Virus record (IMG/VR): IMGVR_UViG_3300026953_000016
Coordinates: 1 to 53,086 of that record
Direction: 5' to 3' (one strand)
Length of the DNA stretch: 53,086 nt
Source: a virus
Taxonomy: Duplodnaviria; Caudoviricetes
Shown: one piece after another, positions 1-53,086 of the stretch
Position numbering within the stretch: position 1 is the stretch's first letter
Layout: each line of letters begins with the position of its first letter
Position numbers and translations under genes: made by a program
The notes under the pieces: model-generated
Told to the model about the DNA's origin: nothing
Seen by the model: the letters and a program-made list of their open reading frames with translations, nothing else
The model's database searches: none

Positions 1-1275
1 TTATACCAGCTTTTCCACGCCGCGGGCGCGCTGGCGATCGGCGTCCTCGTCCGGCCAAAGGTGGCCGTAGGTGTCAAGGGTCATCTTCAGGGTCGCGTGA
101 CCGATCAGCTTCTGCAGCCGCTTTGGTGAAATGCCCTGTTCGATCTGGAGTGAGGCGTAGACGTGGCGCAATGTGTGCGGGCCGAATAGTGGAGCTTTGT
201 AATCGGCGTTGGCAGCCGCATTGTTCCGGATGTGCTCGTCCGCTAGCGTGGCGGCGACCAATCCGCAATGGTTCATCAAGGGGGTCCAGAACCATGCGCG
301 GAAGCTGGGGTAGGACCAGATTCCGCCGCTCTCATTCGGGAAGGCCATGAGGGGCGCCGAGGCATCCGTGCTTGCGATGATCTCTCCTGCCTGGGCCCGT
401 TCGTTTCCCGCTCTCCTGTCCGCGAGGGCGGCCCTGCGGCTCAGTTTCTTCGGTTGGGGCTTGGGCGCCTTCAGGAGCCACAGGCGCAAAGCCTGTGCCG
501 TCTCTGGGCCGAGATCGACCTCACGCCGGCTGGCGGCACTCTTCACTGAGCCGATGACGTTGTAGCGATCAGCGCGCTGATAAATCTCAAGCTTTGGCCG
601 ATCGCCCTTAAGATGGCAGGCCTCTCTCGGCAGCCCGCGAAGTTCGGACATGCGCAAACCGCCGAACATGAGGATCTGAACTACTGCAAGGGCGCGGCCG
701 GTGTCGTCGAACGACCTTGCGCCTTCTATGAGGGCTTTCAATTGTTCTCTGCTTGGAAGCTCAAACGATGCGTCCTTGCCGGCATCGGGACGCCGTTTGA
801 CTTTGACCTCGGTGTCGCGGATGGGATTGCTTGAGAGCCAGCCGCTGCGGGCGCCATGCTTACATATCTGCGACAAGGTGGTGCGGATTTTCGTGATGGA
901 CTTTGCGTTCACCCGGCCAATTAGGCGATTAAGGAAGAGCTGCGCCTCTGGTGTGCCGAGGGAGGAACATCGCGTATCGGCCAATTCGGCATCGCTCAGG
1001 ATGTGGTTGTTGATGTGGCTACGCAGCATATCGATGTAGCTGCGCTCGCGTTCTCCGGTGTCGACCAAGCTCTGCATGTATTCGAGATAGTCTGTTGCAA
1101 GCTGCCGGAAGGGCGCCGATGATGTTGGGCGGCTGCCTTCAACCTCTATGCGCTTGGCGTTCGCCTCGCGGGAGGTGTCGAACATTTCCGATACACGCTT
1201 ACCGCTGGCGTCGGTCCAGACTGTTTGAAAGCGGACCTTTCCGCTTGGGAGTTTGCGCTTGCGGATATAGGCCAT
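1..1275 (-). CDS. int: Tyrosine recombinase / phage integrase
   Basis: Catalytic motifs GLRMSELRGL (R), HTLRH (HxxR), LIGHA...TLDTYGH (H, Y); arm-binding-like N-terminus. Confidence 0.95.
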   Translation of the reverse strand: MAYIRKRKLPSGKVRFQTVWTDASGKRVSEMFDTSREANAKRIEVEGSRPTSSAPFRQLATDYLEYMQSLVDTGERERSYIDMLRSHINNHILSDAELADTRCSSLGTPEAQLFLNRLIGRVNAKSITKIRTTLSQICKHGARSGWLSSNPIRDTEVKVKRRPDAGKDASFELPSREQLKALIEGARSFDDTGRALAVVQILMFGGLRMSELRGLPREACHLKGDRPKLEIYQRADRYNVIGSVKSAASRREVDLGPETAQALRLWLLKAPKPQPKKLSRRAALADRRAGNERAQAGEIIASTDASAPLMAFPNESGGIWSYPSFRAWFWTPLMNHCGLVAATLADEHIRNNAAANADYKAPLFGPHTLRHVYASLQIEQGISPKRLQKLIGHATLKMTLDTYGHLWPDEDADRQRARGVEKLV

Positions 1276-1311
1276 GGTTGGGAAATCGCATCAATTCGCT
1301 TGGATCGGACT

Positions 1312-1551
1312 CTAGCTGTGATCGGGTGTCAAGGTTTTCGGGGCCTTGAGGGCGGCCACAAGCTCGGATTTGAAGGCATAAATCCCGAAACCTGAGAGTT
1401 TCCGAATGGGGAGCGCGCCCGCGGTGCGGGCGTGGTAAACCTGCCGCACCGTCCAGGAGGCACCAAGGGTCGTGAGAAACTTGGCGATTTCCTCCGGCCC
1501 TTTGACCATTTCGTCTGCGACCAGGTCGGGCGGGTTGGTATGTACATTCAT
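1312..1551 (-). CDS. Excisionase-like small DNA-binding protein
   Basis: 79 aa from ATG 1551, directly upstream of int; winged-helix-like pattern GPEEIAKFL...RQVYH...LPIRK...IYAFKSEL. Confidence 0.65.
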   Translation of the reverse strand: MNVHTNPPDLVADEMVKGPEEIAKFLTTLGASWTVRQVYHARTAGALPIRKLSGFGIYAFKSELVAALKAPKTLTPDHS

Positions 1552-1811
1552 GGCTTTTCCCCGAACAGGTTTGGGGTGTTTTCCGCGTGATAGCCTTTGT
1601 CCCAGCCGAGTTCGCGCGCCTTCCATTCGGCTAGGCGAATGGGGCGCTCTTCGCCGGCAAAGGCGCCTGCGAGCTCGCGGGTATCGTTTTCATGGAACAC
1701 CGAGCGGGGCAGCCAGATTGGCTGGCGATGGGCTCCGCGCGAGACGAGGACTGATGCAGGGCGCACCTCATGGATGCGCAACCGGACGAAGGTATATCGG
1801 CGCTGGTTCAT
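1548..1811 (-). CDS. Hypothetical phage protein
   Basis: 87 aa; overlaps both neighbours by 4 nt (translational coupling). Confidence 0.6.
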   Translation of the reverse strand: MNQRRYTFVRLRIHEVRPASVLVSRGAHRQPIWLPRSVFHENDTRELAGAFAGEERPIRLAEWKARELGWDKGYHAENTPNLFGEKP

Positions 1812-2812
1812 GGTGTCCCATAGAATGTGGTGTGTAACCGCAAACTCTTGATCAGGTTTGCGCTATCGGCCCATCGCACATGGCCGAGCCACGCAGCAGT
1901 GAATTTGCGCAACCGCTCCGCATCACCTCGATCGCGATAGGCTTTGAGTTTGCGGCGTGCGCGCGTGACGCTCGTCTTTCGTAGCAGCTTGTGAGTTCTC
2001 CAGATGCGATAACCCAGAAAGTTGATGCCGCGTGTGGCGCTGGCGATGGACCATTTTGAGAAGGTGAGGCCGAGGTGGTCTCGCGCATAGGCTTCGATCG
2101 ACTGCTTCACGCAGCGCAGATGGTCTGGGCTTTTTCCGAGCACGACGACATCATCCATATAGCGATACCAGAGGCGTTCTTTGAGAATTTGCTGGAGGTG
2201 CCGATCAAGTGTCGCGCCAAGATATAGGTTGGCGAAGATCTGCGATGTCAGGCTGCCGATCGGAAGTCCGATGCCATCGCGTGATATCATCGCCTCTATC
2301 AGTCTCAGCGTCGCGCGGCAGGAAATTTTTGCTTCGATTAGCTTCCAGAGCGTGGCGTGATTGATCGATGCGAAATAGGCGCGGAAGTCTGTCTTGAGGA
2401 AGTGGAGGGGAGCGCCGCTGCGTGATATGCGCCGCATCTCGCTCTGCAATTGCTTCACGCCGACGTGGACACCTTTGCCGGGGCGGCAGGCAAAAGCGCG
2501 CGGTAACAGAGTAGCTTCGAAAATCGGCCCAATGATGAGGCATAGTGCCTGCTGGGCGACACGGTCGCGGAAAGGAAGCGCTGAAATCAGCCGCTTTTTT
2601 GGGTCGAATACGTGGAACTGATAGGGCTCACCTGGTGTGTACAGTCCTTCGCGCATCTCATGGGCGAGATCAGCAAGGTTGAGTGGTGCATATTCTTTGA
2701 ACTCGAGATAGCCGGACGATTGCCTTTTGCCGGCACTGGTGAGCCGGTAAGCCTCGGCCAAGTTCTCCGGCGAGGTGATTTTGTCGATCAGGTTTCGAAA
2801 TCGTCGGGTCAT
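1808..2812 (-). CDS. DGR reverse transcriptase
   Basis: RT motifs PKKRLISALPFRDRVAQ, FACRPGKGVH, LKTDFRAYFASI, GLPIGSLTSQ (DGR-type SQ), YRYMDD, GINFLGY; no maturase/endonuclease domain. Core start taken as ATG 2812 (334 aa), but the frame stays open upstream through TR. Confidence 0.95.
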   Translation of the reverse strand: MTRRFRNLIDKITSPENLAEAYRLTSAGKRQSSGYLEFKEYAPLNLADLAHEMREGLYTPGEPYQFHVFDPKKRLISALPFRDRVAQQALCLIIGPIFEATLLPRAFACRPGKGVHVGVKQLQSEMRRISRSGAPLHFLKTDFRAYFASINHATLWKLIEAKISCRATLRLIEAMISRDGIGLPIGSLTSQIFANLYLGATLDRHLQQILKERLWYRYMDDVVVLGKSPDHLRCVKQSIEAYARDHLGLTFSKWSIASATRGINFLGYRIWRTHKLLRKTSVTRARRKLKAYRDRGDAERLRKFTAAWLGHVRWADSANLIKSLRLHTTFYGTP

Positions 2813-2992
2813 TTCATTACGGCCAATTGAGAGGGGTGCCGGCCGCGGGTCTCGACGGATTGCTCCGCTACGCCCCGCTATGCCGGACCTTGAAGTGTGT
2901 TCGCCGAAGCAGGACGAATGGGCTGACCACCAGCCTTGACTGGATGTGGCCGGCCGGCGAGACCGTAATCTGCACCGAGCCGAAATCTGGTC
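2813..2992 (-). ncRNA. DGR spacer RNA segment between TR and RT (putative structured priming region)
   Basis: Same position as the Sp region of the Bordetella BPP-1 DGR; hairpins GGCTG-GTGGT-CAGCC (2921-2935) and CGGA-GCAA-TCCG; inverted repeat GGTCTCG/CGAGACC (2848-2854 and 2958-2964). Confidence 0.6.
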
Positions 2993-3117
2993 GTCACTGC
3001 GGCCCCGAGCGCCCAAATTGTCGTTCGAGTTGTCGTTCCAGTTGTCGAGGTTCGCGTAGCGCGAGCCCGCGTTATTGTCGTTGAACCACGACCCGCCGAA
3101 AATGGAGGCACGCGGCT
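2993..3117 (-). repeat. DGR template repeat (TR)
   Basis: 125 bp aligning without gaps to 3582-3706 and 7900-8024; 9 AAY codons; differences from the two VRs fall almost entirely at TR adenines; divergent 3' end (IMH*) AGTGACGACCAGATT. Confidence 0.97.
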
Positions 3118-3120
3118 GCG

Positions 3121-3522
3121 TCATGTCCCCACCCGCCCTTTTCGTGGGCTTGTGACCTCCGAAACCTTGAGCTTTTGCTGCCAAGCGTTGAGCATGCGCC
3201 CGGCCTCAGCAAGCCGGGCTAACGCCACGGCATGCTGTTTTGGGGTGACAATGCGGATGCCGTCCTGACAGAGTAGACGAAGAAATGCGCGCAAAGTCGC
3301 GAATTCTGCATCCACGGCATATAGCCGGGATATCTGCCGCGACTTGGCGGCATGATAGAGGCCACCGATGGGTGCAAACAAGGCAGCCAGAACCGTGTCT
3401 CGCAGCACACCGTGGCGGCGCGGGCTGTTTTGCAGAATCGGGTAGATATAGGTCACAAAGGCCTCGTATTTCTCGACGATTGCCAAAGCGCTGACCGCTG
3501 AGGTTTCATCTTTGGCAATCAT
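3121..3522 (-). CDS. avd: DGR accessory variability determinant (Avd-like four-helix protein)
   Basis: 133 aa, basic and helical (IVEKYEAFVTYIYP...RLYAVDAEFATLRAFLRL...EAGRMLNAW); lies between target gene and TR as in canonical DGRs. Confidence 0.9.
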   Translation of the reverse strand: MIAKDETSAVSALAIVEKYEAFVTYIYPILQNSPRRHGVLRDTVLAALFAPIGGLYHAAKSRQISRLYAVDAEFATLRAFLRLLCQDGIRIVTPKQHAVALARLAEAGRMLNAWQQKLKVSEVTSPRKGRVGT

Positions 3523-3544
3523 CGAGATCTCCGAAATTTCAGAG

Positions 3545-3564
3545 GCCGCCGCTGTCGCGTCGGC
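3545..3564 (-). promoter_or_regulatory. DGR target-recognition hairpin downstream of VR1
   Basis: GCCGACGC-GACA-GCGGCGGC: 8-bp stem with one mismatch and a GRNA loop, at the target stop codon. Confidence 0.8.
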
Positions 3565-4460
3565 TAAGCAAGTTGCAGGTGGTCACTGCGGCCCCGAGCG
3601 CCCAAACTGACGAACGAGTTGTCGATCCAGTAGCCCAGGTACGCGAAGCGCGAGCCCGCGACACCGCCGCTGAACCACGACCCGCCGAAAATGGAGGCAC
3701 GCGGCTCATCCGGATCGCCGTCATGACCCCAAACCCACAGATTGCCGGTCGCCTGCATCACGCCGAAGCGGCTGGTGCGCGGCGCATCAATGCCAGTGGT
3801 TTCGGGATCGCGCGAGGCGGCTGTCTTTTCGGTCACTCCGAAAGATGCGGCAAAGAACTCATAGACGCTGAGCAGTCCTTTTCCATGCGCTGCCATTACT
3901 GCTTTGGCTGTCGCGTAGTCGAAGCTTGCTGTTTTTTTGCCTTCTGCATTGATTGGCAAGTCTTCTCCATCAGCAATAGTCACACCAAACTTGCTGGTGC
4001 CATTGCTGAGGTGATGTGTGCCGGTCAGATAAATGTCGCACCAGAAGCGAGTGCCGTTGGCTTCAACCAGAACCATTCCCCGCGGATCAGGGCACGCCGG
4101 GCGGAAGCCGACATCCCAAAGCGAGCAGGGGTTGATCGCTGGAATGTCATCGCCCCCACTTCTGGCCGTCGCATTTCCGCCAGTAGCATAGTGAAACCCA
4201 CCCAGCAGGGTCTCGCCTTCCGGGATGCCAACCGGTCGTGAAACCGACATAGCGGTCCCGTCGAAGTGGACTGCGTAGTCTGCGCCGGGGATATAGCCAG
4301 GCACTCCGGTGGCATCGAGATGGCGGGGGACTGGCGTGTCCTCAACGAATGTATAATCGCCAAAAATAGTTCCAGCTCTGATGACAAGGCTATCACGACC
4401 TGTAACATTGAAGATCGGGGAGTTCGTGTCAGGCCTAATCAGCTTTGGGTGTGTGCTCAT
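3564..4460 (-). CDS. DGR target protein 1, Mtd-like with C-terminal C-type-lectin-fold variable domain
   Basis: 298 aa with GGAGA RBS; motifs GGFHYA, SLWDVGFRP..DPRGM, FWCDIY, GTSKFGVTIADG, QATGNLWVWG, FGGSW...GARGRSDHL match what I recall of BPP-1 Mtd; VR1 at the 3' end. Confidence 0.92.
   Translation of the reverse strand: MSTHPKLIRPDTNSPIFNVTGRDSLVIRAGTIFGDYTFVEDTPVPRHLDATGVPGYIPGADYAVHFDGTAMSVSRPVGIPEGETLLGGFHYATGGNATARSGGDDIPAINPCSLWDVGFRPACPDPRGMVLVEANGTRFWCDIYLTGTHHLSNGTSKFGVTIADGEDLPINAEGKKTASFDYATAKAVMAAHGKGLLSVYEFFAASFGVTEKTAASRDPETTGIDAPRTSRFGVMQATGNLWVWGHDGDPDEPRASIFGGSWFSGGVAGSRFAYLGYWIDNSFVSLGARGRSDHLQLA
3582..3706 (-). repeat. DGR variable repeat VR1
   Basis: Manual alignment to TR: 15 differences at TR adenines plus one synonymous C>G (3636); followed by IMH CACCTGCAA. 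Confidence 0.97.
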
Positions 4461-4475
4461 ATCGGTCTCCGATGG

Positions 4476-5024
4476 CTAGCCGCCAAGCAAATCTTCTTTG
4501 GCGGTGATGGGGTTGACGGGAATTTTGTTCAGAGATGGCGCCAGCTCATATTCGAGCGCGATGGCTATATCGGTAGGTACATTGAAGAAGCCGAGCGCCC
4601 CCTTGAATGGGATGAAGTGGATGGGGCGAACATCTCTAAGTTCCAAGCCGACGGGCCCGAAAAACCACGGTGATGCGCTGCTGCTGGTCAATCCGCTAAG
4701 TCGGGCGATGCCCAGAAATCCGCCACGGCGCAACTGGTCAAATGCTGGTAGGGGAATGCGGGTAGGCTTAGCGCATTTATTTGGCCTGGAATTCGTCAGG
4801 ACAGCTTGGCCGATCTCAGTGTTGCGGTAGAAATCCGCAAATTCGCGATATTCCGCAACTGTCATTCCTGCTGCTGCATGAATGAGAAAGGATTGGCGCG
4901 TTATGGCTAAATCGACGGCATCACGATATCCCTGGTACCGTGGGGACCAATCGCGGTTTTCAACATCCTTACCGGCATAAAGGATGGCCCAGGCCCAAGG
5001 TTGGCGGATCGATAGTGCTTTCAT
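4476..5024 (-). CDS. ASCH-domain protein
   Basis: MKALSIRQPWAWAILYAGKDVENRDW ... LIHAA ... GGFLG ... PWFFGP ... KGALGFF. Confidence 0.85.
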   Translation of the reverse strand: MKALSIRQPWAWAILYAGKDVENRDWSPRYQGYRDAVDLAITRQSFLIHAAAGMTVAEYREFADFYRNTEIGQAVLTNSRPNKCAKPTRIPLPAFDQLRRGGFLGIARLSGLTSSSASPWFFGPVGLELRDVRPIHFIPFKGALGFFNVPTDIAIALEYELAPSLNKIPVNPITAKEDLLGG

Positions 5025-5034
5025 GATGTCCACC

Positions 5035-6150
5035 TCACACTTTCATGGGCATGATGACGTGGATGGCGTTGTTGTCTTCGGTGTCGATCACGCGAATGGG
5101 CGATTGCGGATCCATGGTCAGGATTTTGACGGACCGACTTCCAATCGCGCTCAACGTATCGCGCAAATAGTTGGCGTCGGCACCGAAGGTGATCTCCCGG
5201 CCATCTATCTCGGCGTTGACATCTTTGGTTGCCACTTCACCGGTATCGGTGACGGCTGACAGCATGATGCTGCTTTTGGTGCAATCGATCCTGACCACGG
5301 TCGTTTTGCCGCTGAGCACGACTGACACGAGATTGATGGCCTTCAGGGCGGCCTCAGTCATAACGGTAGCGGTGTGCGTGTACTTTGCCACATCCGGGAT
5401 GATGCATTCATATTCCGGAAAATCGCCGTCGATCAGCTTGGATGTCAGTATCGTGCGCCCGACAGAGGCCGAGATGCGGTTTGTGCATGCGGATATTTCC
5501 ACCGCCGCCTTGAGATCATCCGTGATCCGATACATCTCCGTGACCATCTTTTCGGGCACGATGATGCCCGGCAGGTTTTCTGCGCCGGCCGGAAGGGGAG
5601 ATGAATAGATGGCGGCGCGATAGCTATCGCATGCTGCGGCGCGCAGCGTGCCGGAGTAGTGCTTATGGAGATATAGCCCGCAAAGATAATAGCGCGTGGT
5701 TTCGCTGGAGATCGCGAACCGCGTCTTCGCGATCATGCGGAGCAGGTCTTCGGATGAAATATTGAATTTTGCCGTAAAGGCATCACCGCCAAGCTTGGGG
5801 AAATCCGCGGCTGGCAGAGTTGCCAACTCAAACCTGGCGGAGCCGCAATGCAGTTTAATGCGGTTGCCGTTGTTGGCGTCCTCGAAGCCGATCTCCGAGC
5901 CGGAGGGAAGTTCGCGCACAATGTCATATAGCGTTTGCGCGGGAACGGTGATCGCGCCGAAGTCATCAATCTGCGCGTCTATCCGTTCCGACATTTCCAT
6001 GTCGCAATCCGTGGCGCAGATTTTGAGCTCAGTTCCATCCGCAGTCAGAAGCACGTTGTTGATGACGGGTATGGTGTTGCGGCGGGGAACGACACCCAGC
6101 ACATGCTTCATAGCCCGCGTGAGAGCGGATTGATCGATGATGAATTTCAT
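5035..6150 (-). CDS. dnaN: DNA polymerase III beta subunit (sliding clamp), phage-encoded
   Basis: 371 aa; RRNTIPVINNVLL, ATDCDM, FAISSETTRYYLCG, SKLIDGDFPEY, C-terminal VIMPMKV. Confidence 0.93.
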   Translation of the reverse strand: MKFIIDQSALTRAMKHVLGVVPRRNTIPVINNVLLTADGTELKICATDCDMEMSERIDAQIDDFGAITVPAQTLYDIVRELPSGSEIGFEDANNGNRIKLHCGSARFELATLPAADFPKLGGDAFTAKFNISSEDLLRMIAKTRFAISSETTRYYLCGLYLHKHYSGTLRAAACDSYRAAIYSSPLPAGAENLPGIIVPEKMVTEMYRITDDLKAAVEISACTNRISASVGRTILTSKLIDGDFPEYECIIPDVAKYTHTATVMTEAALKAINLVSVVLSGKTTVVRIDCTKSSIMLSAVTDTGEVATKDVNAEIDGREITFGADANYLRDTLSAIGSRSVKILTMDPQSPIRVIDTEDNNAIHVIMPMKV

Positions 6151-6485
6151 GAGGCAGAGTCCTCGGTAGCGCGACACTTGGGTGCGGCCGCGTAGGCTTT
6201 GCAGACGTCGTGGATTGAGCGACGGCTAGCTTCGCGCTCGATGAGCACAAGAGCTTCTTCGAATTGACCTGCGCGGATGAGGGGGGGCAGTGCTTCAAGG
6301 GTGTCGCCGTCATCGGTGCGGTAGCGCGTGAGCGCTTGAACCTCATGAAGCGCATTGTCTGCCATGCGGTTCCGCAGATAAGTAGCAAGCATGCCGCTTG
6401 CGCCGTTGCAGCCGGTCAAATACCCGAAGCTGGTACCGCTTCGAGCAAGTGCGCCAGCGGAACGCTTGGCCCCTGTGTCGGTCAT
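6147..6485 (-). CDS. Hypothetical protein
   Basis: 112 aa, ATGA-coupled to both neighbours; GGAGG RBS. Confidence 0.6.
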   Translation of the reverse strand: MTDTGAKRSAGALARSGTSFGYLTGCNGASGMLATYLRNRMADNALHEVQALTRYRTDDGDTLEALPPLIRAGQFEEALVLIEREASRRSIHDVCKAYAAAPKCRATEDSAS

Positions 6486-6799
6486 ATGCTGACCTCCTGC
6501 ACCGATGGTTTGACCTGGCCATTATGGCTTTGCGGTGTCGGTCCGGTTTGTTGCGCCAGGCATGGCGCATGCAGAAGCTCGGCGTTCGTGACGCAAGTGT
6601 TGTCTTCGCAGACAGTAACGTGTTGCAGGCATTCGCCGAGCCACGTTTTGGTTTTGAGGCATGCGCAAAGCGCTTCCTGACCAAAACGAACATCGGTGTC
6701 ATGCTTGGCCTGCGTGGCTTTCTCGTCACCGCATCCAGCAAGCATCGCTGTGATAGCAACCAATGCCGAGATCAGAACTATGTTGTGGTATTTGGTCAT
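6482..6799 (-). CDS. Putative small Cys-rich lipoprotein
   Basis: Hydrophobic signal followed by lipobox LAG|C; coupled to the dnaA-like stop codon. Confidence 0.55.
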   Translation of the reverse strand: MTKYHNIVLISALVAITAMLAGCGDEKATQAKHDTDVRFGQEALCACLKTKTWLGECLQHVTVCEDNTCVTNAELLHAPCLAQQTGPTPQSHNGQVKPSVQEVSI

Positions 6800-7833
6800 G
6801 GTCTGAGCTCCATTTTGAAGTATCCAGATGCGGCATATTTCGCGGTGATGGTATTGCGCAGGAGCTCGACTTCGCCCTTAAACATCACGTCGTCGCGCAT
6901 CAGCTGTTCTACCCGGCGGCAGGCATGCAAGACGGTAGTGTGATCACGCCCGCCAAAACGGCGTCCGATTTCTGGCAATGAGCGCGTGGTTAGCTGGCGT
7001 GACAGATACATGGCCACCTGGCGCGGGCGGGCGATTTGACGGCAGCGCGAAGGTGATATGAAATCACTCTGGGTCAAATTGTAGAGATTGCTGGTCGAGA
7101 CCATGATGGTATCGATGGTTGGGCGCGGCACCGCTCGGGGAGCACCGATGATGTGTTTCGCGAGTGTTTCAGGAGTGACCGCGTGGACGCTGCTTTGCGC
7201 ATATAATGCTGCCATCGTCACCAGACCAATAATGGCTCTGGGCGTCATAGGCTGGCTCGCGATGGCGGCGATCACCTCATTATTCAGTGTCACGTTCCAT
7301 TTTTCGGTAGCATGTCTGGCGTGCGCTTGAGCAAGCATCAGCCGCCGCTCGTGGTTCCATGGCTCCAGGTCGATGCGATAGCCATCTTGTAGAGATTTCA
7401 GGACTGATGCGGTGATCTTGTCGCGCAGCTTTTCCGGCGCACAATCGGCGGTAACGAGCAGGGGCTTTTTTTCGGCTGTGAATAGCCGCAGCGCGATATT
7501 CAATTCTGTCGCGCGGTTCGCAGCCAACGGAAGGTCATCGATCAAGAGGGCGTCAGCGCCGCTGAGTTCAGCAAAGAAGGCCGACAATGTGCCGCTGCGG
7601 CTGGCTTCGCAGATTCGCCGCATGAATTCCGGTGCCGAAAAATGGCGTGCGTTGAGCCGGTAATTTTGACAGGCGCGGGCGGCGACATTCAAAAGCGTGG
7701 TTTTTCCAAGGCCGGGGGCACCCTGGATATAGATCGTGTCAACACCCTTCGACGGACCTAGCAGCGTTTCGCGGACCACATCGATATCGGCCTGAAGGCG
7801 ATGCGAGGTATTCAGTTCAAACCAATCGGTCAT
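6796..7833 (-). CDS. dnaA: DnaA-like protein (AAA+ domain III plus DNA-binding domain IV; domains I-II absent)
   Basis: Walker A GAPGLGKT, Walker B LLIDD, DnaA signature RPRQVAMYL...SLPEIGRRFGGRDHTTVLHA; start ATG 7833 with GGAGAG RBS (345 aa). Confidence 0.88.
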   Translation of the reverse strand: MTDWFELNTSHRLQADIDVVRETLLGPSKGVDTIYIQGAPGLGKTTLLNVAARACQNYRLNARHFSAPEFMRRICEASRSGTLSAFFAELSGADALLIDDLPLAANRATELNIALRLFTAEKKPLLVTADCAPEKLRDKITASVLKSLQDGYRIDLEPWNHERRLMLAQAHARHATEKWNVTLNNEVIAAIASQPMTPRAIIGLVTMAALYAQSSVHAVTPETLAKHIIGAPRAVPRPTIDTIMVSTSNLYNLTQSDFISPSRCRQIARPRQVAMYLSRQLTTRSLPEIGRRFGGRDHTTVLHACRRVEQLMRDDVMFKGEVELLRNTITAKYAASGYFKMELRP

Positions 7834-7862
7834 AAGGCATCTCTCCATTTGGCTCGATCGAG

Positions 7863-7882
7863 GCCACCGCTGCCGCGGCGGC
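7863..7882 (-). promoter_or_regulatory. DGR target-recognition hairpin downstream of VR2
   Basis: GCCGCCGC-GGCA-GCGGTGGC, at the same position relative to the stop codon as the VR1 hairpin. Confidence 0.8.
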
Positions 7883-8778
7883 TAAACAGGTTGCAGGTGG
7901 TCACTGCGGCCCCGAGCGCCCAAAAGGCCGACCGAGCTGTCGTTCCAGCTGCCGAGGTCCGCGCAGCGCGAGCCCGCGTTATCGTCGTTGAACCACGACC
8001 CGCCGAAAACGGAGGCACGCGGCTCGTCGGGATCTCCGTCGTGGCCCCAGTCCCACAGATTGCCGGTCATCTGCATCCCGCCAGATCGGCTGGTGCGCGG
8101 CGCATCGAGGCCCGTCTTCACCGGATCGCGCGGCGCGGCACTTTTCTCTGTCACGCCGTAAGCGGCGGCACGGAACTCGTCGTAGCTGAGAAGGGTCTTG
8201 CCGTGTGCGGCCAGCGCCGCTACCGCCGTGGCATAATCGAAGCGCGCAACCTTTTTGCCGTCGGCGCCGATCGGCAGGTCCGTGCCGTCCGCAATCGTCA
8301 CGCCATATATGCTGCTGCCGCTTTTGAGATGATCGACGCCGAGCTTGTAGATGTCGTACCAGAAGCGCTTTCCGTTCACCTCGCACAGGGCCATGCCGCG
8401 CGGATCGGGGCAGGCAGGGCGGAAGCCAATATCCCACAGTGAGCAGGGATTGATCGCCGGAATATCATTCCCACCACTTTGCGCTATCGCATTGCCGCCT
8501 GGCGCGAAATGGAAGCCGCCAAGCAGCGTATCACCTTCCGGGATTCCGGCTGATCGTGAGACCGATAGAGCCGCTCCGTCGAAGAAGACGGCGTAGTCTG
8601 CACCCGGCATATAGCCGGGCTCTCCGGCAGCATTGAGATGGAGCGGGACCGGCGTGTCCTCGGCAAACGTGTGGCCGCCAAAGACCGTTCCTGCCATGAT
8701 GACAAGGCTTTCACAGCCGGTGGGCTTGAAAATGGGTGCGTTTAAGTCCGGTCTGATCAATTTTGTAGGTATGCTCAT
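7882..8778 (-). CDS. DGR target protein 2, Mtd-like paralog of target 1
   Basis: 298 aa from ATG 8778 (GGAGA RBS, ATGA overlap with upstream gene); collinear with target 1 along its length; VR2 at the 3' end. Confidence 0.92.
   Translation of the reverse strand: MSIPTKLIRPDLNAPIFKPTGCESLVIMAGTVFGGHTFAEDTPVPLHLNAAGEPGYMPGADYAVFFDGAALSVSRSAGIPEGDTLLGGFHFAPGGNAIAQSGGNDIPAINPCSLWDIGFRPACPDPRGMALCEVNGKRFWYDIYKLGVDHLKSGSSIYGVTIADGTDLPIGADGKKVARFDYATAVAALAAHGKTLLSYDEFRAAAYGVTEKSAAPRDPVKTGLDAPRTSRSGGMQMTGNLWDWGHDGDPDEPRASVFGGSWFNDDNAGSRCADLGSWNDSSVGLLGARGRSDHLQPV
7900..8024 (-). repeat. DGR variable repeat VR2 (remote target)
   Basis: Manual alignment to TR: 12 differences, all at TR adenines; same IMH start (CACCTGCAA) as VR1. 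Confidence 0.97.
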
Positions 8779-9395
8779 ACGCAATCTCCAATGGTTGGCT
8801 GCCGCATTTTGACAGCAGATGTCTGGATGGGAGCATTACGCTCCTTCCGCTGTGCGCGATCGAGGCGTCCGATGGCTGCGATGATGCAGGCAGCGCTGCT
8901 GATCAGTTCGTCGCGCTGGTTGGTGGGGGTAATGGCAGTGACCTCGCCATGCATGGTTAGGTAGAGCAGGGTAGGTTGGCCGCATATGTCGCCAGGCAGC
9001 ATGCGATAGCGATGTTCCGCGCTTTGTTCGCCGCCAAGAATGGCGTAAGCGGCAGCAAGACGAGGCAGATACCAATCCGGCGCTTCGTCATCCTTGACGA
9101 TGCTGTAACCACGGGTTTCAATCTGGTGTCGGCGCTTTGCGGCGATTTCCTCGACAATGTATTCGAATTCGGGAACCTGGCGCCGCCGGCGTCGCCATTC
9201 GTTGAAGCGGCGCAGCCCGTAAGAACGCACCACGCTGATCACCGACATAAAGGCGACGAACACGGCAAAACCGGACCAGGCGCGAACATCGACACTATGG
9301 ATGCCGAACCAGCTTGCGATGGCATTGATGGCGAATCCGATGCCAAGGTTCTGCATGGATTCGGCAAGTGAGGCGCGGCGCGATTGGGCGATCAT
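8775..9395 (-). CDS. Phage protein: N-terminal two-TM segment fused to a conserved helical phage domain
   Basis: QSRRASLAES...SYGLRRF membrane module plus IAAKRRHQI...LAAAYA...AACIIAAIGRLDR, a pattern common in phage early genes. Confidence 0.65.
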   Translation of the reverse strand: MIAQSRRASLAESMQNLGIGFAINAIASWFGIHSVDVRAWSGFAVFVAFMSVISVVRSYGLRRFNEWRRRRRQVPEFEYIVEEIAAKRRHQIETRGYSIVKDDEAPDWYLPRLAAAYAILGGEQSAEHRYRMLPGDICGQPTLLYLTMHGEVTAITPTNQRDELISSAACIIAAIGRLDRAQRKERNAPIQTSAVKMRQPTIGDCV

Positions 9396-9400
9396 ACCAA

Positions 9401-9682
9401 TTACTCCGAAATACCAGCGTTCGTTAACTCCTGGAGAAGCGTGGCGCGCTGATCAGTTAAGTCGACTCGAAGAAGGGCTCGAACTTTCTTGGCCGTTTCA
9501 GCTGTCGGTAATGGGTCGATGTCGTCGTTAAGAAGGTGGTATCCGAACAGTCGTGACCGCCGTTCGCCGAGCGCGGTGATCGCTGGTGCCGCATCAAGTT
9601 CGTCCAGCTTTGCCAGGATTGAGCTCATGCGCTCAATCAATCGTGCTTTGGCGGCGTATTGGGATACTTGGAAAAGCTTCAT
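9401..9682 (-). CDS. Hypothetical protein
   Basis: 93 aa in the tightly packed leftward operon. Confidence 0.55.
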   Translation of the reverse strand: MKLFQVSQYAAKARLIERMSSILAKLDELDAAPAITALGERRSRLFGYHLLNDDIDPLPTAETAKKVRALLRVDLTDQRATLLQELTNAGISE

Positions 9683-9939
9683 GACACTTTCCCCTGAGCA
9701 GCACGTGGTGTGCGATAGATGCGGCTGACTTTGTTGGCGTCGGCAGAAACGACAGTGCCACCGATCGTGCGTACGCTGAGGCTTTCCACAGCGAGGGTAT
9801 TGCCGCGGGCGGAAATCGTGCGACCCTGGATGTAGCCCTCGCGGCCATCGGATAGGCGGGCGGGGTCACCGATACGCCAGGCGCAATCTTGCAGTCCGGC
9901 GACTTGGAGTACCGAAGCGCGGGTGAGCAATGCAGTCAT
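9679..9939 (-). CDS. Hypothetical protein
   Basis: 86 aa; overlaps its neighbours. Confidence 0.5.
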   Translation of the reverse strand: MTALLTRASVLQVAGLQDCAWRIGDPARLSDGREGYIQGRTISARGNTLAVESLSVRTIGGTVVSADANKVSRIYRTPRAAQGKVS

Positions 9940-10091
9940 CAGTGAATCTCCATCGTGATGCCGGCGTGGATTTGCGATGTGGCGTTGACGGCAAGAGTGA
10001 TGAACAGTGCGGATTCGCCGGCCATCACGATCAAGAGCGCGATCCAGATTGCGGCAGGATGTTCGGCAAAGAAGGCTTTGAACGGTTTCAT
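9939..10091 (-). CDS. Small membrane protein
   Basis: 50 aa from ATG 10091; one hydrophobic stretch; coupled to neighbours. Confidence 0.45.
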   Translation of the reverse strand: MKPFKAFFAEHPAAIWIALLIVMAGESALFITLAVNATSQIHAGITMEIH

Positions 10092-10222
10092 CGCAGCAAC
10101 ATCCAAAGCGTAAAAGCGAACGTGCCGATGCCGGACCAAGCGGTCAGTGCGAGCAGGAAGATGAAGGGCACCCGATGATTGGGGTGGCGCTGCAGATCCT
10201 CCAAAAGATCAAATTTTCGCAT
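10088..10222 (-). CDS. Small membrane protein
   Basis: 44 aa from ATG 10222 with strong GAGGAGG RBS; hydrophobic C-terminal half. Confidence 0.5.
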   Translation of the reverse strand: MRKFDLLEDLQRHPNHRVPFIFLLALTAWSGIGTFAFTLWMLLR

Positions 10223-10235
10223 AACGACTTCCTCC

Positions 10236-10772
10236 TCACCGCGCATTGCGTGCCGCGATGGCGTAGGCATTGAGGTCTGAGACGAACTTGTCCGCGGCAC
10301 GATCCCAATTGAGCGGGCGAATTACGCTTTGCAGTGACCTTATGCCTTTGGCATGCGCGCGGGCGATGTGATCGGCGGGGCCTATGTCAAATTGGGAGCG
10401 CTCGGATAATTCCGCGCGCTCGTGCATGGCGGCGAACATGGCCATATGATCGTCGCCTGGGAGCGGGTTGAAGTCATGAAGGCCGAAGTTCGCCAGCATC
10501 TCGGCGCGCTGCTGGTAGCGGGTGTAGCCGCTCAACTCGCCGTCAAGTGCATCTTCGGCATGGTGAAGCAGGGCATATAGCGCTGCGCGAGGTCCTTGAT
10601 TGAAGCCGCAGACTTTCAGCATCTCGGCCGCCACGACGCAGCAATGCTGGGCCAAAGAATAAAAGCATTCGCCTGTGAGCCCTGGGTAAACGGCTCGCTG
10701 CGCCAGCCGCAGAGCAACCGCTTTGGCTGTCAGTGGGGCCGGATTTGGGGAAAGGCGAGCAGTAGCTGGCAT
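10236..10772 (-). CDS. HD-domain (YfbR-like deoxynucleotidase family) protein with a degenerate motif
   Basis: FYSLAQHC...ALYALLHHAEDA compared with the family pattern YSVAQHS...ALLHDAxEAY; first gene after PL. Confidence 0.65.
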   Translation of the reverse strand: MPATARLSPNPAPLTAKAVALRLAQRAVYPGLTGECFYSLAQHCCVVAAEMLKVCGFNQGPRAALYALLHHAEDALDGELSGYTRYQQRAEMLANFGLHDFNPLPGDDHMAMFAAMHERAELSERSQFDIGPADHIARAHAKGIRSLQSVIRPLNWDRAADKFVSDLNAYAIAARNAR

Positions 10773-10800
10773 GGCGCGGCCCAAAAGATGACGGGGCGCA

Positions 10801-10854
10801 CCGTAGGCTCAGAATTATGAGCCTGTCAACACTGTCGCGCTCAGAATTATACGC
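10801..10854 (-). promoter_or_regulatory. Leftward early promoter PL with operators OL1 (10805-10824) and OL2 (10839-10854)
   Basis: Minus strand reads GTTGAC-AGGCTCATAATTCTGAGC-CTACGG; second site GCTCAGAATTATACGC; both match the palindrome at 12285-12304. Confidence 0.8.
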
Positions 10855-10945
10855 GGCCGGTAGGCAAGTGGTTGGCGAGAGGTTAACAGGCCTAAACCCT
10901 GTGGTGATTTTATGCTAGGGCAATTGCGGCAAGTTGGCGGGTATC

Positions 10946-11554
10946 ATGAGCGAATCGGGATCGGCAGCGCGGGCGTTTCAATCCGGTTTTTTTGGCTGCT
11001 TCGGGGTATTGGTCGCGATGGTGGTGATCGTGGTGGTGATGATTGCGCCGTGGTCACGATCAAGCACGCCATCACAACTTGCCTCCGCGGTGCCACAGGC
11101 ACCCGTCGCGCGAGAATGGGTGGAGCGGCGGGATGTTTCGAAGCTCAACGACAGCCCGCAATATTTCGCCTGGATAAAGCCTGAAGGTGAACACAAGGAT
11201 AGCTATGGCAGCGAGATCGACCCATCGTTGATCATCCGTTGTATGGATCGGCATGTTGAGGTTGAAATCGATGCCGGACGATATATCGGAGGCATCGGCG
11301 AAGGTACTCTGGTCACGGTTCGTTTTGATGGCGGCAAGGCCACGCGCGAGCGTTGGTCACCTTCAGACGATCAAAAAGGAACCTTTTCGCCAAATGCGAA
11401 GCGGTTTCTGAAGCAGCTCGCCGGCGCAGACCGCGTTATCATCCGGCTGCAACCGGAATACCTGGCGGGTGATACTTTCGAATTTCGGGTCAAGCACCCT
11501 GCCGATCGAGTGCGGGAGGTCGCGAAGGCGTGCCGCTGGAATGCAGGTCTATAG
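10946..11554 (+). CDS. Membrane-anchored exported protein, VasI/TagO-like fold; candidate superinfection-exclusion gene
   Basis: N-terminal TM segment; W..SKLNDS...PSLIIRC...VTVRFD...WSPSDD..GTF...FLKQL pattern; lies in the immunity region, convergent with cI. Confidence 0.55.
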   Translation: MSESGSAARAFQSGFFGCFGVLVAMVVIVVVMIAPWSRSSTPSQLASAVPQAPVAREWVERRDVSKLNDSPQYFAWIKPEGEHKDSYGSEIDPSLIIRCMDRHVEVEIDAGRYIGGIGEGTLVTVRFDGGKATRERWSPSDDQKGTFSPNAKRFLKQLAGADRVIIRLQPEYLAGDTFEFRVKHPADRVREVAKACRWNAGL

Positions 11555-12211
11555 GCGTCCGAAGCGCCAAAGAACGGGCCCGATAATATGGGCATCCGCT
11601 GCATCCACTTCATAAGGTGGAAAGACGTTGCTATTATCTGAAATGATGCGGAAGCGAGGGCGGCCACCGACGATGCTCTCAATCCGCTTCACCACAACGC
11701 CGATCCCATCCCACAACACATAGATCAGTCCGGGCTGGAACTCACGGGCATCGCTCATCAGGCGGATAATGCCAATGTCTCCGTCTTGGATCGTCGGAAG
11801 CATGGAGTCGCCCCGGAATTGAACGCAGCGCAATCGCGGCTGATCCGATCCGATCACCTGACTGATGATATCGCGCCGGACATAAAAAGGCGGCGCTTCC
11901 GGTTCCTCGACAATGGTAAAGCCGTTTCCAGCGCCAGCGCGGACCTCCAGACTCTTGATGCCGATGACATGTTTCATAGGGGACTCGGCCACGGGAATAG
12001 GTTCGCCTGTGAGTTCGGACACGTTCGCGTCTGCCGCAGCTGCAAGTTTCTGGAGCGTAGAATAGGTCAATGATGCCGTCGCACCATTCAGGAAATTATG
12101 AATAGTTCCTTCGGCAATGCGGGCTCGCTTCGCCCAAGGTTTGATCTTCAAACCGCGGCTTTCCATGAACTGCCTAAAAACTTGTCTGTTGTGGCCGCCA
12201 GGGTCGCTCAT
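11549..12211 (-). CDS. cI: CI-like repressor (XRE HTH plus S24 peptidase)
   Basis: HTH IKPWAKRARIAEGTIHNFLNG; cleavage region VRAGAG; GDSMLP (Ser) and VVKR (Lys); start ATG 12211. Confidence 0.9.
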   Translation of the reverse strand: MSDPGGHNRQVFRQFMESRGLKIKPWAKRARIAEGTIHNFLNGATASLTYSTLQKLAAAADANVSELTGEPIPVAESPMKHVIGIKSLEVRAGAGNGFTIVEEPEAPPFYVRRDIISQVIGSDQPRLRCVQFRGDSMLPTIQDGDIGIIRLMSDAREFQPGLIYVLWDGIGVVVKRIESIVGGRPRFRIISDNSNVFPPYEVDAADAHIIGPVLWRFGRL

Positions 12212-12246
12212 GGCGCGAACAATGGCGGGCCGAGTACAAACGACTA

Positions 12247-12308
12247 GCCCGGAATTATGAGCATCCCTTGTTCTCGCGGTTGACAGGCTCATAATTATGA
12301 GCCTATCA
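12247..12308 (+). promoter_or_regulatory. Rightward promoter PR with operators OR1 (12285-12304) and OR2 (12247-12262)
   Basis: TTGACA at 12280-12285; perfect 20-bp palindrome AGGCTCATAATTATGAGCCT; CTATCA -10-like element; degenerate copy GCCCGGAATTATGAGC. Confidence 0.82.
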
Positions 12309-12315
12309 CTTGCGC

Positions 12316-12525
12316 ATGAGCACTGCGCCGTTCGCCGAACAATCCTTGGGCCTGGTCCGTCAAGCTGTTGAAGCCACGAGCAAAAAGCATGTGGCGGCAA
12401 TCGCTGGGATATCGGACGCCATTCTCGCCCGGCTCGATGACCCCGATTTCAGCCCGCATTTGCGGACCCTGAGGAAGCTGGAAGCCGCTGCGCGGCAGGT
12501 ACTTGGTCAAAAAGAGGACGCATGA
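12316..12525 (+). CDS. Cro-like HTH protein
   Basis: 69 aa divergent from cI; SKKHVAAIAGISDAIL...FSPHLRTLRKLE. Confidence 0.75.
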   Translation: MSTAPFAEQSLGLVRQAVEATSKKHVAAIAGISDAILARLDDPDFSPHLRTLRKLEAAARQVLGQKEDA

Positions 12526-13064
12526 CCATGAACTCCAAAAAGCGTCCACAGTCTGGCATGCCTGCGAAGTTCCCGCTGCCACAACGTCGCGGCGGCTTTA
12601 AAGCAATCAAACCCCGCGCCCACGGCTCTGCTGAGGACGTGATCCGCCGCGCGGTGGACGAGGCTGGCGGTGCCGCCGTGGTGGCGCAGTTCTTCGAAGT
12701 CGATGAACAGATGCCATATCGCTGGTCGGACCCGACGCGGCGCGAGCAGCTGTCGGTCGGCCGCGCGTTGCGCATGACGCATTTCTTGAATGCAACGGCG
12801 TTCGCCGAAGCTTTCGCGGCAGCGGCTGGCGGCCTCTATGTGCCGGTTTGTGCTGAGAGCAATACGGGTTCGCTGCTTTCGTTGGGTGTTGAGTCCAATC
12901 AAGAGCTTGCCGATCTCATCATGCGGATCACGAAGGCGCTTGATGATGGCAAGGTCACCCAGAAAGAGCGCGACGGACTTTTGTTGGCTCTCGACGTGCT
13001 GCTGCGCACGCTTTGCGCAATGCGCGCCAATCTCACGGTTTCCGATGAAGGCGGTGCGCTGTGA
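12522..13064 (+). CDS. Phage CII-like regulatory protein
   Basis: Follows cro; N-terminal HTH and C-terminal ALDDGKVTQKE motif typical of the CII family. Confidence 0.7.
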   Translation: MTMNSKKRPQSGMPAKFPLPQRRGGFKAIKPRAHGSAEDVIRRAVDEAGGAAVVAQFFEVDEQMPYRWSDPTRREQLSVGRALRMTHFLNATAFAEAFAAAAGGLYVPVCAESNTGSLLSLGVESNQELADLIMRITKALDDGKVTQKERDGLLLALDVLLRTLCAMRANLTVSDEGGAL

Positions 13065-13260
13065 ACCGCCCTCGTTCCGATGCAGGTAGCCCCCAAGCCT
13101 GCATCTGCGCCGCCGGCTCTCCCCCTCTGCGTCCGGCGGCGCACTCCAATTGCTGCCGTAACGGGTGGTCATCCATGCGCGGCGGTTTCCGCGCGTTTTC
13201 CCCCATCCCCACGACTGGGGCCGCGTCGATCGGTGTGGCCCATTTTTCTGCAGGTGCGTG

Positions 13261-13455
13261 ATGGCGCTGCGTGTTTCCAGGATCGCCAGCTTTGAACGCC
13301 GCTTCGCCGCGGTCGCCTTCGCCCAAGCCGAACGGCAGAGCAAACGCGCGCCGCATTCTCTCATCGCCAGCCTAGAGCTCCAGCTGGCCGCGCTTAAGGG
13401 TGCAAGCGACCTCGTAGCTGCACGCATTGCGCGGCTGAAAGGTGGTGCAGCATGA
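13261..13455 (+). CDS. Hypothetical protein
   Basis: 64 aa, ATGA-coupled to the next gene. Confidence 0.45.
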   Translation: MALRVSRIASFERRFAAVAFAQAERQSKRAPHSLIASLELQLAALKGASDLVAARIARLKGGAA

Positions 13456-13796
13456 AGCGCAGCAAAAAGCGCATGTCGGCCCGATCGGAATTGGCGTTGG
13501 CTCTGGCGTTGGCGGCACGCGACATCGCCTATGCCGCTGGCCGCGCGAAGGCGCGCTCCGATGCTGAGTGCATTCCGAAATCGTTGCCGGAGAAATACCA
13601 AAAGGGGTGGGGCCTGATGGCCGCGCATGGCCGCGCCATCATGAAAATCTTGCCGAACTTGCCCGCTGAACAATGGCCGGAAACAGCCTCCGTTCTTTGC
13701 GAGTGCGCAGATGCCATCCAAGGCGGCACGACGCTGGTCTCGGATGTCTCGATCCATGACCGTCGCGGCTATCCCAATGAGAAGAGGCGCGCATGA
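13452..13796 (+). CDS. Hypothetical protein
   Basis: 114 aa, coupled at both ends. Confidence 0.55.
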   Translation: MKRSKKRMSARSELALALALAARDIAYAAGRAKARSDAECIPKSLPEKYQKGWGLMAAHGRAIMKILPNLPAEQWPETASVLCECADAIQGGTTLVSDVSIHDRRGYPNEKRRA

Positions 13797-14452
13797 AGGC
13801 GGAATTCGACCGGCGCGATCCCGTTTCGCAGACGAGCCTCAACTTTCACCGTTCGCCCGATGAGGCAATCCCAACCTTATTGTCGATCGACGAACCGGTT
13901 CTGCGGCGCTTCTCCCTGATCGCAGAGCTGTCGTGTGGAGACGGCGCATTGGTCACGCCCTTGCGGGCGCGAGGGTTTCGCGTCGTTGCTGCCGATCTCG
14001 TCGATCGTGGCTGCCCTGGTTCCCATGTGCGGGACTTCCTGGCAGAGGACACGAAGCACTACGTCGCTTCGCTGGGGCGGGCGGCGTGCGTTATGAACCC
14101 GCCTTTCAACGCGGTGGAACCGTTCTTGCTGCGCGCGTGCGAGCTTTTCGACTATGTCGCCTTCATTCTGCGGCTTCGCTATCTCGGGCCGCAGCACTTC
14201 GTCGACGACACCGGCACCAAAGACCTGAAGGGGCCGCCGATATGGACGCTGACGCGGATTCCTCTTGCACGGCTCATCATGCCAGCAAGCCGATGGCCAA
14301 TGATGCACCGCGATGGCTATGAGGGCCCGAAAGTCAAAAGCGGCATGACGGACAGCTGCTGGTTCGTCTTCGAAAAAAATCATCGCGGCGCGCCGCAAAT
14401 TCACCGTGAACCTGATGCCGAAATTCTGCAGAGGACGTTCGGCGATGCTTAG
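13793..14452 (+). CDS. Putative amino (N6A/N4C) DNA methyltransferase
   Basis: SAM-binding-like ELSCGDGAL, then DFL, catalytic NPPF and C-terminal CWFVF. Confidence 0.75.
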   Translation: MKAEFDRRDPVSQTSLNFHRSPDEAIPTLLSIDEPVLRRFSLIAELSCGDGALVTPLRARGFRVVAADLVDRGCPGSHVRDFLAEDTKHYVASLGRAACVMNPPFNAVEPFLLRACELFDYVAFILRLRYLGPQHFVDDTGTKDLKGPPIWTLTRIPLARLIMPASRWPMMHRDGYEGPKVKSGMTDSCWFVFEKNHRGAPQIHREPDAEILQRTFGDA

Positions 14453-14648
14453 CGTGGTGTATTGGGCCAATTACCGCTTGGTGCGCCAACGCGCGCGCCC
14501 CATGTCGCGCGAGGAGCGCAATCGCTTCTTCGCAGCCAGCCGCATGGGCCCAATCCTTTACGCCATTTCTTGCGCGGCGTCCTTCGCGCAGCCGTTACCA
14601 AACAATGACCCGAAGGAGGTCAAGGATGCCTGTCTATCCCACGTCTGA
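14445..14648 (+). CDS. Hypothetical protein
   Basis: 67 aa filling the gap in the operon. Confidence 0.35.
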   Translation: MLSVVYWANYRLVRQRARPMSREERNRFFAASRMGPILYAISCAASFAQPLPNNDPKEVKDACLSHV

Positions 14649-14949
14649 GCAGTGCAGTCTCAGTGCCCTTGATGTGCTCGCGAGAGAAAAGAGCAAAATC
14701 GAGCAAGATATCCAGTATCACACCGACCAGATCATGGCCCTCGCCAAGCAGATTAATGAGCATGGGACGTCATGTGAATTGGCATCGAAGAGCTTGAAAA
14801 ACATCGATGCGGCAATTGCTCGGCTTTCAACTTCAAAAGGGAAGGTAGAGGTCGAAACAAATATCGGTGGTATCGGAACATTCAAAGAGGCCTTCGAAGT
14901 CGAAGCGCTTTACGTTGATGGTAAGCGGATTGCTGGGGTTGGCCAATGA
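14626..14949 (+). CDS. Hypothetical coiled-coil protein
   Basis: AAGGAGG RBS; coupled to the parB-like gene. Confidence 0.6.
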   Translation: MPVYPTSEQCSLSALDVLAREKSKIEQDIQYHTDQIMALAKQINEHGTSCELASKSLKNIDAAIARLSTSKGKVEVETNIGGIGTFKEAFEVEALYVDGKRIAGVGQ

Positions 14950-16946
14950 TCACTCCTGCTCCCGGAACACAATTCATCCCGCTCGCACAGACGCGGCCGA
15001 TTTCCGAACATCCGATGTATTCCGGAAATCCCCGCAAATGTGGTGCTGAAGTCGGCCTAACGCAGCTCGCTGACACCCTTTATGAGCAGACGCAGCTCCA
15101 GCCAGGGCGAGCCATTCCTTCAAAGGATGGAGAATTCGTCTGGGTCTATATCGGCCAACGCCGCCGAGCCGCTTTGCTGCTCAATGCCGACCGCCATGAC
15201 GACGCTTCCAAGGTGATGGAGCTTTCGGTCGACAATATCGGCATTGACGACGCGTATCGGCGTTCGCTTGCTGAGCAGGATCAGCAGCTCCCGCTTAATG
15301 AAGTGGATCGCTATGAAGCCTTCGCCGACATGATCGCGCGGGGCGACACGGTCGACCACATCGCCAAGTACTTTTGCGTCAAAAAGCTCGTTGTCGAGCA
15401 ATCGATCGCTCTCGGTGGTGCGCTGACCCCTGAAGTGCGGGAGGCTTGGCGGGCCGGCGAGATAGGGAGAGAGGCTGCGCAGGCCTTCACCTTGGCGCCT
15501 GATGCGCGTTCGATGAATGAAGCCCTCGGCAAGCTGCGCCGTTCTCATCAGCTTCAGGCCTATCATGTTCGGCAAGCGCTCGGCGCCGGCAGTGGCGAGG
15601 CAGCGCGCTATGTCGAATTCGTCGGACTGGATGCATACCAAGCCGCGGGCGGCAATGTGCAACGCGATCTCTTCGGCCGGAATCATCGCGTTTCCGATCC
15701 GGTTCTTGCCAAGTCTCTGGCCATGCAAAAGCTACGCGACGAGTGCGAACGGCTTAAGGGTGAGGGCTGGGCCTGGGCAGAGCCTGAAGACGAATTGCCG
15801 AGCGCTTGGCGGGCGTGGGCCATTTCGGAGCCAGACATTGAAGCGACTGAGCCTGAGACGGCGCGGCTGCTTTCGATCGAGGAGGAATTGCAGCGGCTTG
15901 ATCAATCCTTTGACGATCCCGATTCCAAAGAGATTGGTCCGAGTGAGGAAGAGGACGAGCGCTATGGTGTTCTGCAAGCAGAGCACGCCGAAATTCTGCT
16001 TCTGGCGAAAATGCGATCCTTCACTGAGCGACAAAGGAAGAAATCAGGGTGCGTCCTGTTTATATCGGCGACAGGCACTCTTTCAGTGGTCCCCGGTGTG
16101 ATCCGTCCCGCAGAGCCCCGTACCGCGAAAGGCAAGGTTCTGAAAGACGAAAAGGGCGAAGCCGAAGAGGCGCAGCGCGTTCCACGGGCATTGGCAGAGG
16201 CCGACGCGCCAGCGCCGAAGGTCGCGATGATCCCGAATGCTCTGGCGCAGGATCTCGCCTTGGCGCTCAACAAGGTGGTGGCGACGGTCTTGGCAAAGGA
16301 TCCAGACATTGCACTGGCGGTGGCTTTGGCGGCCTTTGCTGAAAACGTTCCTGGTCGAGCGGTTTCGCTGCGTCATGAGGGGTATGGCAGCGCGGCGCTC
16401 AACCTGACGGGAGATAAGACTTTCGACGAAAATCTGGTGCTGTTTTCCATGATGGGCCTGCAGAACCGGCTTGCGATGCTGGCTGAGGTGGTGGCGGCCT
16501 CGCTGTGCTTCCGCGCCAATAGTGCAAAAGAACATGCGATGACGGATCCGGTGGTTAGCGCAATCGTTCAGTGTCTCCCGCGAGATGCGCTGACAGAGGC
16601 CCTTCGCGACAGCTTCCCGGATGACATCTACTGGGAGAAGGCGCCGAAGGCCATCATCCTCGCCGCCATCGAGGACATGCTGGGGCGCGAGCGCGCCGAA
16701 GCGATGAGTGATGAGAAAGTCGTCGATCTCCGCAAGATCGCGGCCGAAGAGGCCTTCAAAACGGGCTGGCTTCCGCCGGAACTCCGGCCGCCGGGCGCCT
16801 TCTGGGACGGCAAGCAGCCGCGTGCGCTTCCTAAGCCCGAGAAGGATGCGGCTAAGCCAAAAGCCAAAGATGCCAAGGCACAGCCGAAGAAGCCGGCCAA
16901 GAAGCCTGCGCCGAAGAAGACGGGAAAGAAGGGAGCGAAGAAATGA
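14946..16946 (+). CDS. ParB/Spo0J-family protein with long C-terminal region
   Basis: NPRK, LADTL...LQP, IGQRRRAAL, SLAEQDQQLPLNEVDRYEAF, HTH; Lys/Ala/Pro-rich tail. Confidence 0.8.
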   Translation: MITPAPGTQFIPLAQTRPISEHPMYSGNPRKCGAEVGLTQLADTLYEQTQLQPGRAIPSKDGEFVWVYIGQRRRAALLLNADRHDDASKVMELSVDNIGIDDAYRRSLAEQDQQLPLNEVDRYEAFADMIARGDTVDHIAKYFCVKKLVVEQSIALGGALTPEVREAWRAGEIGREAAQAFTLAPDARSMNEALGKLRRSHQLQAYHVRQALGAGSGEAARYVEFVGLDAYQAAGGNVQRDLFGRNHRVSDPVLAKSLAMQKLRDECERLKGEGWAWAEPEDELPSAWRAWAISEPDIEATEPETARLLSIEEELQRLDQSFDDPDSKEIGPSEEEDERYGVLQAEHAEILLLAKMRSFTERQRKKSGCVLFISATGTLSVVPGVIRPAEPRTAKGKVLKDEKGEAEEAQRVPRALAEADAPAPKVAMIPNALAQDLALALNKVVATVLAKDPDIALAVALAAFAENVPGRAVSLRHEGYGSAALNLTGDKTFDENLVLFSMMGLQNRLAMLAEVVAASLCFRANSAKEHAMTDPVVSAIVQCLPRDALTEALRDSFPDDIYWEKAPKAIILAAIEDMLGRERAEAMSDEKVVDLRKIAAEEAFKTGWLPPELRPPGAFWDGKQPRALPKPEKDAAKPKAKDAKAQPKKPAKKPAPKKTGKKGAKK

Positions 16947-17272
16947 GCAGCTATGAAGGTTGGGCGCGGTTGGAGTTGATGGGACACCGCCAGCGCGTCG
17001 GCTTCATCAAGGAAGCGGAATGTTACGGCGGCAAGATGCTGCGGATCGACATTCCTGTGAACACACTCGATGGAGAGAGCATCACCGAGTTTTACGGCTG
17101 CACTTCAATATATGCGCTGACTCCGATCTCGGAAGATGTCGCCCGAACCTATGTCAGGTGCGCCGGTGATCCCCGTCCCATCAAACCTGTCGAGTTCCGT
17201 CTCACCGATCAAAGTCCGCCCCGTGTCGTCGCTGAGACCGCGGAGGGCGATGAAGAAGACATTGTTTTCTGA
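16943..17272 (+). CDS. Conserved phage hypothetical protein
   Basis: WARLELMGHRQRVG...LRIDIP...TEFYG..SIYALTP pattern. Confidence 0.7.
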   Translation: MSSYEGWARLELMGHRQRVGFIKEAECYGGKMLRIDIPVNTLDGESITEFYGCTSIYALTPISEDVARTYVRCAGDPRPIKPVEFRLTDQSPPRVVAETAEGDEEDIVF

Positions 17273-17280
17273 GGTCTGAC

Positions 17281-19008
17281 ATGGCGCGCGAGGGAGCAGT
17301 TCGGGCAATTCCTGGTGGCTGTAAGCCGAGGCAGGCGAAGTGGGAGGTTTACCGCCGTCGCCTGCTCGGCCAGCGCCACGATCCGCGCGGGCTGGTAATC
17401 GACTGGTTCGCCGGCGGCGGGGGAGCATCTACCGGTATTGAGACGGCGCTGGGGCGTTCACCTGACGTCGCACTCAATCACGATGCCTTCGCGCTAGCGA
17501 TGCACGAGGCGAACCATCCCGACACCTTGCACCTCAACGAAGACGCCTTCGATGCGGACCCGGTCGAGGTTTGTTCAGGCCTACCGGTATGGCTGATGTG
17601 GTTCAGCCCGGACTGCAAGCACTTCAGCAAGGCAAAGGGTGGGGCGCTGCGTGATCGTCGTATCCGTGGCCTAGCTTGGGTGGTGCTGAAATGGCTTGGC
17701 CGTGGTGGCGCCGGTTTCCCGCGTCGTGGTCCTTGTGCGCCGACCGTGTTCTTTCTTGAAAACGTCGAGGAGTTCGTTACCTGGGGGCCACTGAAGAACG
17801 GCAAGGCGGATCGGCGGCGCAAGGGCCTATACTTCCGTCGCTTCATCGCGGCAATCCGCGCGTTTGGCTACGAGGTGGAGTGGAAAGAGCTGCGCGCCAG
17901 CCTGTTCGGCGTGCCCACGATCCGCAAGCGCCTGGTGCTGATTGCGCGCTGCGACGGCAAGCCAATCGAATGGCCGGAAGAAAGCCATGGGGCGCCTGAG
18001 CACCCAGACGTGCGCTCGGGGCGCAAGGAACCGTGGAAGACAGCCGCCGATGATGTAATCGACTGGTCGCTGCCTTGCCATTCCATATTTCTTAGCCGGG
18101 AAGAGGGGCGCAAGCTTGGCGTCAAGCGCCCGCTCGAACACGCCACCATGGCGCGATTGGCCCGCGGCGTCTTCCGCTATGTGCTCACCGGCGAGCCGTT
18201 CATTCTCAATCTGACGCATCAGGGCGGCGACAGGGTTGAATCGGTATTTGAGCCGACCCGCACACTGACGGGCGCCCATCGTGGCGAGAAGGCTGTGGTG
18301 GTGCCGTTCGTGACAAAATTCCGGAACGGCGCGACCGGCCAAACTGTTGCCGCTCCGCTCGGAACAGTCACAGCCAACAGCTTTATTGAGAGGCCTGGTG
18401 GCGCCCCACCCTTAGGCGTCGTGACTGCTTTCCTCTCGCAGGCACAGCAGGGCGGTAAGAACCGGCAAGCATCAGGTCCCGTTCAAACTGTCACGGCCAG
18501 CCGCAAGGACCAGAACCAGCTTGTTTCGGCCTTCATGCTGCACATGAAGGGTAGCGCCAGGCGCGATGCTCCGGCGACCGAGCCTCTGCGCACGGTCGAG
18601 GCTGGCGGCACTCATGCGGCACAGGTCTATGCTTTCCTGATGAAGTATCACGGGACTGGTGGGCAATGGGCCGGTCTTGGCAAGCCGTCACCGACTGTCG
18701 ACTGCAAAGACCGCCTCGGCTTGGTGACGGTGCTTATCAGCGGCGAACCTTATGTGATTGTCGACATCTGCATGCGGATGCTGACGCCGCGCGAGCTGTT
18801 TCGAGCCCAAGGCTTTCCGGACAGCTACATCATTGATCCGGTGGTCGAGATCGAGCGCGTAACCCGCAACGGTCGCAAGACCATCCGGCGCAAGCTCAAC
18901 AAGTCCGAACAAATCCGGATGTGTGGCAATTCGGTTTGTCCACCGCTGGCGGCTGCCGTGATCCGCGTCAATGCCGGTGCGCCGGAGCGTTTCAGGAGGG
19001 CGGCTTGA
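17281..19008 (+). CDS. DNA cytosine-5 methyltransferase
   Basis: Motif I FAGGGG, IV SPDCKHFS, VI ENVEEF, VIII RKRL, IX RELFRAQGF, X GNSV. Confidence 0.92.
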   Translation: MAREGAVRAIPGGCKPRQAKWEVYRRRLLGQRHDPRGLVIDWFAGGGGASTGIETALGRSPDVALNHDAFALAMHEANHPDTLHLNEDAFDADPVEVCSGLPVWLMWFSPDCKHFSKAKGGALRDRRIRGLAWVVLKWLGRGGAGFPRRGPCAPTVFFLENVEEFVTWGPLKNGKADRRRKGLYFRRFIAAIRAFGYEVEWKELRASLFGVPTIRKRLVLIARCDGKPIEWPEESHGAPEHPDVRSGRKEPWKTAADDVIDWSLPCHSIFLSREEGRKLGVKRPLEHATMARLARGVFRYVLTGEPFILNLTHQGGDRVESVFEPTRTLTGAHRGEKAVVVPFVTKFRNGATGQTVAAPLGTVTANSFIERPGGAPPLGVVTAFLSQAQQGGKNRQASGPVQTVTASRKDQNQLVSAFMLHMKGSARRDAPATEPLRTVEAGGTHAAQVYAFLMKYHGTGGQWAGLGKPSPTVDCKDRLGLVTVLISGEPYVIVDICMRMLTPRELFRAQGFPDSYIIDPVVEIERVTRNGRKTIRRKLNKSEQIRMCGNSVCPPLAAAVIRVNAGAPERFRRAA

Positions 19009-19010
19009 CC

Positions 19011-19238
19011 ATGTTTCACGGGAAACTGTGCGCTATCTGCCTTGAACGGGCAGCAAAATCCGGCTGCGCGCGATGTGAACTATGCCTGGCTGCGTACAAG
19101 CGGCAATGGGCTGACCGCCATCGCGAACGCATCCAGCGCATCCGCAATGAAGAGCGCGACCCGCACGCCCGCGTGATGACGATGGTCAAGACGCGGCAAT
19201 TCAAGGCACGCCGGTTTCATCCAGCGAAGAGAGCTTGA
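19011..19238 (+). CDS. Small zinc-finger-like protein
   Basis: CAIC...CARCELC; basic. Confidence 0.5.
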   Translation: MFHGKLCAICLERAAKSGCARCELCLAAYKRQWADRHRERIQRIRNEERDPHARVMTMVKTRQFKARRFHPAKRA

Positions 19239-19240
19239 GC

Positions 19241-19675
19241 ATGGAAGTGGCGAGCGCACTTTTGGCGGTGCAAGACGGGCGGTGCTTCTATTGTGCTGTA
19301 GAGTTCGACGGGCCGGCTGGCCGCGGTCGGTGGAAACCGGCTGCCTGGACCCGCGAGCACCTCTATCCGAAATCTCAAGGCTTCCGTCTCGAAAACAACT
19401 GCGTCCTCTCCTGCGCCAAGTGTAATCGCAATAAGGGCAGTAGGACGCCGGGCAAGAACGAGGTGCAGCGCGCCTATCTGGTGATGCAGAAGGCTATGCG
19501 CCTGATGCTGATCGCCAATGGCGCACTTCCGGATGGTTGGACGCTCGATCGCACTGTGATCGAGGCGCGTGTGCCACTTGCGGAACCGGTGCGGCCCGTT
19601 GTCGGAAAGTATCGGTCATACCTTCTGCGCGGTCTTGGCTTTTGGGGTGAGCGGCAAGAGGGGCAATCGTCATGA
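19241..19675 (+). CDS. HNH endonuclease
   Basis: QDGRCFYC...TREHLYPKS..G...NCVLSCAKCNRNKG. Confidence 0.85.
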   Translation: MEVASALLAVQDGRCFYCAVEFDGPAGRGRWKPAAWTREHLYPKSQGFRLENNCVLSCAKCNRNKGSRTPGKNEVQRAYLVMQKAMRLMLIANGALPDGWTLDRTVIEARVPLAEPVRPVVGKYRSYLLRGLGFWGERQEGQSS

Positions 19676-19854
19676 GCGAGCGCAACCTTCATCGCGACTT
19701 TGCCAAGGCCTATTCCCGCGCCGAACGAGATTATCAGCAGGCATCCTATCGCGGCGACATGGACCGCATGGATCAGGCCCTCTCTCGTAAGCAGGAGCTG
19801 GAGAAGGGTGTCTCCATCGTCATCCACAATCCCACGGTGCTTCGCGATGAGTGA
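19672..19854 (+). CDS. Hypothetical protein
   Basis: 60 aa, coupled at both ends. Confidence 0.5.
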   Translation: MSERNLHRDFAKAYSRAERDYQQASYRGDMDRMDQALSRKQELEKGVSIVIHNPTVLRDE

Positions 19855-20351
19855 ACGGAACGGAGGGTACAATGCCGACAACAGATGAAGCCCATATTCC
19901 ATGGGACAAAGCCGAAGAGCTTTGGATTTCCCGCCACCGCAATGATGCTCGTGTAGGAGCGACCATAGATGCCGCCGCACCACAAGAGCCGGACAATCCA
20001 GGTCTCAAGATTGGATGGGTGTGCTTCCATTGCTGGGAGTACTTCCCTCCGACGTTCGCCGGGCAGCGAGACGCTCAAGCGCATTTTGGTGGTTCAGAGA
20101 TGCGCGAACCAGCTTGCCAGATCAGTAAGCGTGATCACGGATTGTTGCTTTATGTCCGCGCACTTGAAATGGAGCGCGATGATCTGCGGCGGCAACTGAA
20201 CGAAGACGACAGCGCGAAATGCCGTCAGATATCGGCGATGGCCTGTGGTCATGCTGAAGATGTGCGGCGCGCTGAGGAGGATGGATATGCGAGGGCGGTG
20301 CGGGACATGAAGGCGCAGGGATATTGCGCTGATCCTGACGCCCACAATTGA
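19851..20351 (+). CDS. Hypothetical phage protein (CxxC...H zinc-binding motif)
   Basis: WVCFHC...AQAHFG...PACQI followed by a coiled coil. Confidence 0.6.
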   Translation: MNGTEGTMPTTDEAHIPWDKAEELWISRHRNDARVGATIDAAAPQEPDNPGLKIGWVCFHCWEYFPPTFAGQRDAQAHFGGSEMREPACQISKRDHGLLLYVRALEMERDDLRRQLNEDDSAKCRQISAMACGHAEDVRRAEEDGYARAVRDMKAQGYCADPDAHN

Positions 20352-20363
20352 GGAGGAGGCAAG

Positions 20364-20717
20364 ATGCTGAACCGAAGTGATTTGCCGTCGCCTGATACGC
20401 TGATTGATCTTGGCGATCTCGGATGCCTGGCGTTGATGTTCATATTCGCAGCAGAGGGGCACCGCATCGATATGATCGCGGGTGAGCAGGGCTATGAATG
20501 CAAGTTCATGCTGATGGAGGATGATGTCGAAGATGATGACCCCGTCTATGTGAGGTACTTCGATGAGGGAGATCCCGCGGCTATTAAGGACTGGGAACCG
20601 ACGCCGCTCACTGAGGGTTGGCAGCTTGGCGGGAAGTACAGCACTGAAGACGGCCCGTGTGCAGTGTTCATCCGTAAGGTGATGCGCCCTCAGGATGAAT
20701 CTGAGGTGCCCGCATGA
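20364..20717 (+). CDS. Hypothetical acidic phage protein
   Basis: GAGGAGG RBS; WEPTP..GWQL...TEDGP motif. Confidence 0.65.
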   Translation: MLNRSDLPSPDTLIDLGDLGCLALMFIFAAEGHRIDMIAGEQGYECKFMLMEDDVEDDDPVYVRYFDEGDPAAIKDWEPTPLTEGWQLGGKYSTEDGPCAVFIRKVMRPQDESEVPA

Positions 20718-21391
20718 CCACTCGTCGAGAGTTCTTGACCGGTAGTGCGGTGTCGGTGGCGGCGCTGGCAGTTGCTCCGCAGCTGGTCCAGCCAGTTAAG
20801 GCCGAGGCAGTAAGCTCGAATGCTTGGTGGGGCTATTCGTTGGATGGTGAAATCTTCCATCCCCTAGACGTTGAAACCAAGGCGGATGCGATCGCTGAAG
20901 CTGCAGCGGTGTTTCCTGATGGCGGAGTAACGGTCGCGTGGTGCGAAGAGCATCCGTTGTCGTTTCCGGATTATCGGGAGGCGGTGGTCGAATACATGGT
21001 GGGCTATTGCAGCTCTTTGCGCAGCGCGCTTCTCCGTGCGACCGAGGGAGCTAATGAAGACGCCGATTATGAGGGTGAAATCGCCAGAGAAATGTACCGC
21101 TCCGACACCTATGAATTCGAGCGCGAAGCGCTTATTGCGCTGGATGTGGCATTAGCGCGAATTGGCCATAATGAACTAATCGGCCGTGATTTCGGAAAAA
21201 TGCCCCTCGATGGCGATGAGCCTCTATTAGATCAAATTGGTACCGATGCTGAGCTGGAAGCCGTCTTGCAATCTGCGGCGCAGCGTTGGTTCGATCGTGC
21301 GAGTCTATGGAATGTCGGGCCGTGCACCCTAACCTTGAGCGATGAGCACGATGTTCCATGTTCTACTGAGACCCAGGACTCTACATCATGA
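20714..21391 (+). CDS. Acidic protein with twin-arginine-like signal peptide
   Basis: MTTRREFLTGSAVSVAALAVAP...VKA. Confidence 0.65.
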   Translation: MTTRREFLTGSAVSVAALAVAPQLVQPVKAEAVSSNAWWGYSLDGEIFHPLDVETKADAIAEAAAVFPDGGVTVAWCEEHPLSFPDYREAVVEYMVGYCSSLRSALLRATEGANEDADYEGEIAREMYRSDTYEFEREALIALDVALARIGHNELIGRDFGKMPLDGDEPLLDQIGTDAELEAVLQSAAQRWFDRASLWNVGPCTLTLSDEHDVPCSTETQDSTS

Positions 21392-21596
21392 CCATTTCTT
21401 CCGACCGTTCATGCTCTCGCGAGCACGAATTTGAAGGTGAATTCGGGGTCTGCAAAGGCTGCGGGCTCTACGTCGAGGAGTGCATCGATCTTCGCTATTG
21501 TCCTGGCGAAAAGGTCCAGCGCACCCGGAAAACCGATGAGGAATTCGAATCGTAAACCGTGTGCGGCGGATTCCGCGCTCCCTAGGAGACGAAACT

Positions 21597-21872
21597 ATGA
21601 GCTTCTCAATCGACGCGCAGCGCGCCACAAAATCGGAACTCAGCGACGCCATCGCCGCCGAGCTGGCTAGGGTCCCGGATCAGCAGCCGGTCCATAAGGC
21701 GGACATCGATCAGGCCATCGCAGCGTCCTCGTCGCTGATAGCCCTGATGACCGACGATCCGGAACGCGACCTATACTGCTACGTGTCCGGCTATATCTAT
21801 CAGAAGGAAACCGGAATCGAGCAGTTGAGCCTGAACGTCAGCCTCAATTATCAACCGAAGAAGGCGGCGTAG
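21597..21872 (+). CDS. Hypothetical protein
   Basis: AGGAG RBS; 91 aa. Confidence 0.6.
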   Translation: MSFSIDAQRATKSELSDAIAAELARVPDQQPVHKADIDQAIAASSSLIALMTDDPERDLYCYVSGYIYQKETGIEQLSLNVSLNYQPKKAA

Positions 21873-21969
21873 ACTTCGAGCGAAGTTGTTGCACGATCAA
21901 CCCTGCCGCAGCGGATGCGCTGGCGGCTATGAAGCGCGCCAATGAAGAAGCGCGGTAAGGATTATTGTT

Positions 21970-23220
21970 ATGAACAGCCCTCTCATTCCTCGCGATGTCG
22001 ATCTCAGCGGCTTCGATACTATGCCGCTGAAGGTGGCTGACCTGCTCGCCAGCGCATTCATGGCTGAGTCTGAGGCGGAGGAGTTCCGTGCCGGCGTGGC
22101 ATTGTGGTGCGCCGCGTTTCATCAGGTTCCGGCCGGAAGTGTGCCTGACAAGGATAAGCAGCTGTCGGACATGGCGGGGTTCGGCCGGGCGGTGAATGAA
22201 TGGAAGAAGTGGCGGCGTGGCGCACTCTATGGCTTCGTCTCCGGTGGCGACGGTCGGCTCTATCATAAGAAGCTTTGCCGCATCGCTTTCTTCGATTGCT
22301 GGATGCCGCGGTTGCGCTGGCTGCACGATGCCGAGTGCGAACGGCTGCGCAAATGGAACAAGGCTCACAGCACCCAACCCTTGACGCCGCCGACGCTCGC
22401 CATGTTTGTGCGTCAGAACTATCCTTATACAGCTGCATATCTCGACGTTCTGGACCGGATGACACCGTCATGCGGCTGGGTTTTGCTGCACAAGAAGCAG
22501 CGCCGTGGCTTACGGTTGCCGGAATTGCTGCCGTTTCCACCTAATATATGTGGTGGTTCCGGTGGTAATTCCGCCGGAAGTTTTACAGTTTCCGCCGGAA
22601 GTGATGCGCCGGACTGGGACGAAAACAGTCAAATTGAACCGGAAAACTCGCTTAAGGGAGAGGTAAGGGAGAGTAAACAGATACCCCCCTTACCCCCCTT
22701 GCAGGGGGGTGACGAGGATGAAAACCGCTATTTTGCTATGTTTTTGGCTGCTGGTGGAGCGCGGTGGCACGGTTTGAGACCGGACCGTGCGCGGATTGTT
22801 TGGGATGAGCGCCGCACCGAAGGCGCTGACGCGCAAATACTGATCGCCTGCGCGAAAGCGTACATGGCCCATTTGGACGGCGAGGATCGGCGGCGCCGCG
22901 AGCCGCGTACGGCTGTTGGGCCGGCTGCGTTCCTCAAGGGATTGTGGGCGAACTTCCGCGGTGAGGCGGCGCTGATGGCTGAGTTGACCGCCGCTGAGGT
23001 GCCTGACCTCGGTGAGCCGGGAGAGCGGCTGCGTGGGGAGTTCGGAGATGCGGCCTATGCGGCTATGTTCGCGGGCGCCGTGCTGGAGCCTGGAAACCCT
23101 TTCCGGATAGCCGTAGTGCGTTCGGCTCAGCGGATCATGATCGACAGCCGTATGTCGGCAGTCCGGCGTTGTCTGCGCCTCAACAGTGAGGCCGATCTGA
23201 TTATCGAGGTGCGGGCATGA
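21970..23220 (+). CDS. Phage replication initiation protein (DUF1376/YdaU-like N-terminus)
   Basis: DLSGFDTMPLKVADLLAS...EEFRAGVALWCAAFHQVPAGSVPD...DGRLYH; low-complexity linker; PPLPP motif. Confidence 0.75.
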   Translation: MNSPLIPRDVDLSGFDTMPLKVADLLASAFMAESEAEEFRAGVALWCAAFHQVPAGSVPDKDKQLSDMAGFGRAVNEWKKWRRGALYGFVSGGDGRLYHKKLCRIAFFDCWMPRLRWLHDAECERLRKWNKAHSTQPLTPPTLAMFVRQNYPYTAAYLDVLDRMTPSCGWVLLHKKQRRGLRLPELLPFPPNICGGSGGNSAGSFTVSAGSDAPDWDENSQIEPENSLKGEVRESKQIPPLPPLQGGDEDENRYFAMFLAAGGARWHGLRPDRARIVWDERRTEGADAQILIACAKAYMAHLDGEDRRRREPRTAVGPAAFLKGLWANFRGEAALMAELTAAEVPDLGEPGERLRGEFGDAAYAAMFAGAVLEPGNPFRIAVVRSAQRIMIDSRMSAVRRCLRLNSEADLIIEVRA

Positions 23221-23945
23221 AGGCGCGATCTATCGAACAGGCGCTCGCTTGGGCCTATGGCGACCAGAAGGTCCATTTGGCCAGAGAGGATTGGAAGCCG
23301 AAGGAATTGGGGCGATCATTCACGCCGCAGCTTGCCGCCATGGATTTTGGGGCGGACTATATCGACAGCTCGACCCACTTCGAGTTTGAGGCCCATCCTG
23401 ATGCCTACTTGCTGCATGACGCGGTGCAGTCATTAGTACCTGTGCGGGTGGAGCGCACGCGCGAGGAAGTTGAGATGATGGTGGCGCGCCGCGCATTCGG
23501 TGAGCAGATCACGGCGGGTGGTGCGATGGTCGATCTCTCGTATCACGTTTACGACGAGAATGGAGATGCCAGCGTGGAGCACTTGCCTGGTTCTGCCCTT
23601 GCTGAGTTACGGCGTCAGGTGATGGTCATGCCGTTACCAGAGTTGAGGCCCGCAGGCCTCATCCTTCAAGCCGCTGTGACGGCCAAGCGGCCAGACCCGA
23701 TTCTTGATCCGATGTACATTCCGGAACGCGGACGGGCGATTTTCACCGATGCAAGGCGGCGTGCCGGCTACCGTATAATTTCCTGGGTAGGTGAGGACGC
23801 GTTGAAGGTCATCGGTGCACGGCGTGCATATGCTGTGTGGTGGCAAGCACTTGCGGCAGTGCGTGAGGCTGTCGCCGGGAGAATCGTCTCTTTCACGATC
23901 AATGCTGAGATGCCGCCTGGCCCTTTTTCGCTGGACCCCACTTGA
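23217..23945 (+). CDS. Hypothetical protein at the position of a late-gene regulator
   Basis: SIEQALAWAY...AHPDAYLLHDAV...ARRAYAVWWQAL pattern; last gene before the packaging module. Function inferred from position only. Confidence 0.55.
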   Translation: MKARSIEQALAWAYGDQKVHLAREDWKPKELGRSFTPQLAAMDFGADYIDSSTHFEFEAHPDAYLLHDAVQSLVPVRVERTREEVEMMVARRAFGEQITAGGAMVDLSYHVYDENGDASVEHLPGSALAELRRQVMVMPLPELRPAGLILQAAVTAKRPDPILDPMYIPERGRAIFTDARRRAGYRIISWVGEDALKVIGARRAYAVWWQALAAVREAVAGRIVSFTINAEMPPGPFSLDPT

Positions 23946-24035
23946 CTGCGACGAATGCTTGACTAAGGTCGCGCATGTTGTAATGCGCCCGCGGGTCAGA
24001 GATGGCTTCGCGGGCGCAACCATTTCAGGGGTATC

Positions 24036-24428
24036 GTGGCGCGCTCGCCTACTGTCTATCGACCGCACAGTGGTGGTGCGAAGGCAGGTTCTCCTCGCTA
24101 TGACAGGGAGCGTGGCAGCGCGGCCTCACGCGGTTATGACCGCCAGTGGATCAAGGCGTCCCGTCAGTACCGTTCCGAACATCCGCTTTGTGAATATTGC
24201 GAGATGAATGGATTGGTGACTGCGACTGCTCTGGTCGATCATCTGTATCCCCACAAAGGCGATACAGACATCTTCTGGCTGCGAGAGCTTTGGGTTTCGA
24301 GTTGCACGACCTGTCACTCCGAATGGAAGCAGCAGGTCGAGCAGCGCGGGGTGGGTGCCCTCGATGCCCTGGCCCGCCGCCTGGGGCGTCCGACCCTCGC
24401 CGAAGCTATGCAGCGCATGCATGGCTAG
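24036..24428 (+). CDS. Packaging-associated HNH endonuclease
   Basis: RGSAASRGYDRQW...HPLCEYC...VDHLYPHKGD...CTTCHS, immediately upstream of terS. Confidence 0.88.
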   Translation: MARSPTVYRPHSGGAKAGSPRYDRERGSAASRGYDRQWIKASRQYRSEHPLCEYCEMNGLVTATALVDHLYPHKGDTDIFWLRELWVSSCTTCHSEWKQQVEQRGVGALDALARRLGRPTLAEAMQRMHG

Positions 24429-24454
24429 GTCACCAGCCATGCGCGCGAAGTATT

Positions 24455-24560
24455 GGGTGGTACGGGGGGCCCCAAAAAGTTAACGGAAATCGACCTCGTA
24501 GACCGGTGGCCAGTATGGAGTTTTTTTCCGCAAAATTGGCGAAACTATTTTTTTTGAAGG
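24455..24560. other. Putative cos (cohesive end) region
   Basis: Non-coding gap between HNH and terS with G6, A5 and T7/T8 runs, the usual position and character of cos in HK97-like phages; exact cut site unknown. Confidence 0.5.
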
Positions 24561-24571
24561 GAACCAGGTAG

Positions 24572-25201
24572 TTGAAGGGTCGGCGTCGTGACAGCGCGGA
24601 AATGCAAGCTGCCAAGGGCGCTCCTGGAAAACGCATGTCTGCTGCGGAGCGCCAGCTCGCCGAGGCGGAGGTGATGGCAAACGAACTCGCTGCGGCACCT
24701 CCTCTCGAGGCGGACATTCTAGCCCCGCCCAATATCCTCGACGGCAAACGCTTTGCCGGCGCACTTCGTATCTGGCGCGAATATGCACCGCTTCTGAATG
24801 ACCGCCGGGCATTTGACTCGATGTTCCGTGACACCTTCAGCCACTTCTGCGTTTGGCAAGCGCTGGCGGAAATGGCGAAAAAAGACATAGACCGCTACGG
24901 CCTCACGCGTTTGGTCAAAACGACATCGAAGGATAAGGCGCTGAAGCGCAATCCGGCGATCGACATCCTGTCAGAAGCGACCACGCGCGTTATGCAGCTG
25001 TCGGAACGCTTCGGGTTTACGCCGCTCGATCGTTATAAGTTGGAGCAGCAACATCAGGCTTGGTCATCTCGCATGCCCGCGCAGCCCCCAGGGGAGTTAC
25101 CGCTTAGCGCGCCGGGCCAGCGCGATACTGCTGCACTATCCGATGATGTCATCGGGATTGGCGGATCGCTGGATGGCACACCGCCGCAACGGGTTAACTG
25201 A
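24572..25201 (+). CDS. terS: Terminase small subunit (P27 family)
   Basis: MKGRR...KGAPGKR...KRNPAI...FGFTPLDR. Confidence 0.85.
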   Translation: MKGRRRDSAEMQAAKGAPGKRMSAAERQLAEAEVMANELAAAPPLEADILAPPNILDGKRFAGALRIWREYAPLLNDRRAFDSMFRDTFSHFCVWQALAEMAKKDIDRYGLTRLVKTTSKDKALKRNPAIDILSEATTRVMQLSERFGFTPLDRYKLEQQHQAWSSRMPAQPPGELPLSAPGQRDTAALSDDVIGIGGSLDGTPPQRVN

Positions 25202-25209
25202 GGGTAGCC

Positions 25210-27003
25210 ATGCCCGCGGCAGAGGCCGCCGAAAGCGTACCGTTCAATGCGGTCGCTCATCCGCCTCATCCGGCTTGGTTGGCCCAGGTCGACAACGACC
25301 CGGCCTATGAGTGGGCCCGCATACAATGGCGGCGCGCGCATGCCGTTCCTGGCGCGTGGTTCGATGCGGTCAAGGCAGACAGGATCGTCGCGCTTTGGCC
25401 GACTATTTTTACACTGACAGAAGACCGCTTCGCCGGCGTTCCATTCCACCTCAGTGTTTGGCAAGAGATCATCGTCCGTTTCCTGGTGGGCTTCAAAGTC
25501 CCAGTGGAAGTGCTCGATCCTGTCACGCATAAGGAAGTTTCTGTTTACGTTCGGCTCTACAAGCAGCTGCGACTGTGGATCCCGCGCAAGAATGGCAAGA
25601 GTGAGTTCCTTGCCGCGCTGAGCCTACTCTTCTTTGCCATCGATGGTGCCCAGACGGGCAGGGGATATGTCTTCGCCCACGATGAAAAGCAGGCTGAAGT
25701 GATCTTCAGCAAGATGTCGATGATGGTGGCTGGGCTGCCAAAGGCATCGCAAAATCATATCCAGGTCTTTCAAAAGACGATCTGGATTGGCAAGACGCAG
25801 TCGCGTTTCGAGCTTCTGCCGGGCAAAATTGCAGGCGCGCATGGCCGTTCGGCGACGGTGATCACCGGCGACGAAATGCATGAGTGGCGAAGCCTGACGC
25901 TCATGAACACGTTGCGCCAATCGACAGGTGCACGCCTTGAGCCGATCGAGCTTTACGCGTCATCAGCCGGTCTGAAGACGAACAAGATCGGTGTCGAGCT
26001 GTACGAGGAATCGCAGAAGATTCTCGACGGTCGCATCGAAGACCCGACGACGCTGGTTGTGATCTTCGCGGCAAACGACAACGCCGACATAGGCTTGGAG
26101 GAGACATGGCGGTCCTGCAATCCGTCGCTCGGATTGTCTCCGACGATCCCTTACCTGCGGCGCGAACATGCGCTGACGGCGAACAACCCCAGGCGCGAGG
26201 CGGAATTTCGCTGCTACCACCTGGGGCAGTGGATTGAACAGCACACGCGCTGGATCAATATGCGCAAGTGGGATGCTTGCGCCAAAGGCAAGATTGGCTG
26301 GCGTGAGCTTTATGCTTCGCTGGTGAATTCGGACCGGCCTTGTTACGGCGGCTTTGACGTTTCGAAGCGCAATGACATCACGGCCCTGACATGGCTGTTC
26401 GAGCCATTCGAGGATGATCCCGACTGGCTGTGTGTGCCGCTCTTCTGGGTACCGGAAGAAACCATGGCCTGGCGCGTTCGTGATGACGGCGTGCCCTACG
26501 ACAAGTGGCTTGCTGCCGGCGCGCTGCAAACGACGCCCGGCAACATGGTCGATCAAAACTTCATCGCGAAAGCCGTGATGGAGGGGGTGCGCGACTTCAA
26601 CGTGCAGAAAATCAGCTTTGACCCGTGGAATGCCACGAAGCTGGTGACAGATCTGCAGCGTGACGGCGTGGACGCCGATCTGTTTCTGGAAGTGCGGCAA
26701 GGCACGCGCACGCTGAGCGAGCCCTGCACGGCCTTTGAAGAAGATGTTTATGCCGGGCGTTTTCAGCATGGTGGGCATCCGGTGCTGCGCTGGATGGCCG
26801 GCAATGTGGTGGTGAAGTTCGATGAGAACCTCAACATCATGCCCAGCAAGAAAAAGTCGAGCGAGAAGATTGACGGTATTTCGGCCATTGTGAACGCCCG
26901 CGCGGCGACGATCACGACCGAAGAGAACCCCAGTGAGTCTGTCTATGAGCAGATCGCGCGGGAAAAAGCGGAACAACAAGCCAAAGAGCAGGCGGCTGCA
27001 TGA
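25210..27003 (+). CDS. terL: Terminase large subunit
   Basis: IPRKNGKS, GDEMHEW, GGFDVS..DIT, FDPWNA, KIDG. Confidence 0.95.
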   Translation: MPAAEAAESVPFNAVAHPPHPAWLAQVDNDPAYEWARIQWRRAHAVPGAWFDAVKADRIVALWPTIFTLTEDRFAGVPFHLSVWQEIIVRFLVGFKVPVEVLDPVTHKEVSVYVRLYKQLRLWIPRKNGKSEFLAALSLLFFAIDGAQTGRGYVFAHDEKQAEVIFSKMSMMVAGLPKASQNHIQVFQKTIWIGKTQSRFELLPGKIAGAHGRSATVITGDEMHEWRSLTLMNTLRQSTGARLEPIELYASSAGLKTNKIGVELYEESQKILDGRIEDPTTLVVIFAANDNADIGLEETWRSCNPSLGLSPTIPYLRREHALTANNPRREAEFRCYHLGQWIEQHTRWINMRKWDACAKGKIGWRELYASLVNSDRPCYGGFDVSKRNDITALTWLFEPFEDDPDWLCVPLFWVPEETMAWRVRDDGVPYDKWLAAGALQTTPGNMVDQNFIAKAVMEGVRDFNVQKISFDPWNATKLVTDLQRDGVDADLFLEVRQGTRTLSEPCTAFEEDVYAGRFQHGGHPVLRWMAGNVVVKFDENLNIMPSKKKSSEKIDGISAIVNARAATITTEENPSESVYEQIAREKAEQQAKEQAAA

Positions 27004-27272
27004 CCACGATCCCAGACGCTCCGGCGCCCAATGAACAGGTGTCGGCGCTGGCGCGCTTTGTCGTGGCCGGCTTCAACGCTGCGCTTTTTGAAGCGCCGGT
27101 ACTGCTTGGTCTTGCCGCAATCGCCTATGGTGCATGGTTGTGGTTTCCCCCGGCTGGCTATATCGCAGGGGGGGCATTGATCGTGTGTTGGCGTGTGCTG
27201 ATGGTTTATTCCGCAGCAATCGCCGATCAGGCTGATGCGCATGCTGCGTCAAAAATGGCCAAGCCTGAATGA
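27000..27272 (+). CDS. Small membrane protein between terL and portal
   Basis: Two hydrophobic segments; coupled at both ends. Confidence 0.6.
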   Translation: MTTIPDAPAPNEQVSALARFVVAGFNAALFEAPVLLGLAAIAYGAWLWFPPAGYIAGGALIVCWRVLMVYSAAIADQADAHAASKMAKPE

Positions 27273-28564
27273 AGCGCGGCGCGACTGGTGCCCTGGCACA
27301 TATCGTTGGTCGGGTAATGAATTCGGCGGCGGGCCTTGAAAACCCCAATGTGCCGATCACGCCGGAACAGTTGATTGGTGTTCTGGGTGGTGGCCCGACC
27401 TATGCGGGTCCGCATGTCAATGAGCGCTCATCCATGCGCTCGACGGCAGTCTATGCCTGTGTCGCACTGGTGTCTGGCCTTGTCGCTGGCCTTCCGCTGC
27501 AAATCTACAAGGGCACGCATAATGACCGCGTGCTGGAGAACGATCACCCTTACGCCAAGTTTTTTCGCACTGTCGCTAATCCAGAGATGGCGCTTTCCAG
27601 CTTCAACTGGCTGGAAATGAATGTGGTGCACATGATGTTGTGGGGGAATCATTATTCCCTCATCGATGAGACCAAAGGCGGCGATCTTCTCGGTTTCGTG
27701 CCATTTACCCCTGACCAAACCACGCCGTTGATCCATCGTGTGGGGCAGGGCTTTGCCCGTAACTATCGCACGCGGCTTCTCGACGGTACGACGTATGACC
27801 TTCCGGGCCGCAATGTATTGCACTTCTGCGGGCTCGGGTTTGATGGGCTGCGCGGGCTTTCGGTTATTCAGCATATGGCCCGCCAGGCGATCGGCGCCAA
27901 TCTTGCCATGGAAGAGGCCGCGGCGCGCATGCTTGCCACGGGTGCGCGCCTTTCTGGTGTGGTGAGTGCCGACAAGGGCGTCAAGCTCTCGCCTGGTGCG
28001 CGCGATCAAGTGAAAGCAGAATTCCGCGAGCTCTATCAGGGCAGCTACAACGCCGGTGAGGTAGCATTCCTCGACCAAGGCATGACTTGGGTACAAGCCC
28101 AGATGTCGGCCCGCGATGCCGAACTGCTCGAAAGCCGGAAGTTTTCCGTCGTCGATATCGCCCGCGGTTTTGGCGTGCCACCATTTTTTATCGGTGAATC
28201 CGGTGACATGACGGCGTGGGGCTCCGGCCTCGAGCAAGTCATGCTCGTCTTCCTAATGACCGGTCTTGATCGCTGGCTAAAACGCATTGAGGCCGAGATC
28301 AATCTGAAGCTCTTCGCGGGCACAGATTATTTCTGCGAGTTCCAGCGCGAAGCGCTGCAGGCGATGAACGTCCAGGCGATGTTCGACTCCATCACCAAGA
28401 TGTTGATGGCGGGTGCCACGCTGAACGAAGTGCGCGAGCGGATGAAGTTGTCGCGCCTGACGCTGCCTGGCGCCGATGAGCCGATGGTTTCCAATAATGT
28501 CCTGCCGCTCTCGCGCGTGATCGCCGGTGAGCAACCAAAGCCGAAAGAAGGAATGGGCGCATGA
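27269..28564 (+). CDS. Portal protein, HK97 family
   Basis: AVYACV, WGNHY, GLRGLSVI, IARGFGVPP, TLNEVRE. Confidence 0.95.
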   Translation: MKRGATGALAHIVGRVMNSAAGLENPNVPITPEQLIGVLGGGPTYAGPHVNERSSMRSTAVYACVALVSGLVAGLPLQIYKGTHNDRVLENDHPYAKFFRTVANPEMALSSFNWLEMNVVHMMLWGNHYSLIDETKGGDLLGFVPFTPDQTTPLIHRVGQGFARNYRTRLLDGTTYDLPGRNVLHFCGLGFDGLRGLSVIQHMARQAIGANLAMEEAAARMLATGARLSGVVSADKGVKLSPGARDQVKAEFRELYQGSYNAGEVAFLDQGMTWVQAQMSARDAELLESRKFSVVDIARGFGVPPFFIGESGDMTAWGSGLEQVMLVFLMTGLDRWLKRIEAEINLKLFAGTDYFCEFQREALQAMNVQAMFDSITKMLMAGATLNEVRERMKLSRLTLPGADEPMVSNNVLPLSRVIAGEQPKPKEGMGA

Positions 28565-29805
28565 AGCGTAAGGCTCTTCTGAAAAATGGCACGGCTATGC
28601 AGCCTGTGCTGCGCTTCCGCAATCTGATTGGTAGTGGAAACCGCCTCACGGGCGAACGCTTCGAAGTCACCAATGCGGTGCCGGTGGATGGTGAGCAGGT
28701 GGCGCAGATGTACATTTACGGCGACATCGGCATGTGGGGTATTCAGGACATCGACGTGCAGCAAGCGTTGCAGGGTATTTCTGCTGACCGGCTGTGTGTG
28801 CATCTCAACTCCGGTGGCGGCGAAGTATGGCACGGCATTGCCATCTACAATGTGCTGCGCGACTGGGCCGATCAGAATAACGCCAAGATCGAAATGCGTA
28901 TCGATGCCATCGCGGCCTCGATCGCGTCCGTCATTGCTATGGCTGGTGATGATATCGTAATCGCCAAGAATGCAGTGATGATGATCCACCGGGCGTCAGG
29001 CGGTTGTTGGGGTACCGCCGATGACATGCGCAAGACGGCCGAGATTTTGGATGTGATCGAGACATCACAGATCATCCCGAGTTATCAGCAGCATGTTTCC
29101 CTGAGCGCCGATGCGCTTATTGAAATGATGAAAGCCGAGACCTGGATGAATGCCGAAGAGGCTGTTTCCCAGGGGTTTGCCACCAGCGTGGCAGATGATG
29201 AAGAAGAGGGCGATGAAGAACCAGAAGCGCTACTGCGCCCTGGTCTCTATGCCAAAGCACCAAAAGCGTTGCGCTGCGCCAAGCCGGCAAATCAGAAGCT
29301 GCACACCAAGACGCCGCCGCGCAATGTCGCCGATTGGGTCTGTGCAGCCCGCCTTGATCATCCGGTTACGGAGCGCGATAGCTATAACGCCAGTGCCGCC
29401 GCCGAACGCATTCTCGATTGGGCTGGGTTCAATGGCGATAACCCAGATCCTGGCCGCGCCAAGTGTTGTTTCCTGGCCTATGACGCTTCCGAGCCGAAAA
29501 GCAAGGACAGCTATGTATTGCCGTTCTGCGACATCATCGGTGGTATCCAGCATGCCATCAGCAAGGGTTGGGATTGGGCGGAATCGAAGATTGACGGGTT
29601 GGATATTCCCCAACCGGTGAAGGATTCTGCTCGCGCAGCTGTCGAGGCCTATGAGGCCAAGATCGGCGAGGATGACGACGAAGACGAAGAAGGTGAAGAC
29701 GGTGATGCCAAAGACGCCGCAGAAAAAGCTGCTGCGCACGCGCACGCTGTCGCGGTCGCGCGCGCCAAGACGCGCAGTATAGCCGCTGAACTCGACGCGG
29801 CCTGA
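28561..29805 (+). CDS. ClpP-type prohead protease with C-terminal extension
   Basis: HLNSGGGEV, AASIASVIAMAGD, MMIHRA, ETWMNAEEAVSQGFA. Confidence 0.92.
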   Translation: MKRKALLKNGTAMQPVLRFRNLIGSGNRLTGERFEVTNAVPVDGEQVAQMYIYGDIGMWGIQDIDVQQALQGISADRLCVHLNSGGGEVWHGIAIYNVLRDWADQNNAKIEMRIDAIAASIASVIAMAGDDIVIAKNAVMMIHRASGGCWGTADDMRKTAEILDVIETSQIIPSYQQHVSLSADALIEMMKAETWMNAEEAVSQGFATSVADDEEEGDEEPEALLRPGLYAKAPKALRCAKPANQKLHTKTPPRNVADWVCAARLDHPVTERDSYNASAAAERILDWAGFNGDNPDPGRAKCCFLAYDASEPKSKDSYVLPFCDIIGGIQHAISKGWDWAESKIDGLDIPQPVKDSARAAVEAYEAKIGEDDDEDEEGEDGDAKDAAEKAAAHAHAVAVARAKTRSIAAELDAA

Positions 29806-29908
29806 TTTCTAAACAGTTTCAGTAACCGGACTCGGCGCGGATAGGCTGCCCACGCGCCCGCATAATCCGCTGGTTCGGGGCAGCATTTCTGACAACGGAG
29901 AGACTGAT

Positions 29909-31186
29909 ATGACGCCCATGGAAATGGCGAAGGAAAAGCGCGTCGAGCGCAAGAAGATCGTGGACGCGATGAACGCGATCATCATGAAGTCGGAAGTCAC
30001 AGCGGAAGACCTCGCGCAGCATACGAAGCTCGATGGCGAGCAGAAGGTTCTTGGTGAGACCATCGCGCGTCTGGAAGCGCAGGACACGTTGAACAACGAC
30101 ATCAACGGCCGCCGCGAATATAAGGCGGTTGCGACGGGCCGTTCTGTCGATGAAGTCACTGCCGAGGAAGTGGAACACAAGAAAGCGTTCCGCAATTACC
30201 TGGTGCGCGGCATGAACAACATTTCTGACGATGATCGCCGCATCGTCATGGGAATGCAGAAGCCGTTCTCCGAATCCGACAAGTCGCAGCTTGTCGCCAT
30301 GAATGCGGCGCAGTCAGGTGTCGATCTGACTGGTGGTGCGATCCTGGTGCCGACCACGATGGCAACGCAGATCGAGTCCGCGCAGAAGGCTTATGGCGGC
30401 ATGATCGATCCTGGCGTCTGCTATCAATTCAACACCGACATGGGCAACGAGCTGGTTCTGCCGACAGATGACGACACCTCCAATGAAGGTGAAATGCTTG
30501 GAGAAAATAAGGTCACCGGCGAACAGGGCGTTGCCTTCGGCGGGGTTACGGTGCGTGGCTATATCTTCTCGTCCAAGATCATCAAGGTGCCTGTGGCGCT
30601 GCTGCAGGATTCCGCCTTCGATCTCGAAACGTTCCTGGCTGGAAAAATCGGCGTTCGCCTGGCGCGTGCCAAGAACCGCAAGTTCACGACCGGAACCGGT
30701 GCTTCGCAGCCGATGGGTGTATACACTATTGCACCGGTCGGAAAGGTTGCTGCAGCGGGGCAGACTGCAAGCATCGTTTGGACGGATTTTCAGGATTTGA
30801 AACATTCGGTCGATCCGGCTTATCGCACCAACGGCCGTTACATGTTCCATGACACCACGCTCTTGGCAGCCAAAAAGCTCGTTGACGGCGTTGGTCGCCC
30901 GTTGTGGCAGTCTGGTGTTGCGCTGAAGGAGCCTGACACGCTCGATGGTGAAAAGTTCACCATCAACCAGCACGCGCCCGTTATGGCTGCTAGCGCCAAT
31001 TCGATGGCTTATGGCGACTTCAGCAAATACTACATTCGCAATGTGGGTGGCACCTTGATCATGCGCTTGAGCGAGCGCTATGCCGATCAGTTCCAGGTAG
31101 CCTTCTTGGCATTCCAGCGGGCCGATGGTCAGCTGGTGGATGCTGGAACGCATCCGATCAAGCTGTATCAGAACGCGGCGTCCTAG
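29909..31186 (+). CDS. Major capsid protein, HK97 fold
   Basis: N-terminal scaffold-like coiled coil, GGAILVP, LLQDSAFDLE, GTGASQPMG, GRPLW, YGDFSKY, QRADG. Confidence 0.95.
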   Translation: MTPMEMAKEKRVERKKIVDAMNAIIMKSEVTAEDLAQHTKLDGEQKVLGETIARLEAQDTLNNDINGRREYKAVATGRSVDEVTAEEVEHKKAFRNYLVRGMNNISDDDRRIVMGMQKPFSESDKSQLVAMNAAQSGVDLTGGAILVPTTMATQIESAQKAYGGMIDPGVCYQFNTDMGNELVLPTDDDTSNEGEMLGENKVTGEQGVAFGGVTVRGYIFSSKIIKVPVALLQDSAFDLETFLAGKIGVRLARAKNRKFTTGTGASQPMGVYTIAPVGKVAAAGQTASIVWTDFQDLKHSVDPAYRTNGRYMFHDTTLLAAKKLVDGVGRPLWQSGVALKEPDTLDGEKFTINQHAPVMAASANSMAYGDFSKYYIRNVGGTLIMRLSERYADQFQVAFLAFQRADGQLVDAGTHPIKLYQNAAS

Positions 31187-31202
31187 GCGCGACATCGGTG
31201 AT

Positions 31203-31244
31203 GTTGGCGGCATTGTGCACGGGCAACGCCGCCAACTAACTTTT
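31203..31244 (+). terminator. Stem-loop after the capsid gene (terminator or mRNA stabiliser)
   Basis: GTTGGCGGC...GCCGCCAAC 9-bp stem followed by TAACTTTT. Confidence 0.45.
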
Positions 31245-31264
31245 CCGTGGTGCAGGTATCTGCA

Positions 31265-31786
31265 ATGTCCGATAATCCTGAAACCAACCAAGACACTCCC
31301 AAAACAAAGTGGGTTAAAAACCTTTCGAGCTGGGCTGGGCATGACCGCAATCACGTCCCGGGCGAGCATATCGAACTGCCCTATGCTACCGCCGTGGCCC
31401 GCATCGGGGCCGGTCTCGCATCCGAGCCAGATTCGTCCTTTGTTCCGGGGGTGACGCCAGCCGTTCCGCCAGCCAATGCTGAAGTGGCCAAGGAGCGGAT
31501 CGCAGCGATGGCGGTCGACCTTGCGACTGCAAAGGAAGAACACGGCAAGCTTTCGGCGGCGCATGAAGAGCTCAATGGATCGCTTGCAAAGCTGAATGAA
31601 GAGTTGGCTGCGCAGGTGAAGCTCGTGTCCGATCGCGATGAGGACATCGCGAAACTGCAAGGTGAGCTCGCTGTAGCGATTAATGCTGCCGCGGAAAAAG
31701 ACGCGACCATCGCGAGGCTCAAAGAAGATCTCGCCAAGGCGGCTGAAAAGCCGACAGAGGGCAAGGCCAAGCAGGGCCGGGGCTGA
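31265..31786 (+). CDS. Head-associated coiled-coil protein
   Basis: Short N-terminal domain (PGEHIELP..TAVARIGAGLA) plus long heptad repeat; follows the capsid gene. Confidence 0.6.
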   Translation: MSDNPETNQDTPKTKWVKNLSSWAGHDRNHVPGEHIELPYATAVARIGAGLASEPDSSFVPGVTPAVPPANAEVAKERIAAMAVDLATAKEEHGKLSAAHEELNGSLAKLNEELAAQVKLVSDRDEDIAKLQGELAVAINAAAEKDATIARLKEDLAKAAEKPTEGKAKQGRG

Positions 31787-31844
31787 TATCCGGCACACCG
31801 ACGCCGGCGGTGTCCGGCCCCACATCTATCAGCAGGAGAGATGC

Positions 31845-32279
31845 ATGCAGCGCGATTTGTTCAATAACATTAACGTGAAGGGCCAGAATGTGGGCTCCAC
31901 GAGTGACAACACGGTCGTTTCGAGTGGTATCGTTCCGACCGCTGGTTTTGACGCTTTGACCTTCCTGATCTTGACGGGCGTTCTCGCCGACGCCGATGCC
32001 ACCTTCGCCGTTTCGATCACCCATGGCGATAAGGCGGACCTTTCCGACGGTGTCGCGCTGACAGATGCGGCCAACGCGGATGATCTGATCGGAACCTTGG
32101 CGGCCGCGTCTTTCGACTATTCGAAAGACAACAAAGTGTTCAAGGTTGGCTACAAGGGCACAAAGGCCTATGCGCGCTGCGATGTGACCCCGGCCAATAA
32201 TTCCGGTTCGGCGCCGATCACCATCGTGCCGCTGCTGGGCTTCCCGCACTATATCCCCACCTCCAATCCGCCGGCGTAA
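31845..32279 (+). CDS. Putative head decoration / structural protein
   Basis: AGGAG RBS; beta-rich; DADATFAV...KVGYKGTKAYAR pattern. Confidence 0.6.
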   Translation: MQRDLFNNINVKGQNVGSTSDNTVVSSGIVPTAGFDALTFLILTGVLADADATFAVSITHGDKADLSDGVALTDAANADDLIGTLAAASFDYSKDNKVFKVGYKGTKAYARCDVTPANNSGSAPITIVPLLGFPHYIPTSNPPA

Positions 32280-32322
32280 GCCTTTTCGTTTCTCACGTTC
32301 GGGGTGTTCGTGGGAGCAACTG

Positions 32323-32356
32323 GCCCCTGTCTGGAAACGGGCGGGGGTCTCTTTTT
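32323..32356 (+). terminator. Rho-independent terminator
   Basis: GCCCCTGTCTG-GAAA-CGGGCGGGGGT followed by CTCTTTTT. Confidence 0.55.
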
Positions 32357-32382
32357 GATCAACTCGATCGGGAGATCGTTCA

Positions 32383-32883
32383 ATGAAAAAGCCGTATCTT
32401 TGGGGTGTAATCTCCGCTCTTTGTTTGCTTGCTGCGTTGTTCGTCTGTGCGACCGTCGCGCCGGCAAGTGCCGACTATGTCACCAAGAACTGGATGGGTG
32501 GCGGCGGGGCGCTCTGGCATGTTGGTGGCACCCTCGAAGTTGCATCCGGAGGCGTCGTTACCATTGGCGGCACCGACAAAACCGCCGCCCTGACGGCCAG
32601 TGTGACAAATCCCGTCAAAGGTGCCTCTTCGGGCTATTTGATCCAAACGGGTGAGGTCGCGCTTTCTGCCGGAACGGCCAGCGTGACCACGGGACTTGCC
32701 AGCATCGCCAGCTGTACCTTGACCGTCAAATCAGCCACTGCGCCGACCACAGAATTGGTGACATACAACACCTCCGGCGGAACGCTCAGCATTTACGGCT
32801 GGAAGTCGACCAATTCCTCGACCACGACGTTGACGGCCACCACTGGCACGGAAACGGTCGGTTGGTCCTGTCGCGGCGCCTAA
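32383..32883 (+). CDS. Ser/Thr/Gly-rich beta protein (head-fibre-like) with signal-peptide-like N-terminus
   Basis: GGGAG RBS; hydrophobic N-terminus ending ASA; GGTLEVASGG motif. Confidence 0.55.
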   Translation: MKKPYLWGVISALCLLAALFVCATVAPASADYVTKNWMGGGGALWHVGGTLEVASGGVVTIGGTDKTAALTASVTNPVKGASSGYLIQTGEVALSAGTASVTTGLASIASCTLTVKSATAPTTELVTYNTSGGTLSIYGWKSTNSSTTTLTATTGTETVGWSCRGA

Positions 32884-32904
32884 GACACCTTTGGAGCGCC
32901 GCTT

Positions 32905-33630
32905 ATGCTGGCTCAGGATCGTGACCTCAAGCTCTATCGCACGCTGTCACTGCAGCTTGACGATGATGGTGCGCCGGTGCAGGCGGGTGGTAACCCGCTA
33001 TCGCTGGCTGAGGTCAAGAAAAGTCTTCGCATCGATCACGATGACGATGACGATCTGATCCAGTCCTTTATGGATGCGGCGCTCGCTCTCTTTGATGGCG
33101 CCAATGGTTGTCTCGGTCGGGCCTTCTTGACCCAGAAATGGGAACTGCGCCAGGCGCGATTTTCCCGTTGGCCTTATTATTGGGGGCCAGCGCAGCGCAG
33201 CTATGACCGCGTCTATGATCCGCTGAAATGGCTGGAATGGATGCGAGTAGAAATTCCGCTGCCGCCGCTGCAAAGCATCGACAGCATACAGTACTACGAT
33301 GGCGCAGGCGTGCTGCAGACGTTGGATCCCGCGACGTATACCATTCAGCTCGGTGGTGTGGGCATGTGGGCGCTGCTGCCGCTTCGTGGGCAGGTGTGGC
33401 CAGCCTGCGACTCTAGCCGTCTGGATGCCGTTCGGATCAAATTCACGGCGGGGTACAAGACGATTCCGGCGTTGAAGGCTGAGCGCAAGACGCTGCTGCA
33501 AGCCATGATGCTGATGGTTGGCCTCTGGAACGAAAACCGCGAGGCCGCCCTCGTGGCAGATCGCGCCGCGGTGGCGGAACTTCCATTCTATCAGGCGCTG
33601 ATCGCGCCGCACGTGTTGAGCTGGTTCTGA
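32905..33630 (+). CDS. Head-tail connector (gp6-like adaptor)
   Basis: PLSLAEVKKSLRIDHDDDDDLI...LGRAFLTQKW...PLQSIDSIQY...W.ENRE. Confidence 0.88.
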   Translation: MLAQDRDLKLYRTLSLQLDDDGAPVQAGGNPLSLAEVKKSLRIDHDDDDDLIQSFMDAALALFDGANGCLGRAFLTQKWELRQARFSRWPYYWGPAQRSYDRVYDPLKWLEWMRVEIPLPPLQSIDSIQYYDGAGVLQTLDPATYTIQLGGVGMWALLPLRGQVWPACDSSRLDAVRIKFTAGYKTIPALKAERKTLLQAMMLMVGLWNENREAALVADRAAVAELPFYQALIAPHVLSWF

Positions 33631-34004
33631 TGGTTGCGCGTACGACAATCGGGCAAATGCGCGAACGGGTATGCTTTCTAAAGCGTGCGTCAACGGCGGG
33701 TGATGGCGCAGGAAATTACGGTGGTGAATGGACGCCAGTACTCGACCAGAACGAAAGGCCTTATGAGTGCGCGGCCAGGATCATGCCGAAGTTGGGTGGT
33801 GAGGAAGTGACGGCCGCGCGCTTACAAGGTGTACAGCCGATGGTGATCACGGTGCGTGGGTCATCGGTAGTCAAGTCGATCACGCCTCAGCACGCCCTCG
33901 AAGATGTACGCCGCGGCATTCGGTACAACATCAAATCGATATCGAACCCAGACGAGCGCGGCATCCTGTACGAAATGGTGGCCGTGTCCGGCAAAGCCCT
34001 CTGA
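33630..34004 (+). CDS. Head closure (stopper) protein
   Basis: GQMRERV...DGAGNY.GEW...ITVR...YNIKSI. Confidence 0.85.
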   Translation: MVARTTIGQMRERVCFLKRASTAGDGAGNYGGEWTPVLDQNERPYECAARIMPKLGGEEVTAARLQGVQPMVITVRGSSVVKSITPQHALEDVRRGIRYNIKSISNPDERGILYEMVAVSGKAL

Positions 34005-34025
34005 TATCGATTCTGGTGATGGACC

Positions 34026-34439
34026 ATGAAACAGACACCGACATCTGCGGTGCGCGGCAGCACTGTGCGATTTGTGCAGCAGTTTCGCGATGCAGATGGA
34101 AATCTGTACGCCCCCTCTCAGGCGGTGCTGACAATCATCTACACGATCGCGCCAGGCGTTTCCAAAACGCATGATTTTGTCATGGATTTCGATGAAGCCA
34201 CGCAAGAATGGGTCACGCTCTGGGATACCCGCGGGGCTTATGCCGGGCTTGTGAGTTGGAGCATTTCTGCGCCGAATAATGAGCCGCCAGGTGATCGCTA
34301 TGATGGAACGATCCATCTGATCGCCAATCCCGCAAATGTGCAGGCTGAGGTCGATACGCCGGACGTTCCTCCGGTCATCACTACTGATCTTACCAACCCC
34401 AACAACACCGGAACCGCTTCGATGCTGGGAGTATTTTGA
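34026..34439 (+). CDS. Hypothetical structural protein (possible fibre attachment domain)
   Basis: 137 aa, beta-rich; first gene of the insertion in the neck module. Confidence 0.55.
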   Translation: MKQTPTSAVRGSTVRFVQQFRDADGNLYAPSQAVLTIIYTIAPGVSKTHDFVMDFDEATQEWVTLWDTRGAYAGLVSWSISAPNNEPPGDRYDGTIHLIANPANVQAEVDTPDVPPVITTDLTNPNNTGTASMLGVF

Positions 34440-35461
34440 TGGCCGCGATCGACCAAATTGTTAAGGTGTTCCGAGACTTCGAGGGGCCGTTTTCGGCTCG
34501 TTTTCGGAAGGACTCCAACAATTATGTGGCGCCCGAGCATCACATTGCGGGGGATGATGGTGCGCCTGTAATTGGCGCATCTTCTGACACCGCATGGGAT
34601 GGTTCGGTATCATCGCCGTCTTTAATCTCCATTTTAAAGGCTGTGGCGTCGAAATTGCTCGGCACCGTGGCTGTATCCGGCCCGCTTACGGATGCCGAGC
34701 TTCGTGCGTCTGCCGTACCGGTTTCTCTTGCCTCTGTCCCTCTGGCGAGCGGTGCAGCTTCGAGCGCAAAGCAGGATGCCATCCTGACTACACTTGCTGC
34801 TGTTGCTACGGCTGCCAAACAGGATGCTCTGCTTTCCTCAAATCACAACGATTTAGCGGCAATTTTTAACGCCCTGGTCGGAACGCTGACGGTCAGTGCT
34901 CAAACGCTTCCGCTTCCTTCAGGGGCTGCTACAAGTGCGAAACAGGATGTAATTGTAACCGCGTTAGGTTCGCTGGCAACGTCTGCGAAGCAAGACGCGT
35001 TGGCCACAGCCAATCACGCCGACTTGGTGGCCATTTTGGGTAGGCTATCGACGGATCCAGCAACTCAAACAACACTCGCGGAAATCTTGGCGGTATTGAG
35101 CGGGATAACTGGTTTGTTGGATGCTGGTGCAACTGCTGTTTCAGCAACTTTGGCGTCCCAAAATTCTGCAACGGATTGGTTCTCACCGCCGATCGTTGGT
35201 CGAAACTTTTTTATCAACCTTGTTCCGCATGCAACTCAAGGATTTGCTGGCACGCTTGTGCTCGAAGTGCAGTTTTCAGGCGATGCAAATATTTATGTGC
35301 TTGACTCCGGGACTGGCTCACAGCTCGGAAAATTGAGTGGTCCATTCGCTTCTGGCATCAACCCGTCTTTTGCCTGGAATTGTACAAAGGCCGTGACCGC
35401 CTTCCGTCTGCGCTGCTCGTCCTATATGTCGGGTTCGATCGGCGCCAAGCTGACCCAATAA
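34436..35461 (+). CDS. Fibre-like protein with internal repeats
   Basis: Four A(T/S)xAKQD motifs in two ~42-aa units; Ala/Ser/Thr-rich. Confidence 0.65.
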   Translation: MMAAIDQIVKVFRDFEGPFSARFRKDSNNYVAPEHHIAGDDGAPVIGASSDTAWDGSVSSPSLISILKAVASKLLGTVAVSGPLTDAELRASAVPVSLASVPLASGAASSAKQDAILTTLAAVATAAKQDALLSSNHNDLAAIFNALVGTLTVSAQTLPLPSGAATSAKQDVIVTALGSLATSAKQDALATANHADLVAILGRLSTDPATQTTLAEILAVLSGITGLLDAGATAVSATLASQNSATDWFSPPIVGRNFFINLVPHATQGFAGTLVLEVQFSGDANIYVLDSGTGSQLGKLSGPFASGINPSFAWNCTKAVTAFRLRCSSYMSGSIGAKLTQ

Positions 35462-35485
35462 TCTGAGAAAAGTGAGGATCGGCCG

Positions 35486-36964
35486 ATGACTGATCAGGTC
35501 GTGATGCAGATTGCAGGCGCTGCTCTTAGCCATGCATCTTTTGCAGGTGTTTCCTTTAGTAGTTCGATATTGTTCGATGTCGACCGCATTATGCCACGGC
35601 AACAGGTAACGTCGGGCATCGCATTTACACCGAGTGAAGTCTCTGCTGTGGCTGGAATGCAATGCCTAGCAAGCCTAGTCGCGGACGGGGTAAATATTCC
35701 AACATTCACAGGCTTCAAAGAAGCGGGATGGAGCGCGGGCTATCTCAACACCGCTGGGATCGTCAACAACATCGAGTTCCTTTTCGACGGGCTCGATTAC
35801 CTCTTTGCGGTGCTTCAAAATGTGAACCCGGTGACTGCTCCTGTCTGTTCACAGATCACGGCAGCGGCGACCGGCACCACCGTAGTGCTCGGCTATTCGA
35901 AATCGCTGTCCGGCAGCTCTGTGCCGCCGACCTCAGCCTTTGCGATCATCAATTCGGCAGGCGCTCAGAACGTGACAGGTGTCGCCGTGTCGGGCACCGG
36001 CGTTACTCTCACCACGGATCGCGTGATCGGCTCTACCGACACAATCACGGTGTCTTATATCCCGCCGCCAAGCAGCGGCATCAAAAGCACCGATGGTGAA
36101 TTCGCCGGCGCCTTGACCAACTTCGCCACTACCGTCACGGGCGGCCCGCCGGTCAATACCGTGGCTCCGGCGCTGTCTTCGACCACACCGGTGGTTGGGA
36201 TCGCGTTATCGGTCTCGAACGGTACTTGGACCAATAGCCCGACCAGCTACGGCTACCAGTGGAAATGGGCTGATACCGGTGCCGCCATTTCGGGTGCCAC
36301 ATCGGCCTCATATACACCTGTTACCGGTGATATCAGTCACACGCTGAAGTGCGATGTCACGGCGACGAACGCTTCTGGCTCGGCCACGACGTCGTCGAAC
36401 ACTTCCAGCGCGGTCGCGGCGGCTCCGGCCAATACCAATATTCGCCTAACTATAGTCAATGGTCTTTCCGAAACTGTTGACGGATCGGGTTACGATTACG
36501 GTCCGGCAGCGGACAGTTCGAGCAACACGTTTACGACCAATTTGTCCGGCGTCACGTCGACCAAACTTGCATCTGGTTCTGACGGCTATGCCGGGGCAAC
36601 ATTCACCGGTTACAGCGCCAGCGTGGATGGCCTGATCGTTGGGTTCAAAGCCACGCAAGCCACCGGGACTTACGTCACCGTAAATTACGGCATCTACTGC
36701 ACGTCCGGGACCAGCCATTACGTCATCATCAATAATGGTACCGGTGGCGTCGCGCCGACCACAAACATCACGCCCGCCGCAAATGACATCGTGCGCATGC
36801 ATCGTGTGGGCACGACCATCACAGCCGAAGTGTCGAAAGACAGTGGCTCTACCTGGACTGTGGCCTACACCTGGACCAGTGTGTCTGCGGCCGATCTCTA
36901 CGGCTACTTCGACACCAACAAGCCACGAGGGATCAAGCTGCCGTTCACGAACGGGTTTGCCTGA
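35486..36964 (+). CDS. Multi-domain Ser/Thr-rich protein (SwmB/Ig-like repeats, lectin-like C-terminus)
   Basis: TTVVLGYSKSL...VAVSGTGVTLT...TITVSY; PVNTVAP...NGTW...YGYQW...GATSASYT...VTATN. Confidence 0.7.
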   Translation: MTDQVVMQIAGAALSHASFAGVSFSSSILFDVDRIMPRQQVTSGIAFTPSEVSAVAGMQCLASLVADGVNIPTFTGFKEAGWSAGYLNTAGIVNNIEFLFDGLDYLFAVLQNVNPVTAPVCSQITAAATGTTVVLGYSKSLSGSSVPPTSAFAIINSAGAQNVTGVAVSGTGVTLTTDRVIGSTDTITVSYIPPPSSGIKSTDGEFAGALTNFATTVTGGPPVNTVAPALSSTTPVVGIALSVSNGTWTNSPTSYGYQWKWADTGAAISGATSASYTPVTGDISHTLKCDVTATNASGSATTSSNTSSAVAAAPANTNIRLTIVNGLSETVDGSGYDYGPAADSSSNTFTTNLSGVTSTKLASGSDGYAGATFTGYSASVDGLIVGFKATQATGTYVTVNYGIYCTSGTSHYVIINNGTGGVAPTTNITPAANDIVRMHRVGTTITAEVSKDSGSTWTVAYTWTSVSAADLYGYFDTNKPRGIKLPFTNGFA

Positions 36965-37662
36965 TGATCAGGCGTCCGCAAATCCAGAAGATGTCATCAT
37001 CTGTTAATTTTATCCTCGACGGAAATTCCTTGGGGTTTGGCCTGGGAGCGACCGGAGGGCAAAACCTTTCCGCGCAGATTGTCGGACTGCCGCCGGTCTT
37101 CGGATCTGGCGCTACCATGTCAAACGTCTGTGTATCTGGCCAAACTTGGAGGAATATGAATGGCCTGGATGGTGGCTCATCAGCTGATGTCGACGCAGCT
37201 TTTGTGAACGGGAAGTACAACTTACTCTTTGCGTGGGAGACGACGAACGCGGTCTTCAATACCGGGCGGACTGCGGCGCAAGTTATACAAGATGCAAATG
37301 ATTACATTGCTGCGCGTCTTGCCGCCCATCCAACGTTGAAGATTATCATGCTGCGGACCCTACCGCGTCAGGTCGGCCCGGTGGTCACTGATCTTGCCTC
37401 ACGGATCGAGCGCAACCAGACCAATGATGCGGTGGACGCTTACTTCGCCGCGAATTACCGCGCATGCGGGCTCAGCGCGTTTGTCGATATCCGACGGTCA
37501 GGCTCGCCCTGGGCGTTCACGGATTACACGGACGCTTCCTTCGCTGCGAACGACAGCCTTTGGTATGAGGCCGCGGGCGGCCGGGTGCATCTCGTGAATG
37601 CGGGCTATGCGATTGTGGCTGGGTGGTGCGCCGAGATCATTCGGCGGTTGCCTAGCCGCTGA
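36964..37662 (+). CDS. SGNH/GDSL hydrolase (esterase / deacetylase-like)
   Basis: Block I DGNSL, block II VSGQT, block III ETTN, block V RVHLVNAGY. Confidence 0.75.
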   Translation: MIRRPQIQKMSSSVNFILDGNSLGFGLGATGGQNLSAQIVGLPPVFGSGATMSNVCVSGQTWRNMNGLDGGSSADVDAAFVNGKYNLLFAWETTNAVFNTGRTAAQVIQDANDYIAARLAAHPTLKIIMLRTLPRQVGPVVTDLASRIERNQTNDAVDAYFAANYRACGLSAFVDIRRSGSPWAFTDYTDASFAANDSLWYEAAGGRVHLVNAGYAIVAGWCAEIIRRLPSR

Positions 37663-37663
37663 T

Positions 37664-38287
37664 ATGGCAAAGATCGCGGGGCGTGAGGCGACAAAGAAAC
37701 GGCTCGTCGCGATACCAAAGATGGTTCGTGCCGAGCTCAAGGCAGAAATGCCGCGTTGGGCTGGCGCTGTCGTCAATGCCCAGCGGTCGCGAGTTCGCAT
37801 CGAAGCACCACCTGGAGCTCATGCGAAGGGGAGCCGTAAGGTTCCAGCACATACCGCCGGCACAGCAAAGCGCGCCATCCGATGGGATTGGAGTAAGCGC
37901 GGTCTCATGATTCGTATGACCGGTATTGTGAATACCAAAGACATCGAGAACATGGGCTTGTGGCTTGAGCGCGGTACGCGGCCGGGCGTCAAAGGCACGA
38001 ACTACAAATACATCGGGTTCCGTAGTCGCCGAAAGAAGGGGTATCGGCGTGATCCAAACGGAAAATGGATCACGGCTCCCGAAAAGTATGTGATGAGTTA
38101 CGCCCGGAAGGTGTATCGCACGCATCCTGGGACAAAGCCGTATCCCTTCTATTTTGATCCTTGGAGAGCACTGAAGCCGCGCATTCGTGAGGGCATGATT
38201 GCGGCCTGGCGGCGCGGCCTCGCCAAATCACAGCGCGATCTTGCCATTGAAAAATGGCTCTCCGATCTCTCCGAAACTGGAAGCTAA
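37664..38287 (+). CDS. HK97 gp10-like neck protein
   Basis: WLERGTR...HPGTKPYPFYFDPW; very basic. Confidence 0.7.
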   Translation: MAKIAGREATKKRLVAIPKMVRAELKAEMPRWAGAVVNAQRSRVRIEAPPGAHAKGSRKVPAHTAGTAKRAIRWDWSKRGLMIRMTGIVNTKDIENMGLWLERGTRPGVKGTNYKYIGFRSRRKKGYRRDPNGKWITAPEKYVMSYARKVYRTHPGTKPYPFYFDPWRALKPRIREGMIAAWRRGLAKSQRDLAIEKWLSDLSETGS

Positions 38288-38297
38288 GGGGCCGCTG

Positions 38298-38798
38298 ATG
38301 ACCGCGATTGCTGCCGACGTTGAGCTGCAGAAGGCTGTCTTTTCCGTTCTGGTAGGGGATGCTCAGGTATCGGCAGCGCTGGGAAGGATTGAGATCGATG
38401 GCGCGCCGCAAGTGGCGCTGTTCGACCTCGTGCCGCAGGAGGTCATTGGGGCCTTCCAAGCCGGACAGGGCATTACTTATGCCGCGTTCGGCGAAAGCGA
38501 ATTCGCTGTGACGCCTTTCGATTCTGACGGCGATGATCCTGACGAGGAAGAGCCAGAAGAGAATGAGCACATTTTATATGTGCGCGTATATTCGCAGGCG
38601 GTCGGTCTTATCGAGGTCAAAGGCATCGTTGGCTTGATGCATGATGCCATCAAGGCGGCTTGGAAAGCCGGCCGGATTGAACTGCCTCACTACCAAGTAA
38701 AATTGCTCGATCCGCAGGGCGGCAAGTTTGGACGCCTTGATGACGGATTTACCGGAACTGGCACGCTGACGCTGCGCGCCCTCATCAGCCCAAAGTAA
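38298..38798 (+). CDS. Tail completion / terminator protein (DUF3168-like)
   Basis: ELQKAVFSVL...FDLVPQ...YAAFGE...VYSQAVG..EVK. Confidence 0.75.
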   Translation: MTAIAADVELQKAVFSVLVGDAQVSAALGRIEIDGAPQVALFDLVPQEVIGAFQAGQGITYAAFGESEFAVTPFDSDGDDPDEEEPEENEHILYVRVYSQAVGLIEVKGIVGLMHDAIKAAWKAGRIELPHYQVKLLDPQGGKFGRLDDGFTGTGTLTLRALISPK

Positions 38799-38810
38799 AG
38801 GAACCAATCC

Positions 38811-39242
38811 ATGTCACAGCCAGTAGCCTCCAAATTCTCGGAATTGATCATCAAAATCGGTGACGGTGCCAGCCCTGAAACCTTCACGAAGGTCGGCATC
38901 GCGATGGTGTCGCGCTCCTGGAACCAGACGGGACAGACCGTTTCCCGCACCACACCGGATGAAGACAACGAAGACCTGGTCGTTTACGAGGACAAAGAGC
39001 CCTCAACTCGTTCTGCGGCTGCGTCCGGAAAAGGCAAGATTGACAAGTCCAAGGTTGCGGCTTTGCAGGCCAAGCTGATGGTCAAAGGCAACTATGAGAT
39101 CGTGGAGACGGGTGTTGGTACGTGGATGGGGCCGTTCATCTTGACCCAATTCAATCGCACGGGTGAGCGCGCCAACACCTGGGATTGCGACATTACGTTG
39201 GAGGCATCTGGCGCACTCATCTTCACGCCGTCTGGGTCCTAA
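38811..39242 (+). CDS. Major tail tube protein
   Basis: LIIKIGDGASPETFT...WMGPFILT...ITLEASG. Confidence 0.85.
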   Translation: MSQPVASKFSELIIKIGDGASPETFTKVGIAMVSRSWNQTGQTVSRTTPDEDNEDLVVYEDKEPSTRSAAASGKGKIDKSKVAALQAKLMVKGNYEIVETGVGTWMGPFILTQFNRTGERANTWDCDITLEASGALIFTPSGS

Positions 39243-39814
39243 TGACGGCGATTGCATTCGACGGCACCGGGGCGCTTACGGCGCCTTGGGCCGGCGAACA
39301 GCGATACTTCAGGCTGACGATCGGCGCGCTGCGGGAGCTCGATGTACTCCTCTGTGAGCCATTCACACTCGTTGTCGAGCGAATAGTCCAGGGCGGGGCC
39401 CGCTTCCACGACATCCGGCATATCTTCTACCATGGCCTGGTCGGTGGCGGGATGGACCGCAGTGCAGCGCACGCGCTGTGCTGCAAAGAGATCGATGCTG
39501 CGCCCCTCTATATGCTTCTGCCGCTAGCCGACATGGCGGCTGTGATCCTCACCGCGGGCATGAGCTCTGGTCCGCGCTCGGCCGACAGCGATGAAGAGTT
39601 GCCGGTAGCGACGGGTGAGCCGAAGCGTATCGGCTTCGACACCATTCTGCGGTTTGCAGGTGCGATCGGCATTCCAGTCCCTGTCTTGAACGAGATGTCG
39701 ATCTGGGAGTTCGAGCAGCAGTTGGATGGCTGGATCAAGGCAAACGGCGTGGAACAAAAAGCAGAACCGCCAGAACCGAGTGAAGAGCGCTTCGACGAGG
39801 TAATGAGGGACTGA
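39242..39814 (+). CDS. Tail assembly chaperone (GTA gp10-like)
   Basis: WAGEQRYFRLTIGALREL...GLVGGGM...MSIWEF; between tail tube and tape measure. Confidence 0.75.
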   Translation: MTAIAFDGTGALTAPWAGEQRYFRLTIGALRELDVLLCEPFTLVVERIVQGGARFHDIRHIFYHGLVGGGMDRSAAHALCCKEIDAAPLYMLLPLADMAAVILTAGMSSGPRSADSDEELPVATGEPKRIGFDTILRFAGAIGIPVPVLNEMSIWEFEQQLDGWIKANGVEQKAEPPEPSEERFDEVMRD

Positions 39815-42156
39815 TGTCAGATAACCTCATCCTGATGCTGGATGCGCGCCTGGATAAGCTCGATCAGAATATGAGCAAGGCTGCGCTCCTGCTGGATCAG
39901 CGCTTGGCGCATATGGAGAAGCGGGCCTCTGAATCCGAAAAGAAGATGGGAGAAACTTGGAAGCGCGCTGGAGAGGTGTTTGTCGGCGCGCTATCGGTTG
40001 AGGCCATCAACCGCTTTGTCGAAAAATCGATGGAGCGTGTGGATTCTATAAAGCGTGAGGCCCAGGTTTGGGGGATGGCAACGGAAAGTGTCCAGGCTTT
40101 CCAGATCATTGCCGATAAGGCCGATACACCGCTCGATGCCTTGAGTGCGGGTATGTCAAAATTCGCAGCTGGTTTGGGCGAGGCAAAGGCTGGCGGCGGA
40201 GAGTTGAAGAAAATCCTCGATCAGCTCCTTGGGCCGAACTCGTACAAGAATTCTTCGATCGAGGAGACGTTCTACCGGCTGATCGATATTGCCAACAAAT
40301 TGCCAGCGGCGCAGCGCGATCTTGTCTTGAAATCTGCTTTCGGCAAGGGCTTCGCGCCTATGACCGGTTTTGTCGGTATGGGGTCCGCCCAAATCAAAAG
40401 TCAGATGGCGGAGCTTAAGGCGTCCGGGGCGATCAATAGTGAGGAAGAGCTCGAGAAGATCAAAAAGCTTGATGATGCCTGGAAGGATGTGAAGGCGCGT
40501 TTGAGCGCGGGCGGTATTACGGTTCTTTCCGGCGCATCCGAAGCCGTCAGCCGTATGACGGGGGATTTCAAGGATCCAGCGTTTCAGACGGCACTCAAGC
40601 ATTTTGGCGAATTCATCGGCTTGCTGGCTTCGTTCATGGCCAAGTACGCCGACAAATTGCCTTTACTCGCTGCAGCAGCCTTCGGTGCCAAAATTCCTGG
40701 TCCGCCATTGGTCAAGCTGCTTGGCGCGGCCGGCGCCGCTGGGTTTGCTTACACCCAGCTCAATCAGCCGGAACCGACGCTGTCTGAGCTGGAACGTAAC
40801 GACAGAGTTGCGAAGGCCAATCTTGATGATCTGAGAAAGGCATGGGACCCCAAAAAAGGGGTGATGCGCGATGTCGATTGGCTTGGTGGCGGGCAGCAAA
40901 AGGTCGCGGCGGCTGAGCAAGCCTATAATGAGGCTCATGCGGCGCTCGAAGAACGCAGGAAGGCGATCGCAGCGGCGGCCTGGGCTGGCGCTCACCCTGA
41001 GAATGGTGAGCCGAAGGGCAAGCCGCCTAATCTGAATATGGGTTCGCCTGATCAGCGCAGCTTTGCGCGCAAGGCTCTGGACGAAGCACTCGAAACAGGC
41101 CGTACGCGGCTCGCCAAGATAAGCTCTGAAGCGGCTAACAAAGGGATGAGCCCAGGGACGCAGTCTGGGGCGCTGTATGTTAGCGAGGCCCTGGAAGGTG
41201 TCTACAAGTCCGTTTCCAAGGCAGCGCTTGAAAAGGGTGAGAGTGAGGCAAAGGCTGCTAAGCAGGCTGATCTTGCGGTGAAGGCTGCGGAATCCCAGGT
41301 CCGTGCTATGGGGGCGCTGATTGCAAAGGCGGCGGAGGTCAATGCGCTATCCGCGTTTAACGAAGAAGCTGCAAAATCTGCAGAGAGCGAGATTGCTCGG
41401 TTTCGCGAAGAGGCGGAGGCCGTTGGCAAGACGGCTGGAGCCATCGCTGAATATGAATATGTGCAAGGGGCGCTTAATACTGCGATTGAGCGGCACATAA
41501 CCCTGGGAGAGGCGGATATCGCAGCCATCCGCGAGCGTGGCCGTATGATCGGTGCAGCGGCGCAGGTCTCGCATGACGCGGTCGAGGCGGCGCAGCGCGA
41601 GGTGGAGGTGACCGACTCTTTGCGCAGCGGCCTATCGCAGATGGCGATGTCCGGAATGCAGGGTTTCGCTTCCTTAAAATCGTCGGCTGCGGATTTTCTG
41701 CAAATGCTGGCGCGCATGGTGCTTCAGGTTGGGGTCCTTGATCCACTGATGAAAACCATGTTCGGCGAAAAGGGCACAAGCGGAGGCGGATTTCTGGGGC
41801 CGGTTATCAAGGGAGTGTTTGGAGCAATCCCAAAATACGATACCGGCGTCTCGTATCATCCTGGTGGGGCCGCGATCGTTCACCGGGATGAACTCGTGGA
41901 CCTGCCTCGTGGAACGCGCGTGTTCACCAAGACAGCAACCGGCGCAATGCTGAATGCGGCGGCCAATGGGGTATCGCGTACTCCGGCCATGCAGGTCGAT
42001 GGATCGTCGAATATCGTGGTGCAGGGTAATGCCGATAACCAGGCCATAGCGGCAATGCAGGCGATGCTGGAAGAGCATCGCCGTGCGCTTCCCACTACGA
42101 TCCGGCGGGTGATGATAGCCGACAAAGCGAACTTCGCCGGGGTATATTCGGACTAA
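39814..42156 (+). CDS. Tail tape measure protein
   Basis: 780 aa, Ala-rich and helical; C-terminal AIVHRDELVDLPRGTRV. Confidence 0.9.
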   Translation: MSDNLILMLDARLDKLDQNMSKAALLLDQRLAHMEKRASESEKKMGETWKRAGEVFVGALSVEAINRFVEKSMERVDSIKREAQVWGMATESVQAFQIIADKADTPLDALSAGMSKFAAGLGEAKAGGGELKKILDQLLGPNSYKNSSIEETFYRLIDIANKLPAAQRDLVLKSAFGKGFAPMTGFVGMGSAQIKSQMAELKASGAINSEEELEKIKKLDDAWKDVKARLSAGGITVLSGASEAVSRMTGDFKDPAFQTALKHFGEFIGLLASFMAKYADKLPLLAAAAFGAKIPGPPLVKLLGAAGAAGFAYTQLNQPEPTLSELERNDRVAKANLDDLRKAWDPKKGVMRDVDWLGGGQQKVAAAEQAYNEAHAALEERRKAIAAAAWAGAHPENGEPKGKPPNLNMGSPDQRSFARKALDEALETGRTRLAKISSEAANKGMSPGTQSGALYVSEALEGVYKSVSKAALEKGESEAKAAKQADLAVKAAESQVRAMGALIAKAAEVNALSAFNEEAAKSAESEIARFREEAEAVGKTAGAIAEYEYVQGALNTAIERHITLGEADIAAIRERGRMIGAAAQVSHDAVEAAQREVEVTDSLRSGLSQMAMSGMQGFASLKSSAADFLQMLARMVLQVGVLDPLMKTMFGEKGTSGGGFLGPVIKGVFGAIPKYDTGVSYHPGGAAIVHRDELVDLPRGTRVFTKTATGAMLNAAANGVSRTPAMQVDGSSNIVVQGNADNQAIAAMQAMLEEHRRALPTTIRRVMIADKANFAGVYSD

Positions 42157-42159
42157 GCG

Positions 42160-42822
42160 ATGACTATAACGTTTCCCCGCAATCTTCCCACTGTGAAGCT
42201 TAAATGCGACGAATGCGATTACACCGTCATTGGCCAAGAGGCTGCGACGCTGGGTGGCCAAGACACAGTGATGGAAACGGCTGTCCCCGTCTGGTTTGCG
42301 AAGTATTCCACACCTTTGCTGCGCGGTGCCGATCTGCGCGCCATGGAGGCATGGTTATCGTCGATAAAAAGCCCCCCGCAGTATTTCTGGGCACGTGATA
42401 CACGAGCGCGGTACCCGAGGGCATATCAGGGTGGCTTCGGATCCATGCTGCGCCCTAACGGTACCGCGTTCGATGGCACTTGTGTTCTATCGTCTGTAGG
42501 TATCGACAGCGTAAGTCTTGGCCTGTCGTCACTTCCCGCTGGCTTCATCCTTGGTGAAGGTGATCTTTTGTCCTTTTCTTGGGATGGCGGACGGCAGGCC
42601 TTTCATCGCATCATTTCGCCGGCGGCATCGGCTAATACCTCGGGGCTCCTGACGGTGGAGGTGCGGCCTTTGCTACGCAGTGGCTATAGTTCCGGAGTTA
42701 CTGTTCGGCTCGACAAGCCTGTGTTCAAGGCGAAGCTGGTGATGAATAGCGATCGCCGCTCCCGCAATGACTCGGGCTTTTGCACCTTTTCTTTTGAAGC
42801 GCGGCAGGTTTTGACCCAGTGA
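42160..42822 (+). CDS. Distal tail protein
   Basis: Position after the tape measure gene; EAWL...RYPRAY...SFEARQ. Confidence 0.65.
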   Translation: MTITFPRNLPTVKLKCDECDYTVIGQEAATLGGQDTVMETAVPVWFAKYSTPLLRGADLRAMEAWLSSIKSPPQYFWARDTRARYPRAYQGGFGSMLRPNGTAFDGTCVLSSVGIDSVSLGLSSLPAGFILGEGDLLSFSWDGGRQAFHRIISPAASANTSGLLTVEVRPLLRSGYSSGVTVRLDKPVFKAKLVMNSDRRSRNDSGFCTFSFEARQVLTQ

Positions 42823-43436
42823 GCTACTTCGATTCATCGACGCTCGCAGCCATCCAATCTGGCCGCCTGATCGCGCGCAAATTCGTCTATGCGGAATTCC
42901 AAGAGGGCACGCTCGGTTGGTGGAATGATGCGGGAGACATCACCGTCAACGGTATCGACTATGCCGGTGATTGTGCTATTGGCCCGATTTCTGGTCTTGC
43001 CGGGCTGAGTGATCTATCTATGGCCAGTGTATCGGTCTCGCTTTCGATGGTCGATCCGCAGTTGCGCGATGCCTTTGCCATTCGTACCTGGCATTTGCGG
43101 CCTATGACCATACAGATTCTGCTTTTCGATCCCACCATGAGAACGGCCTACGCGACGCCGCTGCAGCGCTACCGCGCCATGATGGACAAAGTTTCGTATC
43201 CGCAATCAACCAGCGATAAAGCTGAGATCACCGTCAAGCTTGCTGATTTCTTGTCCCGCGGACTGCGCAGTCCGGCGGCCTTTCGCACGGATGGCGATCA
43301 ACGCATGCGGCTGGCTACCGATTCCTCGTTTCGTTATGTGTCGACGGTAGACCGGCCTGTCGACGTTGTTTGGGGCACGCGGCAGCCGAAGTATGGCAAT
43401 GCTGTCGTTCGCGGCCTGACGCCTACAAAGGTCTGA
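42819..43436 (+). CDS. Tail tip / hub protein
   Basis: GDITVNGIDYAG...RTDGDQ...DSSFRYV...VWG pattern. Confidence 0.65.
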   Translation: MSYFDSSTLAAIQSGRLIARKFVYAEFQEGTLGWWNDAGDITVNGIDYAGDCAIGPISGLAGLSDLSMASVSVSLSMVDPQLRDAFAIRTWHLRPMTIQILLFDPTMRTAYATPLQRYRAMMDKVSYPQSTSDKAEITVKLADFLSRGLRSPAAFRTDGDQRMRLATDSSFRYVSTVDRPVDVVWGTRQPKYGNAVVRGLTPTKV

Positions 43437-43438
43437 TC

Positions 43439-43852
43439 ATGCGACATCCTGATTGGCAAAACCGTCTGTTGCAGGCGGTCGAAGAGGCTCGTCCGCTGCC
43501 ACACCGCTGGGGTCAAAATGATTGCGGGCTCTTCGCGCTGATGCGCTGTTTCGAGGCAGTTACCGGTGAGCGCAGTCCGATCGCCGATCTGGCGGGCACA
43601 TATTTCGACGAAGACACTGCGCAAACCCTATTGCGCGAGCTTGGGGTGGAGGATGTGGAAGGATTGGCTGCATTGCACCTTCCTCGTCATGAGGGTCCGC
43701 AACTCGCCAGGCGCGGCGATATCGGTGTGGTGCAATGGACTGGCGGAAAAACGCTCGTAGTGGTCTTGGGGCCGGTGTGTGCCGCACCGGGTGATGTGTG
43801 CCTGTCATTCCTTAAGCGATCGCATCTGATCGCTTCGTTCATGGTGGGATAA
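43439..43852 (+). CDS. NlpC/P60-like tail assembly protein
   Basis: RHPDWQNRL...WGQNDC...ARRGDI. Confidence 0.75.
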   Translation: MRHPDWQNRLLQAVEEARPLPHRWGQNDCGLFALMRCFEAVTGERSPIADLAGTYFDEDTAQTLLRELGVEDVEGLAALHLPRHEGPQLARRGDIGVVQWTGGKTLVVVLGPVCAAPGDVCLSFLKRSHLIASFMVG

Positions 43853-46777
43853 ATGCCGCCCATCCTTGCCGCAATTCCCGCCATCATGGAGGTGGCGGCT
43901 GATGTCGTCTATGCCGGCGCCACTGCGATCGGGATCGGATCATCGACAGCGCTGGCCTTATCTGAGGGCATCGTTTATGGCGCGGTCGGTATGGGTCTTT
44001 CGGCGTTGTCCGCAGGTCTGCGGGGAACCGCGGCCGGCATCCAAACGCGCATGGCCACAAATCCGGTCGAAGCGCGGCGACTTCTGCTTGGCAAGGTGTG
44101 GACGGCCGGATCGTCGATGGGGCAGCCCATCACCTATGATGCTTCCAACAAGAAGTGCTTCATGCTCATCGCTATCGCCGATCATCCGTGCGATGCGATC
44201 GAACAAGTCTATGTCGATGGTTATCCCGCTCAGCTCGGTTCCTACGAGAACGGCAAGGGATATCAGATCAAATATACGGTCGATCCCATTACAGGCCATA
44301 AGGTCAAGAATTTCGAGGTAGGACAACCCAAGTTCTACATCGAATTCCATATGGGCGGCGACGGTCAGGCGGCCGATAGCTGGATGGTGTCCGATCTTGG
44401 GCCCTTGGGGAGATGGGACGCCGCCGCGGTATGTCAGAATGTCTGCTATGCCCGCATCTACTGCTATTACGACAGTGATATCTTCTCGGGATTTCCGACC
44501 TTCAACTTCGTTGTCCGTGGCATTCCTCTTTATGACCCCACTAAAGATTCGTCAGTAGGTGGTTCTGGCGCACATCGTTGGGGTAATCCGTCGACCTATG
44601 AATGGAGCGGGAACTTCGCCGTGATGGCCTACAATCTGTCTCGGGGCATCTATGTCGGCGGCAATGAGTTTTACGGTGCGTTTTATAGCGGTGATGATGT
44701 CCCCCTCGATTTTGCCATGGCCGCGATACAAGACTGCGATGAAGCCGTATCGCTGAAATCAGGCAGCACAGAGCCGCGCTATCATGGCGGCTTTGAAATT
44801 GAGGTGACACGCCCTGTTCGCGATGCTCTCAAGACCTGCCAAGAGGGCATGGCGGGCCGGATCTGCACCGACCAAGGCCAGCTTTTGATCTATGCCGGCG
44901 TCGCACAAACACCGATATTCACGTTCACAGACGATGACATGATCATCGGAGGGATGCAGTCATACGATCCCTTTGCGGCGCTCAATGAAACCAAGAACAT
45001 CATTACGGGTAAGTTCACGGATGCTTCCCAGATGTTCGCTACCGTCGACGCACCACCGCGGCGATCCGCGGACGACATAACCGCAGATGCATCTATTCCG
45101 CTTGTCGACGCCTTGAATCGTCCGCAAATTCAGTCCGGCCCAACCATGCAGCGTGTCATGGAGATCGAGCGCAAGAGGGGGCGTTCTCCCGGTGTTGCCG
45201 TCCGGACATTCGGGCTTTCGGCGTTGAATGCCCGGGTTGGCCAATGGGTGGCCGGACAGTCTGCGCGCTGGCAGGGTACAAAATGGTTTGAGATTTTGCG
45301 TTCGGAGCCTGTCATTGAGGATGGGCGGCCACCGTCCGTGGTCATGACGCTTCGTGAAGCGAACGCCACACTTGAGGCGTGGGTGCCGGCTAATGATGAG
45401 CTGTCTGGTTATACGGTCTGGCTCCCATCTGGTGATCCGCCTGATCCACTGAAAGCGACGGGCATAACAGCCGCGCCATTGTCTGATCAGGGCGACGATG
45501 GATCGTCTAGCCCTGGGTTTTCGGTTACCTATAGCGGCGGTGATGATCCAACGGCTTCCTATGTGGTGCTGCGGTGGCGGCTGCCTGGAAGCAATGTCAT
45601 CCATTATGTGACCTCCAGTGATTTGAGCAGCGGCACGATCGCTGTAAGGGGGCTCGCAGGCGATACGACCTACGAATATTCCATTCTGATTTCCGGAATT
45701 TTGGGGCGCGATGCGGCGTGGTCTGATTGGTATACGGTCACCACACCGGCGGCGGTGCTGCCAAATGGATCTGTGACGGTGGCATCCCTCGCTGGGGATG
45801 TTAGCACTGCGATCTCGACGGCAAGCCAGAATGTGCAGGCGCTTACGGCGGCGCTTACCGCAGCGGTGCAGCAATTGGTTGCGGCGGACGCCGGGAACGC
45901 GGCCGATATTCAGCAGGTATCGACGGCGCTGACATCGCAGACGGGTAGTCTGCAAGCCGATTATCTTGCACGCTTCGGTACGGTCACTACTACGCTGGCA
46001 GCCTACGCCTATGCGGTGCAGGCGGTACAGGCGATGTTCGGAAACGATTATTCTGCCGCTCTGTTGCGCATGGAGGTGCAGACACCGCCCGCGGGATATC
46101 TTGCGAAGATATCCCTATCGGCTTCGGCCAGCGTTGCTGGCGCCACCGGCCTTGGCGGTATCGTTATTCTGCTGAAGGATGTTGGCGGGACCATCCAATC
46201 CACCATTGCTCTGATTGCGGATCAAACAGAGTTCCTGCTTCCAGACGGAACGCTGGTTGGGCTGATAACGGCAGGTGGGTGGATTGTAGGGGATCGTATT
46301 CAAAAGGGCTCTATCTCGACTGGGAGAGTGTATTCTCTCGGCGATGGCATCACGACGAAGGGTGCGGAAGATTCGACTTCTGCACCTCCGGATGGGACAG
46401 AGGTTGCCATTGGGTCCGGGGCCAGCGTCCCATATTATGATAACGACGTGTTTTTGGCGACCGGCATCGCCGGGTACGAGACTGATCCCACTGCAAGCCT
46501 GGTGGAAGTTGAGGCGCGCTTTGTCTTCCGCGTTCAGACTGGTGCTGGAACAGCCACAAAGGCCGGTATCGAATACTACACTTCCGGATCGTGGGTGTTC
46601 CTCCCAGATTCTGATGATGTGGTCTACACGAGCAATACGAACTCGCTGGCTTCGTTGATGCCAAAGGCGCCGCTTCCGGCAGGGACGCAGTATTGGCGAC
46701 CGCGCATCTACAACACGACGGGAAACACGATTTGGATGCGCAGAATGCGGGCGTATGAGACGAAGCTGGTGAAATAA
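43853..46777 (+). CDS. Central tail tip / host-specificity protein (gpJ-like, FN3 domain)
   Basis: 974 aa; VRGIPLYDP...WGNPSTYEWSGN; FN3-like GLAGDTTYEY...WSDW; coiled coil. Confidence 0.85.
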   Translation: MPPILAAIPAIMEVAADVVYAGATAIGIGSSTALALSEGIVYGAVGMGLSALSAGLRGTAAGIQTRMATNPVEARRLLLGKVWTAGSSMGQPITYDASNKKCFMLIAIADHPCDAIEQVYVDGYPAQLGSYENGKGYQIKYTVDPITGHKVKNFEVGQPKFYIEFHMGGDGQAADSWMVSDLGPLGRWDAAAVCQNVCYARIYCYYDSDIFSGFPTFNFVVRGIPLYDPTKDSSVGGSGAHRWGNPSTYEWSGNFAVMAYNLSRGIYVGGNEFYGAFYSGDDVPLDFAMAAIQDCDEAVSLKSGSTEPRYHGGFEIEVTRPVRDALKTCQEGMAGRICTDQGQLLIYAGVAQTPIFTFTDDDMIIGGMQSYDPFAALNETKNIITGKFTDASQMFATVDAPPRRSADDITADASIPLVDALNRPQIQSGPTMQRVMEIERKRGRSPGVAVRTFGLSALNARVGQWVAGQSARWQGTKWFEILRSEPVIEDGRPPSVVMTLREANATLEAWVPANDELSGYTVWLPSGDPPDPLKATGITAAPLSDQGDDGSSSPGFSVTYSGGDDPTASYVVLRWRLPGSNVIHYVTSSDLSSGTIAVRGLAGDTTYEYSILISGILGRDAAWSDWYTVTTPAAVLPNGSVTVASLAGDVSTAISTASQNVQALTAALTAAVQQLVAADAGNAADIQQVSTALTSQTGSLQADYLARFGTVTTTLAAYAYAVQAVQAMFGNDYSAALLRMEVQTPPAGYLAKISLSASASVAGATGLGGIVILLKDVGGTIQSTIALIADQTEFLLPDGTLVGLITAGGWIVGDRIQKGSISTGRVYSLGDGITTKGAEDSTSAPPDGTEVAIGSGASVPYYDNDVFLATGIAGYETDPTASLVEVEARFVFRVQTGAGTATKAGIEYYTSGSWVFLPDSDDVVYTSNTNSLASLMPKAPLPAGTQYWRPRIYNTTGNTIWMRRMRAYETKLVK

Positions 46778-46779
46778 GA

Positions 46780-48948
46780 ATGACCGGATTTGTAATTCCC
46801 AGCGGTTCCACGATTTCGGTTTCGTCGGGCTCCAAAGATATCATCGTGGCAGGTGCGGACTGGAACCTGCTTGGTATCACGGCCAATGCCACGCTGCGCT
46901 TGCTTGGCCGCAACGTGACGATTGCATCGGTGCCGTCGAGCGGAAACCCTCAGCTGGCACAGAACTGGCCTGACGGCAACGTTTCGGGCGCTGCTTACGA
47001 GGTCTATCCCGACCTGGACGCCTATACATTCTCAGTTGATTCAAAGCAGTTCCAGGCCTTCGCGCGGGCGATGCTCACCTCTGGCCGGTACGCCGATTCC
47101 ACCGGTATGGTTCTCAGTCCGGATTGCTTTACTGGCATCTATGCGCTCGCGACCGGCGCTGTGACCCCTCCAACATTACCGATGCAATATGATGCCTATA
47201 TTCTCGGCGCATCGCCGACCGGGGTGTGGACAGGGAAGGGCGGCCAGATCGCAGTCTTCTGGACCGGGGCGTGGCGTTTCTTCACGCCCACAAATGGCTT
47301 GATCGTCACAGTCGATAATCCGCGGGCGATGATTGTCTATTCCAATGGTGTGTGGACATCGATCGGCGGCGGCGTGGCGGTGTCTCCGGAAATGTTCGGC
47401 AATCCGCAGACCGCCGCGGCCACCCAGGCGGCGGTTGATTTCTGCAAAGCCAAAGGCGGCGGCGTTGTAGAATTCAATCCAGCTACCTCTTATCGGTGGG
47501 ACAGCGGCATTACGGTCGATGCTGGATATGTGGCCATCCGAGGCAATGGTTCGGTGATCGATTGCTCGCATATGACATCGGGCTATGCGCTGACCGTCAC
47601 GTCGAGCCTGAACCTGGCAAGCGATGGATTGCGCCAGGACGCTCACTACATCGAAGGGCTGGTGCTGAGCGGCCCTGGTTCATCTTCAACAGTTTATGGC
47701 ATCGCTTTTGTGGGGAGTAATACAGCGAGCCCAAATAACAGTCCTACCGGCATCGCGATGCGGTCCATTCACGTTCGTTACTTTGGACGTGGTGCTGAGT
47801 GGAAAACCAACGCCTATATCATGAGTTGGTTCGGTGGTGGGATTTTTTCCTGCAATTATGGGATCTGTTGCTTTAGCGGTGCCAGCAATGTCGGTGAAAA
47901 TCTCAATCTTCACGGCGTTCGAATTACAGGGTGCCTCGAGGCGATCTATACCGAAGTCGATACCTGTTATTTTAACCTGACGAACTGTTCCATAGACTAC
48001 AATAAGCGCTTCGCGAACGCGCAAAAGGGCGGCATCACGATGATCGCCTGCCATTTGGAGTGTGCGCCATCGAACATGTTAAATAGCGACGGCAGCTATC
48101 AGCGGCCGCTGGTCGTGGGTTCCGCGCAATCTGCCTATATGCAGATCATCGGGGGAAATCTTCATTGCAACAATGGGCCTCCTTCGGGCCTTGATTACGT
48201 CCTGGAGAACGACGGTCTTTCGAACGGTTCCGGCGGGTTCGACATGGATGGAACCCAGGTCACGTTCTGGAGGACCTCGACGGCTTATTTCGCAACTGGG
48301 GTCGGTCGGACGAACATTCGCAATGTGAAGACGTGGGGCGGGTATTTCAACACCAACAGCGTCTATCTCTCGGCACAATCCTGCAGCCTGCTTTATGACG
48401 GGGGCTTTGAAGCAACTAGCGTTCTTGAGGCCTACATTTCTGGCGTGACCGATGCCTCTGGAAATCAGACGGCGGTCACCTCTCGCACCACCATGACCTA
48501 TGCGAGCTTATCGACTTCGACGGATCGAGCGCACAGCGGGAGCCGGTCACTCAAGTGCTATCATCCTGGGGCTGGCCGGGTAACGAATTATCAGATTGCA
48601 GTCCCGCTTAAGGACAAAACCGGCATATACGGCATTGAGTGGTGGATGCTGAATCCCAACGGCCTTACAGGAACAATCTATGTGACGGTGTATTGGGGCA
48701 AGAGGCAGGGTTCTCTTCCAGTCGACAGCGGAACGCAGGCGATCCCAGTTTATTCGAAGTTGGTCGTGGCCTCGCAGCAGGGATTTGCCTGGAGCGGGGC
48801 TTTTACGACCTGGGCGCATTATTCCTTCGGAAACGCGCTGACCTATGTGCCGCCATGGGCCGACACCATGGTCATCGAGTTCGCCAGCTTCGGCCTTTCC
48901 GGGACGAACTACTATTACGTGGACGATGTTGTCGCGACGGTGATGTAG
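46780..48948 (+). CDS. Tail fibre / tailspike with beta-helix (putative polysaccharide depolymerase)
   Basis: Attachment-type N-terminus; DUF2793-like YILGASPTGVWTG...WRFFTP; VSPEMFG then beta-helix-like repeats; CBM-like C-terminus (DGGFE...AHSGSRSL...YVDDV). Confidence 0.75.
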   Translation: MTGFVIPSGSTISVSSGSKDIIVAGADWNLLGITANATLRLLGRNVTIASVPSSGNPQLAQNWPDGNVSGAAYEVYPDLDAYTFSVDSKQFQAFARAMLTSGRYADSTGMVLSPDCFTGIYALATGAVTPPTLPMQYDAYILGASPTGVWTGKGGQIAVFWTGAWRFFTPTNGLIVTVDNPRAMIVYSNGVWTSIGGGVAVSPEMFGNPQTAAATQAAVDFCKAKGGGVVEFNPATSYRWDSGITVDAGYVAIRGNGSVIDCSHMTSGYALTVTSSLNLASDGLRQDAHYIEGLVLSGPGSSSTVYGIAFVGSNTASPNNSPTGIAMRSIHVRYFGRGAEWKTNAYIMSWFGGGIFSCNYGICCFSGASNVGENLNLHGVRITGCLEAIYTEVDTCYFNLTNCSIDYNKRFANAQKGGITMIACHLECAPSNMLNSDGSYQRPLVVGSAQSAYMQIIGGNLHCNNGPPSGLDYVLENDGLSNGSGGFDMDGTQVTFWRTSTAYFATGVGRTNIRNVKTWGGYFNTNSVYLSAQSCSLLYDGGFEATSVLEAYISGVTDASGNQTAVTSRTTMTYASLSTSTDRAHSGSRSLKCYHPGAGRVTNYQIAVPLKDKTGIYGIEWWMLNPNGLTGTIYVTVYWGKRQGSLPVDSGTQAIPVYSKLVVASQQGFAWSGAFTTWAHYSFGNALTYVPPWADTMVIEFASFGLSGTNYYYVDDVVATVM

Positions 48949-48977
48949 AGCCCGTCCAAATCAAAACAGGTGATTGT

Positions 48978-49586
48978 ATGTCCCAGCCATCTATCGCGTG
49001 GCCGTTCATCTATGCCCAAGAGGGTGGGTTGCGCACGCATGCTTACGTTCCGCCGGATACCGCGCAAAATAGTGGCGTTACGCTTGCTGCAGGAATCGAT
49101 CTGGGACAGGTCAAGCCTGGTGATGCAATGCTGTCCGCTTTGCCGGCCGATCTTCTCGCAAGAATATCGCCATACATCGGAAAGCGTGGACGCTCTGCCG
49201 TCCTGTTACTGCAAGCCAAGCCTTTGGTGCTCAGCAATGCTGAGGCAGACTTTCTGATGGCAGAGAAAAAAGCGCAGTTCGTAGCGTCCGTCTCGGAGCA
49301 CTTCGATGCCGGGGCGCGGCAAACGTATTCGGCTGTTCCGGAAGGTCCCGCTACCGCGCTTATGTCTGTGGCGTGGCAATACGGTGATCCATGGCGCGAT
49401 CCCAAGTGCGGGGATTTGTGGAAAATCGCTCAAGCTTGCGATTGGAAGCAGTTGGCTGCCTACCTGATCGATACTCCATCTTCGGGCCGCCCATATTTTC
49501 CGGATCGGCGCTTTGCGAGCCGCCGTGCACGCGAAGGGCAGTTTATTCTGCAAACCCTTGGCGCCGGCATGAATGGGAGAGCGTGA
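48978..49586 (+). CDS. Endolysin, pesticin/T4-lysozyme-like muramidase
   Basis: QEGG...AYVP...SGVTLAAGIDLGQ...SVAWQYG...RRARE. Confidence 0.8.
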   Translation: MSQPSIAWPFIYAQEGGLRTHAYVPPDTAQNSGVTLAAGIDLGQVKPGDAMLSALPADLLARISPYIGKRGRSAVLLLQAKPLVLSNAEADFLMAEKKAQFVASVSEHFDAGARQTYSAVPEGPATALMSVAWQYGDPWRDPKCGDLWKIAQACDWKQLAAYLIDTPSSGRPYFPDRRFASRRAREGQFILQTLGAGMNGRA

Positions 49587-49861
49587 TGTCCATTGAGGAA
49601 TTTGTCAGTAAGGCCTTGGAGCGGGCGCCGCGTGCGATCCCGCTGTTTCTGGTCCTCACGCTGGTTGGTGGGTTTCTTGGTCTGATGTTCGTTCTTCTGT
49701 TTCACCCAATTCCGGCCGGAAACGACAAAGCCATCTGGTTTATCGCCGGGCAGCTATCAACGAATGTGGTCGCTTTCGTGCAGTATTATTTCGGCTCATC
49801 AGCGCAATCGAAGGCCAAGGATGAGGCGCTGCGCGAGATTGCAGGGCAGGTGAAGTCATGA
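49586..49861 (+). CDS. Holin-like two-TM protein
   Basis: Two hydrophobic segments and YYFGSS motif; inside the lysis cassette. Confidence 0.7.
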   Translation: MSIEEFVSKALERAPRAIPLFLVLTLVGGFLGLMFVLLFHPIPAGNDKAIWFIAGQLSTNVVAFVQYYFGSSAQSKAKDEALREIAGQVKS

Positions 49862-50514
49862 TCGAACTCCTGGAGCTGGCATTTTCGGTAGTAGCGCCCG
49901 GACTATCCTCAGCTTGGTCGATCGCGCTTACTGTGTTCTCTGCAGTTTGGAATTTCGTCAAGCGCCCACCAGGTTCGTACATTGCTTTGGTGTTGCTTAT
50001 CCTGCTCGCCTGGCGGTGGTCTGGTGAGAGGGGGTACGACAGCGGCGTGGCGGATACCAAGGCTGGTGATGCCCGCATGTGGGTACAGCGTGTCGATGCG
50101 GCAAAAGCAGCCGGGCGCGAGGACGGAGAATTGCGGGCCGCCAATACCCGGCGTGCCGATCTTGAGTACGCCTTCGAGCAGGGACGAACGGCCGGCGCGG
50201 CCCAGTCTCTGCAATCTCTCATCAACCAGAAGGGGGCTATATATGTTCCGAAAATCGTCACTGCTGATTGTGTTCCTTATGGCCTTATCAAGTTGCTCGA
50301 CGCCGCAGGACTCGGCATTGCCGACCCTCAGTCCCTTCCCGGAGCCGCCGGAGAGCCTGACGAAGCCTGTTCCACTCTATCGCTGCATGATGCCGTCTCA
50401 TTGCTCAAAGACGCCCTTGTCGAGCGTAAAGACTTCGCCGACCGGCTGAACAATGCGTCTGGATGGGCAAACGACCAGCGCACGCAGAATGGCAAGGTGA
50501 AGCTCGCGGAGTGA
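49858..50514 (+). CDS. Inner-membrane spanin (Rz-like)
   Basis: N-terminal TM segments and helical periplasmic part; contains an embedded lipoprotein gene. Confidence 0.7.
   Translation: MIELLELAFSVVAPGLSSAWSIALTVFSAVWNFVKRPPGSYIALVLLILLAWRWSGERGYDSGVADTKAGDARMWVQRVDAAKAAGREDGELRAANTRRADLEYAFEQGRTAGAAQSLQSLINQKGAIYVPKIVTADCVPYGLIKLLDAAGLGIADPQSLPGAAGEPDEACSTLSLHDAVSLLKDALVERKDFADRLNNASGWANDQRTQNGKVKLAE
50243..50449 (+). CDS. Outer-membrane spanin lipoprotein (Rz1-like), embedded in the +1 frame of the Rz-like gene
   Basis: AAGGGGG RBS; MFRKSSLLIVFLMALSS|C lipobox; Pro-rich mature part. Confidence 0.72.
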   Translation: MFRKSSLLIVFLMALSSCSTPQDSALPTLSPFPEPPESLTKPVPLYRCMMPSHCSKTPLSSVKTSPTG

Positions 50515-50559
50515 GGTCTTTGCATGATTTCACAGCTCAAGGTGATCGCAGGAGTGGCA

Positions 50560-50859
50560 ATGGCTGATCAACAAGAAGATGAGAACAAGTGGATCAACCT
50601 TTACCGCAGCTTGGTTGTGCTGCTGTTTACGGGGATGCTTGGGATTGGTGCATGGGAAGCAGAGCGCGTTGTATCGCGCCTAGATGGTATTGAGAGGGCG
50701 CAGCGGGATATGGCGCTATCTTTTGTCTCCACCACAGCGGATGTGGCAAGCATCAAAGAAGCGGATAGGAAACGCGATGATAAGATCGGCGATTTGGAGA
50801 CAGGGCAGAACCAGCTCGATCATCGCGTGACAATTCTCGAAGCTGGCCGGAAGCGGTAA
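50560..50859 (+). CDS. Single-TM coiled-coil protein (lysis-associated)
   Basis: AGGAG RBS; one TM segment followed by heptads. Confidence 0.6.
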   Translation: MADQQEDENKWINLYRSLVVLLFTGMLGIGAWEAERVVSRLDGIERAQRDMALSFVSTTADVASIKEADRKRDDKIGDLETGQNQLDHRVTILEAGRKR

Positions 50860-50945
50860 CGCACGCCGTCCGACTTGCGGACTTGGCGGTCGATTGAGAT
50901 CGCACATCACAAATCTTTGCAACGATGAAGAAGAAGGAGTGGACT

Positions 50946-51623
50946 ATGTCTGCATCCAACAAATGTCCCGTGTGCGAAAAGACGTTCCATTGGGGCGCCG
51001 ATGCGGACAGTGCTGTGGTTGATGCTCAAGGGGAGCGTTGGGTGAGCTGTCGTGAAAACGCTTTTTGGAAGTTAAATTTTCACGTCAAGCAGTTGCATCC
51101 GGAGATTTTGTCTGAGTGTCCACGCCGCGCTGAATCGTTCGGAATGCACGATGCTTTGTCGGATTTCTACTTCGAGCGGGATGGGCGTCGGGTCTGCAGC
51201 TATTGCGGTTCAATGCATCCAGACGATTTTATCAAGGCGGTGGAGTCTGGTTGCAAATTGGGTCCGACCGATAAGAACTATAAGGTGTATGTCGATCTTC
51301 CGCATCCGCACCCAGAGAAATTGCGCGTGGTGTCGAGCCAGAACTTTGAGCCACCGGATGCAACTGGTTACATAAAGATCGACAATGCCGAGCTGGCGAG
51401 GAAGTACGGGCGGTCTACATGGGCTGCAGGGCATGTGGAATGGATCAAGTTGGGTCCCAATGGCCCCGTTGCCCACGGAAAATTCTATTTTCAGCATCTG
51501 AACGATTATCAGCGCAGCAGATTTGTTGAGCTGATTAATTCAGATAAGGTAGTTGTCGGATTTCCTGGTCATTTCTACGTATTGCCGTACTTCTGCCGGC
51601 GCGCCGGTGTGGCGGCAGGATGA
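50946..51623 (+). CDS. Hypothetical Cys/His-containing phage protein
   Basis: AAGGAG RBS; CPVC, CSYCGSMHP, TDKNYKVY, KFYFQHL. Confidence 0.65.
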   Translation: MSASNKCPVCEKTFHWGADADSAVVDAQGERWVSCRENAFWKLNFHVKQLHPEILSECPRRAESFGMHDALSDFYFERDGRRVCSYCGSMHPDDFIKAVESGCKLGPTDKNYKVYVDLPHPHPEKLRVVSSQNFEPPDATGYIKIDNAELARKYGRSTWAAGHVEWIKLGPNGPVAHGKFYFQHLNDYQRSRFVELINSDKVVVGFPGHFYVLPYFCRRAGVAAG

Positions 51624-51895
51624 AGTTAAAGCCGACATTGCCAGCGAGCGGGAGGAAGGTCTCTGAGCGCTCAACCGCGATCGATGAGGCTCTGCTTGCT
51701 GGTGGAAAGGTTCCGGATGTAGCACAGGAATTTGGCATGTCCCGTTCCTACATCTACCAGCGTCGTTGCGTGCTGGTGCAAAGCGGGATGTTCTTTTCTG
51801 GTCCGAAAGAGCGAAAGTCTGATTTGCACAAGGAAGGTGCAGAAAAGCCATTTATCACAAAAATACCATTGAAGCGATTGATGGCTAGCCGCTGA
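51620..51895 (+). CDS. Small HTH protein
   Basis: LLAGGKVPDVAQEFGMSRSYIYQ. Confidence 0.6.
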   Translation: MKLKPTLPASGRKVSERSTAIDEALLAGGKVPDVAQEFGMSRSYIYQRRCVLVQSGMFFSGPKERKSDLHKEGAEKPFITKIPLKRLMASR

Positions 51896-51917
51896 TACCG
51901 CTTTTCCCGCATGATGC

Positions 51918-51955
51918 GCCTCGCTGGCTCCGGCCGGCGGGGCTTTTTTGTTTTT
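51918..51955 (+). terminator. Rho-independent terminator ending the late operon
   Basis: GCCTCGCTGGC-TCCG-GCCGGCGGGGC followed by TTTTTTGTTTTT. Confidence 0.8.
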
Positions 51956-51994
51956 GGAATATCCTGTAAACAAAAGGTGTGAATTGGGGGCTCT

Positions 51995-53086
51995 ATGGGA
52001 AAACGAGAGCATTTTCTGACGCTTGATTTTTTGCGCGGGATTGCAGCGCTTTGCGTCGTGGGCCACCACTGGTTTGTTAATGCCAATCCAGGTGATCCGA
52101 TCGCCTTCGGCCGCGGACCGCTCGCGGTGGACCTCTTCTTTGTTCTTTCCGGCTTTGTGATCGCCTACTCATATGAAGAGCGTCTAATTAACGGCATGTC
52201 CCCGTGGCGGTTCTGCATGCTCCGCCTGATCCGGCTTTATCCGATGATCCTGGCTGCGATTGCGATTGGCGTCTTCCGCACTATTGTGCGTGGCCATTCT
52301 AATCACGCACTGGCCGTCAGCTCGCATGACCTGATCATGGCGATCGGCGCTAACCTGGTCATGCTGCCGGCCGATTTCTCCAAATCCGTGTTGGGTGACG
52401 CGCTTTTCCCGCTCAATTTGGTCCTATGGTCGCTGTTCTTTGAGTTGGCTGCGAACTTTGTCTATGGCTTCTGTGCCAAGTTCATAACTGTGTTGGTTTT
52501 GAACGTGACGGTAGCCGCGGGCATGATCTGGCTGCTCTGGATCGTGGTCGTGCATCACGGTATCGCTGGTGGCTGGAATGTGCCGACATTCTTCGATGGG
52601 TTCCCGCGCGTCGTATTTTCCTTTTTCGTGGGAGTCGTGCTTTTCCGGCAGCGGCGGGATTTCCCAAAATTCAGGCTTCCGAAGCTTGCATCTCCATTGC
52701 TGGCGATTTGGGTCATTGCGAGCCTTGCTGGGTCTCAAAGCGCGGATGGATTTGAGGAGCTCGCCATGGTCCTTGTCGTCTTCCCAGCCATCGTCCTTTT
52801 TGGTTCGAATGATGTTCCGAGCGGGATCATGGCGAAGATTGCGGCCTTCGCCGGAGAGGTATCGTATCCGCTCTATGCCGTGCACCTTCCTCTCATGTAT
52901 TTGTTGATCGGAGCGATGCGGGCCGCGCACATCAATGCGAACCCGATATTGCTAGCGTTTCCGGTGATGGCCGTCCTTGCAGCCTGCTCCTGGGCGGTGC
53001 TGAAGCTCTATGACGAGCCGGTTCGTAAGTGGTTTTCTGCAAAGACCAGGCGACCGGTACCGCTCGCGGAACCTGCGGCGAGCTGA
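51995..53086 (+). CDS. Acyltransferase family 3 (OafA-like polysaccharide O-acyltransferase)
   Basis: LDFLRGIAALCVVGHH, AVDLFFVLSGFVI, RLIRLYP, WSLFFE, GEVSYPLYAVH, YDEPVR; multiple TM segments. Confidence 0.9.
   Translation: MGKREHFLTLDFLRGIAALCVVGHHWFVNANPGDPIAFGRGPLAVDLFFVLSGFVIAYSYEERLINGMSPWRFCMLRLIRLYPMILAAIAIGVFRTIVRGHSNHALAVSSHDLIMAIGANLVMLPADFSKSVLGDALFPLNLVLWSLFFELAANFVYGFCAKFITVLVLNVTVAAGMIWLLWIVVVHHGIAGGWNVPTFFDGFPRVVFSFFVGVVLFRQRRDFPKFRLPKLASPLLAIWVIASLAGSQSADGFEELAMVLVVFPAIVLFGSNDVPSGIMAKIAAFAGEVSYPLYAVHLPLMYLLIGAMRAAHINANPILLAFPVMAVLAACSWAVLKLYDEPVRKWFSAKTRRPVPLAEPAAS

What the first reader, a model, noticed from the sequence alone, without database searches (positions are those of the whole stretch)
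3564..8778. DGR targets are Mtd homologues lacking the N-terminal domain and encoded in the early, repressor-controlled arm
Seen: both targets are 298 aa, lack a signal peptide, and lie on the minus strand in a tightly coupled gene chain running from PL toward xis/int. This is opposite to and far from the late structural operon, and neither tail gene (43853-48948) carries a VR. From my recollection of BPP-1 Mtd, these proteins begin at the beta-sandwich and lack the first ~50 residues (the N-terminal beta-prism). The phage also has its own non-variable tailspike. Inference: the hypervariable lectin-fold proteins may not be virion tropism determinants. They could be intracellular early binders, e.g. 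anti-defence or host-takeover factors, which would be a non-canonical use of a phage DGR. An alternative is that they dock on the virion through an adaptor.
Basis: partly seen in the sequence, partly recalled or inferred. Interest (0 to 1): 0.85.

Follow-up and report, generated by a model that had tools for sequence, protein, structure and literature searches.

The report
Phage mutator aimed at anchor-less early proteins
A dormant soil-bacterium virus carries a working targeted-mutation system whose two targets are shortened copies of a classic tail-tip receptor binder, encoded among the early genes and not the tail genes, so where they act is an open and testable question.

Summary
The window is a complete siphovirus-type prophage with a canonical, recently active DGR: RT, bAvd, one TR and two VRs. 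27 of 28 TR/VR mismatches lie at TR adenines.

Both 298-aa targets align to BPP-1 Mtd from its residue 57 onward. They therefore keep the beta-sandwich and C-type lectin head but have no Mtd_N or any other anchor domain.

They lie in a tightly coupled minus-strand chain that ends at int. The chain starts at a TTGACA-[18-bp palindrome]-TAnnnn promoter. The same palindrome sits between cI and a cro-like gene, so the 'PL, repressor-controlled' reading has sequence support.

The pattern holds for the whole clade. In 87 related Rhizobiales prophage or phage loci the neighbours are DnaN, SSB, methylases, repressors and integrases, not tail genes. The same target family occurs in both sheath-bearing and sheath-less phages. 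More distant Mtd-like proteins that do carry tail anchors (DUF2793, collar, T7-tail) form a separate group.

Whether the proteins act off the virion is not shown. I give about 45% to a free early intracellular binder and about 33% to a virion protein that docks by unknown means.

The scan has already noted the same thing on other genomes. I found no paper describing it.

The parts
1..1275 (-). tyrosine integrase, last gene of the leftward chain
   Evidence: Pfam Phage_integrase E 7.9e-12
1329..1811 (-). two small ORFs (72 and 87 aa) between RT and int; the 'xis' label is unverified
   Evidence: no Pfam hit; overlap or abut their neighbours
1808..2812 (-). DGR reverse transcriptase (334 aa from ATG 2812; the frame stays open upstream through the TR to 3184)
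   Evidence: RVT_1 E 9.1e-19; generic RT model E 3.4e-42; sequence read
3000..3117 (-). template repeat (TR), 25 adenines, 9 AAC/AAT codons in the VR frame
3121..3522 (-). accessory variability determinant (bAvd)
   Evidence: PF22296 E 3e-26
3564..4460 (-). target 1: anchor-less Mtd homologue, 298 aa (beta-sandwich plus C-type lectin head)
3589..3706 (-). VR1 (codons 252-291 of target 1)
   Evidence: 15 of 16 mismatches to TR at TR adenines
3545..3564 (-). GC-rich hairpin starting at the stop codon of target 1 (8-position stem with one A-G mismatch, 4-nt loop)
   Evidence: read by eye; not folded with a tool
4476..5033 (-). phrog_3193 protein of unknown function; homologues lie near the DGR in 12 of 87 related loci
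5035..6177 (-). phage DnaN-like sliding clamp
   Evidence: three DNA_pol3_beta domains
6147..6799 (-). two small overlapping ORFs (112 and 105 aa), no family
6796..7848 (-). DnaA-like AAA+ protein with a DnaA C-terminal HTH
   Evidence: Bac_DnaA_C E 1.1e-27, Bac_DnaA E 6.1e-11
7882..8778 (-). target 2: paralogue of target 1, 298 aa, 73% identical
7907..8024 (-). VR2
   Evidence: 12 of 12 mismatches to TR at TR adenines
7863..7882 (-). GC-rich hairpin starting at the stop codon of target 2 (8-bp stem with one G-T pair, 4-nt loop)
   Evidence: read by eye; not folded with a tool
8775..9395 (-). DUF7220 protein; its stop overlaps the start of target 2
9401..10784 (-). first four genes of the leftward chain (three small ORFs and a nucleotidase-like 182-aa protein)
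10800..10829 (-). PL-like promoter: TTGACA (10829-10824), 18-bp palindromic operator (10823-10806), TACGGT (10805-10800); a further half-site at 10839-10850
11549..12211 (-). cI-like repressor (HTH plus S24 peptidase), probable start ATG 12211
12247..12309 (+). PR-like promoter and operators between cI and cro: weaker site at 12247, TTGACA at 12280-12285, perfect 18-bp palindrome at 12286-12303, TATCAC
12310..13064 (+). cro-like 71-aa ORF followed by a CII (CP76) family regulator, opening the rightward early operon
   Evidence: PF06892 E 5.8e-10 for 12522-13064; the cro label is inferred from position only
43853..48948 (+). two non-variable tail-fibre-family genes; the second has a DUF2793 N-terminal domain
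   Evidence: phrog_5616 E 5.6e-120; DUF2793 E 6.6e-15; no VR

Best explanation
Shown: this is a canonical, recently active DGR. The RT and Avd copy the TR transcript with adenine-specific errors, and the copy replaces the last 40 codons (252-291 of 298) of two paralogous genes.

Shown: both targets are the 'head' of Mtd (beta-sandwich plus C-type lectin) with no tail-anchoring N-terminal domain.

Inferred from sequence: both are transcribed with replication and nucleotide-metabolism genes from a repressor-controlled PL-type promoter, so they are made early after induction or infection.

Inferred, and my committed reading: they act as free soluble binders, probably trimers as Mtd is, inside the infected or induced cell and not at the tail tip. 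Each phage lineage carries its own variants, aimed at a variable intracellular ligand such as a host defence or takeover target or a rival phage's protein. The partner is unknown.
For: DGR activity. Across the clade, 53 of 79 related targets also show adenine-biased mismatches in a crude alignment.

No anchor:
- Target residue 7 aligns to Mtd residue 57.
- Mtd_N was found in 0 of 23 related phage records. A positive control worked on BPP-1 (63.9 bits) and on two other tail-fibre-type ORFs of phage S-CBS3.
- The first ~15 residues are not conserved in 36 family members.
- Among 48 longer relatives, those with annotated extra domains carry DUF2793 (5), tail collar (2), T7-tail (1) or collagen (1). 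All of these are at most 45% identical. The only close long form (62%) is joined to a ParB-like domain.
- A Jiella DUF2793-Mtd fusion aligns its residue 238 to target residue 9. Its DUF2793 matches the window's own 722-aa tail protein.

Early context:
- The gene chain is tightly coupled.
- The same 18-bp palindrome fills the promoter spacer upstream of the chain and between cI and cro: 2 matches, 0.03 expected.
- A CII-family gene follows cro.

Clade-wide pattern:
- Homologues of window proteins near the DGR in 87 loci: DnaN 18, phrog_3193 12, methylases 16, cI 3, ParB-like 2. Structural genes: 0 of 87.
- Recurrent neighbour clusters are DUF5131, integrases, SSB, ASCH, S24 repressor, CII-like, GapR, MT-A70 and primase.
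- 18 of 35 loci with at least 7 kb of downstream sequence have a same-strand integrase there.

Tail type:
- Tail sheath was found in 6 of 23 records, and not in the window.
- The window's terL matches only 7 of 22 records, at 21-28% identity, while targets stay 48-70% identical.
Against: There are no expression, localisation or partner data.

- Every phage DGR target characterised so far is a receptor binder, and the homology to Mtd covers the whole receptor-binding head.
- Mtd binds with micromolar single-site affinity and needs about 12 trimers per virion for productive binding (PMC2408619, passages read). A free trimer has little avidity.
- The family was found only in phage or prophage contexts: no match in 72,556 plasmid records. 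That fits a virion role as well as a life-cycle role.
- In 3 of 13 related records with a terL or sheath landmark the DGR is on the same strand as the landmark (G003, G006, G008). In L004 a terL lies about 7 kb downstream on the same strand.
- Early synthesis does not exclude later assembly into particles.
- Promoters and operators are read from sequence only. The consensus scan listed neither promoter.
Confidence: 0.45

Rival explanations
1. The targets are virion receptor binders after all. Free Mtd-like heads made from the early operon dock non-covalently on a fibre or baseplate protein, or through an adaptor, and switch host tropism as in BPP-1.
For: 38% identity to Mtd over the beta-sandwich and the lectin head. 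Need for multivalent display (PMC2408619). The family is confined to phages and prophages. In the circular genome the end of the late operon and the end of this chain converge at att; in L049 a tail-fibre gene converges on the DGR arm beyond int. Fused DUF2793-Mtd forms show that this head can sit on a fibre of the type the window also has.
Against: No anchor domain and no conserved N-terminal peptide. No conserved candidate adaptor among neighbours within 10 kb. Never inside a tail module in 87 loci. The same family occurs in sheath-bearing and sheath-less phages with unrelated terminases. Two or three paralogues per phage are seen in 43 of 87 loci, duplicates included.
Confidence: 0.33
2. 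The targets serve the lysogen: a hypervariable cytoplasmic binder that recognises proteins of superinfecting phages. This would be prophage-encoded exclusion, like the DGR-diversified sensors described in multicellular bacteria.
For: Position next to int, where conversion and exclusion genes often lie (general knowledge). DGR-diversified intracellular lectin-fold sensors are described in PMC10907252 (abstract only seen).
Against: The genes lie inside the operator-controlled chain with no promoter of their own detected, so they should be silent in a lysogen. No effector domain is fused. The targets and 8 of the 9 neighbours tested have no PADLOC match; only the RT matches generic RT and DRT models.
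Confidence: 0.1
3. The proteins act outside the cell after lysis, as free lectins that coat receptors on debris or neighbouring cells. Alternatively the cassette is a passenger with no current function.
For: No signal peptide, so release would need lysis. The cassette moves between phage backbones.
Against: Strong conservation of the scaffold, with 65 invariant columns among 36 members. Ongoing adenine-specific diversification across the clade. There is no precedent that I know of.
Confidence: 0.07

Closest known systems
Bordetella phage BPP-1 DGR (mtd-avd-TR-brt) and Mtd, PDB 1YU0-1YU4
   Same: Same gene order: target-avd-TR-RT. Adenine-specific TR-to-VR differences. VR in the last ~40 codons of a C-type lectin head. 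GC hairpin after the VR. 38% identity over Mtd residues 57-380.
   Different: BPP-1 mtd has the Mtd_N domain, follows the tail-fibre gene bbp9 and ends the late operon. Here there are two targets without Mtd_N, 3.4 kb apart, inside the early-left operon beside DnaN- and DnaA-like genes and int.
Anchor-bearing Mtd-like tail proteins (DUF2793-Mtd of Jiella; Marinomonas phage P12026 gp20, 494 aa; Synechococcus phage S-CBS3 Mtd, 386 aa)
   Same: Same beta-sandwich plus lectin head, at 31-45% identity.
   Different: These carry N-terminal extensions (DUF2793, collar, T7-tail or unnamed), and the two isolated phages encode them inside the structural module. The window's family has no extension and lies in early operons.
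Cellular DGRs that diversify intracellular lectin-fold sensors (cyanobacterial regulators; STAND-type conflict systems)
   Same: A DGR-diversified lectin fold used inside the cell would be the same principle (PMC7517822 and PMC10907252, abstracts only).
   Different: Those targets are large multidomain cellular proteins with signalling or effector domains. Here the target is a bare 298-aa head encoded by a phage.

Membership tests
Diversity-generating retroelement (DGR) | Reverse transcriptase gene beside a template repeat | tested here: met
   RVT_1 E 9.1e-19. The TR lies 188 nt upstream of the RT start at ATG 2812. Placement in the DGR RT clade by phylogeny was not done.
Diversity-generating retroelement (DGR) | TR/VR pair that differs almost only at TR adenines | tested here: met
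   VR1 15 of 16 and VR2 12 of 12 mismatches at adenines; 25 A in 118 nt
Diversity-generating retroelement (DGR) | Accessory protein Avd | tested here: met
   bAvd PF22296 E 3e-26
Diversity-generating retroelement (DGR) | VR at the 3' end of the target, followed by IMH and a GC-rich hairpin | tested here: met
   VR covers codons 252-291 of 298. VR and TR diverge right after GCAGTGAC. GC hairpins at 3564-3545 and 7882-7863 were read by eye. That the IMH and hairpin work as such is recalled knowledge and was not tested.
Mtd (BPP-1 major tropism determinant, tail-tip receptor binder) | Second (beta-sandwich) domain and C-type lectin head with the VR | tested here: met
   mtd_2nd over the cut-off (27.0 and 27.2 bits against 24.6). 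Alignment to 1YU0 covers residues 57-380.
Mtd (BPP-1 major tropism determinant, tail-tip receptor binder) | N-terminal Mtd_N domain | tested here: not met
   Alignments start at Mtd residue 57. PF18454 was found in 0 of 23 records of the clade, window included. The positive control worked on BPP-1.
Mtd (BPP-1 major tropism determinant, tail-tip receptor binder) | Encoded with the tail genes at the end of the late operon | tested here: not met
   Opposite strand and more than 20 kb from the late operon. 0 of 87 related loci have a homologue of the window's structural genes within 10 kb.
Mtd (BPP-1 major tropism determinant, tail-tip receptor binder) | Located on the virion and determines host range | not testable with these tools
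   Needs virion proteomics and genetics.
Mtd (BPP-1 major tropism determinant, tail-tip receptor binder) | Homotrimer | tested here: inconclusive
   See Tried and rejected. The monomer model was poor over the lectin head (mean pLDDT 59).
Known anti-phage defence systems (PADLOC) | Target or neighbours match a defence-system model | tested here: not met
   Of 10 proteins scanned, only the RT matched, to generic RT and DRT models.

The most novel reading that the evidence does not exclude
A widespread clade of temperate phages of Rhizobiales uses a DGR to make an antibody-like repertoire of free intracellular binders, not to retarget the tail. These would be anchor-less Mtd heads, expressed from repressor-controlled early operons, that neutralise variable host defence proteins or rival-phage proteins. 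This would be the first phage DGR with a non-virion target.
Probability: 0.4. Interest if true: 0.9.

Novelty: new variant of a known kind. Interest (0 to 1): 0.62.

Why it matters
Phage DGRs are taken to diversify tail receptor binders, and surveys have counted Mtd homology itself as evidence of a tail protein (PMC5758913, passages read). Here a large clade of Mtd-like targets has lost every anchor and sits in early operons of phages with different tail types. If these proteins work off the virion, targeted hypermutation would have a second use in phages: diversifying an intracellular binder in phage-host or phage-phage conflict. They would also be a compact, natural scaffold for cytoplasmic binders. 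If they do dock on virions, they would define a new anchor-free way of mounting a receptor binder. Either result can be tested in cultured, non-pathogenic rhizobia that carry relatives.

Tried and rejected
I used the search for related loci, my own ORF calling and clustering, and family scans of cluster representatives instead.
- Megablast of window 1-50000 against the phage collection found no match.
- RNA evidence: no RNA holder was listed by the look-up of sequencing runs.
- Complex prediction with three copies of target 1 gave no verdict (score 0.30, mark 0.42). It is not evidence either way.
- The AlphaFold2 monomer model was good only for residues ~10-90 and poor for the lectin head (mean pLDDT 59). 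No fold search was run on it.
- The sigma-70 and terminator scan of 1-15000 found no more sites than shuffles do and none on the minus strand of the chain. It is uninformative and missed the two TTGACA promoters found later.
- PDB sequence searches of both tail-fibre proteins gave nothing, so 'tailspike' could not be checked.
- The plasmid collection gave no match.
- PADLOC gave nothing beyond the RT.
- Long forms of 434-467 aa in the near-length search have an internal Met where the short family starts, and differing upstream parts, one of them ProQ-like. I read these as upstream ORFs run together with the target and not as anchors, but I did not check the DNA.
- The 416-aa minus-strand ORF at 12507-13757 is rejected as probably spurious. 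A CII-family gene and a cro-like ORF lie on the + strand there.
- Paper searches for an earlier description found none. One search was badly framed and returned only rhizobia papers. Supplements are closed, so the target tables of PMC5758913 and PMC8144416 may list this family without my seeing it.
- My ORF caller is crude (longest ORF, GC3-weighted). It gives spurious opposite-strand ORFs and missed some targets: 9 of 73 non-redundant loci had no clustered target ORF.

Full report
WHAT IS THERE

The window is one IMG/VR provirus record, estimated 100% complete. It runs from a tyrosine integrase at 1-1275(-) to an O-antigen acetyltransferase-like gene at 51995-53086(+). On the + strand lie a small and a large terminase subunit, portal, protease, major capsid protein, tape measure, distal tail protein and two tail-fibre-family genes, between 24.5 and 49 kb. 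No tail sheath was found, so the phage is of the siphovirus type.

THE DGR

On the minus strand between int and 4460 lie, in transcription order, target 1 (3564-4460), bAvd (3121-3522), the TR (3000-3117) and the RT. The RT most likely starts at ATG 2812. A second target lies at 7882-8778. The two targets are 73% identical.

Each carries a VR in codons 252-291. VR1 differs from the TR at 16 positions, 15 of them TR adenines. VR2 differs at 12 positions, all adenines. Only 25 of the 118 TR bases are A. The invariant 3' end shared by TR and VRs occurs three times in the window and nowhere else (expected 0.00), so neither tail-fibre gene has a VR. Both VRs are followed by a GC-rich hairpin that starts at the stop codon (read by eye). 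This is a canonical, recently active DGR with two targets.

THE TARGETS

Pfam sees only the second domain of Mtd, starting at residue 18/19. BLASTP against BPP-1 Mtd, and phmmer against the PDB entries 1YU0-1YU4, align target residue 7 with Mtd residue 57 and then run to the C-terminus (38% identity). The first ~50 residues of Mtd are therefore absent.

A six-frame search for the Mtd_N family found nothing in the window or in 22 related phage records (0 of 23). The same search found it in BPP-1 mtd. It also found it at the N-termini of two other ORFs of Synechococcus phage S-CBS3, one of them annotated as a tail fibre. The search therefore works, and Mtd_N behaves like a portable tail-fibre N-terminal module.

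The targets have no hydrophobic segment. In an alignment of 36 family members the first ~15 residues are not conserved, while the scaffold is, with 65 invariant columns.

THE OPERON

From 10784 down to int the genes overlap or lie within 96 nt of each other, except for the 308 nt that hold the TR. Besides the two targets, the chain encodes a nucleotidase-like protein, a DUF7220 protein, a DnaA-like AAA+ protein, a DnaN-like clamp and a phrog_3193 protein.

Upstream of the first gene the minus strand reads TTGACA, an 18-bp palindrome, then TACGGT. The perfect form of the same palindrome lies between TTGACA and TATCAC on the + strand at 12280-12309. That is between a cI-like repressor (HTH plus S24, probable start 12211) and a 71-aa cro-like ORF, which is followed by a CII-family gene. 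The palindrome, allowing 3 mismatches, occurs at just these two places in 53 kb (expected 0.03; 0 of 100 shuffles gave two).

This is the layout of a repressor-controlled divergent early promoter pair.

THE CLADE

- Family size and hosts. A word-seeded protein search gave 828 relatives (E<=0.001 among 1806 candidates). Of the best 120 listed, most are about 290-330 aa, and the named ones come from Bradyrhizobium, Rhizomicrobium, Rhodopseudomonas and Xanthobacteraceae.
- Loci fetched. I fetched 21 loci from species genomes and 66 from IMG/VR.
- Layout of the cassette. By tblastn with 58 window proteins, 43 of the 87 loci (duplicates included) show two or three targets. These are mostly in tandem before avd-TR-RT.
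- Neighbours. The other window proteins with homologues nearby were DnaN (18 loci), phrog_3193 (12), the two methylases (10 and 6), cI (3), two small ORFs (3 each), ParB-like (2) and DUF7220 (1). No homologue of any window structural gene was found within 10 kb in any of the 87.
- Recurrent neighbour clusters. Clustering my own ORF calls and scanning representatives gave DUF5131 and four integrase clusters downstream on the same strand. Upstream were SSB, ASCH, S24 repressor, CII-like, GapR-like, MT-A70, DUF2303, DUF6551, YfbR-like and Toprim primase.
- Integrase downstream. Of 35 non-redundant loci with at least 7 kb downstream, 18 have such an integrase. This is a lower bound, because singleton integrases such as the window's own were not counted.
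- Large neighbours. I took 96 representatives of all 214 neighbour ORFs of 300 aa or more and compared them with the proteins of the structural blocks of six complete relatives and the window. Four matched. By PHROGs, one is a terminase about 7 kb downstream on the same strand (L004). One is a tail-fibre gene that converges on the arm beyond int (L049). One is a primase. The fourth matched a 412-aa ORF at the start of G018's block; a member of the same cluster (L066) carries an HTH_36 domain (weak match, below Pfam's cut-off), so I read it as not structural.
- Activity across the clade. In a crude alignment, 53 of 79 related targets show at least three adenine mismatches making up at least 80% of all mismatches.

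DIFFERENT VIRIONS, SAME TARGET

- In 22 larger related viral records the window's terminase matched only 7, at 21-28% identity.
- Tail sheath was found in 6 of 23 records (5 over the cut-off), but not in the window.
- The targets of those records are 48-70% identical to target 1; one sheath-bearing record (G003) holds a target 62% identical.
- I worked out strands by hand from the coordinates. The DGR is on the opposite strand to the terL or sheath landmark in 10 of 13 records, as in the window. It is on the same strand in G003, G006 and G008.
- In G003 the two blocks are separated by an oppositely oriented block that holds a serine integrase.

ANCHORED RELATIVES EXIST, BUT ELSEWHERE

A search among longer proteins gave 48 hits. 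Only one exceeds 45% identity, and it is joined to a ParB-like nuclease domain. The rest are 27-45% identical. Where they have extra Pfam domains, these are DUF2793 (5 proteins), phage tail collar (2), T7 tail-fibre N-terminus (1) or collagen (1).

In a Jiella DUF2793-Mtd protein the head starts at residue 238, aligned with target residue 9. Its DUF2793 is homologous to residues 130-194 of the window's own 722-aa tail protein (E 2e-05). The isolated phages Marinomonas P12026 and Synechococcus S-CBS3 encode longer Mtd-like proteins (494 and 386 aa) inside their structural modules.

So when this head is used on a tail, it comes fused to an anchor and sits with the tail genes. The window's family does neither.

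WHAT IT DOES

What is shown is the DGR, the architecture and the context. The function is inferred.

The free early binder reading fits several observations:
- there is no anchor domain;
- no conserved neighbour could serve as an adaptor;
- the genes sit in early operons;
- the cassette is independent of tail type.

Against it:
- every characterised phage DGR target is a receptor binder;
- Mtd's micromolar single-site affinity needs multivalent display on the virion (PMC2408619, passages read);
- the family is restricted to phages;
- there are no expression or localisation data at all.

I put 0.45 on an intracellular early binder, 0.33 on non-covalent docking to the virion, 0.10 on a lysogen-protecting binder and 0.07 on extracellular or no function.

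WHAT IS KNOWN

Wu et al. counted Mtd homology as evidence that a DGR diversifies a tail protein (PMC5758913, passages read). Roux et al. classed viral targets as mostly tail structural proteins, using predictors (PMC8144416, passages read). For the paper on tentaclins (PMC10743442) I read only the outline and abstract, and for the review on DGRs in immunity (PMC10053308) only passages; neither mentions this family in what I read. My six searches found no description of anchor-less Mtd targets in early operons. Supplements were closed.

The scan itself has noted the same phenomenon on other genomes (e1-5867473 and e1-5867485, both followed up; e1-6289643; e1-6278368). This window is therefore a further member of an already noticed clade. 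What it adds is two separated targets, operator evidence for the early promoter, the contrast between sheath-bearing and sheath-less phages, and the anchored DUF2793 relatives.

VERDICT

This is a new variant of a known kind. Interest 0.62.

Noticed in passing
window 2812-3184 (-); RT ORFs of L002-L088: The reading frame of the RT stays open upstream through the spacer and the TR, in the VR frame. In related loci 45 of 54 non-redundant RT ORFs are at least 420 aa, against ~334 aa for the RT proper. 38 of those show target-like motifs in the first 140 residues. That is far more than chance frame agreement would give. Either the RT is made with a TR-encoded extension, or stops are avoided across the TR RNA.
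   Followed up: partly
window 12507-13757 (-): A 416-aa minus-strand ORF with no family hit is probably spurious. It overlaps a cro-like ORF, a CII-family gene and further + strand ORFs whose codon-position GC is typical of coding sequence.
   Followed up: partly
window 10934-11554 (+): A 206-aa membrane protein (hydrophobic segment at residues 19-37) with a weak, below cut-off match to T6SS VasI sits alone on the + strand between the PL-like operator and cI. It may be a gene expressed in the lysogen.
   Followed up: no
L090 record (Synechococcus phage S-CBS3), record positions 9833-9946 and 18187-18294: The Mtd_N domain occurs at the start of two ORFs other than the annotated mtd gene, one of them annotated as tail fibre protein. 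The search found no Mtd_N in the mtd gene itself. Mtd_N looks like a portable fibre-anchoring module.
   Followed up: partly
P0026 (434 aa) and P0121 (594 aa): Called proteins in which a ProQ/FinO domain or a ParB-like nuclease domain precedes the anchor-less Mtd head. In P0026 an internal Met sits where the short family starts, which points to run-together ORFs. The DNA was not checked.
   Followed up: no
window 5035-7848 (-): The phage carries its own DnaN-like clamp and a DnaA-like AAA+/HTH protein between the two DGR targets. DnaN homologues lie within 10 kb of the DGR in 18 of 87 related loci. Whether this is more than a shared operon position is open.
   Followed up: partly
window 35486-36964 (+): A 492-aa protein in the neck/tail region has a SWM (flagellar-system-associated) repeat and Ig-like PHROG matches. 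It may be a decoration or adhesin.
   Followed up: no
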